DNA of 64,000 nt from Candidatus Latescibacterota bacterium. GTDB taxonomy: Bacteria > Latescibacterota > UBA2968 > UBA8231. Below, in pieces: positions 1 to 64,000 of the stretch. Under the pieces are notes generated by a model that had not been told where the DNA came from, did no database searches, and saw nothing but the letters and a program-made list of their open reading frames with translations. A program made the translations under genes and the position numbers. Every line of letters begins with the position of its first letter. Position 1 is the stretch's first letter. The DNA lies in NCBI GenBank assembly GCA_965242865.1, contig CBDETK010000013.1:2336001-2400000 (forward strand), written 5' to 3'.

Positions 1-545
1 TGGGCCCACGTCCTTTCCTTCTGTGGTAAGTAGGAGGCGTGTTTTCGCCTGAACTCAATGTCGGTCATCGTGCCTTTGGCTTGATTGCAACGGCGGCAGG
101 CTAGCTGAACATTCCGGACGTTGTCCTCGCCACCTCGAACCTTCGGAATCATGTGCTCGACTTGGAGCTCGTTGTACAAATAGTTGTTACCGCAGTAAAC
201 GCACTTGCCTTGCTGCTTATCGAACAGCAGGCGTTTGTCCGCGGCTTTTGGGTCATTTTCCAGTAAAGCGGAGCGCTCGTCAAAGGTGTCGGCTCTGACC
301 GGGTCATATCTACGGGTCTTCTGCTTCGCTTCCGCCGATTTCGATTCTCTACTGTGCGCTGCGTTGGCTTTCTTGTTGCACTCAATGCAGATCGAATTCT
401 TTGCGTCTTTGTACACCACGCCGCACTGTGGGCACTTGTCAATAGTGCCTTTCCGTTTTTCCCGCCAGTGCTCAAGGCACAGGTAATGGTCTTCCCTTGG
501 TAGTTTCTCGTTACAGAATTCCTTGTTGCAGAGATGCTGTTTCAT
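1..545 (-). CDS. HNH endonuclease with N-terminal Cys-rich (Zn-binding) region; runs off the window edge
   Basis: Not in the ORF track. Read manually from ATG at 545 with GGAG upstream: MKQHLCNKEFC...CPQC...CIEC...QQGKCVYCG...LQVEHMIPKVRGGEDNVRNVQLACRRCNQAKG, a McrA-type HNH signature. Confidence 0.88.
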   Translation of the reverse strand, partial: MKQHLCNKEFCNEKLPREDHYLCLEHWREKRKGTIDKCPQCGVVYKDAKNSICIECNKKANAAHSRESKSAEAKQKTRRYDPVRADTFDERSALLENDPKAADKRLLFDKQQGKCVYCGNNYLYNELQVEHMIPKVRGGEDNVRNVQLACRRCNQAKGTMTDIEFRRKHASYLPQKERTWA

Positions 546-811
546 TTTTGCACTCCAGATTTAGGGCTTTATACTATCCTGAATCTTGTTGGCTGCCTGC
601 TGCCACTATGGATACCGACAAGCTCAGTGTGCCCAACAAATTTTTGCGCTTTTAGGCTGGTGTATGAGATAGTTTGTAAAGATATAGGCGGGTCGCGTGT
701 AGAGCAAAAGGGACAGAGGTGCATGGAAAAGGATACAGTGCTAGGGCACCGGGGACATAGATAGGGCGGATGGCACGATCCTTGCATGAGGCTGTAAAAG
801 GAGGACAGACC

Positions 812-2365
812 ATGTGGCGACTGTGGGTGTTGATATTGATCGGCCCGGTGTGGGCCGAGGAGGACTTGGGGGAGGAGGACGCGAGCTATTTAGAACAGCG
901 GTTGGACGATTTGAAGGCGTTGGACGCGGCGGCCGTGCGGTGGCGGGTGCGCGGGGCCGAGATGGCTTGGGGGCAGTGGCAGTTGTACCAGCGAGTGGAG
1001 GTCGCGCCGGTCAGGGGCCAAGCGTTTTTTGGCTTGGTCGAGCGCGATCGCGGCGAAGCAAGCTGGAGCGACTTTAGGACGTTTTACTACGCAGTGCAGC
1101 GGGAGCAATCCGAATGGGTCGTCGGCGATCTGCGGCCCGGCACGGGCGCGGGCTTGGTGTTTGGGCGCAGCCGCCGCGGGAGCATCGCGCCGAGGATGCC
1201 AGCCGCAGACAGTCGGCGCTTGGGCTATCGCTCTAGCGGGGAAAATCACGCCCTGCGCGGCGCGGCGTGGCGCTACGAGGGCCGCGCATGGAGCGGAATG
1301 CTGCTCGGGGGGTGGACGCACCGGGACGGACGCTTGGACGAACAGGGCCGGGTGCGCTCCCTGCCCGAAAGCGGCTATCACGTAACCGCGACCGAGGTGG
1401 CCGGCCGCGACCTGCTCGGCATCCGGGCCGGCGGGGGCCGCCTGCACTGGCGGGGCGAGCATTGGCAGGGGGGCGCGACCGCGCTGGCCTTGGACTTTTC
1501 CCGCGACCTCGACTTGCGGCGGGGCGGGCGGACGCCTTGGGACTTTGTCGGCGACGCGCAGCGCATGGGGGCCGTGGATGTGCGCGTGGAGTGGGGCCGG
1601 GGCCGAGCGGCCTTGGAAGTGGCCAGCGATGGAGCAGGGCACTGGGGCATGGTGGGGGCGGTGCGGGTGCGGTACGGGGGCCTGCGGCTGCGGACGCTGG
1701 GCCGCTACTACGCGCCGGGGTTCCACAGCTTCTTTGGCGCGGCACCGGGAACCTCGGCCATGCAAAACGAACAGGGCGTCGTGGCCGAGGCCAGCGGGCG
1801 GGGCTGGCGTGCGTACGCGGATGTGTACCGCCGACCGGCCCGCTCCTACTTCATCCCCGTGCCGGCTACGTATGCCACTTGGGGGGCCGAGCTAAAGAGG
1901 CGGTTGGGCCGGCGCTGGGCCATGCGCGGACAGTGGCAAAGACGCCTGCGACCGCACTGGACGAGCGAGCGGTTGGTCCAAGAGCGCAGCCACAAGTGGC
2001 GGTTGGACTTGGAGCGGGGGGCTTGGCGCGGGCGCGGCGAGTGGGTGCGCTGGCAGCGGGCCGGGCGCGGCGAGTGGGGCCTGTTGGGCAGCGTGCGGTT
2101 TAAGACGCGCTGGCTGACCTTGCACCTGAGCCGCTACCGCACGGACTCGTACTGGACGCGGATCTACGAATACGAGGTCGATTTGCCCGGGGCCGTGAGC
2201 ATTCGCCCGCTCTACGGCGCGGGCTGGCGCGGGTACGCGCTCGTGGCGGTCGCCTATCGCGGCTGGCGCCTGAGCAGCCGCTACCGCATCCAGCACGACC
2301 AGCGGCTGCGGCACTACGGCGGCGTCCAGCTCGACTGGAGCCGCGGTCGTATTGACAACCGCTAG
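812..2365 (+). CDS. Probable outer-membrane beta-barrel protein resembling the barrel part of Bacteroidota ComEA/helix-hairpin-helix family proteins
   Basis: AGGAGG RBS then signal peptide MWRLWVLILIGPVWA; Trp/Tyr/Gly/Arg-rich alternating strands; motifs GD..PG.G.GLVF and TDSYWTRIYEYEVDL...LYG.G.R.Y. Confidence 0.55.
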   Translation: MWRLWVLILIGPVWAEEDLGEEDASYLEQRLDDLKALDAAAVRWRVRGAEMAWGQWQLYQRVEVAPVRGQAFFGLVERDRGEASWSDFRTFYYAVQREQSEWVVGDLRPGTGAGLVFGRSRRGSIAPRMPAADSRRLGYRSSGENHALRGAAWRYEGRAWSGMLLGGWTHRDGRLDEQGRVRSLPESGYHVTATEVAGRDLLGIRAGGGRLHWRGEHWQGGATALALDFSRDLDLRRGGRTPWDFVGDAQRMGAVDVRVEWGRGRAALEVASDGAGHWGMVGAVRVRYGGLRLRTLGRYYAPGFHSFFGAAPGTSAMQNEQGVVAEASGRGWRAYADVYRRPARSYFIPVPATYATWGAELKRRLGRRWAMRGQWQRRLRPHWTSERLVQERSHKWRLDLERGAWRGRGEWVRWQRAGRGEWGLLGSVRFKTRWLTLHLSRYRTDSYWTRIYEYEVDLPGAVSIRPLYGAGWRGYALVAVAYRGWRLSSRYRIQHDQRLRHYGGVQLDWSRGRIDNR

Positions 2366-2432
2366 CGGCCCAAATAGTTTGAACCATGCCCCCCACGACA
2401 AAAGCACCCGCTGCTCGGACCGACCGCGATAA

Positions 2433-2982
2433 ATGGCCTGGCATTCGTCGATCAAACTGTATCCGTCCACACTCCGAGCGGTTCGGCTGTATTTTAACAT
2501 TGTGGTCCGAGCAGCCGTCTTGGCACTGATTTGGGGCGTTCTATTAGCTATCGGCACGGGGCTCAACTGGCTGATAGACTTCGCACTGGGAGCATTCGCT
2601 GCCTCTGAAAAGGTTAAAAGTATTTCGCTACAGATCTCTCTTGGGTACATTATCGCATTAGGAGTTGCAGCGACTTTGACCAGTCTGAAGGACGTGTGGG
2701 ATTTGACCCTCGCTAGCCTACGCAAGTCTTCCGCCGATGATTTGGGGCGTTCTATTAGCTATCGGCACGGGGCTCAACTGGCTGATAGACTTCGCACTGG
2801 GAGCATTCGCTGCCTCTGAAAAGGTTAAAAGTATTTCGCTACAGATCTCTCTTGGGTACATTATCGCATTAGGAGTTGCAGCGACTTTGACCAGTCTGAA
2901 GGACGTGTGGGATTTGACCCTCGCTAGCCTACGCAAGTCTTCCGCCGATGAACCGGACGATCGCGAGGAAGAGAAACCATGA
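2433..2982 (+). pseudogene. Small membrane protein disrupted by an internal 211-bp tandem duplication (split into ORFs 2433-2819 and 2737-2982)
   Basis: Hydrophobic ORFs share an identical block IWGVLL...RKSSAD; duplication length is not a multiple of 3. Confidence 0.7.
2527..2951. repeat. Exact 211-bp tandem duplication
   Basis: TGATTTGGGGCGTTCTATTAGC...TCTTCCGCCGATGA begins at 2527 and again at 2738. Confidence 0.95.
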
Positions 2983-3596
2983 AAAAAGCCCTTCTTCCCG
3001 TTGGCGATTTCAAGCTGGCAATCGCATATACCACGGCGTGGATGCTCGCGTTTTGGGCGGTAGAACATCCCATAGGCGATTGGGCGGTAACGGCTGTCGT
3101 TTTGTATGGTTTGCTATGGCTATCGAGAGAAGTCGTCTCCGTCTTGATACTATTTGTAGAAGAGCGCATGCAAGGGTACGCAAAGCGCGTCGTCCAAAAG
3201 GCCGGCGTTGAATTCTGCGTGGAATCACTCCCTGAATACAGCCTTCGGGACAAGTTGTTTTTTGCCGCTTACGTCTCGCTAGCGTGTTTTACCATCATCG
3301 GCCTCTCCCTGATCGTCGGGCTCCCTGCGATCCGTCTGTATGGACTTACTCCGCTTCCTGCTTTTTTTGTGTGGATAGCTTGGGGACTCTTTCTCGTCGG
3401 AGGAATCGGCGTGTCCCTGATATTGGGGATTGCAATGTGGCTGTTGTCTTCGGCCAACGCTGGAATCAACGCGACAATCGCCTCCCAACAAGCCTATGCC
3501 GCTGTCAACCGCAAACCGACCGAATTAGAATGGCGTCTATTGTTTTTGTACGTACTCCTGTTGTATCGCTTTCATCTGCAATTCGGTCGTCGCTAA
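2979..3596 (+). CDS. Hypothetical polytopic membrane protein in a lower-GC patch
   Basis: 205-aa ORF with 4-5 hydrophobic segments; ATGA overlap with the upstream ORF. Confidence 0.65.
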   Translation: MKKALLPVGDFKLAIAYTTAWMLAFWAVEHPIGDWAVTAVVLYGLLWLSREVVSVLILFVEERMQGYAKRVVQKAGVEFCVESLPEYSLRDKLFFAAYVSLACFTIIGLSLIVGLPAIRLYGLTPLPAFFVWIAWGLFLVGGIGVSLILGIAMWLLSSANAGINATIASQQAYAAVNRKPTELEWRLLFLYVLLLYRFHLQFGRR

Positions 3597-3651
3597 CCTA
3601 AACCTACGGTCGGCCCCGCCCTCTCATGGAAACCGCGCGGCGACTCGCTGC

Positions 3652-6303
3652 ATGAGATACCTTCTACTGCCCATCGCCGCTTGGGTCGCGGTCGTCGAGG
3701 TCGGCGCAGCTCCTCTGCAAGGCGTCGTCCCCCAAACCGGGCACGTCCACGCCCTGACCATCTTCGCGCACTTTGCCGACGAGGGCGGCGTGGGCCGCGC
3801 GGTCCCGTCGTTTGCGGCGGAGATTTTCACCGAGCAGCCGGGCAGCTTGACCCACTTCTACCGCGAGATGTCGCGCGGGCAGTTTGAACTCACCGGCGAG
3901 GTGCTGCCGCGCTGGTATGCGTCCCGCAGCAAGGCCGAGGCCTACGCGACGGGCGGTTTTGGTCGCTTTGCCCGCGAGGTCTTACAGGCCGTTGATGCGG
4001 ACGTGGATTTGGGCCGCTACGACAACGACGGCCCCGATGGCGTACCCAACTCCGGCGACGACGATGGAGCCGTGGATTTTGTCTTTATCGTCTCGGCCTC
4101 GGCCCCGTCGGGTTTTATTATCAAAGAGGCTACGGGCGTGGCCGAGCTCGGGTTGGGCAGCGATTTTGTCAGCCAAGACCGCGCCCAACGCGGCGGCTCC
4201 ATCCGGGTGCGCTCAGACGACGGGGCTGTGCAGCGCGGGCGGTTTTTTGCCGAAGCGGTGGGCACCATGGCCCACGAGTTTGGGCACTTTCTGGGCCTGC
4301 CCGACCTGTACGACCGCGAATATGAGTCCGAGCCGGCCGACGACTCGGGCGGCATTGGCTATTGGGGCTTGATGGGGCACGGCAACCGCGGCTGGGGCGA
4401 GGTAGATGGCCCCAACCCCTTTTGCGTTTGGAGCTTGGGCCAGCTCGGGTGGCTGGGGATAAACAACCAACAGCTCAACGTGCTGAGCCAAGACCGAGAC
4501 GACGTGGTTTTTGCCGATGTCAACGCCGGCGGGGCGGTGTACCTATTGCCGGTGCCGGCGCCGGCCGAGCACTTTTTCCTCGTGGCGTTCCGCAGCCGCC
4601 GGCACAGCTACTACGAGCGCAATCTGCCGGCCGAGGGCCTGCTGATCTGGCGCGTCCATCCCACCCGCTACAGCAATAATTTGGAAGCCACCAAGCTGGT
4701 GGACTTGGTATGCGCCGATGGGCAATTTCGCGATGCCGGCTTTCCCTTGGGCCGCGAGCCAGCCCCGTTTACTGGCCGCGACAACCTCGACTTTTGGGCG
4801 CACGACGCCGGCTACCGCACGGATTTTGGCGGCAACCTCGGCGACGCGACCGACGTGTTTGATGGCGAGCAATTTACCGACTTCTGGGCCGCGTCCAATC
4901 CAGCGTCCTCGCCCGGGATTAGCGTGACCCGCATCCGCCGCCAAGGCGCCGCCATGGTGGCCGATCTCAAGCTCCAAGACCGCCGCCGGGCCGGGCCAAT
5001 TGCCGATGTCGAGGTCTGGAGCGAGCGCATTGAGGTCGTCGGCGATGTGACCGTCCTGCCCCAAGGGCGGCTCGAGGTCCACGCGGACGCGGAGGTGCTC
5101 GTGGGGCCGGACGCGCTGGGCGCGGGCGCGGATCCGGCGCGCGTGGAGCTACAGGTGTACGGCGCCGTCACCGTCGGGGTCTTGGGGCGAGGGCAGGCCG
5201 TCTTCCGCTCGGCCGCGCCCGCGCCGCAGCCCGGGGATTGGCAGGGCCTCGTGCTGCACCCAACGGCCTCGATTTACCTGCGCCGCGCCCGCATCGACCA
5301 CGCCCGCTATGGCCTGTGGGCCAAAAAGCTAGACCACGCCCTGACCTTGGAAGAGGTGGAAGTCTATCACGCCGGCGCGGACGGCATTCGCTTGGAGCAG
5401 GTTGAAGAGGAGATCGTCTTGGACGGCGTGCAGGTCGAGGGCGCGGCCGGCGTGGGCATTTGGGTGGGCGGCTCGGGCTTGACGCGGGTGCAGCGCTCCG
5501 AGTTGCGGGCCAATGGGCGCGCTGGGCTTTGGCGCGAGGGCGGGTTTTTGTCGTTGCGCGACAGCCGCTTCACCGCCAATGGCTCGGCCGCGCCCGAGGA
5601 GGCCAACTTGGTCTTGGGGCGGGGCGTCAGCGGGGAGGTGGTGGGCAATGCGTTTATTGATGGGATCGGGCTGTACTGCGCGGAGACGCGGGAGGTCGAG
5701 ATCGAGGCCAACGCGCTGCACAATCACGCGGTGGGCCTGTGGACCCGAAGTGCGCGGCCGCGCATCGTGCGCAATCACTTCGTCCGCAACGCGCTGGCCC
5801 TGCGGGTGGAGGGGAGCGCGGTGCCGGCGCGCTTGGTCTTAAACGGCGTCCAAGACAGCGAGCAATTGCTCGACAATCGGGCCAACCAACCCCTGCAGGC
5901 GATCAACAACTGGTGGGGGACCGAGGACGAGGACTGGATTGCGGCTCGGATCCGCGGCGAGGTCAACTGGCGGCCCTTTCTCAACTTTGACCCGCGCCGG
6001 CCCTTGGACTTTGCCTTGGGGCAGAATTACCCCAACCCGTTCAACGCGGGTACGCAGATCGACTATCAGATCGGGATCAACGACCCCATCGTCGCCGGCC
6101 AGACCCTAGTCGAGCTCGAAGTCCGCACCGCGACCGGCGGCTTGGTGCGGCACTTGGTCAACGACTTGGCGGCACCGGGATTGTACAGCACCGCTTGGGA
6201 TGGCCGCGACGAGCGGGGCGAGCGCGTGGCCAGCGGTATGTACTATTATATACTGCGCATCGGGCCGATCTCGCGCGCCAACAAGATGGTTTTTATCAAA
6301 TGA
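3652..6303 (+). CDS. Secreted M6 family (immune inhibitor A-like) metalloprotease with beta-helix repeats and FlgD-Ig/T9SS type A-like C-terminal domain
   Basis: Signal peptide; SLTHFYREMS.G; DNDGPDGVPNSGDDDG; AHEFGHFLGLPDLYD; GYWGLMG; tail QNYPNPFN...WDGRDERG..VASGMY. Confidence 0.88.
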   Translation: MRYLLLPIAAWVAVVEVGAAPLQGVVPQTGHVHALTIFAHFADEGGVGRAVPSFAAEIFTEQPGSLTHFYREMSRGQFELTGEVLPRWYASRSKAEAYATGGFGRFAREVLQAVDADVDLGRYDNDGPDGVPNSGDDDGAVDFVFIVSASAPSGFIIKEATGVAELGLGSDFVSQDRAQRGGSIRVRSDDGAVQRGRFFAEAVGTMAHEFGHFLGLPDLYDREYESEPADDSGGIGYWGLMGHGNRGWGEVDGPNPFCVWSLGQLGWLGINNQQLNVLSQDRDDVVFADVNAGGAVYLLPVPAPAEHFFLVAFRSRRHSYYERNLPAEGLLIWRVHPTRYSNNLEATKLVDLVCADGQFRDAGFPLGREPAPFTGRDNLDFWAHDAGYRTDFGGNLGDATDVFDGEQFTDFWAASNPASSPGISVTRIRRQGAAMVADLKLQDRRRAGPIADVEVWSERIEVVGDVTVLPQGRLEVHADAEVLVGPDALGAGADPARVELQVYGAVTVGVLGRGQAVFRSAAPAPQPGDWQGLVLHPTASIYLRRARIDHARYGLWAKKLDHALTLEEVEVYHAGADGIRLEQVEEEIVLDGVQVEGAAGVGIWVGGSGLTRVQRSELRANGRAGLWREGGFLSLRDSRFTANGSAAPEEANLVLGRGVSGEVVGNAFIDGIGLYCAETREVEIEANALHNHAVGLWTRSARPRIVRNHFVRNALALRVEGSAVPARLVLNGVQDSEQLLDNRANQPLQAINNWWGTEDEDWIAARIRGEVNWRPFLNFDPRRPLDFALGQNYPNPFNAGTQIDYQIGINDPIVAGQTLVELEVRTATGGLVRHLVNDLAAPGLYSTAWDGRDERGERVASGMYYYILRIGPISRANKMVFIK

Positions 6304-7844
6304 AAATCGCGGCGGACTATCTCGTCCTCGGCAGCGGTATTGCCGGTCTGTTCTTTGCCCTCAAGGCCGCTCAGCACGGGTCGGTCGCCGTGGTGACCAA
6401 GCGCGAGCGGCGCGAGTCCAACACCCAATACGCGCAAGGCGGCATTGCCGCGGCCATGGCGGGGGCCGATTCGGTCGCCAGCCACGCGCAGGACACGATC
6501 GCGGCCGGTGCCGGCCTGTGCGACCGCACGGTCGTCGAAGGGGTGGTGGCCGAAGGGCCGGAGGTGGTGAACGAGTTGCGGGCGATTGGGGCGCAGTTCA
6601 ACCAAGCGCGGCCCGGGGTGTTGGCGTTGGGGCGCGAAGGGGGCCACGCATCCGCGCGGGTAGTCCATGCGGACGACGCAACCGGCCGCGAGGTGATGCG
6701 CGCCTTGGTCGCGGCCGTGCAAGCCCTGCCGCAGGTGACCTGGTACGATCACCATCTGGCCGTGGACCTGATCGTGGACGATCAACGGCGGTGCCACGGG
6801 GCGTGGGTGTTGGACGCAGAAGCGGTGCCCAGTGCCGCCTTGGCGCCGGTTACGCTGCTGGCGACGGGCGGCTGCGGGCAGGTTTTTTTGCACACCACCA
6901 ACCCGCCCGTGGCCTCTGGCGACGGCGTGGCCATGGCCTGGCGGGCCGGAGCGCGGGTGGGCAACATGGAGTTTATGCAGTTCCACCCGACCATGCTGTA
7001 CAATCCGGGCCAGCCCTCGTTCCTGATTACCGAGGCGTTGCGCGGGTTTGGCGCCGTGCTGATCGACGAGCGCGGCGCGGCCTTCACCGACCCCTTGCAG
7101 ACGCGCGACGTGGTCTCGCGGGCCATTGTCGCGCAAATGCAGCACGGCGCGGCCGAGTGCGTCTATTTGGACGTCACCGGCCAAGCCGCGCACGAGACCC
7201 GCGACCGCTTTCCCAACATCTACCGGCATTGTCTGGCGATGGGGGTAGATATGACTCGGACGCCGATTCCGGTGGTGCCGGCGGCCCACTACAGCTGCGG
7301 TGGGGTGTGGACGGACCGGCACGGCCAGACGGATCTCGCGGGTCTATACGCGGCCGGCGAGGTGGCGATGAGTGGGTTTCAGGGGGCCAACCGGCTGGCG
7401 AGCAACTCCCTGCTGGAAGGCTTAGTCTTTGCGCACCGTGCGGCCGAGCATGCTCGGACAGCCGCGCCCTCAGCCGTGGGTCGGTTCGAGCGGGTGCATC
7501 CGGGCGCTGGGGTCGCGCCCGTTGCGCTAGCCGAGCAGCGGGAGTTGGAGTTGCTGCGGCGCTTGATGTGGGACGAGGTGGGTATCGTGCGCAGCGACCG
7601 CGGCTTGCAGCGGGCTTGCGAGGAAGCCGCACGGCTGGCGCGAGAAATTGCCGCGTTGCACCGGGCGCAGCCGCTCGACGCCGAGCTGGTCCAGCTGCAC
7701 AATTTGGCGACCGTGGCCCTGCTCATTGCCCGCTCGGCCCGGCAGCGTTTGGAAAGCCGCGGCGTCCACTACAACCGCGACCATCCCGCCTCCGACGATG
7801 CCCGCTGGCAGCGGCCGACGCTGCTGGCCAACCGCCGAATGTAA
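6300..7844 (+). CDS. nadB: L-aspartate oxidase
   Basis: GSGIAGL FAD site, SNTQYAQGGIAA, REGGH, LATGG, GDGVAMA, MEFMQFHPT, LITEALRG, AAHYSCGG, GANRLASNSLLE, ESRGVHY; ATGA overlap with upstream gene. Confidence 0.95.
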   Translation: MKIAADYLVLGSGIAGLFFALKAAQHGSVAVVTKRERRESNTQYAQGGIAAAMAGADSVASHAQDTIAAGAGLCDRTVVEGVVAEGPEVVNELRAIGAQFNQARPGVLALGREGGHASARVVHADDATGREVMRALVAAVQALPQVTWYDHHLAVDLIVDDQRRCHGAWVLDAEAVPSAALAPVTLLATGGCGQVFLHTTNPPVASGDGVAMAWRAGARVGNMEFMQFHPTMLYNPGQPSFLITEALRGFGAVLIDERGAAFTDPLQTRDVVSRAIVAQMQHGAAECVYLDVTGQAAHETRDRFPNIYRHCLAMGVDMTRTPIPVVPAAHYSCGGVWTDRHGQTDLAGLYAAGEVAMSGFQGANRLASNSLLEGLVFAHRAAEHARTAAPSAVGRFERVHPGAGVAPVALAEQRELELLRRLMWDEVGIVRSDRGLQRACEEAARLAREIAALHRAQPLDAELVQLHNLATVALLIARSARQRLESRGVHYNRDHPASDDARWQRPTLLANRRM

Positions 7845-7927
7845 GCGGGCTTATCCACGTAGTAGCAGTTCGTCTGGCGAATCTCGCGGAAGGTCTGAAT
7901 GCCAATGGGCAGTCTGCGTCTGGTCAT
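7769..7927 (-). pseudogene. N-terminal remnant of an AAA-ATPase-like/PD-(D/E)XK nuclease family gene
   Basis: Manual translation from ATG 7927: MTRRRLPIGIQTFREIRQTNCYYVDKPAYIRRL, the characteristic family N-terminus; the frame then runs antisense into nadB and stops at about 7769. Confidence 0.8.
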
Positions 7928-8055
7928 GGCTGCTGTCTAGTGGGCGCCTGTTCGGTTGGGTTACTAGTCTCAATGACCATCCGCATCCGAGCCTGCTCGT
8001 GCCACAACCTATTTTCGCCGCCCGGTCTAAAGACCAGGGTCTCCCCCAAAAAGGT

Positions 8056-10122
8056 TCAATCCCCAGCCGCCGAAAACTCCGCGTTCCAGAGGGTGCGGTT
8101 CTCGGCAGAAATCCACTGGCCGACCCGGATGCGGTCGATGGCGTAGCCGGGCAGATGAACGGCCGCCATACACTGATCGCCGACTCGGAAATCGTGCCGG
8201 TCGAAATAGAAGTCGAAGTTGTCAAAGCCGTACCGCTGGTGCTTGGATGGCCGGTCGGCCGGGTCGACCGGGGTGACGTGCAAAACGAACTTGGCCTGCG
8301 TGTCGGCCGGGGCACACGGCTGTTTGACGTAGATCAGCCGGCGTCCCGTGCGGTACACGTCCCAGTCGGCGCGCACCACCGGCTCGCTGGCCTGTTGGAT
8401 GAGTCCCTGCAGGTAGCGTTGTTTGCAGGTGCGATGCCTTTTTGCATCGAAGGGTTCGGCCGCCGTTATGCGGAAGACCACGCCATCAGCCAGCTCGGCC
8501 ACGGTTTCCACGCCGGGCAGGCAGCGGAGGTCCAAGTCGTCGTAGGTGCTATGAGGGTCTGATCTTTCACGTAGGATCCAAACGATAGGCCCGCCGACGC
8601 CCTTCTTGGTCTCCCACGTTATGCGCGGTATCACTCGGTAAATCCAGCCTTCGATATACAGGTGCTTTCTCGGGGCGGTGCTCCGATCCCAAAACCAAGT
8701 AAGGTAAGGGCGGTTGCTGAAAATCCTGCTATCGCTCAGGTGGAGCCTGATGTACTTCAGGGTCTCGGAATGTTGCCAATAGGCGATGTTGTAGTTGTAC
8801 CTCTCGTTTTTGACCCCGGACTCCATGCTCTGGCGGGTAATGCGGAGGTTGCTGTACGCCGAGAGGCTGACGTGGGCGAGGGCACCTAGCAAGGCGAGGG
8901 ACGCCAGCCCCCACTTGGGCACGGCCATTCGACCCGCCATCTCGATGGACAGGAATCGGTCCAGCAGCAACGCCGCAGCCACCAGCAGCGGTACATATAC
9001 CGGCAGCAGTAAGCGGCGGTCGACGCCCTGATAAACCGTGAAGGGCACCACAGCGACCATGAACCCGAGGTAAATCAAGGCAAACACCCCGAAAGGGAGT
9101 GCCAACCCCAACCTCCAGCGCGGCGACGCTGTCCGATTCTTTTCCCTCCATCCTGCCCGCCCATACCCTAAGCCGAGACCCGCCACCCCGACGACCATCC
9201 CCGCTACCACCAAGCCGACCGCAGTCCACAGAAGATAACCCAACCCGTCCAGTCCGTTTGAGGGGACGACCCACTCGCGGAACCCCTCGACGATCTGGCT
9301 CAGCCCAGCCGATAGAGACTGCCCGGACTTGCCGCGCCTCGCGGTCAGGGTCCCGGAGATCGCCCAGTTGCGCGCCAGCACCCCGGCGAGGGGCAAGGAT
9401 GAGATGGCCCCAAATACGACAGCGTCTTTCAACCGCACCGCCAGCGGCGGGGTGCGCCGCACCAGCAGCAGGAGGACGCCGGTGCCGATCAGCACCACGC
9501 CCGGATAGCGGGTCACCGCGGCCAGCGCAGTGCAAACCGCCGCCCAATACAGGGGTGCGTCCGTCCGCCGGCGGAGGAAGGACGCCAATTGGATCAAGGC
9601 GAGGAGCGTGAACAGGACGAAGAGGGGTTCGGTCAAGAAACTGGACGCGAGCTCGCTTAAGGGCAGGGAGGCCGCGAGGGTCGCGGTGGCGGCCAGTGCC
9701 AGCCATCGCGCCTGGAGATTCGAGCGCAACCAGCCGCCTGCGACGAGGATGGTCAGCCCGAAGGCGGTGGCGTTGATCAGCCGACCAGCGGCCAGTGGCT
9801 CGATACCAAGCCAACCACCGGCCGCCAGCAGCAGAGGGAACAAGGGCGGCCAAGTTGCCAGCGGTTCGCCCATGAAATCCCGCCAGCCCTCTCCCGCAAG
9901 GAAGTTTATGGCTGTGGACAGGTAATGTACGGAGTCCTTATTAACCGCCGGACCGTAGGTGGCGGTGCGGACGAGGATGTGGGCGGCACCCAGTCCGGCG
10001 AGGGCGACGATGAGCAGCGCGAAGGGGTCGCGCCGGAACTGGGCGAGCCGCTCAAAGGCGGAGGACTTTATCGTGGAGAGGGTAAATTCTCTATCCCCCA
10101 TAAATTTATTAAAAACAACCAT
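8056..10122 (-). CDS. GT39/ArnT-like (GT-C fold) membrane glycosyltransferase with a soluble C-terminal domain
   Basis: DSVHY...A, WPPLFPLLL, LTEPLF, TRYPG motifs; about 11 TM segments; start codon uncertain (10122 or 10101). Confidence 0.75.
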   Translation of the reverse strand: MVVFNKFMGDREFTLSTIKSSAFERLAQFRRDPFALLIVALAGLGAAHILVRTATYGPAVNKDSVHYLSTAINFLAGEGWRDFMGEPLATWPPLFPLLLAAGGWLGIEPLAAGRLINATAFGLTILVAGGWLRSNLQARWLALAATATLAASLPLSELASSFLTEPLFVLFTLLALIQLASFLRRRTDAPLYWAAVCTALAAVTRYPGVVLIGTGVLLLLVRRTPPLAVRLKDAVVFGAISSLPLAGVLARNWAISGTLTARRGKSGQSLSAGLSQIVEGFREWVVPSNGLDGLGYLLWTAVGLVVAGMVVGVAGLGLGYGRAGWREKNRTASPRWRLGLALPFGVFALIYLGFMVAVVPFTVYQGVDRRLLLPVYVPLLVAAALLLDRFLSIEMAGRMAVPKWGLASLALLGALAHVSLSAYSNLRITRQSMESGVKNERYNYNIAYWQHSETLKYIRLHLSDSRIFSNRPYLTWFWDRSTAPRKHLYIEGWIYRVIPRITWETKKGVGGPIVWILRERSDPHSTYDDLDLRCLPGVETVAELADGVVFRITAAEPFDAKRHRTCKQRYLQGLIQQASEPVVRADWDVYRTGRRLIYVKQPCAPADTQAKFVLHVTPVDPADRPSKHQRYGFDNFDFYFDRHDFRVGDQCMAAVHLPGYAIDRIRVGQWISAENRTLWNAEFSAAGD

Positions 10123-10125
10123 TTA
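10101..10125. promoter_or_regulatory. Dyad motif, degenerate copy (TAA-N5-TT AAAAA CAA-N4-TTA) next to a C5 run
   Basis: TAAATTTATT AAAAA CAACCATTTA; 18/25 identical to 55583-55607. Confidence 0.4.
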
Positions 10126-10469
10126 ATTCATTTTTCTTAGTGTGATGATCAGAGCGCACCCCGGCCTTTTTTGTTTGACGCGATCACCCGGCCGCGTGGA
10201 CGATAGATCGGACGCCTGTCCGTGCCAAGGCTACGGAGCTACAGCCTATTTTCGCCGCCCATCGCGCAGGGCACTCCTTTTTCTTTTTGGTCTAAAGCTA
10301 GGGGATCCCAAAGAGATGTTCAATCCCCGGCCCGAGAAAACTCCGCAGCTATCGTGCATTTAGGAGGTGCGCTATCTCGGCTCAGTGCGTCGCGGTTGAC
10401 AGAGAATCGCTGTTGTGTGGATTTTCAGAGGTCGCAGTGACACTGAACGGACTGACGGACTGAAGGAGC

Positions 10470-11591
10470 ATGCGCTACGCGCCCAAGATAGCCCTCGCAC
10501 TGGCCAGTTTGATCCTCGGCATCGCGCTGTGCGAGCTGGCGTTGAGCCTCTGGCACCCGCAGATCTTCCGCCGGCCCCCGGTCTGGCGCTACGACCCCGA
10601 GCTGGGTTGGAGCCACATCCCGGACCGCGTCGGCCGCTTGGTCACGCCAGAATTCGACGTGGAAATGCGGATCAATAGCATCGGCTTGCGCGACCGCGAG
10701 TTCGCGGCCGCAAAGGCCGCGGGCGTCCGCCGCGTGGCCCTGTTTGGCGACTCGTTTGTCGAAGGGTGGGGCGTTCCCATAGAGGCCGCTGTCAGCCGTC
10801 GGCTCGAAGCCTGTCTGCGGCAAGAGAAAGCCGCCGTGGAGGTGGCCAACTTTGGGGTGGCTGGCTACGGCACGGACCAAGCGCTGCTGTTTTTTGAGCA
10901 ACAGGGACCGCGCTTTGGGGCCGATGAGGTGGTGCTCTTTTTTTACGGCAACGACCTGTGGAACAATGCGTCGCGCCGGGGCATTGGGGCCGAGCGGGGC
11001 TTCAAGCCTTACTTCCGGGTGCGGAGCAACGGGCGGCTGGTGCTCGCCGGCGTCCCGGTAAAGAAGTCGAGCTTTTGGCAACCGCCGGCCGACTCGTGGC
11101 CTCTCGCGGCGCGGTTGGAGCGGTATTTCTCGCAGCACTGGCACGGGTACCGGCTGCTGCAAAAGGCGTGGCAGCCGGCCGTGCCGCGCGGGCAGCAGCA
11201 GGATTTTTACGCGGGCCTATACGGCGCGGACGCCCGCTTTGCCCCGGCTTGGGCGCTGACCGGCCGCATCCTCGCGGCCTTTAAGCGCAGCGTTGAGCAA
11301 CGCGGGGCGCGCCTGACCGTCGTGTACGTGCCGTCGATCGTCCAAGTAGAAGAGGACAACTGGCGCGCCAAGCGCGACCTATACGGCCTGATCGGCGAGT
11401 TTGACCTACGCAAGCCCAATGCCCAACTCGCCGGCTTTGCCGAGCAACACGGATTCGCGCTGCTCGACTTGCTCGACGAGTTCCGGAAAAAGGCCCAGTA
11501 CCAAACCCTGTATTGGCGCGATAGCCACTGGAATGCGGCCGGCCACGCCCTCGCGGCTGAGCGGCTCTGCGCGCAGCTGCGGAGACCCTAG
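10470..11591 (+). CDS. SGNH/GDSL hydrolase family protein (AlgJ/AlgX-like acetyltransferase/esterase)
   Basis: N-terminal TM anchor; NSIGLRD; FGDSF; NFGVAGYGTDQ; GND; DSHWN..GH. Confidence 0.88.
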   Translation: MRYAPKIALALASLILGIALCELALSLWHPQIFRRPPVWRYDPELGWSHIPDRVGRLVTPEFDVEMRINSIGLRDREFAAAKAAGVRRVALFGDSFVEGWGVPIEAAVSRRLEACLRQEKAAVEVANFGVAGYGTDQALLFFEQQGPRFGADEVVLFFYGNDLWNNASRRGIGAERGFKPYFRVRSNGRLVLAGVPVKKSSFWQPPADSWPLAARLERYFSQHWHGYRLLQKAWQPAVPRGQQQDFYAGLYGADARFAPAWALTGRILAAFKRSVEQRGARLTVVYVPSIVQVEEDNWRAKRDLYGLIGEFDLRKPNAQLAGFAEQHGFALLDLLDEFRKKAQYQTLYWRDSHWNAAGHALAAERLCAQLRRP

Positions 11592-11819
11592 CCCGTGGAG
11601 TGGCGCAAGGAGCTGGGGGCAGTGGGGGGATTGCAATTGACACAGGGGATGCTTGCACGTCAGTCAAATGGTGGATATGAAATTGGCAGAAAGAGCGTAG
11701 AGTAGAGCCTGTGTCGGTGTAACTTTGGTGTTCAGCGGCGAGAATAACCTCTATTCCGCTCAGGATGTCATACACTCAAGTAAATCAAATAGAACCGCTT
11801 TCACGATCTTCAACGCTTC

Positions 11820-12263
11820 CTAGACAAGTTTCTGCTCACGTATCGTGAAAGGAGATGTCGTGTACGACTGAAACAAAACCCGTCCGTCAAACGACAAAAG
11901 CTGCTGAAGCCTTTGGCTGTAAATAGAGTGCTCTATCATTTTACCGGCCTCTGTCTTTTGGACCCATGCAACGTCGAGCGTCTCTGCTCCTATCCGAGCG
12001 TCCCCAGACAACCAAGAACCCAGGAAATCGAAGATCACGCGATGATTGCTGAGGTTGCTATACACGCCGACGAGTCGATCCGCCGAAGCCACGACATTGG
12101 CCTCTTCCCGGACTTCGCGGATGACCCCATCGAGGACGGATTCCCCTTCTTCGACTTGGCCGCCGGGAAACTCCCATCCCCTTCGCTCTGTTCTAACCAG
12201 CAGCACCTCGTCGCCCCGTTCCACGAGCATTCCAGCCGCGACGATGTGTTTTGGCGGATTCAT
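11820..12263 (-). CDS. NUDIX hydrolase
   Basis: Nudix box GGQVEEGESVLDGVIREVREE. Confidence 0.93.
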   Translation of the reverse strand: MNPPKHIVAAGMLVERGDEVLLVRTERRGWEFPGGQVEEGESVLDGVIREVREEANVVASADRLVGVYSNLSNHRVIFDFLGSWLSGDARIGAETLDVAWVQKTEAGKMIEHSIYSQRLQQLLSFDGRVLFQSYTTSPFTIREQKLV

Positions 12264-12271
12264 TCGAGTCT

Positions 12272-13918
12272 CTACTCAACCCCGACCTTTTTGTAAATCT
12301 CCGCCCGCACCGCGTACATTTCCCGCGCCTCTTGGGTCATCTCCGCTCCGCCCCGTTCCATCCATTCGGCCACAAAAGCGTCGAAATAGTCGAGGGCGCG
12401 CTCGCCGCGCACGATTTCGGCGTAGGCTGTCATCTGCAAATTCCGCAGATCGCGCAGATGCTTGATCGACGAGGGCACCACGTCCGGCTTGCCGAACAGG
12501 CCGGCCTGCGCCCACTCCGAGCGTTGATAGCGGGCGCGGTGTTGCAGCATGGCCGTCGGCAAGTACTTGTCGGCAATGGCGGGCCGGACCCCGCAGGGCG
12601 CGAAAAAGCCGCCCGGACCATCGACGTTCAACGCGGTCAGATGCTTGTTGGCGACGTTGCGGTCGTCGTAGGGCGGCAGATGGTACAGGCCGCGCTCGGC
12701 GTCAAACTCCCAATGGACGCCCCGCTGGCCCATCCGCACCTCCACAAAGAGCTTTTCCTCAACCGCGAGGGCCTCGAAAATTTTGAGCATCCGCACGACC
12801 TTCTCCGGCGCGGCCGCCACCTGCTTGCCAAAGACGAAAACGTGGGCGGCCGCGCTCCACACCCGTCCCCCGCGGATGCCTTGCGGGCCGGCCGGGAACG
12901 GCCCGGCCACCACCTCGGCCCCCGGCTGCAACTCGGCAATGACCGATACCAGCGACGCCTTATTGTACCGATCAAAGCTGCTATAGCTGCCTTGGCCGAA
13001 GAGATACCCGGTCTTGCCGCTGACGAATTTCTGATAGGGGATCGGGCTGCTCTTGATTTGGCCGATCGCAAAGTCCGGGTCAATCAGCCCGTCGGCGTAC
13101 CACCGGCGCAACAGCCCTAGAATCTCTTTGACCTCGGGCCGAGTCCCGCCCCACACCACCTCGCCGTCGCGCAGCATCCAGCCGTGCGGCACGATCCCGT
13201 AGGCCCCAAAGACTTCGCCGAAGACGTTGAACCAAGCCTGCGCGTTGGGGCACATGCCGTAGGTGTCCCGTATGCCATTGCCGTCCGGGTCTGCGTGGCG
13301 AAACTTCCACAGGGCCTCGTACATCTCGTCGAGGGTCGCCGGCACTTTGTCGATGCCGACGTTGCGCAGCCAGTCCATCCGCCAAATTCCCGGCACGGGA
13401 TAGCCGAGACTGCTGCCCCACGTGGGGATGCCGTAGTTGGCCCCCTTCCAGTAGGCGTAGAGCCAAGCCCACGGCGCGTACTGGTTGAGATAGCGCACGT
13501 AGTTGGGCGCGTGTTTTTGGATGACCTCGTAGGGAATGGGCAACGCATAGCCGTGGTGGGCGTCCTTTTGCACCACGACCGGGTCGCCGGCGTAAAACAA
13601 ATCGGGCACATTGCCGCCGGCAAAGACCAGCGGCCGCCGCCGCATATAGGCAAAATGGCTGATAAACAGCGGCTTAAATTCGACGTTGAACCGCGCTTCG
13701 AGCCGCTGTTCGATCCAAGTGCCCTCGCGCGCGGTGGGAAAGCGCGGAATGCTCATCCAAGCGATCTCGAGCCGCTCGGCGGGGTCGTCGACCACCGCGT
13801 CCCAGTCGATGCTCCGCTCGGTCTGGGTCGCCTGCGTCCGCCGCGCCTGCCGCTCGGCAAAGGCATACACCGCGCTAATGCCGGCGCAAAACGCCAGTAG
13901 GATGAGAATTTTTTTCAT
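12272..13918 (-). CDS. ABC transporter extracellular solute-binding protein (LplA/aldouronate-like)
   Basis: Signal peptide; YGIP...RMDWL...GI..VP.TLDE.YEAL.KF..DPDGNG..DT; WY.DGLIDPD; FD.FV.EW...GG. Confidence 0.85.
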   Translation of the reverse strand: MKKILILLAFCAGISAVYAFAERQARRTQATQTERSIDWDAVVDDPAERLEIAWMSIPRFPTAREGTWIEQRLEARFNVEFKPLFISHFAYMRRRPLVFAGGNVPDLFYAGDPVVVQKDAHHGYALPIPYEVIQKHAPNYVRYLNQYAPWAWLYAYWKGANYGIPTWGSSLGYPVPGIWRMDWLRNVGIDKVPATLDEMYEALWKFRHADPDGNGIRDTYGMCPNAQAWFNVFGEVFGAYGIVPHGWMLRDGEVVWGGTRPEVKEILGLLRRWYADGLIDPDFAIGQIKSSPIPYQKFVSGKTGYLFGQGSYSSFDRYNKASLVSVIAELQPGAEVVAGPFPAGPQGIRGGRVWSAAAHVFVFGKQVAAAPEKVVRMLKIFEALAVEEKLFVEVRMGQRGVHWEFDAERGLYHLPPYDDRNVANKHLTALNVDGPGGFFAPCGVRPAIADKYLPTAMLQHRARYQRSEWAQAGLFGKPDVVPSSIKHLRDLRNLQMTAYAEIVRGERALDYFDAFVAEWMERGGAEMTQEAREMYAVRAEIYKKVGVE

Positions 13919-13993
13919 GGTGTGCTTAAAAAACGAGGGAGGCAGATCGCGTTGATCTACCTCCCCCAGTCAAACCCGCAAACCACCGGGCCG

Positions 13994-14938
13994 CTACTGC
14001 ATGTACGAAGCCTTGATGTGGCCCCAGCTGTCGTTCTCAACGGAGGTGGGCAACAGGTCCGGCTGCGCTGGCAGCAAGATGAAGTCGGTGATGCACTTGC
14101 CGTCGCCATTGCCGCACCGCTGCCCCCCCATGCGCCAAGCGGCAAAGCGGCGGTCGGTCTCGTTGTCCGTGCCCACGTCGTTGTCGATGATCGAGACCCC
14201 CAAGCCGATGATATCGCTTTCGCTGAAGGCGTGTTGGATGCTGTTTTCAGGCGATGCGTGGTCGAAATCGTCCCAGCCCACAGTCCACCACTCCGCTTGG
14301 AAGGTCGCCTCGGTGGCGTGGGCACCGTTGAGGTTGAAGGAGTCGCCGCAGCACGAATAAGGCTCGACGTCGTGCCAAGTGGCGCTTGAGGCCCACAGCC
14401 AGTTCCAGCCGATCGGCTCCATTGGCGGCCAGCGGTAGTGGCTCATCTGGTTGAGGCGGCCCCGGTTGCGCAACACTTCCTCTTCAGTGTCGAAGTCGTC
14501 GGCGCCAAACCACGAGACGTCGCCGCCGTGGTTGGCGTCGAGGTTGATCTCAAAGCTGTCGTCGCCGCCCGCTCCTCCCACGCCACCGGCATCGCGATCC
14601 CAGAGATCGTCGAAGCGGTCATAGACGAAGTAGAGGCGGTCTAGCTCGTCGTTCCAGCCCGCGGTCCAGCGGAAGTTCAGATCGGCGGTATTGACCTCGG
14701 CTCCGACCTCGCCGGCTACCACCACGTGCAGGAGCTCGCCGTTGAACTCGCTAAACGGCGTGAGCCACAAATTGTCGGGCACTACGTCCCACTCGGAAAT
14801 ATCGCCATCCATCACCGGCAGATGCGACGTGGGCCACTGCCAGACGCCCAAAATTAGCCCCTCGGGCACGTGTGCCCAAGCAGGCGAGCCGAGCCCCAAA
14901 AGCGCTACGGCCGCACTCAGCGTTACTAGTCTCCTCAT
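13994..14938 (-). CDS. Secreted CBM9/DOMON-like protein with C-terminal WGxIK motif
   Basis: GGAGA RBS; signal peptide MRRLVTLSAAVALL...AWA; P.MDGDISEW, WN..RLYF, DD.FEI.LDA; tail TSVENDSWGHIKA. Confidence 0.65.
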   Translation of the reverse strand: MRRLVTLSAAVALLGLGSPAWAHVPEGLILGVWQWPTSHLPVMDGDISEWDVVPDNLWLTPFSEFNGELLHVVVAGEVGAEVNTADLNFRWTAGWNDELDRLYFVYDRFDDLWDRDAGGVGGAGGDDSFEINLDANHGGDVSWFGADDFDTEEEVLRNRGRLNQMSHYRWPPMEPIGWNWLWASSATWHDVEPYSCCGDSFNLNGAHATEATFQAEWWTVGWDDFDHASPENSIQHAFSESDIIGLGVSIIDNDVGTDNETDRRFAAWRMGGQRCGNGDGKCITDFILLPAQPDLLPTSVENDSWGHIKASYMQ

Positions 14939-15059
14939 GGCTGTCTCTCCTATCCTAAAATGGGGGTTGCCGCAAAATGCTCGCGCCGCTGACTCGGAGC
15001 GCACTTTGCAGCGCATTGAGTGGTTAGTCATAACAAACGCCTCTTGGGTTGTCAAGGAA

Positions 15060-15088
15060 TTGAAAATCTCTCCCCGTTAGCGTACATT
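15060..15088 (+). promoter_or_regulatory. Sigma70-like promoter of the 15136 gene
   Basis: TTGAAA-N17-TACATT, followed by GGAGGA RBS before ATG 15136. Confidence 0.5.
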
Positions 15089-15135
15089 TTTTAAGCCAAT
15101 CGGACATCCGCTAAAACGGCCTTCGGAGGAACGAC

Positions 15136-15945
15136 ATGACCATCATTCACACCATAGAAGACCTATTGCACACACTAGACGACAATCCCGAATGGGTTGA
15201 AGCCCTGCGCGCTCGGCTGCTGTCGCCCGAACTACTCAACCTGCCCGAAAAATTTGCCCAGTTCGCCAACGAGATGAACAGTTTTGCCGCTGAGACCAAC
15301 AAATTCATCGCCGAAACCAACAAGTTCATCGCTGAGACCAACAAGTTCATCGCCGAAACAAAGGTATTCATCGCCGAAACCAACAAGTTCATCGCTGAGA
15401 CCAAAGAATTTATCGTCGAAACCAAAGAATTCATCGCCGAAACCAAAGAATTCATCGTGGCTACGAATAATCACTTTGCTTCCCTCGAAACCAGAATGCA
15501 GTCCATCCAAGACGATGTAGGCATGCTCAAAGGGGCCCACGCCCGCAACGCCGCCCTCAGAGAGGCCCCCTTCATCGCCGATGGCTTGGGCCTGCGGTGG
15601 GTTAAAGACCTTACCCCGGTCGACCTCTGGGAATTGACCGATCGCGCCCCAGCGGACATTCCTACCAATCAGTTGCGGAGCTTTCGTCGGGCCGACTTGG
15701 TTGCGGAGGCCACTGCGCTGGACAACGGCGAGACCTGCTACATCGCCGTGGAAATCTCCTTCACGGCCAACGGGCGCGACACGACCCGCGCCCAGCGCAA
15801 CGCCGCGTTCCTAGCCCAGTTCACCGGCCGGCGCACCTATGCGGCGGTCGCTGGCATGCGCCGCGACCGCCGCATAGAGGAACTCATCGAAGCCGGCGAG
15901 GTGTTCTGGTATCAATTGGATCCCGCGATCTTGGAAGCGGAATAA
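15136..15945 (+). CDS. Coiled-coil heptad-repeat protein with C-terminal PD-(D/E)XK-like domain (paralog of 62585-63340)
   Basis: (A/V)ET(N/K)(K/E)FI heptads; RADLVAEA...YIAVEISFTA..RDT.RA motif. Confidence 0.75.
   Translation: MTIIHTIEDLLHTLDDNPEWVEALRARLLSPELLNLPEKFAQFANEMNSFAAETNKFIAETNKFIAETNKFIAETKVFIAETNKFIAETKEFIVETKEFIAETKEFIVATNNHFASLETRMQSIQDDVGMLKGAHARNAALREAPFIADGLGLRWVKDLTPVDLWELTDRAPADIPTNQLRSFRRADLVAEATALDNGETCYIAVEISFTANGRDTTRAQRNAAFLAQFTGRRTYAAVAGMRRDRRIEELIEAGEVFWYQLDPAILEAE
15288..15460 (+). repeat. 21-bp coding tandem repeat (about 8 units)
   Basis: GC(C/T)GA(A/G)ACCAA(C/A)(A/G)A(A/G)TTCATC units. Confidence 0.9.
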
Positions 15946-15954
15946 CGCCCCGAC

Positions 15955-17409
15955 CTACGCAGAGGTTTCATCCGCCGCCAGCGGCCCCACCGCGCCCAAC
16001 CGCAGCGCGGGATAGAGCGTTTCAAAAAGGGGCGTGTCGCCCGTATCGCGGGCATAACGCCAATACAGCCGCGTCATTTTCTCGACCTGCTCGGCATAGG
16101 CCGGTTCCTGCGCCAGATTCTTCATTTCGTAAGGGTCTTCGTCGAGCTGGTACAGCTCGTCGAAATCAAAACCGTTAAACACGAACTTCCACGGTCCGTC
16201 CCACACCACCCGCTGCGTCAGCCGGTGGCGGTTGCCAAAGTATTCGGCATACCCCCGGGTCCATTCGTCGGCAACAGTTGCCGGTTCGCGCAGCAGCTCG
16301 ACAAACGAGCGGGAGTCGCTCTCCGCAATAGGCTCGCAGTCGGCCAGTTCCAACAACGTCGGGCACAGGTCGTGCAAGCCAACGCGGCCCTCGCAAACGG
16401 CCTTCTTGGCAATCGCAGGGCCGCGCACGATGAGCGGCACTTGATACACTTCTTCAAACGCAGAAATATCCTTGAAAAACAGACCGTGCGCGCCCAGCAA
16501 ATCCCCGTGGTCGGCGCCCAGCACCACGATCGCGTCGTCGAGGTTGCCCGTCTCCTCGAGAAAGTTGAGCACCCGCCCGAACTGGGCGTCTATTTCGCTA
16601 ATTGAAGCGAAGTAACACGCCCGCGCCGTGCGCTTTTGCTCCTCGTCGAGCGGCCGCCAAATGCCCTGCGCCCGGCGGTAAAGCCCCGGCCGATCCACTA
16701 AATCATCCTCGGCATTGGGCGGCGACCGCAGCGGTTGTGCGGCATAGTGGTCGTACCACGTGCGGCCGGCGATAAAGGGATCGTGCGGCTCCTCCAAGCT
16801 GACAAAGGCGCACCACGGCTCAGGGCCTTGTACCGCCTCCTTTAGATAGCGCAGGGCCAGCGTCGTCGTCAGCCCCATGCCGCGCTCTTCGGCTGGCCGG
16901 TCGGTCACCCCGTAGAGCAGGTGGGGGCCATAGCCGTGCGGCCAGTCGAGATAATGCGCGGGATCGCACGCCGGACGCCGCGGCTTACCGCCCAAGACCT
17001 CGGCGACCAATTCGTTGTAGAGCGGACTGCCAACGGCCCCATTGACCTGCCAGCCGAAGCGGCCCAGCGCATTGTCGCGCTCAATGTGCCACTTGCCAAA
17101 ATACCCGGTGCGATAGCCTGCTTCTACGAGGCGCTCGGCCCAATGCGCCTTATCGGGGCGTAGCGCGTGCATATCCGGCACCTTGGGATAGAGCACCTCC
17201 AGCACCCCGTGGTTGTGCGGCATCAGCCCGGTCATCAGACTCGCCCGGGTCGGCGAGCAAATGTTATTGGGCGTATAGGCGCGGGTAAAACGCACCCCTT
17301 CCCCGGCCAGCCGATCCAAGTGCGGCGTTTGACAAACGTGATCGGGCGCGAGCACGCGGGCCTGCATCTGGTCGGCCATCAAAAAAAGAATGTTGGGTCT
17401 CTTGTTCAT
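15955..17409 (-). CDS. Formylglycine-dependent sulfatase
   Basis: RPNILFLMADQ, CSPTRASLMTG, GKWH, PHDP, ADHGD..GAHG..K, ELY.L..DPYE..NL. Confidence 0.95.
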   Translation of the reverse strand: MNKRPNILFLMADQMQARVLAPDHVCQTPHLDRLAGEGVRFTRAYTPNNICSPTRASLMTGLMPHNHGVLEVLYPKVPDMHALRPDKAHWAERLVEAGYRTGYFGKWHIERDNALGRFGWQVNGAVGSPLYNELVAEVLGGKPRRPACDPAHYLDWPHGYGPHLLYGVTDRPAEERGMGLTTTLALRYLKEAVQGPEPWCAFVSLEEPHDPFIAGRTWYDHYAAQPLRSPPNAEDDLVDRPGLYRRAQGIWRPLDEEQKRTARACYFASISEIDAQFGRVLNFLEETGNLDDAIVVLGADHGDLLGAHGLFFKDISAFEEVYQVPLIVRGPAIAKKAVCEGRVGLHDLCPTLLELADCEPIAESDSRSFVELLREPATVADEWTRGYAEYFGNRHRLTQRVVWDGPWKFVFNGFDFDELYQLDEDPYEMKNLAQEPAYAEQVEKMTRLYWRYARDTGDTPLFETLYPALRLGAVGPLAADETSA

Positions 17410-17460
17410 CGTTTAGTCGTAGTCGCGCCCCTTGCTACATGACACCAGCGGCCGCCTTCC

Positions 17461-17543
17461 AAGGATCGAGGGCGGGACGCCCTCGATCCCGGACGCAGCG
17501 GCAACACCAGAAAAGGCGTACTCAACGGAAGGGTCGCGACCCT
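17461..17543 (+). repeat. REP/MITE-like palindromic element, family B (short copy)
   Basis: GGATCGAGGGCGGGACGCCCTCGATCC hairpin plus tail CAGCGGCAACACCAGAAAA shared with the 44379 copy. Confidence 0.8.
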
Positions 17544-17574
17544 TTGTCCTTTCGGTAGAGGTTCATAAAGGTTT

Positions 17575-20500
17575 TTAAGCGTCAATCCGCGTCTTCTTGC
17601 CCCCGTGGACGCTTGGCTCGGCGCACCATTGGTTGCGTAAAACGGCGAGCGGTTCGAGGGCCGATTCGGGAAGGCGAAGCAATTCCACTAAGACGGCGCG
17701 GTCGAGGGCTTGGCGAGCGTCGTCCCGATACGCCTCGTTAGCTGGCAGGAACTCTTTTTCCTTGAATTGCTCGAAGATGGCCTCGGCTTGGGCTAGCTGC
17801 TCTTGGCTGAGGGAGCGCGGGTCCAAGACCGTCAGGCGGGGCAGTTGGGTGATCGTCAGACACGCGCGGCCCTGCTGCTGGCGGGTCCCGACCCACCAGA
17901 AGGCGAGGAGGCCCAGCGTCGTGTTGGACCACAAGACGAGAGGTACGCTCCACTCGTCTTGAGCCGGGAGAAAATTCGGCCATGCCCTGCCGCCGATGGA
18001 TTTGGCCGGCGTGAGGCAAGCGGTGAGGCTTTGCGAGTTGATGCGAAAATCGAGAGTGAAGTGTAACCGCGAGGCCGTCGCCTTCCAGACGGATACAGCG
18101 TGATCGTTGCAGCCGGGGCGCACTTCCCCTTCGCTATCGGGCGGGACGATGAGACCCCGTTCGCGCTCGGCGTCGTGTCCCCACAGCACCGGATACTCCG
18201 GTACTCCTTGAATGGGGATGATTTCAAACGGGCCGCGCGGTACTCCGTTGCTGTTTTTCCCAGAAATGTCGCGGTGGAGCAATCCCTTCTCGCCAAGGTC
18301 CCCAAGACGAGTCGTCGCCAGCGGGGCGGCGTATCCCCGCGGCAGCCGGAGCGTTCCTTTTGCCAGACCGAGGGCAGCATCCGCCAGCGTCGTTTCGCGC
18401 AGAGACGCGCACCCTCCTTGATTCAGCGGTGCTCGGATGTACGTGCCAACCGTCTCGCTGTCGCCGATGCACAACCGACCCTGCCGAACTTGAGCCGGCA
18501 GCCGACGCACGGCCCGCGCCATCTCAAAGGCTTCCGCGATACTGCCCGGTCGGTAATAAAGATTGACGAACAGCGTTTCCCCGCTTTCCCCGTTTCCCGC
18601 CTCGCGCCGCTTGTTCGCCACGACGAGGACCTCGGCCATCCCGGTATCCGCCGAAAACGCCCGATCCGTATCTCCGTGTGCCGCAATGGTCAGCACCGCC
18701 ACGTCCTCGTACTCGCGATCCAACAAGTCCCGGAAATTCGCCCAAGACCCGCCGCTCACACCCGCCGCAGGCAACACCAGTGCGAGAACCCCGCGAGGCC
18801 GGAGCTTGACATGCGCCAGATCGACGAAGTTGGAAGCTAGTCCCGCGTTGCCGTGCCCGACCGGATCGGTCAACCGCTGCCGAATCTCGGCCAGCCGCTT
18901 GGACATAGCTTGTTGCTCGTCTTGGGTCGTGTTCAGTCCGGCAAACGACGGCACCGGCACCTCGGCCTTCTCGTGATTAGTGGGCCGCGTAAACGGCGGG
19001 TTCATAATCACCAGATCGGCCGTTTCGCGGGGCAGAACCATATCTTGGCTGCCCTCGGCTTCCACATCGGCCCCCGTGCCCTGCGCTCTGCGAATGCCCG
19101 TGCCAAACAGCGACGGGGCCACGTCGTCCTCAATCAAATCAAGCGCGCCCAACGCCATGGTATGTCGCTTTTCCGCGCTCTGCTGTCCGTAGGGCAACGT
19201 GTGGATGCGGGTGTGCCCAAAGGTCGTCCCCGGATGAGCACTCGACAGCATGGACGCGGTCAAGTGCGTGGCCGCTGGCATGATGTCGGCCGCGACGAGG
19301 GCGCGTTCCATCATTTGCCGATGCAGTTCCTGATCGTCGCCGCCGGTCCGCCGATAGCGCACCGCTAGCGCACGATACGCCGCCGAGAGCAACGCACCCG
19401 TGCCACAGGCTAAGTCCGCGACTTGGAGACTTGTGAAAGTATCCGGGTCGGACCAATCCGTGTCCGCGTCAAGCCGCGCCACCGCCAACTCCCCGAGCAG
19501 AGCCGCCGATGTCGGCAGGGTGTAAAACGTGGCGAGGAACTTGCGGTCGGCAATCAGCCGTTGGAACATCCGCCCGGAAAGATCGTGCAAGGTGGTCGCG
19601 CCCAAGCCTGCCAAATCGCTAGCCGCTTGCGCGAGGCGGTTGAGGACCGCATTGGCCGCGCCATCGGGAATGGGCCGCAGCAAATCGGAGGCAATGCGAA
19701 AGATCGGATAGTAGTTGATGTCGTCGAGGATGTGCTGCCAACAGTCAAGCAACCGGCTCTTGCTGACGTCGTTGCGCCCCGGAATCCGCAATGCGTCGAT
19801 AGTCGCAATCCCGTGTGCTTCGACAATAGCCGTGTGAAAAACGAGCGCGTTGGCGACGATAGCCATCGCCATGCGCGAGGTTTGCTCGCCATCCTCCTGA
19901 TGGAGGGATCGCGCCATATTCTCCAGCGCGTGCGTACCGGCCGTTTCGCGCAGCTTGCCAGCGGCCTCGCCAATGCTCTGCTCCAGAATCTGCGTCCCCT
20001 CGGCGAGCAGCCGCTCGGACAACGAGACGTTCTCAATGCAGCTAGCCAGATCGTCAACGCTGCCGACGAGCCAACCCGTGACCGGCCAACGCACAGCCGT
20101 ATCCGCTTCTTGCAGCGAATACGTGCAGTAGCCGAACTCGGCCGCCTCGATATGCCGCGTCAGGTCGTTCTGTGGCGCGTGGCTCAGTTCCTGCGGAATT
20201 CGGACCGCGATGGTCTGCTCGATCCGGTCGCCGTTGTACTGCAAGAACTGCCCTAAGCGAGCTTGGGCATCCGCTTCAACGCTGCGCGCCGGCACAAACT
20301 CCGTCTCCAAAATGACCGGAATGCCGCCCGGCGGACGAATGACAATGTCTGGCCGCAATGCTGTCTCGCGGAGGACGCCCAGTTGCTCGACGCCCGTGTG
20401 ATCGCGCCAGCGCGGATGCTTAGTCCGCAGCACATCCAACAGCCGGACGTTGAAGGCCATTTCGCTGGTTCGGGCTGTCTGAACATTCAATCGAACCCGC

Positions 20501-20922
20501 TGTGGCTTAGACGTTGCGATCTTCCTAGTCTGTTCGCTTCTCTTTTTTGCTCCTCCTCTTTTAGTGAGATCCTCCATCGATATGTTCAAGTGTCGATGAA
20601 GAGCTTTGGCTACATCTAACCTTAGCGGGTGCTTGCCTGATAGAATGTCGTCGATAGGGGCATCCACTACACCGTTTTGAGCCAGTAACGATTCCACATC
20701 CTTTGAGGTCAGCCCGGCTTGGTCCATAGCGAACTCAATGGCGACGAGCGGCTCTACATCAGACACCGGATAGCACTCACGCTCATAAGCTTCTACCAAC
20801 AGGAATAAGGCTTTTAATTCTTCCCCTTGCGGCGTACCTATAGGCGACCCCCATAGCTCATCAATACGGCCCATAGCCCGTTCGTGATCCGCTTCAGTGC
20901 GAATAGGATCTAAGCGGTGCAT
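17575..20922 (-). CDS. Type IIG-like restriction-modification enzyme (N6-adenine methyltransferase) with N-terminal HigA-like HTH domain
   Basis: N-terminus PIRTEADHERA...LVEAYE...P...IEFAMDQ.GL; nuclease-like RPDIVI...ILETE; FYT, DLACGTGALL (motif I), NPPF (motif IV). Confidence 0.85.
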   Translation of the reverse strand: MHRLDPIRTEADHERAMGRIDELWGSPIGTPQGEELKALFLLVEAYERECYPVSDVEPLVAIEFAMDQAGLTSKDVESLLAQNGVVDAPIDDILSGKHPLRLDVAKALHRHLNISMEDLTKRGGAKKRSEQTRKIATSKPQRVRLNVQTARTSEMAFNVRLLDVLRTKHPRWRDHTGVEQLGVLRETALRPDIVIRPPGGIPVILETEFVPARSVEADAQARLGQFLQYNGDRIEQTIAVRIPQELSHAPQNDLTRHIEAAEFGYCTYSLQEADTAVRWPVTGWLVGSVDDLASCIENVSLSERLLAEGTQILEQSIGEAAGKLRETAGTHALENMARSLHQEDGEQTSRMAMAIVANALVFHTAIVEAHGIATIDALRIPGRNDVSKSRLLDCWQHILDDINYYPIFRIASDLLRPIPDGAANAVLNRLAQAASDLAGLGATTLHDLSGRMFQRLIADRKFLATFYTLPTSAALLGELAVARLDADTDWSDPDTFTSLQVADLACGTGALLSAAYRALAVRYRRTGGDDQELHRQMMERALVAADIMPAATHLTASMLSSAHPGTTFGHTRIHTLPYGQQSAEKRHTMALGALDLIEDDVAPSLFGTGIRRAQGTGADVEAEGSQDMVLPRETADLVIMNPPFTRPTNHEKAEVPVPSFAGLNTTQDEQQAMSKRLAEIRQRLTDPVGHGNAGLASNFVDLAHVKLRPRGVLALVLPAAGVSGGSWANFRDLLDREYEDVAVLTIAAHGDTDRAFSADTGMAEVLVVANKRREAGNGESGETLFVNLYYRPGSIAEAFEMARAVRRLPAQVRQGRLCIGDSETVGTYIRAPLNQGGCASLRETTLADAALGLAKGTLRLPRGYAAPLATTRLGDLGEKGLLHRDISGKNSNGVPRGPFEIIPIQGVPEYPVLWGHDAERERGLIVPPDSEGEVRPGCNDHAVSVWKATASRLHFTLDFRINSQSLTACLTPAKSIGGRAWPNFLPAQDEWSVPLVLWSNTTLGLLAFWWVGTRQQQGRACLTITQLPRLTVLDPRSLSQEQLAQAEAIFEQFKEKEFLPANEAYRDDARQALDRAVLVELLRLPESALEPLAVLRNQWCAEPSVHGGKKTRIDA

Positions 20923-20973
20923 GATTCATACCTTTCTCGCATCGGGGATGTTATCGTACTCTGCATGGGTTCC

Positions 20974-23613
20974 CTAATACGCCACCGTCACCGTGCGCAC
21001 CACCTCGGTCCGCTCCGCGCTCAATCCCCCGACGTCCACCGCCACCCGGAGCAACGCACAATAGACGCCCGGGGGAACGCGCCCCCCCTGATCGTCCGTG
21101 CCGTCCCAAGCGATCTCGTACTGGCCGGTGGTCGTCGTGCGCTGCTCGGCGAGTTGGCGCATCAGCCGGCCACTCAGGTCGTAGATGGCGACTTGTAGCG
21201 GGCCATCGTCGTCCAGACGCACGACCTTCAAGGCGAAAACCGCGCGGTCGTTGACCCCGTCGCCATTGGGCGTAAACGCCGGCGGGCGCACCTCCACGTC
21301 GAGCAGCAGCTCCTCGTGCGTGGGATCGCCCACCAGCGTCGTCGTATTGCCCGCCACCGCGTCGAGCGCGTTGCCCGGGTCCACCCGCTGCCAAGTGCCC
21401 TCGCCCCCGGCGCGGTGCTGCAAGGAGGCATGCAGCACCGCCCCGATGCCAAAGAGCGCGGTGCGAAAGTCGAGGCGCACGACCTCAATGCCCGCATTGG
21501 GCCGAATCGCGGCAAAAGACAGGCGCAAGCTGTCCGCGCCCGTGGGCACGACCTCGACGCCCTCGACCGCACGCTCGGCCCCGGCTCGGCCCGCGTACAG
21601 CCCGGCAAACCCGAGCGTCATATCGGCCGGCGCGACCAGCAGCAACTGATCGAAGCCCGGGTCGTGGCGGTTGAATTGCGGCCGCACATAGAGAGAAAAG
21701 GGGCGGTCCACGCCCAGCGAATCGACCCGGAACGGCGCGATCTCGCCGATGAGCCCCTCGGCCACCGGGCGGGTAAAATGCAGGCGAATCGAGCGCAGCG
21801 CGGCGCGGATGGCCGGGTCCTCAGACCGCAGCGTCGCCCGCACCTTGAGAAACTCGCGCGGGCTGGGCGAGGCAATCGCGCTGCCCGTTGGGTCCTCGTA
21901 GGGCTGGCTCCAGCCGCTCCAGTCGTCCCCTTCCACCTCCTCGGCGACGACCGGCCCCTTGAAGATGTCCAAGAGCGTCGGATTGTTGTATTCCCGCTCG
22001 GAAATCTCCGTGCCGTCCTTCTTGAAATAGTGCAGCACCTCGCTCAACTCATTGCCCGTACGCGTCTGGACCAGCACTCGGGTGCCCGGCGGAGCATCCG
22101 CGTCCCATGCTATCGACAGCAGGTTCCGCCGCCCGCCCAGCCGCACCAAGCCCGATTCGAGCCAGACCTCGGGCTGAAACCCCGCGCCGTAAAGCTGCAC
22201 TGAAGCGGGAAATCCCCGGTGCCCGCCGACGGGCACGATGATTTGCTCCCACACAATGCGAAAAAAGCGCGTCTTAATCAGCGCGAAATCGTGCCCCTCG
22301 TATTCCTTGCGCGTACTCGACTGCTGGCGGCTGGCCACGGTCGTCCACTTGAGGCTGCCGTCGGCATTGAGCGCGCCGTCCGAGGCGTCGAGCCGATAGG
22401 AGGGAAAGCTAAAGCGGTCGCGGATCGCCTGCCCGCCGTAGGCCATGCGAAAGGTGTCGATCCAGTACGTCGAACCGAGGTCAAAGCTCAGATGGCCTTC
22501 GGGGCCGGGAATGGTCTGGCGGTCAAAGGAGAAGATCAGATCGACGTACGTCTGCACGTTGCCGTCGATGGTCCGGCCCACCGGCAGCCCTTGCGAGGCA
22601 AAGACATCGCCGCCCCGAGCCAAGGCCGCGATCAGCGCGTCGTCGCCCTCGTGCCACACTTCGAGTTCGGCCAGCCGAGGCCGCTCCCAGCGATAGTACG
22701 CGATCCCGCCCTGCTGGCTGGCGGGCAACCGGGCGTAGTCGGCCGCGGCGATCTCGGTGCGGCGTCCGTCGCGCTGCTGCTTGTAATAGACGACCGCGCC
22801 CTGCTCGGCCACCGGCAACGCCTCGTACTCTGGTTGGCTGACCTCAAACCCGCGGTCGAAATCCGAGCCGCGCACCACCACCTGCACCAAGCGCACTCCA
22901 GTGCCAACAAATTCGTTCTGCGCCGCTGAAACAGCCGATGTCGGCGGGGCGTTGAGCGGCTGGTCCGACAGCTCCTGCTCTGCGGCGTCGGCGCGCTCGC
23001 CGAGGACAATTTCCAGCCGCCGCTCGGTCTTATTCGGCTTCAACGTGCGCCACACCACGTCGAACTCCGGCTCCTCCGACGCGATGAACTTCTCCGGCAC
23101 CTCGCCGTCGGAGATCAGCACATCGTACTGGAGGAAGGGATCGCCCAGCCCTTCTTCCACGAACTTGAGCACGATGCGCTTGGCGATTACCAGCCGCCCC
23201 AGATCGATGGTAAACCACCAGTGCAAGCCCAGCTCGGAAGCATCTGCGACCGGCTCGGGTTCCCAGTAGGTCGCCAAGTCCCCGTCGAGCACATTGAGCA
23301 CGTCGGGCGCGTTGGAACCCGCTTCAATGGCATCGGCGAGTTCAATGTCCTCGACAGCCTTGTCCCGCGCCAGATCTTCGGGCGGATGCAGGCGCAAGAA
23401 GTGGACGATGTCTTTGGTGGCGTCGATGTTGCGGCGCAGAGCAAACGGCGTCACCGCACCGCTGGGGTCGATCGTCAGCGTCCCCACCGGAAACTCCCAA
23501 GCCCGCCAGTGCGCGGCGCGGTCAATAACGAGCTGATCGGCAGTGAGCCGATACCCCCCTCCTTGGGCATAGCCCGCAGCAACCCACAGCAAAACAACAG
23601 CCATGTAGCGCAT
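20974..23613 (-). CDS. Secreted protein with discoidin-like regions and FTPNGDGVND/FlgD-Ig C-terminal domain (cargo paralog 3)
   Basis: Signal peptide; IDLG; RTG; WSGWSQPY; SPSPREF; FTPNGDGVND...YDLSGR...WDGTD..G..V.PGVY. Confidence 0.8.
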   Translation of the reverse strand: MRYMAVVLLWVAAGYAQGGGYRLTADQLVIDRAAHWRAWEFPVGTLTIDPSGAVTPFALRRNIDATKDIVHFLRLHPPEDLARDKAVEDIELADAIEAGSNAPDVLNVLDGDLATYWEPEPVADASELGLHWWFTIDLGRLVIAKRIVLKFVEEGLGDPFLQYDVLISDGEVPEKFIASEEPEFDVVWRTLKPNKTERRLEIVLGERADAAEQELSDQPLNAPPTSAVSAAQNEFVGTGVRLVQVVVRGSDFDRGFEVSQPEYEALPVAEQGAVVYYKQQRDGRRTEIAAADYARLPASQQGGIAYYRWERPRLAELEVWHEGDDALIAALARGGDVFASQGLPVGRTIDGNVQTYVDLIFSFDRQTIPGPEGHLSFDLGSTYWIDTFRMAYGGQAIRDRFSFPSYRLDASDGALNADGSLKWTTVASRQQSSTRKEYEGHDFALIKTRFFRIVWEQIIVPVGGHRGFPASVQLYGAGFQPEVWLESGLVRLGGRRNLLSIAWDADAPPGTRVLVQTRTGNELSEVLHYFKKDGTEISEREYNNPTLLDIFKGPVVAEEVEGDDWSGWSQPYEDPTGSAIASPSPREFLKVRATLRSEDPAIRAALRSIRLHFTRPVAEGLIGEIAPFRVDSLGVDRPFSLYVRPQFNRHDPGFDQLLLVAPADMTLGFAGLYAGRAGAERAVEGVEVVPTGADSLRLSFAAIRPNAGIEVVRLDFRTALFGIGAVLHASLQHRAGGEGTWQRVDPGNALDAVAGNTTTLVGDPTHEELLLDVEVRPPAFTPNGDGVNDRAVFALKVVRLDDDGPLQVAIYDLSGRLMRQLAEQRTTTTGQYEIAWDGTDDQGGRVPPGVYCALLRVAVDVGGLSAERTEVVRTVTVAY

Positions 23614-23694
23614 ACCCTCTCCTCTCAGCAGCAGCTATACCTATACCTGTTGGGGACGGCCCCCGTGCCGTCCCCTGTCCCCCCCATCCGTCTC

Positions 23695-25626
23695 CTAGTA
23701 CACCAACCCAACAACCCGCGACCGCGTCTTAATCCCACCATCCGTCTCCACCTCAAGGCGCAGAACATACACCCCAGGCGCGACCAACCCCCCGGTCTCA
23801 TCCCGCCCATCCCACCCGGCGACAAACTGCCCGCTCTGGGCCGGGCCGCGGAAAACCTCGCCGCGCCGCCCCCCCTGCAAATCGTAGAGCACCACCGCGA
23901 CTTCGGCGTCACCGCTCACATTCAACAAGTCGTATTCAATCCGCACGGCGTCGTTGATCTGGTCGCCGTTGGGCGTGAACGCGGCCGGCACCAGCCGGAG
24001 CGCGCCGATCACCTGCCCGGCGATCTGGGTCAACCCCACGCTCAAGGTATTGCCCTCGACCCGCTCGACCACCTCGCCCGGGGTCACCGCTTGACGCACT
24101 TCCCGCGGCCTAGTGCTGTCGTGGACGCGACCGGCAAACAAGGTCCCGAACTTGAAAACCTCGCAGCGAAAGACCACTTCTATTAGCTCGCCATCGCGGG
24201 TCGGATCGATTCGCGGCACGCCAATCTCAAAGCCGCGCTCATCGAGCCGCCGCACTTCAAAGGCCACCTTTTCGCCGCTGTAGCGCACCGCGTCAATGCC
24301 CTCGGCCCGGGCCGGCGTGTCAATCTCAATGGCGTCGAAACCCAAGTCGTCGGCTGTTAGGCGCGGCAGCAGCATGTACGTGAACTCGGTTGCCGCGCCC
24401 GTCGGCGCCAAGATGGGCGCGATCTCGGCCAATACCACGGCGGCCATCGGCGGCCTAGACGCGGCGAACTGCACGAAGTTCAGGCGCCCGCCGGCCTCTA
24501 CCGTGGACTCGAAGTGGGCCCTGAGTTGCACGAATTGCCGCGGTCGCGTCCCCTGCATGGGGGCACTGCCCTGCGCCAAGTCGTAGGCCGCGCTCCAGCC
24601 TTCCCAGTGTTCCGTGTCGGGCGTGATGCCGGCCTGCTGAGCCCGCTCCAGCCGGTTGTACGACCGCAGCGTCAAAGGCCGCCCCCGGGCATCGAGTCGC
24701 GTCCGCTCGTCGCCGCGGAATGTGCTGCGCCAATAGGTGTTGGGATCGCCATCGTTGCCGGCGCGCATACTGAGCTCGATTTGCGCACCCGGATCGACTT
24801 GGCTACCCCAGCTTAGTTCGCCCAGCGCGGCCGGCCCGCCCAAATCGAGGACATTGGACACGTAGCGCGCCGTCGGCGTGAAGCCCTTGCCGTAAATCTC
24901 AAACTCGGCGATTTCCCAGATCCCTTGGGTGTTTTCCGGGGCTTCAAAGAGCATGCGGCGGATCGGCACTGGTGGCAGGTCCAGTTCGACCACCGAGGTG
25001 GTGTTCTCCGTGGCCCGATGCGCGATGTCAAAGTCGAAGAAGGAGCCGCGCGTCCCGGCCGAGTACTCGCGCGTACCTTCCTTGAGCGGGTCGCCGTCGC
25101 TGATGCCGATGATAAAGCGCTGGAGAAAACGCTCTTCCTCAAAGCGCGCCCGTGGATAGAACTTGACGCGCTCCACCGTGAAGTTGCCCCCGAACTCGAA
25201 AATTAGGCTCTTGTTGCGGACGCCAATGCCCGAGGTGGTCCAGTGCCCGTCGCCCAAGAAAACGGTCTCGACATCTTCGTCCCAGAGCACGGCTTCGGTG
25301 TCGCCGCTTCGTTCCCAGCCCCGCCAGACCAGCGTCTGCACCCGGCCTCCGCGCTCTTTGAGGCGCGGCGTCAGGTTGATCGATGGGTCCAGTTGCTCCG
25401 GTTCGATAAAGTCCGCCTCAATCGTCAGGGATTCGACCGCGCCGTGCTGGGCGGCTTCCACCGCCCCCCAATCGAGCTGCACAAATTCCACGCCCTCGGC
25501 CAGTTCCGGCCGCGGCAGCGACGCCCCGCCGATCCGATAAATCGTCAGCGCATCCGCGCCGCTAGTCAGCCAAGCGAGGGCGAGGATACAGATCGTTATC
25601 CGTTGATTTTCAAATGATCGCTTCAT
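23695..25626 (-). CDS. Secreted protein with FTPNGD/FlgD-Ig C-terminal domain (cargo paralog 2)
   Basis: Signal peptide ending ADA; same motif series as the 20974 and 34150 proteins; FTPNGDQIND...WDGRDETG..V.PGVY; alternative start 25662. Confidence 0.8.
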   Translation of the reverse strand: MKRSFENQRITICILALAWLTSGADALTIYRIGGASLPRPELAEGVEFVQLDWGAVEAAQHGAVESLTIEADFIEPEQLDPSINLTPRLKERGGRVQTLVWRGWERSGDTEAVLWDEDVETVFLGDGHWTTSGIGVRNKSLIFEFGGNFTVERVKFYPRARFEEERFLQRFIIGISDGDPLKEGTREYSAGTRGSFFDFDIAHRATENTTSVVELDLPPVPIRRMLFEAPENTQGIWEIAEFEIYGKGFTPTARYVSNVLDLGGPAALGELSWGSQVDPGAQIELSMRAGNDGDPNTYWRSTFRGDERTRLDARGRPLTLRSYNRLERAQQAGITPDTEHWEGWSAAYDLAQGSAPMQGTRPRQFVQLRAHFESTVEAGGRLNFVQFAASRPPMAAVVLAEIAPILAPTGAATEFTYMLLPRLTADDLGFDAIEIDTPARAEGIDAVRYSGEKVAFEVRRLDERGFEIGVPRIDPTRDGELIEVVFRCEVFKFGTLFAGRVHDSTRPREVRQAVTPGEVVERVEGNTLSVGLTQIAGQVIGALRLVPAAFTPNGDQINDAVRIEYDLLNVSGDAEVAVVLYDLQGGRRGEVFRGPAQSGQFVAGWDGRDETGGLVAPGVYVLRLEVETDGGIKTRSRVVGLVY

Positions 25627-25666
25627 GCAGCGTATCGGTTGAGCCGACATACCATTCGCCATGTGC

Positions 25667-25912
25667 TCAATCGGCGGCGGGCGGCAAGTGCCGACTGGCG
25701 TTGAGGATCGTCAGACCGATCACTTGGCCTTGCTCGTAGCGGATGACCACGTCATCGTCGGTCAGTTCGCTGTCGTCGGCGTGGCTGGGCTTTTTGAAGT
25801 TCACGTACAACACGTCGGCTTCGGCGTCGTAGGAAGACCATAGACTCTGCTTGGGAGACTGCTTCACGACGGGAATCAGAGAAGCATATTGCTCAATCAT
25901 TATAGAGGCCAT
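25667..25912 (-). CDS. DUF2283 family protein (putative antitoxin)
   Basis: YDAEADVLYV.F...S....DDV.IRY..G.VIGLTILNAS. Confidence 0.85.
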   Translation of the reverse strand: MASIMIEQYASLIPVVKQSPKQSLWSSYDAEADVLYVNFKKPSHADDSELTDDDVVIRYEQGQVIGLTILNASRHLPPAAD

Positions 25913-25914
25913 AT

Positions 25915-26160
25915 TTACATCTCGTCCCCAAGGCGCGGAGGCTCATCCCCTGCCGTTGCCAGCAGACGGTCAAAAGCCTCCAAATCGGCACCGGCAGCCC
26001 GATCTTGAAAGTAGCGGGCGGTCCGCAAGGCCGCTAGCTTCTCCGCTACGGCCACGTTGATAAACTGGTTTAGCGTCGTGCCCTCGGCTGCCGCCACTTT
26101 TTCGGCTTCGGATTTGAGCGAGGCGAGCAGATGGAGGGAATACGGGTCCGTGGTAGCCAT
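25915..26160 (-). CDS. Ribbon-helix-helix (HicB-like) antitoxin
   Basis: SLK.EAEKVA..EGTTLNQFINVAVAEKL.AL....YF..RA. Confidence 0.8.
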   Translation of the reverse strand: MATTDPYSLHLLASLKSEAEKVAAAEGTTLNQFINVAVAEKLAALRTARYFQDRAAGADLEAFDRLLATAGDEPPRLGDEM

Positions 26161-26248
26161 GATCTTCATCCTTTCTTCAGCCGCCGCATGGCTTGTGCAG
26201 GCGTTAGAATCGGCATGTTAAATAGGGTGGAACCCGGCAAGACCTGCC

Positions 26249-29059
26249 TCACAGACTCGCAAATATCGACAAAAACGCCAATCCCGCCGCCCGCGTCTCG
26301 CGCTCCCGCCCGACCACCTCCAACGACCGCCGGTCAAAGCGCAACCCGATCTGAGTCGTCAATTCGTAGCCCAAGTACTCCCGCTGATTGCTCAACTGCG
26401 CCGCCCACACCGTGCCGCGAAAATCCCCGGTCAGCACATTGTCCGCGAGGGCCTGTTCGTCCCGCAGCAACTCGAAGAACAGCCGCTGCTCAAACCCCAA
26501 CTCAAGCTCTGAACCCCGCATCGCGGGAAAGCGGACCAACAGCGACCCAATCCCGTCCCAAGAGCGGCGACGACGCTCGGCCAACGAAAAGGGCGATTGG
26601 CTGAGAAACTCGCTTTTGACGCGGGGCACAAGCGCCACCGAACCCCACGCAAAGACGCCGTCGATCTTGTCGATCAATCCCACAAAACCAGACGTCTCGC
26701 GACCCGCGTCGCCCGGGCCGGCTCGCTGGTGCCACCAGTCCCACTTGAAGCGGTGCTTCGTCGTCCAATGCTGCGGATGGGCGTACTCCCACTCGGCGTA
26801 GAACGCATTGATCCACGTGTCCTCGGCGGCCAGCAAATCGGGCACGGCGATGTGCTGGCCGCTCGTCTGCCCGGCTGCGCCAAATTCGAGCGTCGGCACG
26901 ACCCATTGGGACAGGGGATCGGGAATGGTGTCGGCGGCCTTCTTCAGCATGTCAAAGACCCGCACCCGGCCGCGCCCGGGCCAATCCCGTTCAAAGGTAA
27001 CAAGGCCGTACGCGGTGTGGTTTTTGCGGTCGGCTTGGCGCATGGCCTCGCGCAGGTAGCCGACCGCAAGGCGGACCTCCGGGTTGACCTCCACGCTGAC
27101 GTACGCGTTGTAGCCCCAGTGATCCTTTTTGTAGGGATAGTCGGGCAAATCGTCGTTTTCAAACCGCTCGGCCCAGCCGTTGTTGTTGAGGTCCAGGCCA
27201 AAGAGGAACGCCGGCCGGTCCGAGTGGTGGCGCAGGAACGGCTCTTCGTAGTCGGGGAAGAAATTCCCGTTCTGATTAAAATCTGAGATGAAGTCGCCGT
27301 TTTCGTCGTACCCGGGAAAGACTGCGGGGTCGGGCACGCCGTCCGAGCGCACCTGAAAGCCGCCCAGCGCGGTCGATTGCGGCGGCACCAACCCGCCTTG
27401 GAAAAATCGCTTCTGGTCCGGGTGGCGGTCCTGATCGTCGTTGTCGTCGACAAAGTCGTAGAGCCGGTCCGTGGCTTCGGGCGCGTAGTCAACCAAGCCG
27501 CGACTGTCAACGGGCTTGAAGCTGGTGGCGTAGGCGTCGTCCATGCCAAAGCCTTCGAGGGAAAACCGCCAAGGGGCGGCGTGCCGCACGAGATTGAACA
27601 GCCAACCCACGGCGTGGGCGTCGCCTTGAAGGCCGGAAAACGAGCGGTGCGAGGTGCGCGTCGTCGAAGGGAACTGGCGGTACTGGGTGCTGACGTTGAA
27701 CTCGCCGTATAAGTCAAAGCCCCACCAGTCGCGCACCTCGGCCGTCATACCGGCGACCTGCAAGGCGGTCGGCAGGCCGTAGTCATACACGACTTCGCGC
27801 GGATTGAGCTGGTTCTTGACGTTGCCAGCCGCCCGCGCCACCACCAGAAACTCCGGGATGCCAAGGCGGCTGTTCTGCCGGTCCGAGGCCACCTCGATCC
27901 GGTAGTCGTTGGCCAGCACGAGGCGGAAGCGCACGTTTTTGACGCGGGTGATGGCGTCGTCGGCCTCGTCCAGCCCCAACCCCAACCGGCGCTGCAAGGC
28001 CAAGCGCAAGGTGCCTTCTTCGCTTTCGCCCTCTTCGGCGGCCAACGAGTATTGCAGCACGATGCGCTCCGGCCCGTCGGCCCGCAAGAACCCACCGCGT
28101 TCTTCCCCACCCTCTATCACCGGAGCAAAGCCCACGCTGCGGCCGGTGAACGTGGTGTCCTTAAAGACCATCCGCACCCCGCCTTCGACCGGCACTGCCC
28201 GCTGGAGGGCCGTGGTGATCTCCACCTCGGCACTGAACAACACCGGCCCGCCCTCGCCATCGGCGGGCGAATCGTCGGACAGCCGCACGATCAGCTTGTT
28301 GAGCCGCCGGCCGAGTTGCCCGGTCGTCAGCGCGCCCTTGAGGGGATTGCCGGCAAAGCTCTCGCGGTTGCCGGCGCCATTGTGGGCGTTGACCAGCGTC
28401 AGGCCCAAGGTCGCGTTGGCCCCCCAATCGGCCTCAACGCGCCCGGCGATCAAGCTGGTGAAATTGTCCTGCGCGGCGGTCGGAATGTCCGGGTCGATCT
28501 CCACGATGGGCAGGCTCGGGCGCGCAAACAAGCCGGTGACGCGAAAGTGCGGCGCGGCCAAGCTGGTCACCACGCCATTGAAGCCGACTTTGCGAAAGGT
28601 CATGGGCGTCAGGGTGGCGAAAATCTCGTCGCCGATCATCAGGGAGTAGTTGTAGTCGCCGCTGGCGTCCGACGAGATGATCAGCCGGTTGAACCACGTG
28701 GCGTACCGCCGCTGTTTAGTCAACTCGCTGCTGGCGACCGTGCGCGCCTGCGTCTGGCGCCAGTCGTACACCAGCCAGCCGTGCGCGACCAGCTTGCCGT
28801 AGGTGTCGTAGAAATGCGACCCCTCTTGATTGCGATCTATGTAGCGCCGGTACGGCTCGGTCGCGTAGTTGGTGTAACGCCACTGGCGGCGGCCGTACTC
28901 CTCGAACAACTCCTGTGGCATGTACCAGCGCATGACCGTGGGGTCCAAAGCACCCATCCGCACGCTCGGCCCTTGGGCATTCCGTTCCCATCGCCCGGTC
29001 TGCGCTCCGGCCGGCACGGCCAGTGCCAAGACCAACGCTATGTTAGCTGCCCAATGCAC
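26249..29059 (-). CDS. Large uncharacterised probable outer-membrane beta-barrel protein (paralog of 31379-34144)
   Basis: Signal peptide from GTG 29059 (track start 29101); WYMPQELF; Asp-rich loops; alternating C-terminal strand AFLSIFASL. Confidence 0.7.
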   Translation of the reverse strand: MHWAANIALVLALAVPAGAQTGRWERNAQGPSVRMGALDPTVMRWYMPQELFEEYGRRQWRYTNYATEPYRRYIDRNQEGSHFYDTYGKLVAHGWLVYDWRQTQARTVASSELTKQRRYATWFNRLIISSDASGDYNYSLMIGDEIFATLTPMTFRKVGFNGVVTSLAAPHFRVTGLFARPSLPIVEIDPDIPTAAQDNFTSLIAGRVEADWGANATLGLTLVNAHNGAGNRESFAGNPLKGALTTGQLGRRLNKLIVRLSDDSPADGEGGPVLFSAEVEITTALQRAVPVEGGVRMVFKDTTFTGRSVGFAPVIEGGEERGGFLRADGPERIVLQYSLAAEEGESEEGTLRLALQRRLGLGLDEADDAITRVKNVRFRLVLANDYRIEVASDRQNSRLGIPEFLVVARAAGNVKNQLNPREVVYDYGLPTALQVAGMTAEVRDWWGFDLYGEFNVSTQYRQFPSTTRTSHRSFSGLQGDAHAVGWLFNLVRHAAPWRFSLEGFGMDDAYATSFKPVDSRGLVDYAPEATDRLYDFVDDNDDQDRHPDQKRFFQGGLVPPQSTALGGFQVRSDGVPDPAVFPGYDENGDFISDFNQNGNFFPDYEEPFLRHHSDRPAFLFGLDLNNNGWAERFENDDLPDYPYKKDHWGYNAYVSVEVNPEVRLAVGYLREAMRQADRKNHTAYGLVTFERDWPGRGRVRVFDMLKKAADTIPDPLSQWVVPTLEFGAAGQTSGQHIAVPDLLAAEDTWINAFYAEWEYAHPQHWTTKHRFKWDWWHQRAGPGDAGRETSGFVGLIDKIDGVFAWGSVALVPRVKSEFLSQSPFSLAERRRRSWDGIGSLLVRFPAMRGSELELGFEQRLFFELLRDEQALADNVLTGDFRGTVWAAQLSNQREYLGYELTTQIGLRFDRRSLEVVGRERETRAAGLAFLSIFASL

Positions 29060-29113
29060 GGTACAGGAGTCCAACCCCTCCTTCGCGGCTCCGAATCGCA
29101 TAGGTGTGGAGAG

Positions 29114-29437
29114 CTAAACAGCAACAACTCGCTGTTGTCCTTCTCTATTTTTTGCGGGAATAATGTGGATCTCAATATCGAGATTCAGTCGGTTGAGAAA
29201 CATCATCAATCGCTCAACGCTGTAGTGGTTAAACTCGCCCTTCGTTAGTCGGGATATTTCAGGTTGCTTTACCCCTAAAATCTCCGCGGCCTCTGCTTGA
29301 GTTAGCTTCCGGTTTTCTACAATCTGAAACACCTTAAACCCAAGCGTTGCCCTGAGAAACAATTCCTCCGCATCTGGCAAGCCGAGGTCCTCAAACACAT
29401 TGCCCGAACCTTTTTCAAACGCAATGTTCTCGCTCAT
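29114..29437 (-). CDS. XRE-family HTH antitoxin (HTH_37/HigA-like)
   Basis: GSGNVFEDLG.PDAEE...LTQ.EAAE.LGV.QP.ISRL..G....SVERL. Confidence 0.92.
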   Translation of the reverse strand: MSENIAFEKGSGNVFEDLGLPDAEELFLRATLGFKVFQIVENRKLTQAEAAEILGVKQPEISRLTKGEFNHYSVERLMMFLNRLNLDIEIHIIPAKNREGQQRVVAV

Positions 29438-29673
29438 AATGCACGCACCTCCAGTTGTCGCGCCATTTTCAGACGTCTCTTGATAAGGTCTATCTCTTTC
29501 TTTGGAGTTTTTATTCCGCGCCTTGATTTTTTTTGAAAACAATGCAGCACATAAACCCTCTCTCCAATTTTCACCGCGTACACAGCACGGTAAGTGTCTG
29601 TTCTGTGATCTGCCCGTATTTCAAAAACTCCTGAGCCAATGTCCCTGAATGGTTTGGTCGCCGGCGACCTACA
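29434..29673 (-). pseudogene. 5'-truncated RelE/Gp49-like (HigB) toxin
   Basis: Manual translation: KPFRDIGSGVFEIRADHRTDTYRAVYAVKIGERVYVLHCFQKKSRRGIKTPKKEIDLIKRRLK; in-frame TGA upstream and no family N-terminus; a repeat element sits where it should be. Confidence 0.85.
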
Positions 29674-29683
29674 TCATTCAAGA

Positions 29684-29737
29684 CTGGATTCCCGCCCCGT
29701 GTCGGAGCACGGGGTGACGTTCTGTTGCGGGAATGAC
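29684..29737 (-). repeat. 54-bp palindromic repeat, family A (GTCATTCCCGC...GCGGGAATCCAG)
   Basis: Near-identical to 36486-36539 and 55329-55380; nested hairpin CCCCGTG...CACGGGG. Confidence 0.88.
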
Positions 29738-29799
29738 TTTTCATAGGCAGAAAAGACGGTGCCGATCAACATTCCATGCTTTCGAGTCATTTAGGACGG

Positions 29800-31422
29800 C
29801 TATAGCTTTTCCAAGCTGCCAATTTCCACCGGATACTTGGTTCGCAAACCGCGCACGAACCGCACGTACGCCCTTTTCGACTTGTCGATCCGCACGTAGG
29901 CCCGAGCGCGGCGCTGGGACTCGGCGTTATACGGGATCGGCTCGCGGGTGCGCTCCAGCACCTTAAAGACCGAATGGCCCCGCTCGGTCTTTAACGGCCC
30001 GCCGACCGCGACCTCCGCGACCTCCCGCACGGCCGCCGCCAGCACGGGAAACAGCCCTTGGTTGTAGGCGTTGAGCTGCATCTGACCGTCGTGGTGCAAG
30101 CTGCCGGCGCGCTGGGTGTGACGCTGGGCCAACGCGGCCGCATCGGCCCCAGCGCGCAACTCGTCCCCCAACCGCTGGGCCAGCGAATCCGACGCGACCA
30201 AAATCTCGACGATGGTGGTGGTTTCGGGGCGGGTAAACTTTTCGGGGTGCGCGTCGTAGAACGCGCGCGCCTCTTTGTCGCTGACGCGCACGTGCTGATC
30301 GACCTCCCGCCGGCGCAACGCGCTGAGCAGCAGCTCCTCGCGCTTAACCGCCACGGTCTCTTTGAACCGCGCCTCCTCGGCCCAGCCGGCCGCCTCAATC
30401 TCGGCCATCACGAACAAGTCGGGCAGCACCCGCTCGCGCAAAAACTCGGCCACGTGTGCGCTGTCGGCCGGCGGTGCGCTCCGGCCGGCGAGCCGCTCGT
30501 AGGCCGCCAAAAAGCCGCTGATGGTGAGTTCGCCGCCGCGGTACGCACACAGGACTTGGGCTTGGTCCGCCATGACCCCGCGCTCGGCGAGCTGCTGGAT
30601 CGCGGCCGGCCGCGGCGCGGGCGCGTAGGCTCGCCCAAGCGAATCGCGCAACGACTGCAACCGCTGTTGGTGCTTTTGCACGGTCAGCTCTTCGACGACG
30701 ATTGGCTCGGACGCGGTCAGGGGCGCGGGAATCTCGTCGAGGACCTTGTAAATCACGTAATAATCCTCGTGGCCGAACACTTCGCGCACCGGCGCGGAAA
30801 CGCCCCCGATCTCCAACCCCAGCACCTGCTCCACCGTCTCGGCCGACAGCTGGTCGCGCGTCTGGTAGATGCCGGTGTCGCCGCCCCGTGCGGCCGTCTC
30901 CGAGTGAACCGAGTGCGCCTCGGCCAGTTCGTGGAAATCGGCGCCGGCCGCGAGCCGGTCGGTGATCGCTTGGGCCTCCGCCCGGCTCTCGACCATGATG
31001 CCGCCCAAGCGCAGGGCGCGGTGCCGGCCGCTCTCTCGGTAGTGCCGCTCTATTTCTGCGGGGCTAATCGCGATCTGGGCGACGACCGCCCGCTCCATGT
31101 ACAGCGCCATCAGCCGAGCGCGCTTGAAGCGGGCCAATTCGCCTTGGAACCAACGGTCTTCGGCCATGTTGGCCGCGTCCGCTGCGCGCAAGAGCAGCTT
31201 TTTGTCGATCAGGCTTTCGAGCACTTGGCGCGGCCCCTCCTGTTTCATTCCAGCGGGAATCCGCGCGTCGAAATCCTCGAACTCGGCCGCGGTAATCGGC
31301 TCGCCATCCACCCGGGCCAGCACCCGCTCCTCCGGCGGTTGGGCGCACCCGAGGGCCAACAGCGCCAGCGCAACGGCCTCACTCCAAGCCGGCAAACACC
31401 GTGATAAACGTCGTCGTCTCAT
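29800..31422 (-). CDS. Lipoprotein peptidyl-prolyl isomerase with two parvulin domains (PrsA/SurA-like foldase)
   Basis: Lipobox LALGC; LARVDGEPIT; GADF.ELA..HS...GGD.G; second domain EILV...GAD...LA...GPLKTE.G.SVFKV. Confidence 0.85.
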   Translation of the reverse strand: MRRRRLSRCLPAWSEAVALALLALGCAQPPEERVLARVDGEPITAAEFEDFDARIPAGMKQEGPRQVLESLIDKKLLLRAADAANMAEDRWFQGELARFKRARLMALYMERAVVAQIAISPAEIERHYRESGRHRALRLGGIMVESRAEAQAITDRLAAGADFHELAEAHSVHSETAARGGDTGIYQTRDQLSAETVEQVLGLEIGGVSAPVREVFGHEDYYVIYKVLDEIPAPLTASEPIVVEELTVQKHQQRLQSLRDSLGRAYAPAPRPAAIQQLAERGVMADQAQVLCAYRGGELTISGFLAAYERLAGRSAPPADSAHVAEFLRERVLPDLFVMAEIEAAGWAEEARFKETVAVKREELLLSALRRREVDQHVRVSDKEARAFYDAHPEKFTRPETTTIVEILVASDSLAQRLGDELRAGADAAALAQRHTQRAGSLHHDGQMQLNAYNQGLFPVLAAAVREVAEVAVGGPLKTERGHSVFKVLERTREPIPYNAESQRRARAYVRIDKSKRAYVRFVRGLRTKYPVEIGSLEKL

Positions 31423-34144
31423 TTTGGCTCTTGTCGTCGGTTGTGAAGACGCCCGGCCGGGCGCTGTCCTCAATCACCCGCTCGCTCAGGATGCGGCCCA
31501 AGCGCAGGCCCGCTTGCGTGGTCAGCCGGTAGCCTTGGTAATCGGACGTGGTGGAAAGCTGGACCGCGATGTGGGTCTCGCGCGAGTCCCCGGTCTCCTG
31601 CAAAAGCCCGGCCGCCCGCAGCGCGTCCTCGTCCTGCACCCGGTCGCTGAACCACAACTGCTCCACGCCGGCTTCCAAGACGGTCCGCCGCATGACCGGC
31701 AAGCGGGCGAGCAACTGGGCGGTCACCGCCCATTCCTCGCGCCGCGCCTCGTCGGCAACCAAGGGGGTTTGCCGCAAAAACTCGCTCTTGCAGCGCGGCT
31801 GCAAGTCAAAGCGGCCCAAGCTGTACACGTAATCCACCTTGTTGATCAGCCCCAGAAAACTCGCGCGGCTGGCCAGCGGGCGACCGATGCTGTCGCGCGG
31901 CTGGGGGGCGTTTTGGCGGAAGTGTTCCCACTTGAGCTTGTTGACCACGTTCAGCCCTTCAATACCCTGATAATCGAACTGGGCGTACGCGGTGTTGACC
32001 CACGTGTCCTGCGCCGCCAAGAGGTCGCGCACCACCGGCTGGACCGACGCCCCGACAAACGGGGTTGGCTCGCGCCGGGCGTCGGGAATGGTGTCCTTGG
32101 CCCGCTTGAGCAGATCAAAGAGCCGCAAACGCCCCAAGCCGGCGTAGTCTCGCTCAAGGGTGAACATCGCGTAGTTGGTTTGATTGAACGCAGCGGTCGC
32201 CGGCGCTTGCTCGTCCGTGCGCCCAATGGTCAGCCGCACCTCGGGCGCGAGATGGATGCCGCCGAAGACGTTGTAGCCCCGTCGGTCTGGCTTGTACGGG
32301 TAATCGGGGAGATCGTCGTCTTCAAAGCGGTCGATATAGTGGTTGTTGTTCAAGTCAATGCCAAAGAGGAACTCTGGGCGATCGACGTGGTAGCGCAAAA
32401 ACGGCTCGTCGTAGTCTGGGACGATATTGGCCGCGGTGGCGTTGTCGTTTTGGTTGAAGTCCGAGATGAAGTCGTTGTTTTGGTCCCAGCCGGGAAAGAT
32501 GGCGCGGTCGTTGGTCGAGCCAAAGCGAATCCAGTCGGGGAAGCGGTCTTGGTCGTCGTTGTCATCGACGAACTCGTACCAGTGCCGCTGGGTATTGTCG
32601 TATTGCACGTCGCCCGTGGCGCTGACCAAGAAGGCCGTCGTCGAATAGGCCGCGTCCATGGCATAGGCTTCGCCGTACAAGAAGTAAGGGAACGCATTGC
32701 GCCAGACATTGAGGAACCAAGCGTCGGCCCCCTCCGCGGAGATCGCGTGTCTTTCGCCTTCGTTGAACAGCGCGGCATTGGGAAACTGGAAGTACCGCTG
32801 GTTGCGGTCCCACTCCCCGTAGAAGTCAAAGCCGAAAACCCCGGTGCCCTTTAGGGTGAAGCCGCCGACTAGGTTGGCCGTGGGCAGCCCGTAGGAAAAC
32901 TCAATTCGCTGCAAGTTCGTGATGTCCGCGACATTGCCCTCGGCCCGCCGCACCGCAATCAACGCGGGTTGCGCCGCGTCGATCCCCTCGGCGGTCAGGG
33001 GCGCGGGCGGGATGGCCCGCACGCCCGTCTGGCGGTCGGACCACATCTCGACCTTGAAGTCATTGGCCAGCACGTAGTTGAAATCCACCCCGACGATCGT
33101 CGTCGGGTCTGGGCCGATGTACGCCGGGTCGTTGAAGTCGTAGTTGACGATGATGCGCTCCGGGCCGTCCGCCGCTAAAAAGCCCGGCCGCCGGAACCCG
33201 CCGAAAAGGATCGGCCACTGCGACCCGGGTCGGACCACCTCCTGCAAGGTTGCCACCGTCTCGCGGCCAGTGTCGAAGTCGCGGCTGGTGATTCGCACAT
33301 CGTGGCTGAACAGGGCTGCTCCCCCTTCGTTGTCGTCGGGCGAATCGTCGCTCAAAATCACTGCAATCGCCGTCAGCGGGGCCGTGCTCTGCCCCGCAGT
33401 CAGGCTGCCCGCGACCCAGTCGCCGTTGAACATGTCGAGCAGCGTATTGCCGTTGCTGGCGTCGATCACTTGGGCGCCCAGCTCCACGAAATCCCCGAGC
33501 TGAAAGGTCGCCCGGCCGCCGAACAACGAGGTGATGTTGGTGTGGGTCACCGGCTCGGTAATCCCGCCCGAAAGCTGGGTGGAGCCGCGGATCGGCTCGC
33601 TGATGCGCGAGGCGAGAATCGTCGCTTGGTACTTGTCCGCGGCAAAATCTACTTGCACTCCGTTGAAGTCCGGCTTGGAAAAGGTCATCGGCGTCAGGGT
33701 CGTGCGAATCCGGTCGCCGACCGTAATCGCGTAGTGGTACTGCCCCTGCGAGTCGCCGCTGATGGTCACCGCGTTGAACCAGCGGTTGAAGCGCGTACTC
33801 TGAAAAATTCCACTGCCCAACGGCTGCGGCTGAAATTGCCGCCAGTCGTAGATCAGCCAACCGCGGGTGGTGAAATTGCCGTACACGTCGTAGAAGTAGT
33901 CGCCCTCGCGGGTGGTGTTGACGTAGCGCTCATACGGGGTGCGGGCGTAGTTGGAGTATTCCCACGGCCGCCAGCCGTAGTCGAAGAAGAGTTCCTGCGG
34001 CACGTACCACTTCTTGACGGCCGGATCGAGCGCACCAAAGAGCACGCCCGGGCCGGTCGGCTCAAACCGGACCGGACCGCCGCGCTGGCCCCAAGCCGGC
34101 AGGCCGGCGATCAGCACCAGCCCTATAGCGAACCATTTTCCCAT
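31379..34144 (-). CDS. Large uncharacterised probable outer-membrane beta-barrel protein (paralog of 26249-29059)
   Basis: Signal peptide MGKWFAIGLVLIAGLPAWG; WYVPQELF; FVDDNDDQDRFPD; C-terminal TFITVFAGLE. Confidence 0.7.
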   Translation of the reverse strand: MGKWFAIGLVLIAGLPAWGQRGGPVRFEPTGPGVLFGALDPAVKKWYVPQELFFDYGWRPWEYSNYARTPYERYVNTTREGDYFYDVYGNFTTRGWLIYDWRQFQPQPLGSGIFQSTRFNRWFNAVTISGDSQGQYHYAITVGDRIRTTLTPMTFSKPDFNGVQVDFAADKYQATILASRISEPIRGSTQLSGGITEPVTHTNITSLFGGRATFQLGDFVELGAQVIDASNGNTLLDMFNGDWVAGSLTAGQSTAPLTAIAVILSDDSPDDNEGGAALFSHDVRITSRDFDTGRETVATLQEVVRPGSQWPILFGGFRRPGFLAADGPERIIVNYDFNDPAYIGPDPTTIVGVDFNYVLANDFKVEMWSDRQTGVRAIPPAPLTAEGIDAAQPALIAVRRAEGNVADITNLQRIEFSYGLPTANLVGGFTLKGTGVFGFDFYGEWDRNQRYFQFPNAALFNEGERHAISAEGADAWFLNVWRNAFPYFLYGEAYAMDAAYSTTAFLVSATGDVQYDNTQRHWYEFVDDNDDQDRFPDWIRFGSTNDRAIFPGWDQNNDFISDFNQNDNATAANIVPDYDEPFLRYHVDRPEFLFGIDLNNNHYIDRFEDDDLPDYPYKPDRRGYNVFGGIHLAPEVRLTIGRTDEQAPATAAFNQTNYAMFTLERDYAGLGRLRLFDLLKRAKDTIPDARREPTPFVGASVQPVVRDLLAAQDTWVNTAYAQFDYQGIEGLNVVNKLKWEHFRQNAPQPRDSIGRPLASRASFLGLINKVDYVYSLGRFDLQPRCKSEFLRQTPLVADEARREEWAVTAQLLARLPVMRRTVLEAGVEQLWFSDRVQDEDALRAAGLLQETGDSRETHIAVQLSTTSDYQGYRLTTQAGLRLGRILSERVIEDSARPGVFTTDDKSQNETTTFITVFAGLE

Positions 34145-34149
34145 GGCGT

Positions 34150-36414
34150 TCAATACGCCACGCCCACGCTCGCGACCGCTTGGGCGCGGCCCGTCTTGGC
34201 CTCTAGCGCAACCCTGAACACGTAGTGGCCCGGCCGCACCAACTCGCCCGCGTCCGAGCGTCCATCCCAAGGCCGGGCAAAACGCCCACTCTCCTCCAGC
34301 GCGTCGTGCAGGGTTCGCACCGGCCGGCCGGCCAAGTCGAAAATCGCCACCCGCAGCCGCGTGGGGCGGCCCACATTGGTCAGATCGTATTGCAGCTCGG
34401 CCCGGTCGTGGACGCCGTCGCCATTGGGCGTAAAGACCGGCGGCTGGGCGCGCACATTGATCAGCAGCTCGCCCGAGATGGGCACTTGCACGGACAGGTT
34501 GCCCTCAAACGGCGTGCCGAGCGCCTGCGCGTCGAGGTCGCCCTCGCCCAAATCGGCCGCATTGCCCGGCACCACGCGCTGCCCCAACGAGCCGGCCGAT
34601 GCAGTGTTGAACACGTGGCCGCTAAACGTGGTGCCAAAGCGCAGGACCGCGCTGGCAAAATGCACGCGCAATTCCGTGCCGTCCGCGCCCACGGTCGGGA
34701 ACTCGAGGACCAAGGCATCGTCGGCCACCTCTGCGATCGCAAAGGCGCCGCGCACCACCGGCAACTCCTCGAGCCGTGCGCCGCTGAAATCGGCCGCCAA
34801 CACCTCGCCCTCGGGCGGCCGGAGCTGCACCGCGCCGACTCGTTCCACCCGGAGCGGCGTGGCGATCCGCAGGCGATTAAACCCCCGATCTCGCCCGGGG
34901 CGGAACTTGCTCCGCACCGCGTAGGTAAACTCCGTTTCCTCGCCCAAGGCCGCACGGCGGGGGCCGATCTCAGCGATCAATTCCTCGGCCAGCGGCGAGG
35001 GCAGCGCGTCAAAGGAAAGGCCCCCGACGCCCGTGGCCGCCTCAAAGTCGTCGCTGGCGAACTCGATCATAAACTGAAAGTAGCGCCGCGGACCGGGCGA
35101 GACGATCGGCCCACCCGCGCCCTCCGCGCCCAAAGCTGTCGGGAGGACGATGCTGCTGGGGGGATAGGGCGGCGACCACGCGCTCCAGTCGCTCACGTCG
35201 TTGCGAATGGTCGCCCGCACGCCGCGCGGGAGCTTTTTGTAATCGGCCTCGCTCAGCGTCACCTGCGCCCGCTCGGCCGGCGACAGCGCGTTAAAGACCT
35301 GCATGGCGTCGCGCAAATCCACTTCCTCGTTGTCGAGGACCGCCTCGACCAGTGCTTGCAGCCGCTCATCTTCAATGTCTTGGGCGAATTTCCACGGCAC
35401 CCCAACCTCGTTCCTGCTCAGGCCGCTGCTGATTCCAGCGCCGCTGCTGACCCCGGCTCCATCGGCCTGCAACCCCACATTGCCCCCGCCGACGCGGAAG
35501 ATCGACTCCCCGGGCCGCACCTTGTTGAATTCCACTGGCTCGGGGTCTGTGCCCGTGCGCGTCCGCACCGCAATCCGCGATAGCTGGGGATCGCCGACCT
35601 GCTCCTGCACCCAGCGCAGCTGGCCCAACAGCGCCAGATCGCCAAAGTCGAAGATGTTGGAGATATAGACGGCCTCGGGCACAAAGCCCGTGCCGAAGAC
35701 TTGGAACTCGGCGAGATCAAACCCCAGCGCCGTCAGGGACTTGAGCCGCACAAAGCGCACGTATTGCGGCCGGATGCGCCGATCGACGACCGCCGCTTCG
35801 TTCTGGCCTTCGAGCACCACGCTCGTGCGGATGGGCACTCCCTCGCGCTGGGTATCGGGCGTACCGTCGTTGATGAAAATTTCAAAGCTGCGCATGAAGT
35901 CGTTTTGGAAGGGGAAATTCGGGGCGGGGAATTCGGGCGCGGCATTGCGCGGAAAAAAGCGGAAGCGATTGACGCCAAAGCGCGCCCCCAAGTCGAGGTC
36001 GATGATCAGCCCCAACACTTGGGCGCTTTTGGCGCCGGCGCTCAAGCGCAGGTCGAGCCCGCTTTGGCCGTCGTCGTCGATGAGCTTGGCCAACTCGCCG
36101 CGGACGTTGAGATTGTTGGGCGACGTGATCGAGCCGCCGCGCGCTTCGGTGTTGGCGCCGAGGGCGATGTTGAGCGTGGTATCGGCGCGTTGGGGAAAAA
36201 TCCAGTTGGCAAAATTGGCGGGTTCAAAGTCGATGACGCCGCCGGGCGCGTTGGTGCTTTCAACGCTTTGAGCGCTGCGAATGACCTTGGCTTGGATCGC
36301 GCCGCCCCCACCGCGCCAGCCCAGCCCATCCGCCCCGACGACGATGGGGTCGGCCGCAGCGGGCAGGCTGCTAAAGACAGCGATGAGGCCGGTGCAAAGG
36401 AGGGGATAGCGCAT
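34150..36414 (-). CDS. Secreted protein with discoidin-like domain and FTPNGDG/FlgD-Ig C-terminal domain (cargo paralog 1)
   Basis: Signal peptide; DLG..F.VNR.RF.PR; RTRTG.DP; WSAWSPPY; SPGPRRYFQ; FTPNGDGVHD...WDGRSDAG. Confidence 0.8.
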   Translation of the reverse strand: MRYPLLCTGLIAVFSSLPAAADPIVVGADGLGWRGGGGAIQAKVIRSAQSVESTNAPGGVIDFEPANFANWIFPQRADTTLNIALGANTEARGGSITSPNNLNVRGELAKLIDDDGQSGLDLRLSAGAKSAQVLGLIIDLDLGARFGVNRFRFFPRNAAPEFPAPNFPFQNDFMRSFEIFINDGTPDTQREGVPIRTSVVLEGQNEAAVVDRRIRPQYVRFVRLKSLTALGFDLAEFQVFGTGFVPEAVYISNIFDFGDLALLGQLRWVQEQVGDPQLSRIAVRTRTGTDPEPVEFNKVRPGESIFRVGGGNVGLQADGAGVSSGAGISSGLSRNEVGVPWKFAQDIEDERLQALVEAVLDNEEVDLRDAMQVFNALSPAERAQVTLSEADYKKLPRGVRATIRNDVSDWSAWSPPYPPSSIVLPTALGAEGAGGPIVSPGPRRYFQFMIEFASDDFEAATGVGGLSFDALPSPLAEELIAEIGPRRAALGEETEFTYAVRSKFRPGRDRGFNRLRIATPLRVERVGAVQLRPPEGEVLAADFSGARLEELPVVRGAFAIAEVADDALVLEFPTVGADGTELRVHFASAVLRFGTTFSGHVFNTASAGSLGQRVVPGNAADLGEGDLDAQALGTPFEGNLSVQVPISGELLINVRAQPPVFTPNGDGVHDRAELQYDLTNVGRPTRLRVAIFDLAGRPVRTLHDALEESGRFARPWDGRSDAGELVRPGHYVFRVALEAKTGRAQAVASVGVAY

Positions 36415-36420
36415 GGGTGT

Positions 36421-36449
36421 TTGTTACGCTTTTCCGCCGAGCTTGTCAA
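36421..36449 (-). promoter_or_regulatory. Possible sigma70 promoter giving a leaderless transcript of the 36414 gene cluster
   Basis: Minus strand TTGACA-N17-TAACAA-N6-ATG; no Shine-Dalgarno. Confidence 0.4.
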
Positions 36450-36485
36450 GAATTCGCCGTGGCGGACGGGAAATTGCCCAAAACC

Positions 36486-36539
36486 GTCATTGCCGCAGTA
36501 GAACGTCACCCCGTGCTCCGACACGGGGCGGGAATCCAG
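36486..36539 (+). repeat. 54-bp palindromic repeat, family A
   Basis: GTCATTGCCGC...CCCCGTGCTCCGACACGGGGCGGGAATCCAG. Confidence 0.88.
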
Positions 36540-36594
36540 CAAAGGACCAAGCCGATATGGGGGTCGCCGGTGAACGGTTTAACTCAATCACCGT

Positions 36595-36697
36595 AGGTAC
36601 ACGACCCCTGCGTTAAGTCCGCCTTTTCTGCGGCTTCTGCTGAATCCGGGATCGAGGGCGTCCCGCCCTCGACGAGGGCAAGATGCCCTCGATCCTT
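36595..36697 (-). repeat. REP/MITE-like palindromic element, family B
   Basis: Core is the reverse complement of the 44379 copy (double GAGGGC...GCCCTC hairpins). Confidence 0.82.
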
Positions 36698-36843
36698 CGG
36701 AGAGACGGGCTGTCGTGTACTTAACTCAACCACAAAGCGAGGCTTTTCTGCGGTTTTTGATTTTAGTGTTTTTGTCGGTGGGGGGTGCTCGTCGGGCAAG
36801 GACGATGAGATTGGGGCAATTGTGCAGAAGCGCGTCGCGTCGG

Positions 36844-37125
36844 TTAGGGCAAGCTCAACAGAATAAGCGTCCCCAGCGCGAGCAGGCTGGTGATCTGGAT
36901 GCCGACGAGCCAACAGAATTGCTTGTCGATCTTTTGCCGCAGTTCGCGCCCTTGTGCGTCGATTTCTTGCCGCAGTTCGCGCCCTTGATCGGCAATGGCT
37001 TGCTCAATGCGGTCCAAGCGGGCGTTGTTCTGGCGGCCTTGCTCAACGAATTGCTCGGCCATGCCTTCTAATCGCCCAATGCGGCGGTCGTGGTCTTGTG
37101 CTTGGGTTAGGGGTAATTCGGTCAT
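36844..37125 (-). CDS. Small coiled-coil protein with C-terminal membrane anchor (DUF1640/CCDC90-like)
   Basis: AAAGGA RBS; RLDRIE, duplicated QGRELRQ.ID; hydrophobic tail WLVGIQITSLLALGTLIL. Confidence 0.7.
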   Translation of the reverse strand: MTELPLTQAQDHDRRIGRLEGMAEQFVEQGRQNNARLDRIEQAIADQGRELRQEIDAQGRELRQKIDKQFCWLVGIQITSLLALGTLILLSLP

Positions 37126-37225
37126 GGGACTTTCCTTTCGTGTTAAGGTCGTTTTTTGACGTTACAGGAATAATGCTACAATGTCAATCAGTAGAAACAC
37201 AAGCAATATTGACACGCCGATTGAT

Positions 37226-38743
37226 ATGCTACCAAAATCCTTGTTTGTCGCCGCACTCTTCTTCAGCACCGCCTTGGATGCCCAGACGCCCGCGGCCGAT
37301 ACCACCATCGCCGGCCAAACCCTGCCCCTGCTCCCCATTGAGACCCTAATCGCCCAACTGCAACGTCCAGCCAATGCCATCGTTTATCGGCAGGTCGCCT
37401 TTGGCGGACGCCTGTTCGCGCCCACCTCGGGGCTGGACACCTTGCGGGTCCCTCTCCGCTTTGAGGACGTGCATTTTCTCGACGAAGTATCCTTTAGCCA
37501 CGTTGCGTTTCTCGCCCCGGTGCGCTTTGAACGCACCCATTTTGCCGGGGGCCTTTCCTTTGCCCAAGCGCGGTTTACCGACGCCTTTGCCCTCCGCGCC
37601 AGTCATCTAGCCAAGCACGCGACCTTCCAAAAAACCCATTTCCTCGGCGCGGCCGACCTGTCGGCGAGCCGCTTCGCGGGCACGGCCTCCTTTGTCGGTG
37701 CCCACTTTGCCGGCCAGCACGCCCACTTTGCCCAGACCCAATTCGACCACGCCGCCTATTTCGAGCAGGCCACCTTTGCCGCGCCCGCCACCTTCACCGA
37801 CGCAGCTTTCGCCGCAATCGCCGCCTTCAAGAAGACGGTTTGGGCACGGCCTCTGTCCTTTGCTGGGGTCCGCTTTGCCGACCAAGTGCTGTTTTGGGAC
37901 GCGCACTTTGCCGAAGAGGTGTCCTTTGACCGCGGACGGGCCGACGGGGCGATCTCCTTTGACCGGGCGCGGTTTGGGGGCCGAGCTTCCTTTGCCGACT
38001 TCACGTTTGCGCGGGCGGCGCGCTTTCGCGGTGCGACCTTTGGCCAAGCCCAGTTCGATGGAGCGTACTTCCGCGAGGCCGCCGACTTCAGCGAGAGCGA
38101 GGGCCGCGTCCTCCGCCTCGACGCCTTCTTCCACCGCTCCCTCGACCTGAGCCGCGCCGCCTTTGCCCGGATCGACCTGCGGTCGGCCGGCGCGGATTCG
38201 ACCTTTGCCTCCACCTGCCGCTTCTACTTGCACCAGCCGCGCTTTGGCCGCATCCAAGTGCGCTGGTCTCAGCTAGCCGGCCATCTCGCCGCGCCCGACT
38301 CAACCCACGCCGCCGCCCTCGACCCAACCTACGCCGCGCTGTGCCACCAATTCCGCGCCCAAGGCTTGGGCGGCGCCGCCGCGGCCTGCCGCGCCGAGCG
38401 CATGGACCACCAGCGCCTTGGCCGCGCCTATACCGATCCGGTGCGCTGGGGCCTAGTGCTGTGGCGGCTGAGTGCGGGGTACGGCACGGCCCCCGGGCGA
38501 ATGCTCGCCTCCATGCTCGCGGTTATCCTCCTCTTCGGCTTGGCGTACCGCGCCGCTGCGAGCGGCCCGAGCCGCCCCACCCTCGCCGACTGCATGGTCT
38601 TCAGCCTCTGCACCTTCCTCCACGTCAACTCCTCAGCTTGGGACGCGCCGGGCAAGCTCAAAATCCTCGCGGTCGTCGAGGCCCTACTCGGCTGGGTCGC
38701 CTTTGGCCTGCTGATCGCCACAGCTTGGGCCTACCTGCTGTGA
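37226..38743 (+). CDS. Pentapeptide-repeat protein with C-terminal two-TM ion-channel-like region
   Basis: Signal peptide; about 20 A.F..A.F repeats; GYG..P.R, FSL.TF, EALLGW motifs. Confidence 0.8.
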   Translation: MLPKSLFVAALFFSTALDAQTPAADTTIAGQTLPLLPIETLIAQLQRPANAIVYRQVAFGGRLFAPTSGLDTLRVPLRFEDVHFLDEVSFSHVAFLAPVRFERTHFAGGLSFAQARFTDAFALRASHLAKHATFQKTHFLGAADLSASRFAGTASFVGAHFAGQHAHFAQTQFDHAAYFEQATFAAPATFTDAAFAAIAAFKKTVWARPLSFAGVRFADQVLFWDAHFAEEVSFDRGRADGAISFDRARFGGRASFADFTFARAARFRGATFGQAQFDGAYFREAADFSESEGRVLRLDAFFHRSLDLSRAAFARIDLRSAGADSTFASTCRFYLHQPRFGRIQVRWSQLAGHLAAPDSTHAAALDPTYAALCHQFRAQGLGGAAAACRAERMDHQRLGRAYTDPVRWGLVLWRLSAGYGTAPGRMLASMLAVILLFGLAYRAAASGPSRPTLADCMVFSLCTFLHVNSSAWDAPGKLKILAVVEALLGWVAFGLLIATAWAYLL

Positions 38744-38871
38744 CGCACCCACTTCCCCCAGTCGAGTTGTAGTAGCCGGGGATAATCGTCTTTGTGCCGC
38801 CGAGCGAGAAAGGAGTATATTCTAGCGTATCGAGTACGGTGCGAAACGAAGTGATTCAAAGAAGGCATTAA

Positions 38872-39120
38872 ATGGACAAAACTTTCTTTTATTTGGAGAC
38901 CCTGTCGAGAGAGACTGAAAAATCCGAGTCCGAAGTAATGACCCTAGCGTTTCAGAAGGGGGTCCAACAAATGTGGCGGGAACGAGTTCTAGGACGCTAC
39001 CTGCGACGGGAAATCACCCGCGACGTAGCGATAGAAGGGGTGGGCGTGGATTGGGTGGAACTGGCCGAGCGTCAGCACCAAGCTATGATGGAGGATCTCG
39101 AGTGGGCCATGGGCGGGTAG
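38872..39120 (+). CDS. Putative antitoxin partner of the downstream PIN protein
   Basis: 82 aa, overlaps the PIN gene; L.RYL..EI.R..A pattern resembles UPF0175-like proteins. Confidence 0.65.
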   Translation: MDKTFFYLETLSRETEKSESEVMTLAFQKGVQQMWRERVLGRYLRREITRDVAIEGVGVDWVELAERQHQAMMEDLEWAMGG

Positions 39121-39602
39121 AACGCGCCGTGGCTGATGCAGGTCCCCTCATTCACCTACACGAGGTGGGACAAACCGATCTACTGAATGTATTCGATGTA
39201 CTCTGCATACCCGGTGCTGTGTGGGCAGAGAGTGTCGATAAAATCAATATTTCCCCATTGCACTTCAATAACGGACGACGTCATATCCTTGCTGCTGACG
39301 ACGTCAATCATTTCGTCCAAGCGCATTCACTGAGCAATTTGCACGCCGGCGAGCGGGAAAGCCTCTGCCTGTGCAACCAACTGGATATTCCCCTTCTATT
39401 GACTGATGATCTGGCCGTTAGGGAGGCAGCCAAGCGGTTATGCGTACGGCCTGTGGGCTCATTGGGCATAGTCGTTAGAGGATATAAACAAGGAGTTCTA
39501 CCCTACTCCGAGGCCGAGAAAATTCTCATAGCACTTTATGAGGAAAGCAGTTTGTTCGTTACACAAACCATAGTAGAAATCGCCATTGAGCAGTTGGCCT
39601 GA
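39102..39602 (+). CDS. PIN-domain protein (DUF3368-like VapC toxin)
   Basis: GTG start after GGAGG; VADAGPLIHL, LHAGERE, LLLTDDLA.R..A, GSLGI. Confidence 0.88.
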   Translation: MGHGRVERAVADAGPLIHLHEVGQTDLLNVFDVLCIPGAVWAESVDKINISPLHFNNGRRHILAADDVNHFVQAHSLSNLHAGERESLCLCNQLDIPLLLTDDLAVREAAKRLCVRPVGSLGIVVRGYKQGVLPYSEAEKILIALYEESSLFVTQTIVEIAIEQLA

Positions 39603-39718
39603 ACTGGCGACCGAGGAGAACGCCCTCAAGGGATACTATGCCGACAGCCGGGGAGGATCGCCGGGCCGTGCTTCCACGACCACGGCGTCCTCTTGGCGGA
39701 CGGGCTCGTGCGCCCTTC

Positions 39719-39910
39719 TTATTGCGGGCGGTCTGCCACCAGCACCCCGCCGCTGGCCCAGTGCTCGCGCTCGCATTCTTCGAGCACGACCGTCGTTCCC
39801 TCGCGGGGCGCGTCGCAGGTATCTACGATGGCTTGGGTTAGGGCTTCAACTAAGGCCCGCTTCTGCTCGGCGGATCGCCCCGCGAGCATCTTCACGTTGA
39901 TAAATGGCAT
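39719..39910 (-). CDS. 4-oxalocrotonate tautomerase family protein
   Basis: MPFINV...GRS.EQK..L...T...HW..GG; catalytic Pro1. Confidence 0.93.
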   Translation of the reverse strand: MPFINVKMLAGRSAEQKRALVEALTQAIVDTCDAPREGTTVVLEECEREHWASGGVLVADRPQ

Positions 39911-40048
39911 CGTCCATTCTCCGGTTTCGGTTTGGTGGTTGGTAGAAATGTTTCTCCGTCTGGGAAAGTACGAGTACGGGGCTTGTGCTCCTAATCGTTT
40001 TCCTGTATTGTGGACACTTCCTCTCAACAGGATCGAGTTAGAGGAAAG

Positions 40049-40330
40049 ATGAGTCCCAGAGTTATTAGAGAAGGCAGTCTCATTTTTTGGTTTCACAGTT
40101 TTGACGCACTCCATGAAAATCGGGCCAGTGTTCATGTGGGAAAGGGGATGCAAAATGACCGCAATGATGCCAAGGTCTGGATCGAACCTACTATCCAAGT
40201 CGCACGTTCTGGCCGTGTACTGAGGCCGCATGAACTAAACCGAGCACTGAAAATCATTGAGCAGAATCAGGCGTATTTATTGGAGGCATGGTATGAATAC
40301 AGAGGTAAAACAAACCGAAGAACGGATTAA
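40049..40330 (+). CDS. DUF4160 family toxin-like protein
   Basis: SP.V.REG...F.F.S...HE....VHV...AK.W.EP...L.EAW.E. Confidence 0.8.
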   Translation: MSPRVIREGSLIFWFHSFDALHENRASVHVGKGMQNDRNDAKVWIEPTIQVARSGRVLRPHELNRALKIIEQNQAYLLEAWYEYRGKTNRRTD

Positions 40331-40619
40331 AGTGGAAAGATATGAGATCCCATATCCGGTTTCTGCATATACCTTTCCCCGAGAAGCCTCTATTCACCAC
40401 GTGCATTTTGACGATGTGCATATTCACATCGAATTAACGGATGGGCGCATCCTCTCCGTGCCCTTGCAATGGATTCCGACCCTCTATCACGCATCACCCG
40501 ATGAACGCGAAAAATACGAGATTGATCCAAGCCGCATGACGCTTTTATGGGACGCCGATAAGTGCGATATTAACGACGAACTCCATATCGCGGACTATCT
40601 CGGGTCTGGTCGTGCGTAA
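40293..40619 (+). CDS. DUF2442 family antitoxin-like protein
   Basis: L.DGR.LSVPL.W.PTL..A...R...W....D.L. Confidence 0.85.
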   Translation: MNTEVKQTEERIKVERYEIPYPVSAYTFPREASIHHVHFDDVHIHIELTDGRILSVPLQWIPTLYHASPDEREKYEIDPSRMTLLWDADKCDINDELHIADYLGSGRA

Positions 40620-40678
40620 GAATTTCAAATACTTGAGGAACTAGCCCGGCCCCAAACCCTCGACGTCATTGAGTTCGT

Positions 40679-42304
40679 CTGATTAAGTACTGCAAGATAT
40701 GGGGCCTCGCCAGCGCGCTCTGCGCTTGCGCCCCTCCAGACCCCCCAGCACCGCCAGTGCATTTCGCCGACGTGGGGGACGCCGCGGGCCTCGACTTTGT
40801 CCACTTCAACGGCTTTTCCGGCCAATACTACTACGTCGAAACCTTTGGCGCCGGCACCGCCTTCCTCGACTACGATGGCGATGGCCGCCTCGACCTCTAC
40901 CTCGCCAATGGCACGTACCTGACCGGTCCGCGCCCGGCTCAGCCGCCAGTCAACCGGCTCTACCGCAACGCGGGCGCGGGCACCTTCGCTGATGTCACCG
41001 CCCACAGCGGCAGTGCCGACCCCGGCTACGGCTTTGGCGTCGCGGCCGCCGACTACGACGCCGATGGCGACCCGGACCTCTTCGTCGCCAACTACGGCCC
41101 CAACGCTCTCTACCGCAACGACCAAGGCACCTTTGCCAAAGCAGCGGTCGGCGTGGGCGATCCGCGCTGGGGCGCCAGCGCCGCCTTCCTCGACTACGAC
41201 CGCGACGGCGATCTCGACCTCTTCGTCGCCAACTACGTGCGCTACGCCCTCAACGACGCCACCGTCTGCCAACAAGGTCCCGTGCGCGCGTACTGCCAGC
41301 CTAGCGCGTACGACCCCACCGGCGACCTCCTCTACCGCAACGACGACGGCGTCTTTGCCGACGTCACCGAGGCGACCGGCATTGCCCTCAAGGGCAAGGG
41401 ACTGGGCGTCGCGCTAGCCGATTACGACCGCGATGGCGACACCGACATCTACGTGGCCAACGACGGCACCATGAACTTCCTCTACGCCAATCAGCACGGC
41501 ACCTTTGCCGAGGTCGGCTTGACTGCCGGCACGCGCTACAACGAGCACGGGCATGCCGACGCCGGCATGGGCGTCGATTTTGGCGACTACGACCGCGATG
41601 GCGATGCCGACCTTTTCGTCACCAACTTCGCCTTTGAGACCAACGCCCTCTACCGCAACGACGGCCAAGGCCAATTCGCCGTCGCCACCCAACGCTTAGG
41701 GCTGGCCGATCCCTCGTACCGCCCCCTCGGCTTTGGCACCAAGTTTTTCGACTACGACCACGACGGCGACCTCGACCTCTTCGCGGCCAACGGGCACGTC
41801 ATCGACCGCATTGCGGAAGTGGATTCGAGCCAGACCTATCGACAACCCAACCAGCTATTCCGCAACGACGCCGGCCGCCGCTTTGTCGATGTCTCGGCTG
41901 CCTTAGGGCCGGATTTCCAACGGGCCAACGCCGGCCGAGCCACGGCGGTCGCCGACTACGACGACGATGGCGACCTCGACCTCCTCGTGACCACCGTAGC
42001 GGCCCGGCCGCGGCTGCTGCGCAACGACGGCGGCAACACCCGCCACTATTTGCAAATTTTACTGGTGGGCAAGCAGCACCCCGACGCCCTCGGGGCGCGG
42101 GTGGAGGTTGTGGCCGGCGGGCGGCGTCAAGTGCAGGAGCGCCAATCGGGCGGCAGCTATCTGGCCAGCCACGACCCGCGCCTACACTTCGGCTTGGGCG
42201 CGGCCACGAGCGCCCAAGTGGAAATCCACTGGCCAGACGGAACCCATCAGACCCTCACCGAGGTCGCCGCCAACCAATTGCTCAGAGTAGTACAACCGCG
42301 TTGA
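40679..42304 (+). CDS. CRTAC1 family (FG-GAP/VCBS repeats plus ASPIC/UnbV) lipoprotein
   Basis: Multiple DYD.DGD.DL.V.N repeats; GGSYLAS.D.RLHFGLG; lipobox LCAC lies in frame upstream of the track start 40757. Confidence 0.9.
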   Translation: MIKYCKIWGLASALCACAPPDPPAPPVHFADVGDAAGLDFVHFNGFSGQYYYVETFGAGTAFLDYDGDGRLDLYLANGTYLTGPRPAQPPVNRLYRNAGAGTFADVTAHSGSADPGYGFGVAAADYDADGDPDLFVANYGPNALYRNDQGTFAKAAVGVGDPRWGASAAFLDYDRDGDLDLFVANYVRYALNDATVCQQGPVRAYCQPSAYDPTGDLLYRNDDGVFADVTEATGIALKGKGLGVALADYDRDGDTDIYVANDGTMNFLYANQHGTFAEVGLTAGTRYNEHGHADAGMGVDFGDYDRDGDADLFVTNFAFETNALYRNDGQGQFAVATQRLGLADPSYRPLGFGTKFFDYDHDGDLDLFAANGHVIDRIAEVDSSQTYRQPNQLFRNDAGRRFVDVSAALGPDFQRANAGRATAVADYDDDGDLDLLVTTVAARPRLLRNDGGNTRHYLQILLVGKQHPDALGARVEVVAGGRRQVQERQSGGSYLASHDPRLHFGLGAATSAQVEIHWPDGTHQTLTEVAANQLLRVVQPR

Positions 42305-42329
42305 TTTAATCTCAGAAAGGTCAATAGCG

Positions 42330-42536
42330 ATGAACAAGATGAACAAAACGCTCAATCCGCCCGCGACGATTGAAGAGGGCAAATCCTATCGCATTTACTG
42401 GTCTGACGAAGACGAGTGCTTCATCGGCTATGCTCCAATGGCCGGCGGCAATTGTTGTCACGGAGATACGCCCGCGGAAGTCAAGCGGCAGTTGGAAGTC
42501 ATCATGGAGCTTTGTCGCGAGCTTGAGCCTCATTGA
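42330..42536 (+). CDS. HicB-like antitoxin (short, orphan)
   Basis: Y.I.WSDEDECFIG..P....C.HGDTP.E. Confidence 0.8.
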   Translation: MNKMNKTLNPPATIEEGKSYRIYWSDEDECFIGYAPMAGGNCCHGDTPAEVKRQLEVIMELCRELEPH

Positions 42537-44341
42537 CGCGCGGCTCCAGCTCGGTTGAACAAGCCCCCGTACAGACGCTGCAACCGCTCGCGCTCGGCCG
42601 GCACGTTATCGACCGCGCGTTGGAGGACGTGCGCCGCCTGTGCCCAATCGCCCACCTGCCCGTAGAGGCGGATCATCTCCACATAGACCCGTAGCAACTT
42701 GGGATTGGCCGCCAGCGCGGCCTCGTAGCAGCGAAAGGCCCCGGCGAGGTCGCGTTGCGCGATCCGCACGTGGGCTAGGTTGAGCCACGGCTCGGCCCGC
42801 TTGGGGACTTCGCGAGTCAGCCGAGCGAAAATTTCTCCCGCGCCCGGCAAATCCCCCAGCACCCCCTTAATGCCCCCCAGATTTAACCACGCCTGCCAGT
42901 ATTCGGGATCTTTAGCTACGGAACGCTCAAACGCGGCGAGTGCCCGCTGGTTGTCGCCAGCCTCGGCGTACGCGTTGCCCAGATTGTAGTGGATCGCCGC
43001 ATCCCCCTCCAGGTCCATGGGGGTTAGGTGGCTATTGGCCGCCAACGCAAAGGCCGCACAGACCACCAGGCCCAGCCCCAAGCTGCGCCAACAGCCCGCC
43101 CGCCCCCACTGCCAAAGCGTCCACAGCCCGTAGGCGGCAAAGACCACCAGCACCGGCAGCACTGGCACCCGGTAGCGCGCCGCCACAAAAAACGCGATCA
43201 CCCCCAGACCATAACTCAGCGCGTAGAGTAGCGGCCACGTCGGCCCAACTCGCCGCACACTCAGCAGCATCCCCCACAGCGCGAGCGGGGCCACCACGCC
43301 AAAGGGAAAGGCAATGCCCGCTTTCCACAACGTCGCCGACAGCACCGTTGAGTACGCGCGCCAGAAGTAAATCGGTTGGTTGCGCCCCCGCTCGTCGCCG
43401 TGCCAAAACGCGCCCAGCTTGTACCCCATCAACCCCAGCCACTCCGTCGGAGCCTCGCGGATATAGCCCCAAGCCCGCTTGGCAAAATAAGCCGACTTGG
43501 CCGAGGGCCGCTCAATCCCCGCCCGCGCCGGTTGAGTCACCAAATCGTCCCACTCCCACCCCGGGCGGATGGCCACGGTGGCCGCATAGTCGGGATTGTT
43601 GCCGATGTACAGGTTGATGCCCGCGTTGTAGGAAATCCCCACCCCGTCGCCGCCGATGGCCCAGTTGCGCCACGCCACCGGCGCGATAGCCAAGAGCACT
43701 CCCAGCGCGAACGCGCCGGCCCAGCCCAGCCGACGCGGCGCGACCCACAGCAGGACGACGGGCACGGCGACCGCAAAGGCCAGCACCGTCGGCACGGCCA
43801 GTGCCCCGACGCCAAAGGCCGCCCCGGCCCCCAAAAACCCCCACCAACTCGGGCGACGCCAGACGCGCAAAAGCACCACTAGGGCCAGCAGATTGACGAA
43901 GGTAGCCAAACAGGCTGGTAGCAGCTCGCCGTCAAAAAAGATCAGCGGCCCGCACAGCGCCGCGCCCAGCCCAGCCATACCCCCCACGGCCGGATTGAAC
44001 AAAGCGCGCCCGATCCACCAGCTCATCGCGCAGACCAGCGCCCCGAGCAGGGCCTGCCCCAAGCGCACGGCGTAAAAAAAGGACTCGCCAGCGAGAACCT
44101 TCACCGCTCCGAGGAAGTACGGGTAGAGCGGCGGCTGCCAAAACGGCCCCTCGCCAACGCCCAACCAATGGCCCGCCGCCAAGCGCACGGCGTGATGGGT
44201 GTAGGTTTTGGCATCGACCGCCGGATGGACAAAGAGCGGACTCGCGTCCAGCTCGAAGATGTAGGCCACCCGCACGGCGAGGGCGAGGACGAAGACGAGG
44301 CCCCCGAGATATGGAGAGCGAAGGTTGGCTACTCGGAGCAT
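42530..44341 (-). CDS. GT39-type membrane glycosyltransferase with C-terminal TPR repeats
   Basis: DA..Y, PPLYPYFL, N.GINLYIGNNP, RYRVP; TPR units HYNLGNAY, AWLNLG. Confidence 0.85.
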   Translation of the reverse strand: MLRVANLRSPYLGGLVFVLALAVRVAYIFELDASPLFVHPAVDAKTYTHHAVRLAAGHWLGVGEGPFWQPPLYPYFLGAVKVLAGESFFYAVRLGQALLGALVCAMSWWIGRALFNPAVGGMAGLGAALCGPLIFFDGELLPACLATFVNLLALVVLLRVWRRPSWWGFLGAGAAFGVGALAVPTVLAFAVAVPVVLLWVAPRRLGWAGAFALGVLLAIAPVAWRNWAIGGDGVGISYNAGINLYIGNNPDYAATVAIRPGWEWDDLVTQPARAGIERPSAKSAYFAKRAWGYIREAPTEWLGLMGYKLGAFWHGDERGRNQPIYFWRAYSTVLSATLWKAGIAFPFGVVAPLALWGMLLSVRRVGPTWPLLYALSYGLGVIAFFVAARYRVPVLPVLVVFAAYGLWTLWQWGRAGCWRSLGLGLVVCAAFALAANSHLTPMDLEGDAAIHYNLGNAYAEAGDNQRALAAFERSVAKDPEYWQAWLNLGGIKGVLGDLPGAGEIFARLTREVPKRAEPWLNLAHVRIAQRDLAGAFRCYEAALAANPKLLRVYVEMIRLYGQVGDWAQAAHVLQRAVDNVPAERERLQRLYGGLFNRAGAARQ

Positions 44342-44378
44342 CCGGCGATCCTATATCTGCTGGACTTTACTACCTTGC

Positions 44379-44480
44379 AAGGATCGAGGGCATCTTGCCC
44401 TCGTTGAGGGCGGGACGCCCTCGATCCCGGCACAGCGGCAACACCAGAAAATGCGTGCTCAAAGTAGGTGTCGCGTACTT
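44379..44480 (+). repeat. REP/MITE-like palindromic element, family B
   Basis: AAGGATCGAGGGCATCTTGCCCTCGTTGAGGGCGGGACGCCCTCGATCCCGG plus shared tail. Confidence 0.85.
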
Positions 44481-44491
44481 AGGAACGCTTC

Positions 44492-47400
44492 TTACTTGAG
44501 CAGCAGCATTTTCTGGACGGCGTGGAACTCGTCGCCCGCCTGCAAGCAGTAGAAATACAGCCCCGACGACAAGCTGTGCCCGCTATCGTCGGTCGCGTCC
44601 CACTCCACTAAGTAGCGGCCGGCGCTCTGATGCTCGGCCACTAGCGTCCGCACCGGCTGACCGACGACATTGTACACGGTCAACTGCACGTTGGCCGCTT
44701 GCGGCAGCGCGTATTGGATCGTCGTCGCCGGGTTGAACGGGTTGGGATAATTGCTCGTCAAGGCAAAGGCGGCCGGCCGCGTCTGAAGCAGCATGGCCGC
44801 ACTCGCGCCGGTCGCGTCCGTCACCGTGTAGGTATAGACGGGCGCACCCTCGGCGGTCGGCGTCCCCGAGATCGTCCGCGTGATCGGGTCAAACGACACA
44901 CCCGTCGGCAGGGCTGGCGACAGGCTATACGTCAGCGGCTCAGTACCGCCGGTGCCCGCTGGCAGCGCGAAAGCCTCTACCGGCTGGCCGACGACGAATT
45001 CGCGGATGGTCGCTCCGTCGGCAGACGCCGTGGGTACGACCTTGCCCGCGCCCAGGAACTGGCTGAGCAAATCGCCAAACGTCAACGTGGCGTTGACCGC
45101 GATGGAAAAGGTCAGCGACGCGGTGGCCCCCGTTCCGTCGGTGGCCGTATAGGTGACGTCGACCGCCTCGTCGGTGGCGTCGTCGGGCGTCCCGGAAATC
45201 GTGCGAGTGGCTGCGTCGAACGATAGCCCCGCCGGCAGCCCCGACACGCTATACGTTACGTCGCCAGACCCGCCCGTCGCTTCCGGCAGTTCCATATCGG
45301 CAATCGCCGCGCCAGCGGTGTACTCTTGGTCCGCGACCGCCATCCCGTCGGCAAAGGCGAGCGGCGTGGCTTCCGGGGGCGTCGTCGTGGCAGCCCCAGC
45401 GTCGGCCAGCGTGATTTGGGCGGAGCCGCTCGTCAAGCCTGCCGCTGAGCCGTTGAGCGTGATCGTCTCGTTGCCTTCGTTCCCTCGGTCGAACGTCGGA
45501 TTGAGCAGCAAGATCAGCGAACCGGAGGTCGCGCCGGCCGGAATGACCAGCGAGGGATTGAACACCGCCGAATAATCCCAATCGCGCCGGGCCTCCGACG
45601 CCGGATCGATCGAAATGGTGACGGGGGTGGCCTCGTCCAGCACTGTGCCGTCCAAGGTCGCCGTGACCGTCAGTTCGATCACTCCCGCGGCGTCCTCGCT
45701 TATGGTGTGCGGCGACACGGACAGCGCCAGCGCCGTACTTGGCGTCTCGTCGTCGGCGATCTGGAGGTCGGTCTGCGCCGAACCGCCGGAAGCGGCGGCC
45801 TGTACGCCAACGTACTTATGGCCATCCACCTCGGCGTTGTCGATGGGAGCGAGGGTGAGCAGCGTCCGCCCTTGGGTCTCGCCGGCGGCCATGACGACCG
45901 AGCCGCCCAGCGCGGCCGTGTAATCCGCATCGCGCACGGCCGGCGTCCCCGTGCTGGGTGCGACAATGGTGAACAGGACCGTCTCGGCTTGGGTCGCCGG
46001 CGCGGCCAACGTCGCCGTCAGGAGGATGGCGGTCGTCGCCTCGTTCTCGCGCACCGACGCATGCGTCGAAGTCAGGCTAGCGACCTTCGCCGTGGGAGCC
46101 GGAGCCGACCCGATCTCAAAGGTCAGGCTGAGGGCATCGGTGTTGACCGGGTCGGGGGCACTGTCAATGACCGTGTAGATGACCGTGGCGGTATCGACCC
46201 TCGTCGGCGTACCTGACAGTGTGCGGGTGGCCGCGTCAAACGACAGCCCGGCCGGCAGGGTCGCCGACACGCTATACGTCTTGTCGCCGATCCCGCCGGT
46301 CGCGGCCGGCAGCACGAACGGCTCAATGGCCGTGCCGACCGTGTACTCAAACACCGTCGATACCACGTCCACATCGTCTGCGAAGCGCAGGACGCCCGGG
46401 GTCGTCGGCACCGTTGGAGTCCCACCTTTCAGCGTCACCACCGTCGTGGTGACCGCGACGTCTTCGTTGTTGTCGTTTTTGACCGGGCTTTTCAGCGCGG
46501 TCAGGCCCACCTTTTTATTGCCGCCCGCGAGCGGAGTGATCGACACGGTCGTCGAGCCGCTGATCTCGCCGGCCGGGATCGTCAGCGTCCGCAGGCGCGC
46601 CGTGTAGTCGGTGTCGCGGGTGGCCGCTTTATCCGCATCATCGAGGTCGCCATCGGCATCGGTATCCAACGTGACGACCAAGACCACGTTCACGTCCTCA
46701 TCGAAACTCTTGCCGTTTACGGTGCCGGTCACCGTAACCTCATCGGCCCCCGTGCCGACCAAGAGTTCAGCCGGCCTCGCCGCCAGCCTGATCTCGGAGG
46801 TCGGCGTCTCGTCGTCCACGATGGTGATCGTCTTTCGCGCCGCCGTTTCGTCCGCGCCGACCCGGGCGACCACATCGAAACTCCACGCCTCATTCTCCAC
46901 CGAGTTATCGACCACGGTGAGGGCGAGCACCGTCCCCGCCGAGGTTCGGCCAGCCGGAATGACGAGATCGCGCAGCGACACCGCGTAATCGATGTCGCGC
47001 CGACCCGCTTGCGGTTCAATGGAAAACGACACCCGCGCATCGTCCTCCAGGGCATTCTCCAAGGTGACTCTCAGGGCGATGGTTTGCTGGCCGCCATCCT
47101 CGCGGACCGTCGCCGGGGTCGCGGTCAGCCCGTCAACCCCTTTGAAATCCGCAAGGGGATCGGCCTTGATCGCAAAGAAATGGGGCGGCACGGAAACCAA
47201 CTGGGGCAAAAGGCTTTCAATCAACCCAAACCTTTCATCCTCCACCGGGTCCGACCGACCCTTGTCATGGACGAACTCGAGCTCGGCCGCCGCGGCCTCG
47301 GCGGCCGCCTCGCTGGGCCACAGATAAAAATCAGCCCGATCGGTAGGGCGCTGGCCATCATTTGCCGGAGGTGTAATCGCCCCATCGCCGTTTAGGTCCA

Positions 47401-48532
47401 GGCCAACTCGCGCTTCCCGAATGAGGCCGGAGCACCGCCCATCAAAGTTGACATCGTGTTGGGAAGGGGGGCCGGTGGAGGTGGGAGTGCAGCCGAGCTG
47501 GGCTTCTGTGAGCTGAATGGGCCGGGGCGGACTCTGCTCGGGCTCGGTAAAAAGCCACACCGTGTCTCTTCTACTCCCATTGAGGTTCAAGTCAACGCCC
47601 TTGAAAACCGCGGTGCTCTTGAGCACGATGCGCCCCGCTTGGCCTTTGGGGTCAATGGTAATCGTCGCCTTGGCCGACGTCCTACCCCGGCGCAGGCGAA
47701 GAGACGCCGACGTCGCCGAGTACTCTGTATCGCGCGTCAGAATCGAGTCGGCAGTAACATCCCCCGGAAAATCAGCGGCATCAACGCCCGCAGCATCGAC
47801 GAAAACCAAGGGAAAGGTCTGGTCCGACCCCAGCGGACCGCCGTTCAAGGTGGCCGTCACGGTAACTTGGGTCGGCCCCGCGTCCTTGCGCAGACTGGCC
47901 GGCGAAAACGAAAGGGCCAACTCACTGCTCAGCTTTTCGTCGTCCGTGACGCGAATCTCGGCTGGCGTAACGGTCTCGTCGCCGGCAAGGCCCTCAATTT
48001 TGAGGACCAGATCGGGATAGCGTTTGGGGTAGTCGTCGTCTAAGCTCCAAGGAATGGTGAACTCGTCGTAGGTGTTGTAAAAACCGCGCTCGTCATTGTC
48101 CTTGGGCGTGAGGGTAATCGTCCCGGTGGCCTCTTTCTTGCCTTTGGGAATCACGAGCGTCGGCAGGGTGATGGCGAAGCGGCTGTTGATGTGGGTGCGG
48201 CTATTGTACCAGTCTTTCCAATCGCCCCCCGGCCGAGTCGCCTGCGTATAGTCGAACCACTCGTTAGCACCATCAGGCACAAAACGGCCATTCTCGCGAT
48301 CAAGCGTGCCGCTGCCGGGCGTGGGAGCCGGACTGGAGCCGACAACCAAGGACACCGCCGTGGTCGCCGGTGCCTTGGCGTCCATTTTGGCGGTCACGGT
48401 GATTGCCATTGTACCGCCCTCCTCGCGCACCGTAGGCTGGTCCACCGCTAGGGTAATCGCCGCGAGCGCGACGCCAGCCCACCCCAACACCAAGCTAACC
48501 GCCAGCAACGCGAAGGGCTTTACCGACGGCAT
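44492..48532 (-). CDS. Large surface adhesin-like protein: Calx-beta/Ig-like and putative Ig (He_PIG) repeats with T9SS type A-like/FlgD tail
   Basis: Signal peptide; repeated V.E...T...ATRD.DY...L.IPAG units; three LP.GLSFD..TRT.SGTP; NYPNPFNP...WD..D..G..LSSGLY. Confidence 0.85.
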   Translation of the reverse strand: MPSVKPFALLAVSLVLGWAGVALAAITLAVDQPTVREEGGTMAITVTAKMDAKAPATTAVSLVVGSSPAPTPGSGTLDRENGRFVPDGANEWFDYTQATRPGGDWKDWYNSRTHINSRFAITLPTLVIPKGKKEATGTITLTPKDNDERGFYNTYDEFTIPWSLDDDYPKRYPDLVLKIEGLAGDETVTPAEIRVTDDEKLSSELALSFSPASLRKDAGPTQVTVTATLNGGPLGSDQTFPLVFVDAAGVDAADFPGDVTADSILTRDTEYSATSASLRLRRGRTSAKATITIDPKGQAGRIVLKSTAVFKGVDLNLNGSRRDTVWLFTEPEQSPPRPIQLTEAQLGCTPTSTGPPSQHDVNFDGRCSGLIREARVGLDLNGDGAITPPANDGQRPTDRADFYLWPSEAAAEAAAAELEFVHDKGRSDPVEDERFGLIESLLPQLVSVPPHFFAIKADPLADFKGVDGLTATPATVREDGGQQTIALRVTLENALEDDARVSFSIEPQAGRRDIDYAVSLRDLVIPAGRTSAGTVLALTVVDNSVENEAWSFDVVARVGADETAARKTITIVDDETPTSEIRLAARPAELLVGTGADEVTVTGTVNGKSFDEDVNVVLVVTLDTDADGDLDDADKAATRDTDYTARLRTLTIPAGEISGSTTVSITPLAGGNKKVGLTALKSPVKNDNNEDVAVTTTVVTLKGGTPTVPTTPGVLRFADDVDVVSTVFEYTVGTAIEPFVLPAATGGIGDKTYSVSATLPAGLSFDAATRTLSGTPTRVDTATVIYTVIDSAPDPVNTDALSLTFEIGSAPAPTAKVASLTSTHASVRENEATTAILLTATLAAPATQAETVLFTIVAPSTGTPAVRDADYTAALGGSVVMAAGETQGRTLLTLAPIDNAEVDGHKYVGVQAAASGGSAQTDLQIADDETPSTALALSVSPHTISEDAAGVIELTVTATLDGTVLDEATPVTISIDPASEARRDWDYSAVFNPSLVIPAGATSGSLILLLNPTFDRGNEGNETITLNGSAAGLTSGSAQITLADAGAATTTPPEATPLAFADGMAVADQEYTAGAAIADMELPEATGGSGDVTYSVSGLPAGLSFDAATRTISGTPDDATDEAVDVTYTATDGTGATASLTFSIAVNATLTFGDLLSQFLGAGKVVPTASADGATIREFVVGQPVEAFALPAGTGGTEPLTYSLSPALPTGVSFDPITRTISGTPTAEGAPVYTYTVTDATGASAAMLLQTRPAAFALTSNYPNPFNPATTIQYALPQAANVQLTVYNVVGQPVRTLVAEHQSAGRYLVEWDATDDSGHSLSSGLYFYCLQAGDEFHAVQKMLLLK

Positions 48533-48533
48533 T

Positions 48534-50594
48534 CTATTCAAGCCGCACACTAACACCTTTTGCTCGCATGGCGGGGATGTGTGTGTTGATTGATGCTGTG
48601 CTGAGGGGATTGCTTCTCAGATCCAGGACGTGTAGGTTGGTTAGTTTGGCTAACGGACCCACGTCCTCAATCTCGTTCTCCTCCAGATGCAGGAGGTCTA
48701 TGGTCAGGCCGGCCAACGGACTTATATCCGAAATAGCGTTCCTGTCCAGGGTCAGCGTTCGCAGGTTGGTCAGGCTGGCCAACGGACTTATATCCGAAAT
48801 AGCGTTCCTGTCTAGGTTCAGCCTTTTTAGGTTGGTCAGGCCGGCCAACGGACTTATATCCGAAATAGCGTTCCTGTCCAGGGTCAGCCATTTTAGGTTG
48901 GTCAGGCTGGCTAACGGACTTATATCCGAAATAGCGTTCCTGTCCAGGGTCAGCCCTTCTAGGTTGGTCAGGCCGGCCAACGGACTTATATCCGAAATAG
49001 CGATCCAACCCAGCCCCAGCCCTTTTAGGTTGGTCAGGCTGGCTAACGGACTTATATCCGAAATAGCGGCCCTGTTCAGGGTCAGCCCTTCTAGGTTGGT
49101 CAGGCCAGCCAACGGACTTATATCCGAAAGATTATAGTTCGACATCAGGTTCAGCGCTCGCAGGTTGGTCAGGTCGGCTAACGGACTTATATCCAAAATA
49201 TCGTTAGCCGACAGGTCCAGCGCTCGCAGGTTGGTCAGGCCGGCCAACGGACTTATATCCGAAAGCTTAAAGTTCGCAAGCAGGTTCAGCGTCCGCAGGT
49301 TGGTCAGGCCGGCCAACGGGCTTATATCCAAAATATCGTTATTTCTCAGGTTCAGCGTTCGCAGGTTGGTCAGGCCGGCCAACGGACTTATATCCGAAAG
49401 CTCGTTCGCATGCAGAACCAGCGTTTCTAGGTTGGTCAGGCCGGCCAACGGACTTATATCCGGAAGCTCGTGCCAGTACAGATATAGCTCTCGTAGCGCC
49501 GTCGCGTGTTCAAGGCCGGCCAAGCTCCGAATGTCATCGGGCGATGATCGACGCGATCCTGACGCTCGGAGCACGGTCAAGCGAGCCAGATCCGCCGGGT
49601 AAAGGGGCTGCCCTTGCGTGAGCCCCAGCACCTCCCGCACCGCCGCCGCCAGATTGGCGTCGGCGAACTCAACGGCTACCGCTTCTGGGTCCGCTTCCCT
49701 TTCTATCACAACGGTTGCCGCGCCCGGGCCCTCTTCTTCCCTTTCGAAGACGTCCGTGTCGTCCGTGCCCACCCAGTACAAGTTGGGCAGGCTATACACC
49801 GGATTCATGTCCGCAATCTCGTTATTCCCTAGCTGCAGCCATCGCAGGTTAGTCAGGCTGGCTAACGGACTCACGTCCGTAATTTTGTTCCCCCACAGCG
49901 ACAGCGTGCGCAGGTTGGTCAGGCTCGCCAACGGACGCACGTCCGCAACCTCGTTCCCCCACAGCGACAGCTTCTGCAGGTTAGTCAGGCTCGCCAACGG
50001 ACGCACGTCCGTAATCTCGTTGCCCTGTAGCTCTAGCACTTGCAGTGCCGTCGCGTGTTCGAGGCCGGCCAAGCTCTCAATGTTTTTATAGCTCGCGTCG
50101 AGGTAGGTCAGGGACGCCAGATCGACCGCGGTAAGAGGCTGCCCGTCCGGGATATCTAGGGCCTCCCGCACCGCCGCCGCCAGATTGGCGTCAGCGAACA
50201 CAATAGCGTCGTTGGTTTCGGCTGGAGTGCTATCGGTTTCGCCGTCGGTCTCGCCATCGGTCTCGCCATCGGTTTCGTTGTCGGTCTCGCCATCGGTCTC
50301 GGGGCTATCGGGGTTTTCTATCGGCCCCTGCCCGCCCGCTTGGGTGCTATCGGCGACGGTCTGGGTACTATCGGTGTCGGTGGTCTGAGTGCTATCGGGG
50401 CTTTCTATCGGCTCCTGCCCGTCAGCCGCGATGTAGGTCTCGTCGTCCAAGAATTCGCACAAGGCACAGGTGGCTTTGCCTGCAGAACGAGAGGCCACCG
50501 GCGAGGAGGTCCGATCCGAGCAGCCCATCCAAGCCCCGACGACGCCCAAAAGGACGAACCCAAACAGGGTTTTTATCGATTTCAGCAGTGACAT
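48534..50594 (-). CDS. Internalin-like leucine-rich-repeat lipoprotein
   Basis: AAGGAG RBS; lipobox WMGC; two FADANLAAAVRE caps; 22-aa repeats NL..L.L..N.ISDISPLAGLT. Confidence 0.93.
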   Translation of the reverse strand: MSLLKSIKTLFGFVLLGVVGAWMGCSDRTSSPVASRSAGKATCALCEFLDDETYIAADGQEPIESPDSTQTTDTDSTQTVADSTQAGGQGPIENPDSPETDGETDNETDGETDGETDGETDSTPAETNDAIVFADANLAAAVREALDIPDGQPLTAVDLASLTYLDASYKNIESLAGLEHATALQVLELQGNEITDVRPLASLTNLQKLSLWGNEVADVRPLASLTNLRTLSLWGNKITDVSPLASLTNLRWLQLGNNEIADMNPVYSLPNLYWVGTDDTDVFEREEEGPGAATVVIEREADPEAVAVEFADANLAAAVREVLGLTQGQPLYPADLARLTVLRASGSRRSSPDDIRSLAGLEHATALRELYLYWHELPDISPLAGLTNLETLVLHANELSDISPLAGLTNLRTLNLRNNDILDISPLAGLTNLRTLNLLANFKLSDISPLAGLTNLRALDLSANDILDISPLADLTNLRALNLMSNYNLSDISPLAGLTNLEGLTLNRAAISDISPLASLTNLKGLGLGWIAISDISPLAGLTNLEGLTLDRNAISDISPLASLTNLKWLTLDRNAISDISPLAGLTNLKRLNLDRNAISDISPLASLTNLRTLTLDRNAISDISPLAGLTIDLLHLEENEIEDVGPLAKLTNLHVLDLRSNPLSTASINTHIPAMRAKGVSVRLE
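48700..49465 (-). repeat. 66/69-bp coding tandem repeat (about 12 LRR units)
   Basis: Recurrent AGGTTGGTCAGGCCGGCCAACGGACTTATATCCGAAA on the + strand. Confidence 0.93.
50230..50300 (-). repeat. 12-bp coding tandem repeat (ETDG/ETDN linker)
   Basis: TCGGT(C/T)TCGCC(A/G) units. Confidence 0.8.
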
Positions 50595-50813
50595 TTTATG
50601 CTCCTTATGGATAGAGGGTAGAAGAAAGGCTCCGTACGCGACAGTACCGGCCAGCCTTCCAAGGATTGAGATTGATAATCGATCCTAGACAAATGACTAA
50701 TGGTTTGGGGTAGTCGTTGTCAAGGAACCAAAGAATGATGAATCGCCGCGCATCAGCGCAACGATCATCCAGCCTTTGAGTGAGGCGAAAAGATCGTAGT
50801 CTAACGAAAAAAT

Positions 50814-50862
50814 GGGGGGGGGGGGGGGGGGGGGGTAACTGCTTGTCTTTCAACGACTTACG
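50814..50862 (-). promoter_or_regulatory. Dyad motif followed by a 22-nt homopolymer (C22 on minus strand) upstream of the LRR gene
   Basis: Minus strand CGTAAGTCGTTG AAAGA CAAGCAGTTA-C22; G run at 50814-50835. Confidence 0.6.
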
Positions 50863-51165
50863 GCATTCATTGAAGGTAAAATATCGGCACTGGCAGGACG
50901 AGGGGGGCGGCGCGGCAGGCTGGGCCAGCGGCAACGGCATCGCCAATGTGGAGTGGTTTCTCATCGTCTAATCCATCCGACAAGCGGAACCTTCAGGGCT
51001 ACCAGTCAAGCTCAATGAAACGCCAAAGAAATCGTTTTGTCAAGAACTCGTCTCGGCCAGCCCCGCTCGTTTCGCTGGCCTTGACCCGCTCGGCAACCGA
51101 CTCAACGAGCACGACGAGCAGCGCATCCGGTTGAAGGAAGGCAAAAGGCGATTTTCACCGATTAG

Positions 51166-53859
51166 TCACAGCCGAGGGTCAACCGGCTCGCTTTCCAACG
51201 CCAAGACCCCAAAGACGCATTCGTGTACCCGGCGCAAGGGCTGCCCGGCGACAAACCGCTCCAAGCCCTCCACCCCCAGCGCAAATTCCCGCAGGGCCAG
51301 TGCCTGCTTGCCCTTGAGGTTGCGGTCGCGCAAAAGCTCTAGGTGCTCTGCGTACTCCGGGCCGTAGATCAGCCGCAGGTATTCGCGGCCCCGGCACTTG
51401 AGCGCTGGCTGGACGAGGCCGCGCCCGTCTGTGCAGACGAAGTCTAAGGGCTTGGAGACGAATCCCTCGCTGCCGCTTGCGGTCCGTTCCTCCCACCACC
51501 GGACTGCTTGGCCGGTGCTGTGCGTATCGTCTAAAACCACGCGCCGCCGATCTATCGCACTCAGCCAATCCGGCCCGGCCGCGCAGAGCTGGTCCAAAAT
51601 CTCCAAGTGCCACGCATGGGTCTGGCTGCTGTAGCCTTGCCCTTGGTTGTAGCCTTGCCCCTGGTTGTAGCCTTGCCCCTGGTTGTAGCCTTGCCCCTGG
51701 TTGTAGCCTTGCCCCTGGTTGTAGCCTTGCCCCTGGTTGTAGCCTTGCCCCTGGTTGTAGCCTTGCCCCTGGTTGTAGCCTTGCCCCTCTGTGGGCAAGT
51801 GGACTCGGCCTTCCGTAGCCAAGAGGTGAAAGGGAGCCAATTTGAGATCGTCGAGCGAGCGCACGGGCCAGCAATAGGGGCGATAGGCCGCGGCGTAGTG
51901 GGCCACGGATTCGGCCCGGCCGCGGCAACGGCTCAATAGATCGCCTACAGGTACGCCCCGTGCGGCCGCCTGCTCCAGCGCACTCGCGGCCGCCGCCAGT
52001 GCCATCCGCGCGGCCGCGCCCACGGCTGCGTACTGGCCTTTGAGTAGCGGCTCCGCCTTGGCCGACCAAGGCATGATCTCGGCGTCGAGTATGGCCCAAT
52101 CCGTCGCCAGCGTCCTCCACAGCTCGCTGCGCTCAAAGGCCCGGCGCACGCAATCCAAGAGCTTCGCTTCCAAATCTGCATCCGCAAAGAAGCGGCGGCC
52201 CGTGCGCGTGTAGCAGATGCCGGCACTACCGTCCTCTATGCCAAAGTGCCGTTGCGCGGCCGCCGGGTTGCGGCAGACGACCAGCACGGCCCGCGAACCC
52301 ATCTGCTTCTCCTCGCAGACGAGCTCGCGCACGCCGCGGCGGCGATAGTATGCGAAGACCTCGTCCGGGTGTTCGAGCAAGTCGGGGCGGGTGCTGGTTT
52401 GGGGCGGGGCCATCGTCGGCGGCAGATAGACCAACCACCGCGGATCAACGGCGAAGCGGCTCATCACCTCTAGGGCCGCAGCCGCCCGCTCCGCATGGAT
52501 GGCAATTCGACCCAGCAACCGCGTCTCCACGCGCCGCCCGCCGGCTACATCCGCTAAGTCGAGCACCTCGTCGCGCGTCTGTTGCACCGCCAAGGGGCGC
52601 ACCGGATCGGCGTATTGCGCCTCGGCCGGGACGGATACGAGTTCCAGCTCGGGATAGCGCAGGGCCGTTAGCTCGCCGCCAAAGACGCAGCCGGTGTCGA
52701 TGTTGATCGCGTTGTTGACCCACTCCGGTCGCGCCACCGGGGTGTGTCCATAGACGACGCGGGCGCGGCCCCGGTACTCGGCCGCCCAATCGCGGCGCAC
52801 CGGCAGGCCAAATTCGTCCTTCTCGCCGGTCGCGTCCCCGTACAGGGCAAACGTCCGCACGGCCCCCGAGGCGCGACCAGCCATTTCCTCCTTCATGCCG
52901 GCGTGCGCCACCACCAGCGCACCTTGATCGAGGACGTAGTGGCTGACTAGGCCGCCGAGAAAGGTCTCGACCTTTTTCTTGAACTCGGTCGTCTCGCCGG
53001 CGAGTTGGGCCAGCGTCTCTTTGAGGCCATGGGTGCGTTGGACCTTTCTGCCCTGTAAGGCCCGGACCAACCGCGCATCGTGGTTGCCCGGTACGCACAG
53101 GGCAGCCCCCGACTCCACCAAGCGCATAACCAGCGCGAGGACGCCGGGGGCATTGGGGCCGCGGTCCACCAAATCGCCGACAAAGACGGCCTTGCGCCCC
53201 GGCGGCGGCTCCACCTTTTCCCCGGCGATGCAATACCCCAGCCGGGCGAGCAGGGCCTTGAGTTCGGCGCAACACCCGTGTACATCGCCGATGATGTCAA
53301 ACGGGCCGCGCTCCTCGCGGCGGTCGGGCCACAGCTTTTCCCGCACCACTTCGACCCGCGCCACATCTGTGGGCGAGCGCAGGGCAAAGGAGCGGCGAAA
53401 GCCCTCGCGCTTGAGGCCCTTGAGGCCGCGGCGCAACTGGCGGTGTTGTCGCGGGATCACGTGGGAGGGCAAGTCGCGGTCGGTGCGCTCGGCCGCGCGC
53501 TCCTCGCAGAGCGCACGAGGCAGGTCAAAGACGATGGCCACCGGCTGGGCGTGATAGCGCTTGGCCAGTTCTACCAGCGGCTTGCGCGCTTCGGGCAGGA
53601 CGTTGGTCGCATCGACCACGGTCAAAAGGCCCCGCGCCAAGCGGCGAGCGGCGACAAAGTGCAGGGAGGCAAACGCATCGCCTGTGGCCTCTTGGCTGTT
53701 TTCGTCGTCGGCGACCAAGCCGCGAAAAAAGTCTGCGGAAAGCACCTGAGTCGGGAGGAAGTGCGTGCGAGCAAAAGTCGATTTGCCCGCGCTAGAGACG
53801 CCGATTAGCACCACCAGCGAGAGGTCGGGGATTGAGAGGCGGATTTTCTCGTCAGCCAC
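51166..53859 (-). CDS. pnkp: Bacterial polynucleotide kinase-phosphatase (kinase, metallophosphatase, ligase) with low-complexity insert
   Basis: P-loop GVSSAGKST, DATN; GDVHG, GDLVDRG, GNHD, YGHT, DTG; ligase EEKQMGSR, EGFVSKP, KCRGREYLR; C-terminus ESEPVDPRL. Confidence 0.95.
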   Translation of the reverse strand: MADEKIRLSIPDLSLVVLIGVSSAGKSTFARTHFLPTQVLSADFFRGLVADDENSQEATGDAFASLHFVAARRLARGLLTVVDATNVLPEARKPLVELAKRYHAQPVAIVFDLPRALCEERAAERTDRDLPSHVIPRQHRQLRRGLKGLKREGFRRSFALRSPTDVARVEVVREKLWPDRREERGPFDIIGDVHGCCAELKALLARLGYCIAGEKVEPPPGRKAVFVGDLVDRGPNAPGVLALVMRLVESGAALCVPGNHDARLVRALQGRKVQRTHGLKETLAQLAGETTEFKKKVETFLGGLVSHYVLDQGALVVAHAGMKEEMAGRASGAVRTFALYGDATGEKDEFGLPVRRDWAAEYRGRARVVYGHTPVARPEWVNNAINIDTGCVFGGELTALRYPELELVSVPAEAQYADPVRPLAVQQTRDEVLDLADVAGGRRVETRLLGRIAIHAERAAAALEVMSRFAVDPRWLVYLPPTMAPPQTSTRPDLLEHPDEVFAYYRRRGVRELVCEEKQMGSRAVLVVCRNPAAAQRHFGIEDGSAGICYTRTGRRFFADADLEAKLLDCVRRAFERSELWRTLATDWAILDAEIMPWSAKAEPLLKGQYAAVGAAARMALAAAASALEQAAARGVPVGDLLSRCRGRAESVAHYAAAYRPYCWPVRSLDDLKLAPFHLLATEGRVHLPTEGQGYNQGQGYNQGQGYNQGQGYNQGQGYNQGQGYNQGQGYNQGQGYNQGQGYSSQTHAWHLEILDQLCAAGPDWLSAIDRRRVVLDDTHSTGQAVRWWEERTASGSEGFVSKPLDFVCTDGRGLVQPALKCRGREYLRLIYGPEYAEHLELLRDRNLKGKQALALREFALGVEGLERFVAGQPLRRVHECVFGVLALESEPVDPRL
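51630..51788 (-). repeat. 18-bp tandem repeat, about 8.8 units, encoding GQGYNQ
   Basis: TGTAGCCTTGCCCCTGGT repeated almost perfectly on the + strand. Confidence 0.97.
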
Positions 53860-55231
53860 CGCGGGCCTCCGCAGAGAAAATCGCCAGCTGCGTTGGCGTG
53901 CCTAGCGCGGGGTGCGCTGGGCCAACGGGCGCGAAGCGCACGGCATATCCATAGCGTTTTCCCACCTGCTTTGTCCACGCTTCCAGTTCCGCCCGCCGCC
54001 ACTCAAAGCGGTGGTCGGGATGGCGAAATGCACCGGCCGGCAGCGCACCCCAACGGGCATTGTATTCGGCGTTGGGGGTGGTTATCACGACCGTACCCGG
54101 GCGGGCGAACTCGAACACGGCCCGCTCGCAGGCCCGCAACTGGGGCGGATCCAAATGCTCGACGACCTCCACCAGCACTGCGGCGTCGTACCCGCTCAAC
54201 CGGGCGTCGCGATAGGCCAGCGACCCTTGAAAAACCGCGACCTGTTCGCCGCGTGGCAGCCTTGTGAGCCGCTGACGAGCCCGCGACAGGGCTTGCGGCG
54301 ATACATCCATGCCCACCACTTCGGCGAACTGCGCTTCCGCCGCCAACCGCGCCAGCAGCTGCCCCTCTCCGCAGCCGAGGTCCAGCACCCGCCGGGCCCC
54401 GCTCGCCTTGAGCACCTCAACCACGGCGGCCAGCCGCTGCTGGTTCAAGCTCAACTGCTCTTCGAGTGCCTCTTCGCCCGCGTGGTTTTCGGCCTCCCCG
54501 CCTTCCTCGGCCAAAAGCCGCGACAGCGCAGCTTGCTTGAGACCGCGCTGGTGCTTTAGGTAGCGCTCGACAACGACCTCGCGCAGGGGGTGGTCGGCCA
54601 GCCACGGCTCGCCTCGCCGCATCAACTTGTCGATCTCTTCCTCGCCCACGTAGTAGTGCTTCCCGTCGTCGAGCACCGGTATTAGCACGTACAGATGCGC
54701 CAGCACTTCTTTTAGTGGCCGCACACCCTGGAGCGCGACCTCGTAATAGGGACTTTTGCCCCATTCTAAAAAATGCTCGTCGAGCAAGGAGCCGCTAGCC
54801 TCCACCGCATATCCCAACGGCTCAAAGAGGCCGTGCAACAAGCCTTCGCCGCCCCGGCAGGGCAGGGCACTCACGCTCACTTGCAGCGGCAGGGCCGTTT
54901 CTACGAGCTCGGCTCGTTCTCGGCACTGTCCATTCAGGGCCGAGGTAAACACTCGGGCCATGGCTACGCTGATGAAAGAGGAGGCCGCGTACGGACGGTC
55001 GTTGACATAAGACGCCAGCGCAAAGTCCGAGGAGGCCGAGTGCCGCTTGAGCGCGGTTGGCTCTACATCGAGGAGCAACGCGGCCGTGCAGCGCTCAGCC
55101 GAGGCTTCGGGATAGAAGACGTGCGCTGTCCCAAAGGGCAGGTCAAAGGCTTGGGCGCGGCTTGGGTGCTTGTGCAGGAGGTAGCCCAAGTTCGTAGCGG
55201 GTTGATGCGTGGTCGAAATCGTCAGGAGCAT
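53852..55231 (-). CDS. hen1: 3'-terminal RNA ribose 2'-O-methyltransferase Hen1
   Basis: MLLTISTT..PAT.LGYLLHKHP; YVNDRPY; PVLD..KHY; LDLGCGEG; EVVEH; TPNAEYN; RHPDHRFEW; overlaps pnkp. Confidence 0.96.
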   Translation of the reverse strand: MLLTISTTHQPATNLGYLLHKHPSRAQAFDLPFGTAHVFYPEASAERCTAALLLDVEPTALKRHSASSDFALASYVNDRPYAASSFISVAMARVFTSALNGQCRERAELVETALPLQVSVSALPCRGGEGLLHGLFEPLGYAVEASGSLLDEHFLEWGKSPYYEVALQGVRPLKEVLAHLYVLIPVLDDGKHYYVGEEEIDKLMRRGEPWLADHPLREVVVERYLKHQRGLKQAALSRLLAEEGGEAENHAGEEALEEQLSLNQQRLAAVVEVLKASGARRVLDLGCGEGQLLARLAAEAQFAEVVGMDVSPQALSRARQRLTRLPRGEQVAVFQGSLAYRDARLSGYDAAVLVEVVEHLDPPQLRACERAVFEFARPGTVVITTPNAEYNARWGALPAGAFRHPDHRFEWRRAELEAWTKQVGKRYGYAVRFAPVGPAHPALGTPTQLAIFSAEARGG

Positions 55232-55328
55232 GGGCTTGTAGAAACGAGCCGTAAGGAGATCGTGTCAACCTCGGAGTTGGGCAGTTCCGCTATTTCGCCG
55301 ACAAGTTGGGGGCAACTTCCTGCAGCCC

Positions 55329-55380
55329 CATTCCCGCGAAAGAACGTCACCCCGTGCCCCGAAACGGGGCGGGAATCCAG
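55329..55380 (+). repeat. Palindromic repeat, family A
   Basis: CATTCCCGCGAAAGAACGTCACCCCGTG...ACGGGGCGGGAATCCAG. Confidence 0.85.
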
Positions 55381-55580
55381 CCTCGCGTCCGCTGAGGGCT
55401 TAGACGAGTTCCGTCAAGTCGCTCTGCCGAACCACCGAAGATTGCTCTAGTCGCTTTCAGGTATTTACATTCAAAAGGCTCGATAGCAAATCGACGCCAG
55501 CACGAAAGCCTGCCAAGCACCATAGCATAACTATAACTCGGTTGGCCTCCTTTGGGGCAATTTAATTGTTAGATAATTAT

Positions 55581-55619
55581 CGTAACTCATTGAAAAACAA
55601 TAATTTATCCCCCCCCCCC
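55581..55619 (+). promoter_or_regulatory. Dyad motif followed by a C11 tract in the 5' end of the arylsulfotransferase-like gene
   Basis: CGTAACTCATTG AAAAA CAATAATTTA T C11; 21/27 identical to the minus-strand copy at 50836-50862. Confidence 0.65.
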
Positions 55620-55666
55620 GAAAATTCGGTCCTGGGTTTCGGAATCGTCTGCCCCAACTGCTATTT

Positions 55667-57073
55667 GTGGTGGCCCTTGCGCTGGCGGCCTACGCCTACG
55701 GCTGGCTTAGTCTCCGCTACGAGTTATTCCCCTACCCGGTCATCTCTGATGGCATAAAGACCTTGCGGACGTTGCACGGTGTAAATAAAAACAAAGAAAA
55801 GGAAGTCGGCGCATTCAGGCACTTCTCCGACGCTGTGTCACCGGAACGTGCGACCGCCAACCGCTTCCAGTTCGTGGCCGGCGATTCCCTCAGCGGTCCG
55901 GTGCTGTGGCAGGGCGGACGCTACCAGTTCCTCGAGTATTGCCCCGACGAGGGATGCTTAGCAGTAGAGTACACCGCCACCGGCGGAGTCGCCCATGCCT
56001 ACCCACTCCGCCCCAATGAACTCGAACAGGCCGCCGCCGCGGCCCACTCCGACGAATTCCCCTACGAGCTATCCCCCGCCACCTCTTTCGCTAGAGATAC
56101 TCATGTATTCGGCATATCACGATACGCGAATGGCGACCTGCTGGTGGTTTTTCACAATAAAAATACTGCTTTCCCCTCTGGCGCGGGCGTTGCGCGGATC
56201 GACCGCGACGGGCATCCGGTCTGGTTCCGGCGCGACTACAGCCATCACTGGCCGCATATCGAGGCCGACGGCGTCGCGCTGGTGCCCGGCCTGCTGATTG
56301 GCAGCGAGGACATATCCTTTAAGGGAGGCCCAAGATTACGATGGACCCGCACACTTAGGTGTACCGGGAACCGGCCGCATCTCGACACCATAGGCGTGAT
56401 CGACGGGAATGGACGGCTCCTAAAGCGTATCAACTTGATCGACGCTTTGCGCGATTCTCCATTCGCGTACCTCATGCAATCCACCTCGAAGCCCGGAGGG
56501 GCTGGATCGCCGTGCGATCCCCTTCACCTCAACTTCGTTTACCGGCTTGGGGCCGACGCTGGCGGTACGTGGGGCCTCGCGCCGGGCGACCTCGTGGCGT
56601 CCCTACGCAATCTAAGCGCATTTGCCATCCTCGATGGCGAATCGGGGCGCGTCAAGCGGCTGGTCCGCGGGAGTTTCTTCTACCAACACAGCGTCCAGCA
56701 CCTAACGGGCGCGACCTTTCTGATGTTCGACAATTTCGGCCACGATGGGACTCACGGCCCCTCGCGGCTGCTCATGATCGACCTCGCCGATGGCCGGGAG
56801 ACGACCATCTTTCCCAACGACCAGACGCCCGAACCCCTGCAAAACCTGTTCTCCGACGCCCAAGGCGTAATCGACATCTCACCTGACCGCCGGCGGGCGA
56901 TGGTCTCATTCACTGAGCCGGGCATGGGCGTAGAGGTGCGTCTTGCCGATGGCGCGGTGCTGAACGTCTTCCATTCCCTGCACGATGTGTCGAACTTGGA
57001 GCAGTTCCCCGAAAAACGGAAGCAACGAGCCACCAGATTCAGAATGAGAGGACTTTACTACATCCGCAATTGA
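55667..57073 (+). CDS. Arylsulfotransferase (ASST)-like beta-propeller protein; the real 5' end may lie across the C11 tract from 55566
   Basis: NGDLLV, RID.DG..VW, HH, DPLHLN, ASLRN, QH, FDN.G motifs. Confidence 0.75.
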   Translation: MVALALAAYAYGWLSLRYELFPYPVISDGIKTLRTLHGVNKNKEKEVGAFRHFSDAVSPERATANRFQFVAGDSLSGPVLWQGGRYQFLEYCPDEGCLAVEYTATGGVAHAYPLRPNELEQAAAAAHSDEFPYELSPATSFARDTHVFGISRYANGDLLVVFHNKNTAFPSGAGVARIDRDGHPVWFRRDYSHHWPHIEADGVALVPGLLIGSEDISFKGGPRLRWTRTLRCTGNRPHLDTIGVIDGNGRLLKRINLIDALRDSPFAYLMQSTSKPGGAGSPCDPLHLNFVYRLGADAGGTWGLAPGDLVASLRNLSAFAILDGESGRVKRLVRGSFFYQHSVQHLTGATFLMFDNFGHDGTHGPSRLLMIDLADGRETTIFPNDQTPEPLQNLFSDAQGVIDISPDRRRAMVSFTEPGMGVEVRLADGAVLNVFHSLHDVSNLEQFPEKRKQRATRFRMRGLYYIRN

Positions 57074-57087
57074 GGAGGAGCGAGTCA

Positions 57088-57279
57088 ATGAACGAGGAAG
57101 GCATCGTCATGGCATACATTGGCCCCGGAGCGGGCTTGGCGTCCATCGGGGCCTTGCTGACCCTGCTAGGGGCGGTAGGGCTGATGGCGTTGGGGTTTAT
57201 ATGGTATCCAGTCAAGCGCGTAATTCAGAAGTGGAGGGAGAGGCGGGCCGAGAAAAAGTCCGTAGAGCCTACCAAGTAG
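57088..57279 (+). CDS. Small membrane protein of the AYIGPGAG type
   Basis: GAGGAGG RBS; AYIGPGAG followed by a TM helix and WYP.KR basic tail. Confidence 0.7.
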   Translation: MNEEGIVMAYIGPGAGLASIGALLTLLGAVGLMALGFIWYPVKRVIQKWRERRAEKKSVEPTK

Positions 57280-57347
57280 GGCCGGTGCCGGGCGAGCTCC
57301 ACCTGCACCGCAGTCCAAGCACCTAATCCCACGACCGCTGCCAATCG

Positions 57348-58811
57348 CTAAATGTCGTCAAAGGGATAGAGTTTGCGACCCAGTCGCTTAAAGGCCAGCT
57401 TGCCCTCGGCCGGCGCGTGGACCGACGGTTCGGAAATTACCTGAATCTGGCCAGCCCACGGCTCAAAACCAGCGCGAAAGTGGGCCGCAGACTTGACGCC
57501 GACATAGCGCATCTGCTTCGGATCCAAACCCAAGGTGCGAGAAAACGCCGTGCAAAACGGTTGCTCGCGCTTGTTCACCAACAGCACGTGTACCCCGCCC
57601 GTGCGGATGTGGGCCGAGCGGCCCATGTTGCCGTCTAGGCCGGCGTACATCGGCCCGTCGTAGCGAAAGGGGCCGTCGGTCAAGGCCACCACCTCGGCCC
57701 GCATGGCGCAAGGCTCGCCCTGCAATGGGGACGACTTGCCGCCCACCGCTAAATTGAGCACCGCACCAACACCGGCCTGATGGCAAGCGGTCACCGCTTG
57801 GGGATCGACCATGTACAGGACGCAGGCGTCTTGCAGGTCAGCCGCCAAAAAAGCCCGCAACAGCCCCGTGCTGTCGCCGGGCGAGCCGCCGCCGGTATTG
57901 TCGTTGCGGTCGGCCAAAACCACGGGGTAACGACCCGTCCTTTCGGCGGCTTGCAGGGCTTCTGCGGTAGAGGGCATGGCCGCCTGCCAAGCGGCCCGGT
58001 GCTCCCAAATCCAAGCGGCCAGTTCGTCAGCGCACGATTGGGCTAGGCCGGGGTCGTCGTCCGTGGCCACGTACACTGAGGCCCCCATATCGGGAATGTC
58101 GGCCAATGGGAAGCAAGTGGCGATGGAGCCACAGACGACCCCGGGACGCGCCTCAATCCGGTGCAGGTATTCGATGGCTTGGCGCATGGGCGGATGGGCC
58201 GTCACTTGGTTCATGCCCCAGACTAGGGGCAGTTGGTGCAAGGCCAGGGTCGGCCGCAGACCTTCCCGCACCGTGCGTACTAACACATCGGCGCACTCGC
58301 GGCCTCTGGCGGCCATATCGACCTCTGGATAGGTCTCCCGCCCAATCAGCACATCAGCCGCTTCGATCATGCCTTGCGAGACATTGGAGTGGATGTCCAG
58401 TTGCCCGACGATGGGCACATCCGGGCCGACCAACTGGCGCACGGCCGCTAGGATATGCCCGTCGGCGTCGTCAAGGCCCTCGGCCACCATGGCCCCGTGC
58501 AATTCCAGTAACACCCCGTCAATGGCACCCGCCGCCTCAATGCCGTTGAGCAGCTCGCCTACGAGCCCGTTGAAAATGGGGCGAGGCGTCGGGGCACTGG
58601 GGTAGGCTTCGGCCAAAATCGTCGGCACCACGGCAAAGCCGTGCGCCTCGGCCCCTTCGATAAAGCCGCCGATGGGTGTATTGGCCCCGGTAAAGCGCTC
58701 GACAATTTCCGCTCCGTGGAGATAGCTGCGCTCCCGGAAACTGTCCAACGTGGTGGCTACGTTGGTGAAGGTACTGCTCTCGTGGGCAATGCCGCCGATC
58801 GCTACGCGCAT
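57348..58811 (-). CDS. M81 family metallopeptidase (MlrC-like)
   Basis: GIAHESSTF, LHGAMV, D.H.N, TYP.VD, DN.GGG..GD, VKS..HFRA. Confidence 0.93.
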   Translation of the reverse strand: MRVAIGGIAHESSTFTNVATTLDSFRERSYLHGAEIVERFTGANTPIGGFIEGAEAHGFAVVPTILAEAYPSAPTPRPIFNGLVGELLNGIEAAGAIDGVLLELHGAMVAEGLDDADGHILAAVRQLVGPDVPIVGQLDIHSNVSQGMIEAADVLIGRETYPEVDMAARGRECADVLVRTVREGLRPTLALHQLPLVWGMNQVTAHPPMRQAIEYLHRIEARPGVVCGSIATCFPLADIPDMGASVYVATDDDPGLAQSCADELAAWIWEHRAAWQAAMPSTAEALQAAERTGRYPVVLADRNDNTGGGSPGDSTGLLRAFLAADLQDACVLYMVDPQAVTACHQAGVGAVLNLAVGGKSSPLQGEPCAMRAEVVALTDGPFRYDGPMYAGLDGNMGRSAHIRTGGVHVLLVNKREQPFCTAFSRTLGLDPKQMRYVGVKSAAHFRAGFEPWAGQIQVISEPSVHAPAEGKLAFKRLGRKLYPFDDI

Positions 58812-59011
58812 CTGCTGCTCCTTTCTTGGGTCATCTCGGCTCCAAAAGCCGCTGTGTAGCCGTATAGTAGGTCGAATTCTGCATGGGCACAAACAGGGGG
58901 GCCGATCCGCTTTAATGGACATTTTCAAGTCGAGGATTTACCTTCTAGGGTGATTCGTTCCCAACCCTATCAAAGGTAGGAAAAATGTCCCAGCCCCTAA
59001 GGAGGCCTCCC

Positions 59012-59899
59012 ATGATCCAGCTACCCAAGTCCATCCTCGGCATCATTGCCGTCGTCTTCGTCCTATTCCTCGTCAGCCCGCGCTTCTACCAAAGCGTCCC
59101 GGCTGGTCACGTGGGCGTCGCGACCCTCTTCGGCGAAGTCCAGTCCGAGTCTTTCACTGAGGGCTTGCACATCCCGGTCAACCCCCTCTACGAGTGGCAC
59201 CTCTTTGACGTGCGCCAAAAGACCCATTCCGAAACCTCCAACGTCCCCAGCCAAGACCAGCTGCAGACGAAGATCGACGTCAGCGTCCAGTACCGGCTCG
59301 TGTCTGACGACGCGCCGCGCATCTTGCAGGAGACGGGCGGTATTGAAAATGTCCGCGCCGTTCAGATCGTGCCCAAGCTGCGCTCCCTAATCCGCGAGCA
59401 AGGCAAGACCATCAAGCGCGCCGAGGACTTCTTTTTGGAAGCGACCCAGACCACTTTGCAGACGGCCCTGCTCGAAGGGCTGAAGGATTACCTCCAGCCC
59501 AAAGGAGTCGCTGTAGAGGCCGTGTTGATCCGCGACATCTCGCTGCCGCCCTTTATCACCAAGGCCATTGAGGCCAAAAAGGAGCGCGAGCAGGAAGTCG
59601 AAAAGCAAAAGGCCGAGCTGGAGCGCTTTACCACCGAGCAAAAGCAGAAGGTCGCCTTGGCCCGAGCCGAAAAGGACGCGGCCGAAGCCGAAGCCGAAAA
59701 GCGCCGCCTGCTCGCCGACGCCCAAGCCTACGAAATCACCAAGATCAACGAGGCCATCGGCCGCAATCCCAACTACGTCAAGCTCCAAGCGCTCAAGTCC
59801 CTCGAAGCCATCTCTAAAGACCCGGCCGCCAAGGTCTATTTTATCGATGGCACCAGCCCGGCACCGCTGCCGCTGATGCACCTAGGCGACGCCAAATAG
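59012..59899 (+). CDS. SPFH/prohibitin family membrane protein
   Basis: AGGAGG RBS; TM anchor; V.AGHVGV..FG.V, EGLH...P, coiled-coil C-terminus. Confidence 0.92.
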   Translation: MIQLPKSILGIIAVVFVLFLVSPRFYQSVPAGHVGVATLFGEVQSESFTEGLHIPVNPLYEWHLFDVRQKTHSETSNVPSQDQLQTKIDVSVQYRLVSDDAPRILQETGGIENVRAVQIVPKLRSLIREQGKTIKRAEDFFLEATQTTLQTALLEGLKDYLQPKGVAVEAVLIRDISLPPFITKAIEAKKEREQEVEKQKAELERFTTEQKQKVALARAEKDAAEAEAEKRRLLADAQAYEITKINEAIGRNPNYVKLQALKSLEAISKDPAAKVYFIDGTSPAPLPLMHLGDAK

Positions 59900-59901
59900 C
59901 C

Positions 59902-60990
59902 ATGCCGGCCAAATACCGCGTTGGCGTCATCGCCTCGGGCCGCATTGCCCGCGAGCACGGCCGCGGTTGGGCCGAGTGCGAGCACACCGAAATCGTCGCC
60001 TGTGCCGACTCCCACCCCGAAGCGTTGGCCAGCTACGCCGCGGATTTCGACGTCGCAAAGCAATACCTCAACTACCGAGAGATGCTCGACGTGGAAACCC
60101 TCGACATCGTCAGCGTCTGCTCTTGGGACCCTCAGCACGCGGAAATGTCCATTGCCGCCTGCTCCCGCCGGCCCCGAGCCGTGCTCTGCGAAAAGCCCAT
60201 GGCCGTCTCCTTGGGCGAAGCCGAGGCCATGGTCATCGCCGCCGAGCGCAACGACGTCAAGCTGGCCATCGGCCACCAGCGCCGCTTTTACTCTTCGTGG
60301 CGCGAGGCGCGGCGGATGATCGCCGACGGAGCCATCGGCAAACCGCAGCGGCTGTGGTCAGCGGTCAAAGCCGGAATGATGAACACCGGCACCCACTGCA
60401 TCGACTTCCAGCTCTACGCCCTCGGCGACCCGCAGGCCGAGTGGGTCATGGGCGCGGTAGAGCGGCACACGGACCACTTCGTCTTCGGGCACCGGGTCGA
60501 AGACCGCTGCGTGGGAATCATCGGCTACCCCGAAGGGGTCGAGGGCGTGATCGAAAACGAGATGAACGACATTTATCAGGTGGGGGCTACCATCTACGGC
60601 GAGGACGGCACCATGGTCGTCAGCGACAACAGCCTGCGCTATATGACGGCCCGTTCCGGCGACTGGCAGGACTTCGCGCCCACCGATGAGGCCAGCGGCT
60701 ACGGCAACGCCTTCGTCAATCAGGCTTATGGAATCTGCCGCTGGATCGAGGGCACCTTCGACGATTACTATGGCAAGGCCGAGCACGGCAAAGCCGCCAC
60801 CGAGATCATGATGGGCGTCTATGAGTCGGCTCGGCTACACGAGCGCGTGGCTCTGCCGCTGCAAACCCGAGACAACCCGCTCGACGTCGCCGTCGAGGAG
60901 GGCCGGATGCCCGTCACCCGACCCGGCCCTTGGGACGAGCGTTCCTTTCTGGTGCGCGGCGAGGGCATGAGCTGGGTCAGAGACCAATAG
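59902..60990 (+). CDS. Gfo/Idh/MocA family oxidoreductase
   Basis: LDIVSVC, H, CEKPMA, HQRRF, G.H..D. Confidence 0.93.
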   Translation: MPAKYRVGVIASGRIAREHGRGWAECEHTEIVACADSHPEALASYAADFDVAKQYLNYREMLDVETLDIVSVCSWDPQHAEMSIAACSRRPRAVLCEKPMAVSLGEAEAMVIAAERNDVKLAIGHQRRFYSSWREARRMIADGAIGKPQRLWSAVKAGMMNTGTHCIDFQLYALGDPQAEWVMGAVERHTDHFVFGHRVEDRCVGIIGYPEGVEGVIENEMNDIYQVGATIYGEDGTMVVSDNSLRYMTARSGDWQDFAPTDEASGYGNAFVNQAYGICRWIEGTFDDYYGKAEHGKAATEIMMGVYESARLHERVALPLQTRDNPLDVAVEEGRMPVTRPGPWDERSFLVRGEGMSWVRDQ

Positions 60991-60992
60991 TC

Positions 60993-61772
60993 GTGCAGCT
61001 CGGCCTCTTAGTTACCAATTTGCGCGAGCTTGAAGAGTCGGCCGACTGGGACTTTGACTACCTCGAAGGCTTTCCCGGGCTGCTGGGGATCGATGCCGAC
61101 GATCTCCAGACCGAGCGGGCGTGTCTAGCGCTTTTGGAAAAACACCCGTTGCAGATGAAGACGATGTGCGGCTTTATTCCCGATCCGCAGGGGCGCGGGC
61201 TGATGGTCGTCGGCCCCGACGCGAGCTTGGACCGGCTACGTGCCTTTGTGACGCGGGTCTTCGACCGCATGCAGCGGGCCGGAGTTGAGGTCATCGGCTA
61301 TGGGAGCGGTGGTTCGCGCTGGGTGCCGGCCGGTTTCGACCGCAACAGAGCGCGTCAACAGGTCGCCGACTTCTTGCACCTGTGCGCGGACCTCGGCGAA
61401 CCGCGGGGCGTCAAGGTCGCGCTCGAGCCGTACAATCGCGACGACGCCAACCTGCTCAATACCGTGTCCGAAGCGACCGAGTTCATAAAGGATGTCAACC
61501 GTTCCCACGCCAAGCTGATGGCCGACTTTTTCCACATCAAGCTCAACGGCGAATCCTTTGACGCGCTCAAAGAAGCCGGGCCGCACCTGATCCACGCCCA
61601 CCTGGCCGAACCGGGGCGCGGCCGGCCGCAAACCACGCCGGCCGACCACGCGCTCTTTCTACAGACGTTGCTAGCATCCGGCTACGACGGGCGAGTAACC
61701 CTGAGCGGTGCGCTGCCGGCATACCCCGACGACGGTGCGACCGCCATCGCCCTCAAGACAGCCCTCGCTTGA
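60993..61772 (+). CDS. Sugar phosphate isomerase/epimerase (xylose-isomerase-like TIM barrel)
   Basis: GSGG.R, ALEP.N, D.FH, HAH.AE..R. Confidence 0.88.
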   Translation: MQLGLLVTNLRELEESADWDFDYLEGFPGLLGIDADDLQTERACLALLEKHPLQMKTMCGFIPDPQGRGLMVVGPDASLDRLRAFVTRVFDRMQRAGVEVIGYGSGGSRWVPAGFDRNRARQQVADFLHLCADLGEPRGVKVALEPYNRDDANLLNTVSEATEFIKDVNRSHAKLMADFFHIKLNGESFDALKEAGPHLIHAHLAEPGRGRPQTTPADHALFLQTLLASGYDGRVTLSGALPAYPDDGATAIALKTALA

Positions 61773-62434
61773 AGGTCCCCTCGTTTGCTTACCGCCGCAT
61801 GGTCGATCTTTCGCGGCCCATCACGCCATCGGAAGGTCGCTTCATCCACTATCGCACGGCGCGCGTACCCGTTGACGACCCGCCGACCGACCGCTGGTAC
61901 ATCACCACCAGCATCGAGATGGGCGGTCACGCCGGCACCCATGTCGAGGGGCCGTTACACGCGGTACAAGGCGGCCCGGCCATCGCCGATCTCGATGTCG
62001 AGTGCTTTTTCGGCGAGGCCATCGTCTTCGACTTTTGCAATGCGCCGCTGGGCGAGCCGCTTTCGCCAGCGCAACTCCAACGGGCCGCTGACCCGGGTGG
62101 AGGCGTCCGCCCAGGGGACATCGCGCTCTTCCGCTTTGACTGGGATCAACGGGCGACCGCAGGAGCTTATCCGCCGTACCCTTCAACCGCGGCCTTGCGC
62201 TGGCTCGTCGAGGCCGGCGTCAAACTAGTCGGCATCGACACCCCCGGCTTAGACATTCCGGGCGACCGCAGCCTACCAAACCATCGCGTACTCTTCGCAC
62301 ACCGCATTCCCCTGATCGAAAGCCTAGACCGCTTGGGCGACCTGCGCCAACCTCGCGTCTATCTTTTCGCCCAGCCGCTGCCAGCGGCCGCAACCGACGC
62401 CATTCCGCTGCGCGTACTCGCCTTTGAAGGGTAG
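61769..62434 (+). CDS. Cyclase family (kynurenine formamidase-like) metal hydrolase
   Basis: DLS.PI, HAGTHVEGP.H, VGID, H..L....I.IE.L; alternative start 61799. Confidence 0.9.
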   Translation: MKVPSFAYRRMVDLSRPITPSEGRFIHYRTARVPVDDPPTDRWYITTSIEMGGHAGTHVEGPLHAVQGGPAIADLDVECFFGEAIVFDFCNAPLGEPLSPAQLQRAADPGGGVRPGDIALFRFDWDQRATAGAYPPYPSTAALRWLVEAGVKLVGIDTPGLDIPGDRSLPNHRVLFAHRIPLIESLDRLGDLRQPRVYLFAQPLPAAATDAIPLRVLAFEG

Positions 62435-62584
62435 ATAAGGCCCGCGCCGGAGGTTCCCGCCGTTGGCAGCTATCCGATGCTGTGCGTGCGAATCGAGCCG
62501 GTTTCGTTGACAAGGGTACAGACGATTTCGACCTTAAAAACGTAGGAGACGAGGGCATAAGCAGACCCCGCCTTGGAGACCCTG

Positions 62585-63340
62585 ATGACCGTCATTCACA
62601 CAACCGACGATCTGATCCACCTGCTGAACGAAAACGACGAGTTCCGCCAAGCCGTCCGCCGCCACGTTCTCAGCGACGAGCTGCTTCAGCTACCCGAGCG
62701 GTTTGCCAAGTTCGAGACGCGCGTCGAGAGCTTTATTGACGAGCAGCGGCAGTTCAATGAGGAGCAGCGGCAGATTAATGAGCGGGTGGATCGGCGTTTC
62801 GACAGCATCGACAAGACCCTTGACGAGCAGCGGCAGTTTAATGACGAGCAGCGGCAGTTTAACAAGGATCAGCGGCAGTTTAACCAGCGAATGGAGACTG
62901 CTATCGGCGAATTGCGCGGCAAAGTAGCCCGACAGGTGGTCGGCGCACACTTCCTAGAGATCTGCGACGGCATGGGCTTCCAGTTTAAGGGGCTCTTGAT
63001 GAGGCGGGACCTCGGCCAGTTGATTTTCCAACGCAAACCCGCCGAGACCGCCGACATTCCCCAAAACCACCGGCGCAGCTTTGTTCGCGCCGATCTGGTC
63101 ATCGAGGTCACGGACTCCGCGGGGGCTATCCACTATATCGCGGTCGAGGCTTCCTACACGGCCGACCAACGCGATACGAGCCGCGCCCAGCGCAACGCCG
63201 CCCTACTCACTCGGTTCACGGGGCATCCCGCCCACGCCGCCATTGCCAGCGTCCGCAACGTCCGCGAAATCCAGCCGCTGATCGACAACGGCGCGGTGTA
63301 CTGGTACGCCCTCGACCCCAGCGACTTCACTCCCGAGTAG
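62585..63340 (+). CDS. Coiled-coil heptad-repeat protein with C-terminal PD-(D/E)XK-like domain (paralog of 15136-15945)
   Basis: EQRQFN(E/D) heptads; RADLVIE...YIAVEASYTA..RDT.RAQRNAA. Confidence 0.75.
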   Translation: MTVIHTTDDLIHLLNENDEFRQAVRRHVLSDELLQLPERFAKFETRVESFIDEQRQFNEEQRQINERVDRRFDSIDKTLDEQRQFNDEQRQFNKDQRQFNQRMETAIGELRGKVARQVVGAHFLEICDGMGFQFKGLLMRRDLGQLIFQRKPAETADIPQNHRRSFVRADLVIEVTDSAGAIHYIAVEASYTADQRDTSRAQRNAALLTRFTGHPAHAAIASVRNVREIQPLIDNGAVYWYALDPSDFTPE

Positions 63341-63408
63341 GCCCCGGCCCGCTGCGTCTGGGCTTGAGTGCTGGTCGCAAACTCGCGCAACAAATCGCGT
63401 CTTGGGGA

Positions 63409-64000
63409 TCAGAAGTCATTCCGCACCCTCTCCGGCAATCCCGATCGAAGGGAAGCCCAACACGCAAGCCCGGTGGCGACCACCCTAGCCCCCTCGCGGA
63501 CCCCAACCCAAGGCTTTGTGCCGTTCAGGACGCAATCGGCCATGTGCCGCATCATGACGATCATCTCGCTAGCGTGGCCCCGCATGGATGAAAATTCGGC
63601 GGCTATCGTGTGCGCCGGCAGGTCGCCGGTTGGATCGAGGCTCTTTATTCCGTTGAGAATGGTGCCACGGGTCCCATAAACGGTCAGGCTATTCGTCGGG
63701 ATGTCGTGCGGGTGTACGACGCCGAGGAAGTTTGCGATGCGTCCGATCTTGCCAGATGTAAACTTCACATTGATGACGAAGTTGTCCTCTTGGGGATACT
63801 CTGGGGCGACGCCGCTGCGTAGCCCGTAACAGTGGACTTCGTCGATGTCGCCCATGAACCAGCGCAGCAGATCGATGGGGTGGCAGGCACCGCCCAAGAT
63901 CAGGTCTTGCGGCATCTCGACTCGCCAAGGGGAGTATTCGTAAACCGGGCGGAGGTCGTGAACGTAGTGGGCCTCGGCCATGAAGAGGTCGCCGATTTCT
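63409..64000 (-). CDS. Gfo/Idh/MocA family oxidoreductase, C-terminal part (truncated by window edge)
   Basis: GACHPIDLLRWF.G, EDN, YGT.G, EG..VV. Confidence 0.85.
   Translation of the reverse strand, partial: EIGDLFMAEAHYVHDLRPVYEYSPWRVEMPQDLILGGACHPIDLLRWFMGDIDEVHCYGLRSGVAPEYPQEDNFVINVKFTSGKIGRIANFLGVVHPHDIPTNSLTVYGTRGTILNGIKSLDPTGDLPAHTIAAEFSSMRGHASEMIVMMRHMADCVLNGTKPWVGVREGARVVATGLACWASLRSGLPERVRNDF

Follow-up and report, generated by a model that had tools for sequence, protein, structure and literature searches.

The cassette system described here is most likely a new machine for nutrient capture and uptake. We put the probability at about one half that the gene cluster at positions 20974..36414 of the window (the whole 64,000-nucleotide stretch of DNA that was analysed) belongs, as a satellite cassette, to an undescribed system for capture and import at the outer membrane that runs on the proton motive force. 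At the same even odds, the best reading of genomic and modelled data is a proton-energised importer other than a TonB-dependent transporter, with lectin caps delivered by the T9SS. A literature search found no paper describing the cassette system.

Energised uptake across the outer membrane is classically modelled on TonB-dependent transporters. If our reading is true, barrels that share no sequence relationship with these transporters, coupled to ExbB/ExbD and linked to T9SS cargo, would represent a second way of achieving it. Two machines that are mostly studied separately would be joined, and DUF4159 would gain a testable role. This genome (G000) carries 26 barrel cassettes in total, with 37 barrels, 99 cargo proteins and 26 PPIases, and the window locus is one of them. 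Given that these families take up ∼7% of the genome (∼6.8%) and that 107 of the 168 genomes of this widespread, uncultured phylum encode the barrel, the system probably influences what its carriers feed on or bind to.

The window locus and its proteins

As the initial annotation had proposed, six large genes lie co-oriented, all on the minus strand, in the order cargo1, barrel1, PPIase, barrel2, cargo2 and cargo3. Cargo1 (34150..36414, 754 aa), of a subtype usually positioned directly upstream of a barrel, has a signal peptide, a CBM32/F5-8-like domain, further beta-sandwich domains and a T9SS-type C-terminal domain (residues ∼647-754). In the predicted structure, its CBM32-like domain (residues 78-244) matches 4a42_B (Z 15.3, rmsd 2.1, 123 aligned) and the tail matches the PorU CTD (6za2_B, Z 12.2, rmsd 2.5, 99 aligned). 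Barrel1 (31379..34144, 921 aa) lies in an open reading frame spanning 34270-31379, and its likely ATG at 34144 is 5 nt past the cargo1 stop. The PPIase (29800..31473), whose likely start at 31422 overlaps barrel1, is followed by barrel2 (26249..29101, 950 aa), a barrel1 paralog. Cargo2 (23695..25662, 655 aa) and cargo3 (20974..23613, 879 aa) represent a second and a third cargo subtype, the former with the same tail and the latter with an F5/8 type C match of 36.6 bits, above cut-off.

The small genes said to interrupt the locus are indeed toxin-antitoxin-like and mobile: L030, an orthologous locus, lacks them, and in L031/L032 they sit elsewhere. One insert (29114..29790, minus strand, 47% GC) holds an HTH_37 antitoxin-like gene (29542-29114) after a 5'-broken reading frame, which we take to resemble a HigB/Gp49-type toxin; this insert is not part of the machine. 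The other (25667..26169, minus strand) holds an 84-aa Rv0623-like/antitoxin-like ORF, below cut-off, and an 81-aa DUF2283 ORF. A secreted protein of ∼300 aa (13994..15055, minus strand) belongs to a family whose paralogs match CBM9_1 and which is a standing component of cassettes (present at 66 of 80 related loci); the window copy is displaced 5.9 kb downstream, and the L037 match lies ∼0.4 kb past cargo3. On the other side are an FG-GAP/ASPIC-UnbV protein (40757-42304, plus strand) and a PMT_2-TPR membrane protein (42530-44341, minus strand), and both families are enriched near cassettes.

The three cargo proteins are paralogs, with pairs 28-33% identical in their C-terminal halves. Among the motifs thought to be common to all of them, DLG, EI.P, V.PG and FTPNGD..[NH]D are present in all three, but W..WS.PY is found in two and RTG.DP and PR.F.Q in one each, the motifs being degenerate. 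Instead of a CTD plus a separate FlgD-Ig domain, there is a single domain, since the CHU_C and FlgD_ig matches overlap on the last ∼100 aa. As for the proposed T9SS type B CTD, the window tails are no more than type-B-like: the cargos stay below the curated cut-offs, both for TIGR04131 (20.6 and 21.5 bits versus 35, cargo2 having no match) and for CHU_C (21-23 bits versus 27), which some paralogs elsewhere pass (34.1 and 37.5 bits in L125 and L145). The tails do form a class apart from type-A-like tails, with PN.D in 92 of 99 cargo proteins and F[TS]PNGD in none of 77 other tail proteins.

A check of the genome for SprA, suggested at the outset, found it, together with PorU and PorV-family genes, and we infer from its presence that the cargo is secreted through SprA. 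The genome also encodes a PorP/SprF-family protein (PF11751, 36.2 bits, cut-off 22.3); an earlier statement that PorP was missing had rested on a blank genome search with a silent control and was dropped once a direct scan found this member. The genome search for GldM was blank with an equally silent control, and this blank is no proof of a missing canonical motor.

The two large proteins had been proposed to be membrane barrels, and the predicted structure agrees, being a large outer-membrane beta-barrel (AlphaFold2, pLDDT 80, pTM 0.79), and outer-membrane barrels rank highest among its fold matches. Judged on barrel fold, on terminal strand and on the presence of a signal peptide and amphipathic antiparallel strands, the proteins class as outer-membrane beta-barrels. 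The barrel1 model has about 24 strands by manual count, a beta-sandwich inserted at ∼259-417 and a conserved acidic DxDxD-like loop at ∼525-615 on the long-loop side; the N-terminal 130 aa of the barrel are poorly modelled. A common terminal-strand motif ends 35 of the 37 barrels. Barrel1 and barrel2, 40% identical over 991 columns, fall into a "first-position" and a "second-position" clade, respectively.

The ∼920-aa barrels have no sequence relative in Pfam, NCBIfam or PDB, as judged at family level from four barrels scanned in each of Pfam and NCBIfam and an empty Pfam column for 120 listed homologs; barrel profiles gave nothing significant against PDB sequences. An Atlas search returned unnamed clusters, the nearest named one being DUF6029 at 0.89, a lead only. 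Neither barrel1 nor barrel2 matched the PorP/SprF or PorV shuttle models (PF11751, TIGR03519 and NF033709) at E 0.01, and at 921 and 950 aa they compare with about 300 aa for the shuttles. The SprA models TIGR04189 and PF14349 gave no family match either, and a motif likeness to SprA was dropped after hhalign returned probabilities of 2.1% and 0.6% against the first 1000 aa (the N-terminal half only) of 14 SprA proteins. TonB plug (PF07715) and TonB_dep_Rec domains were likewise absent from the scanned barrels; elsewhere in this genome there are 22 ordinary plug-domain matches. A complex prediction of barrel1 (residues 30-921) with the cargo1 tail (residues 650-754) scored 0.00 and bears on neither side.

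The PPIase is, as annotated, a twin-parvulin (SurA/PrsA-like) lipoprotein, with two Rotamase stretches and a lipobox, and is one of 26 paralogs in the genome. Its suggested partnership with the cargo is supported insofar as PPIase genes go together with cargo-rich cassettes.

The core operon and its distribution

A core operon, in the order cargo, PorP-like shuttle, barrel(s), TPR, ExbB, ExbD(s), TonB-like DUF4159 protein and lipoprotein, recurs across Latescibacterota families and Ignavibacteria-like contigs, with the same order in families f7, f8, f10, f13 and f1. Among 28 metagenome core loci of at least 15 kb (out of 54 fetched), cargo, PorP-like and TPR genes were present in 28, the TonB-like DUF4159 gene in 27 and ExbB and ExbD in 26 each; the G099 and G107 core loci carry no PorP-like label. 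The ExbB/ExbD-type motor (PF01618 and PF02472, above cut-off) is found at core loci and not in the window. The PorP/SprF-like gene lies directly downstream of cargo in core operons, whereas in the window a barrel follows instead.

A transmembrane His motif and a Pro/Lys/Arg linker are present in 11 of 14 DUF4159 proteins. The head of the core transducer is DUF4159 rather than TonB_C, and Pfam gives no VWA match for it; a canonical TonB is encoded elsewhere (L127:10483-11136). G000 has 37 barrels versus two loci with ExbB, TPR and PorP-like genes. TonB-like genes occur in six of eight fetched G008 barrel loci, and five of the eight in G000 lie within or end arrays of type-A-tail proteins, a possible sign of involvement with secreted proteins.

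Barrel, cargo and TonB-like genes occur in 107, 106 and 105 of the 168 phylum genomes, in almost identical sets, and each is found in 0 of 56 genomes of families f2-f4. SprA is present in 167 of 168, including 56 genomes without the system, so export does not need the system; as these 56 lack the TonB-like protein, the ExbBD operon was also dropped as a general T9SS motor. The expectation that the families would be repeatedly adjacent was borne out, with cargo in 80 of 80 GTDB loci and PPIase in 64 of 80. In G008, G099 and G107, however, barrels have multiplied with hardly any cargo, at barrel:cargo ratios of 15:1 (G008) and about 50:2 (G099), a pattern that speaks against a translocon dedicated to cargo. 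The original proposal of a translocon or adaptor dedicated to the cargo, or of a PorP/SprF replacement, thus lacks support, given these cargo-poor expansions, the genomic PorP/SprF gene, the PorP/PorV-like gene in all 28 long core loci and the absence of detected homology to SprA over its first 1000 aa.

Proposed mechanism and alternative readings

In the mechanism that we propose, cargo would cross the outer membrane through SprA, be collected by the PorP-like shuttle and dock on the extracellular face of the barrel pair as a three-subunit glycan-binding cap, with the lipoprotein PPIase folding or holding the cassette's cargo in the periplasm. By way of the TPR scaffold and the His-anchored TonB-like arm, ExbB/ExbD would pull on the periplasmic side of the barrel and so gate uptake of bound solutes. 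A small number of motors would act in trans on dozens of barrels, much as TonB supplies many transporters. The conserved core operon, the shared distribution of its parts, the excess of barrels over motors and cargo, and the DUF6785 and regulator genes near barrels speak for this import reading. The lack of a plug domain match, the poorly modelled N-terminal 130 aa, the ordinary plug-domain matches elsewhere in the genome, the TonB-like genes in type-A-tail arrays and the neighboring gene families that show no enrichment speak against it. Somewhat short of even odds, and hence tentatively, we suggest a second class of proton-energised outer-membrane importer, sequence-unrelated to TonB-dependent transporters, in which heterodimeric ∼24-strand barrels capped by a T9SS-delivered lectin trio are gated by ExbB/ExbD via a DUF4159-tipped arm, the core being kept from Ignavibacteria-like bacteria to Latescibacterota and multiplied into dozens of substrate-specific cassettes.

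The Agl-Glt/Nfs machinery of Myxococcus combines a TolQ-like and two TolR-like genes, a TPR protein, a TonB-like arm, several barrels and a surface adhesin. The core operon has the same part types, but the family matches shared amount to one AgmX/PglI domain, and the system described here has T9SS-type cargo and dozens of cassette copies. SusC/SusD TonB-dependent transporters resemble it in having many outer-membrane barrels per few ExbBD motors, surface binding proteins encoded beside the barrel, massive paralog expansion and a His-anchored periplasm-spanning arm (as in passages of PMC12204202). They differ in that the cassette barrels have no plug/TonB_dep_Rec match, about 24 strands and large inserted domains, the tip of the arm is DUF4159 rather than TonB_C, the partners bear T9SS tails and CBM32 instead of being SusD lipoproteins, and the core adds TPR and PorP-like subunits. 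With T9SS type B substrates and their PorP/SprF shuttles, the system shares the FTPNGD-type tail and the PorP-like gene directly 3' of cargo in the core operon (features treated in parts of PMC12618676 and PMC9143113), and the genome has SprA, PorU and PorV-family genes; unlike there, one shuttle-like gene per core locus would serve as many as 99 cargos, cargo is followed by a ∼920-aa barrel and ExbBD lies inside the operon. The vWA-headed force transducers of section 8 of PMC12204202 likewise combine TPR, TolQ/ExbB and two ExbD-like genes with a His-anchored transducer bearing a non-TonB head, but here the head is DUF4159 and the operon adds outer-membrane barrel, shuttle and cargo. The main text of that paper has no match for DUF4159 or Latescibacter.

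The leading alternative, unlikely though to be taken seriously, is surface display or sorting, in which barrels act as energised stations for docking or secondary export. There, type-B-like cargo received from the PorP-like shuttle would be anchored, assembled or released, serving adhesion or receptor variation. In its favor, cargo in G000 immediately precedes 23 of the 37 barrels and is found within 10 kb of all 37, every long core locus has both cargo and a PorP-like gene, the tail class is distinct, TonB-like genes sit inside type-A-tail arrays and the core TPR protein weakly matches PorW/SprE (108.7 versus a cut-off of 250). Dozens of barrels without cargo in G008, G099 and G107, the 56 genomes that have SprA and not the system, and the lack of homology to the SprA N-terminal half argue against it. 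Less probable still is a gliding or adhesin-moving machine like Agl-Glt, in which ExbB, two ExbD, TPR, the TonB-like arm and tandem barrels shift a lectin adhesin along the cell surface. The fixed pairs or triplets of barrels and the AgmX/PglI C-terminal domain of one core lipoprotein, at cut-off (40.4 versus 40), favor it, as does a core parts list that we take to resemble AglRQS/GltG/GltE/GltABH. No Glt family match was obtained for barrels or cargo in Pfam/NCBIfam, however, and the 37 to about 50 divergent copies, scattered and flanked by regulators and permease-like genes, are easier to reconcile with substrate specificity than with a single motility track. Gliding has been speculated for TPR-tolQ-tolR-tolR-vWA operons (PMC12204202, section 8). 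If display or gliding were right, the envelope machine would still be undescribed.

We regard as improbable that the barrels are passive calcium-stabilised pores or an SlpA-like surface lattice that the motor merely assembles or maintains. Deinococcus SlpA (7zgx_A) is the top fold match of the barrel (Z 14.9, rmsd 5.8, 363 aligned), each barrel has 3-8 D.[DN].[DNG] motifs and the families fill ∼6.8% of the genome, but the SlpA match is generic, with 12% identity and a comparable match to DcaP (Z 13.7, rmsd 5.4, 237 aligned). A functional cycle is suggested by the strict linkage to motor genes and by the way barrels and TonB-like genes pair up in G008.

Neighboring genes and substrate hints

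Cargo-less barrels adjoin catabolic enzymes and two-component and sigma-54 regulators. Inner-membrane proteins of the DUF6785 family, which we presume to be transporters and which gave no match to PDB sequences, are over-represented within 6 kb of barrels, relative to shifted controls, in G099 (9/33 versus 2.4) and G107 (9/25 versus 2.0), p 0.002, with no such enrichment within 6 or 12 kb in G000 or within 6 kb in G008. DUF6785 was dropped as a core subunit because it is absent from barrel-bearing f10 (0/13) and present in barrel-less f2-f4.

Near the G000 cassettes, PhyH (3/46 versus 6.7 expected), GFO (5/60 versus 8.9), enolase-like (5/38 versus 5.6) and sulfatase (2/23 versus 3.5) genes are not enriched, in counting intervals that include the cassettes themselves and are thus biased against enrichment; a classical polysaccharide-utilisation locus is therefore unsupported in this genome. 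A glycosidase-like family found beside G099 barrels is not enriched there (6/85 versus 6.5); its enrichment is confined to G107 at 12 kb (16/53 versus 7.5).

The six-gene locus and its copies in the genome

As proposed in the initial annotation, the locus at 20974..36414 (minus strand) contains six large co-oriented genes in the order cargo1, barrel1, a twin-parvulin lipoprotein PPIase, barrel2, cargo2 and cargo3. The likely start of barrel1 lies 5 nt past the cargo1 stop, and at its other end the gene overlaps the PPIase start. The small interrupting genes are indeed TA-like; they are also mobile, being missing or moved in orthologous loci. Barrel1 and barrel2 are 40% identical, and cargo pairs are 28 to 33% identical in their C-terminal halves. 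The motifs listed as common to the cargos are shared in part and otherwise degenerate, and the C-terminal domain plus FlgD-Ig domain described for them proved to be a single domain, below type B cut-offs for the window cargos. The nearest named relatives carry the label Candidatus Latescibacterota.

The locus is one of 26 barrel cassettes in a genome with 37 barrels, 99 cargos, 26 PPIases, 28 CBM9-like secreted proteins and 13 small lipoproteins, families that occupy ∼6.8% of genome bases (by ORF span). A cargo gene lies within 10 kb of all 37 barrels and directly upstream of 23. Cargo subtypes are distinguishable, and cassettes like that of the window usually hold one each of three, as judged by inspection and not by statistics. 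When the 37 barrels are placed in a FastTree tree, all seven tandem pairs combine a "first-position" with a "second-position" barrel, and the branching is mirrored among five of them; the pair is thus duplicated as one unit, and this joint duplication suggests that it may form a heterodimer. The expectation that these families would be adjacent elsewhere was borne out: among the best 80 of 588 confirmed GTDB stretches, which are close kin and not independent, cargo is present in all 80, the PPIase in 64 and a CBM9-like gene in 66.

Barrel and cargo proteins and a core operon with a motor

Barrel1 models as a membrane barrel, as anticipated (pLDDT 80, pTM 0.79), with ∼24 membrane strands counted from the model's secondary structure and low confidence over the first 130 residues. 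In the model, its long-loop side, which is probably extracellular, carries an inserted beta-sandwich and a conserved acidic loop. The fold matches generic barrels (SlpA, Z 14.9, rmsd 5.8, 363 aligned; SprA, Z 9.9, rmsd 11.7, 421 aligned). The barrels have no sequence relative in Pfam, NCBIfam or PDB and, judged by sequence, do not qualify as TonB-dependent transporters, PorP/SprF or SprA; phmmer (E 0.001) returned 709 representatives, and named homologs are annotated "hypothetical." In the cargo1 model (pLDDT 93), one domain is CBM32-like (Z 15.3, rmsd 2.1, 123 aligned) and the tail resembles the PorU CTD fold (Z 12.2, rmsd 2.5, 99 aligned). Tail proteins fall into two classes, with PN.D present in 92 of 99 cargos and, in the other tail proteins, F[TS]PNGD in 0/77 and a type-A-like motif in 54/77. 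A search of the genome for SprA found it, together with PorU and 13 PorV-family matches.

The genome's most divergent cassette (L022) encodes, in order, CBM9-like, barrel, two probable lipoproteins, cargo, PorV/PorP-like, barrel, 1090-aa TPR, ExbB, ExbD, ExbD, lipoprotein and PPIase. At a second locus (L125), TPR, ExbB, ExbD and DUF4159 accompany a PorP/SprF-family gene that scores above cut-off. The order cargo, PorP-like, one to three barrels, TPR, ExbB, ExbD, ExbD, DUF4159 and lipoprotein recurs, whole or partial, in four Latescibacterota families (f7, f8, f10 and f13), and likewise, but without the PorP-like label, in genomes G099 and G107. We also retrieved 54 metagenome loci with a distant homolog from a cluster with members named Ignavibacteria/Bacteroidota; the 28 loci of at least 15 kb (GC 33 to 58%) all contain cargo, PorP-like and TPR genes, with DUF4159 in 27, ExbB in 26, ExbD in 26 and the lipoprotein in 25. 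DUF4159 proteins are TonB-like in layout, with one membrane helix, an extended linker and a globular head, and the helix bears a His motif in 11/14.

DUF5683 is often part of the operon, and the core lipoprotein can be fused to a second DUF4159 domain (Ignavibacteria-like loci) or an AgmX/PglI domain (genome G011), as in L191, L201 and L145. In the source genome, L129 and L130 show a second receptor-plus-shuttle layout, in which a plug-domain receptor precedes a large unknown protein and a PorV-family gene. Tandem arrays of ∼700- to 780-aa proteins with type-A-like tails (G000:C13:367162-410433, 488964-497537 and 3156151-3205137) include or adjoin TonB-like DUF4159 genes, an association of the transducer with secreted proteins; the one array member scanned has FG-GAP repeats.

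Distribution and possible function

Among 168 phylum genomes, which are related and not independent, barrel, cargo and TonB-like protein were detected at analyst-chosen E-value thresholds in 107, 106 and 105, in nearly identical genome sets. All three are at 0/56 in families f2 to f4, though SprA is present there; phylum-wide, SprA occurs in 167/168. The barrel:cargo ratio is 37:99 in the source genome and, in genes hand-counted from match lists outside which 23 weaker barrel matches lie, 15:1 in G008, ∼50:2 in G099, ∼40:6 in G107 and 4 to ∼12 in G010 (among the matches listed). The PPIase family, searched with a profile from the source genome, occurs at 2/3 G010 loci and 0/91 barrel loci of cargo-poor lineages, some of them short, which fits a chaperone for an expanded cargo set. 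Several barrel genes of G099 and G107 are broken into two ORFs by frameshift or assembly error (L155, L163, L170).

Because barrels expanded without cargo in other genomes, we argue that the barrel is not simply a cargo exporter or holder; this also speaks against the earlier view of the barrels as a dedicated cargo translocon or adaptor. Linkage to a motor, with many barrels per few motors, points to an energised cycle. We favor proton-energised import, at a probability of about one-half; surface display or sorting is less likely, gliding seems improbable, and a passive pore or lattice more so. In favor of import, DUF6785 membrane proteins cluster around barrels at 6 kb in G099 and G107 (P = 0.002) but only at 12 kb in G008 and only at 20 kb in the source genome, and cargo-less barrels sit among catabolic and regulatory genes. 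Against import, DUF6785 lacks co-distribution with the barrel, four catabolic families are not enriched around source-genome cassettes, and a GH130/GH117-like family is abundant yet not enriched near G099 barrels. Enriched near source-genome cassettes are FG-GAP/ASPIC (20/44 versus 6.6 expected) and PMT-TPR (11/15 versus 2.3).

DUF6785/DUF6784 membrane proteins, with no solved relative, are expanded (29 in the source genome, e.g., G000:C13:1990001-1991941; 154/168 genomes). The signal-less ∼500-aa family with weak GH130/GH117-like similarity (e.g., L162, L166) has 122 matches in G099, 74 in G107 and ∼2 in the source genome.

The system is real and conserved and, as far as searched, undescribed. 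Its inferred mechanism most resembles SusCD uptake energised by Ton, combined with the way T9SS handles type B cargo. The literature searched, with few subscription journals and including text from PMC12204202, PMC12618676, PMC4454575 and PMC9143113, holds no description of it; the supplements of PMC12204202 could list such operons. In the same literature, DUF4159 matched solely a Pfam database paper, and no publication was found on Latescibacterota with type IX secretion or on DUF4159 with ExbD.

Other genes in the window

Between cargo3 and a displaced CBM9-like gene lies a 1115-aa ORF (17575-20922, minus strand) with no match in Pfam or NCBIfam; its NPPF motif suggests a DNA methyltransferase. 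An internalin-like LRR ORF and, downstream of it, a 1354-aa Ig-domain protein ending in a type A tail (44492-50594, minus strand) are possibly one split surface protein. The window also encodes a Pnkp-Hen1 RNA repair pair that passes the NCBIfam cut-offs (51166-55231, minus strand), an M6-like peptidase carrying a beta-helix and a T9SS-like tail (3652-6303, plus strand) and a pentapeptide-repeat protein (37181-38743, plus strand) kept beside the cassette in close relatives.
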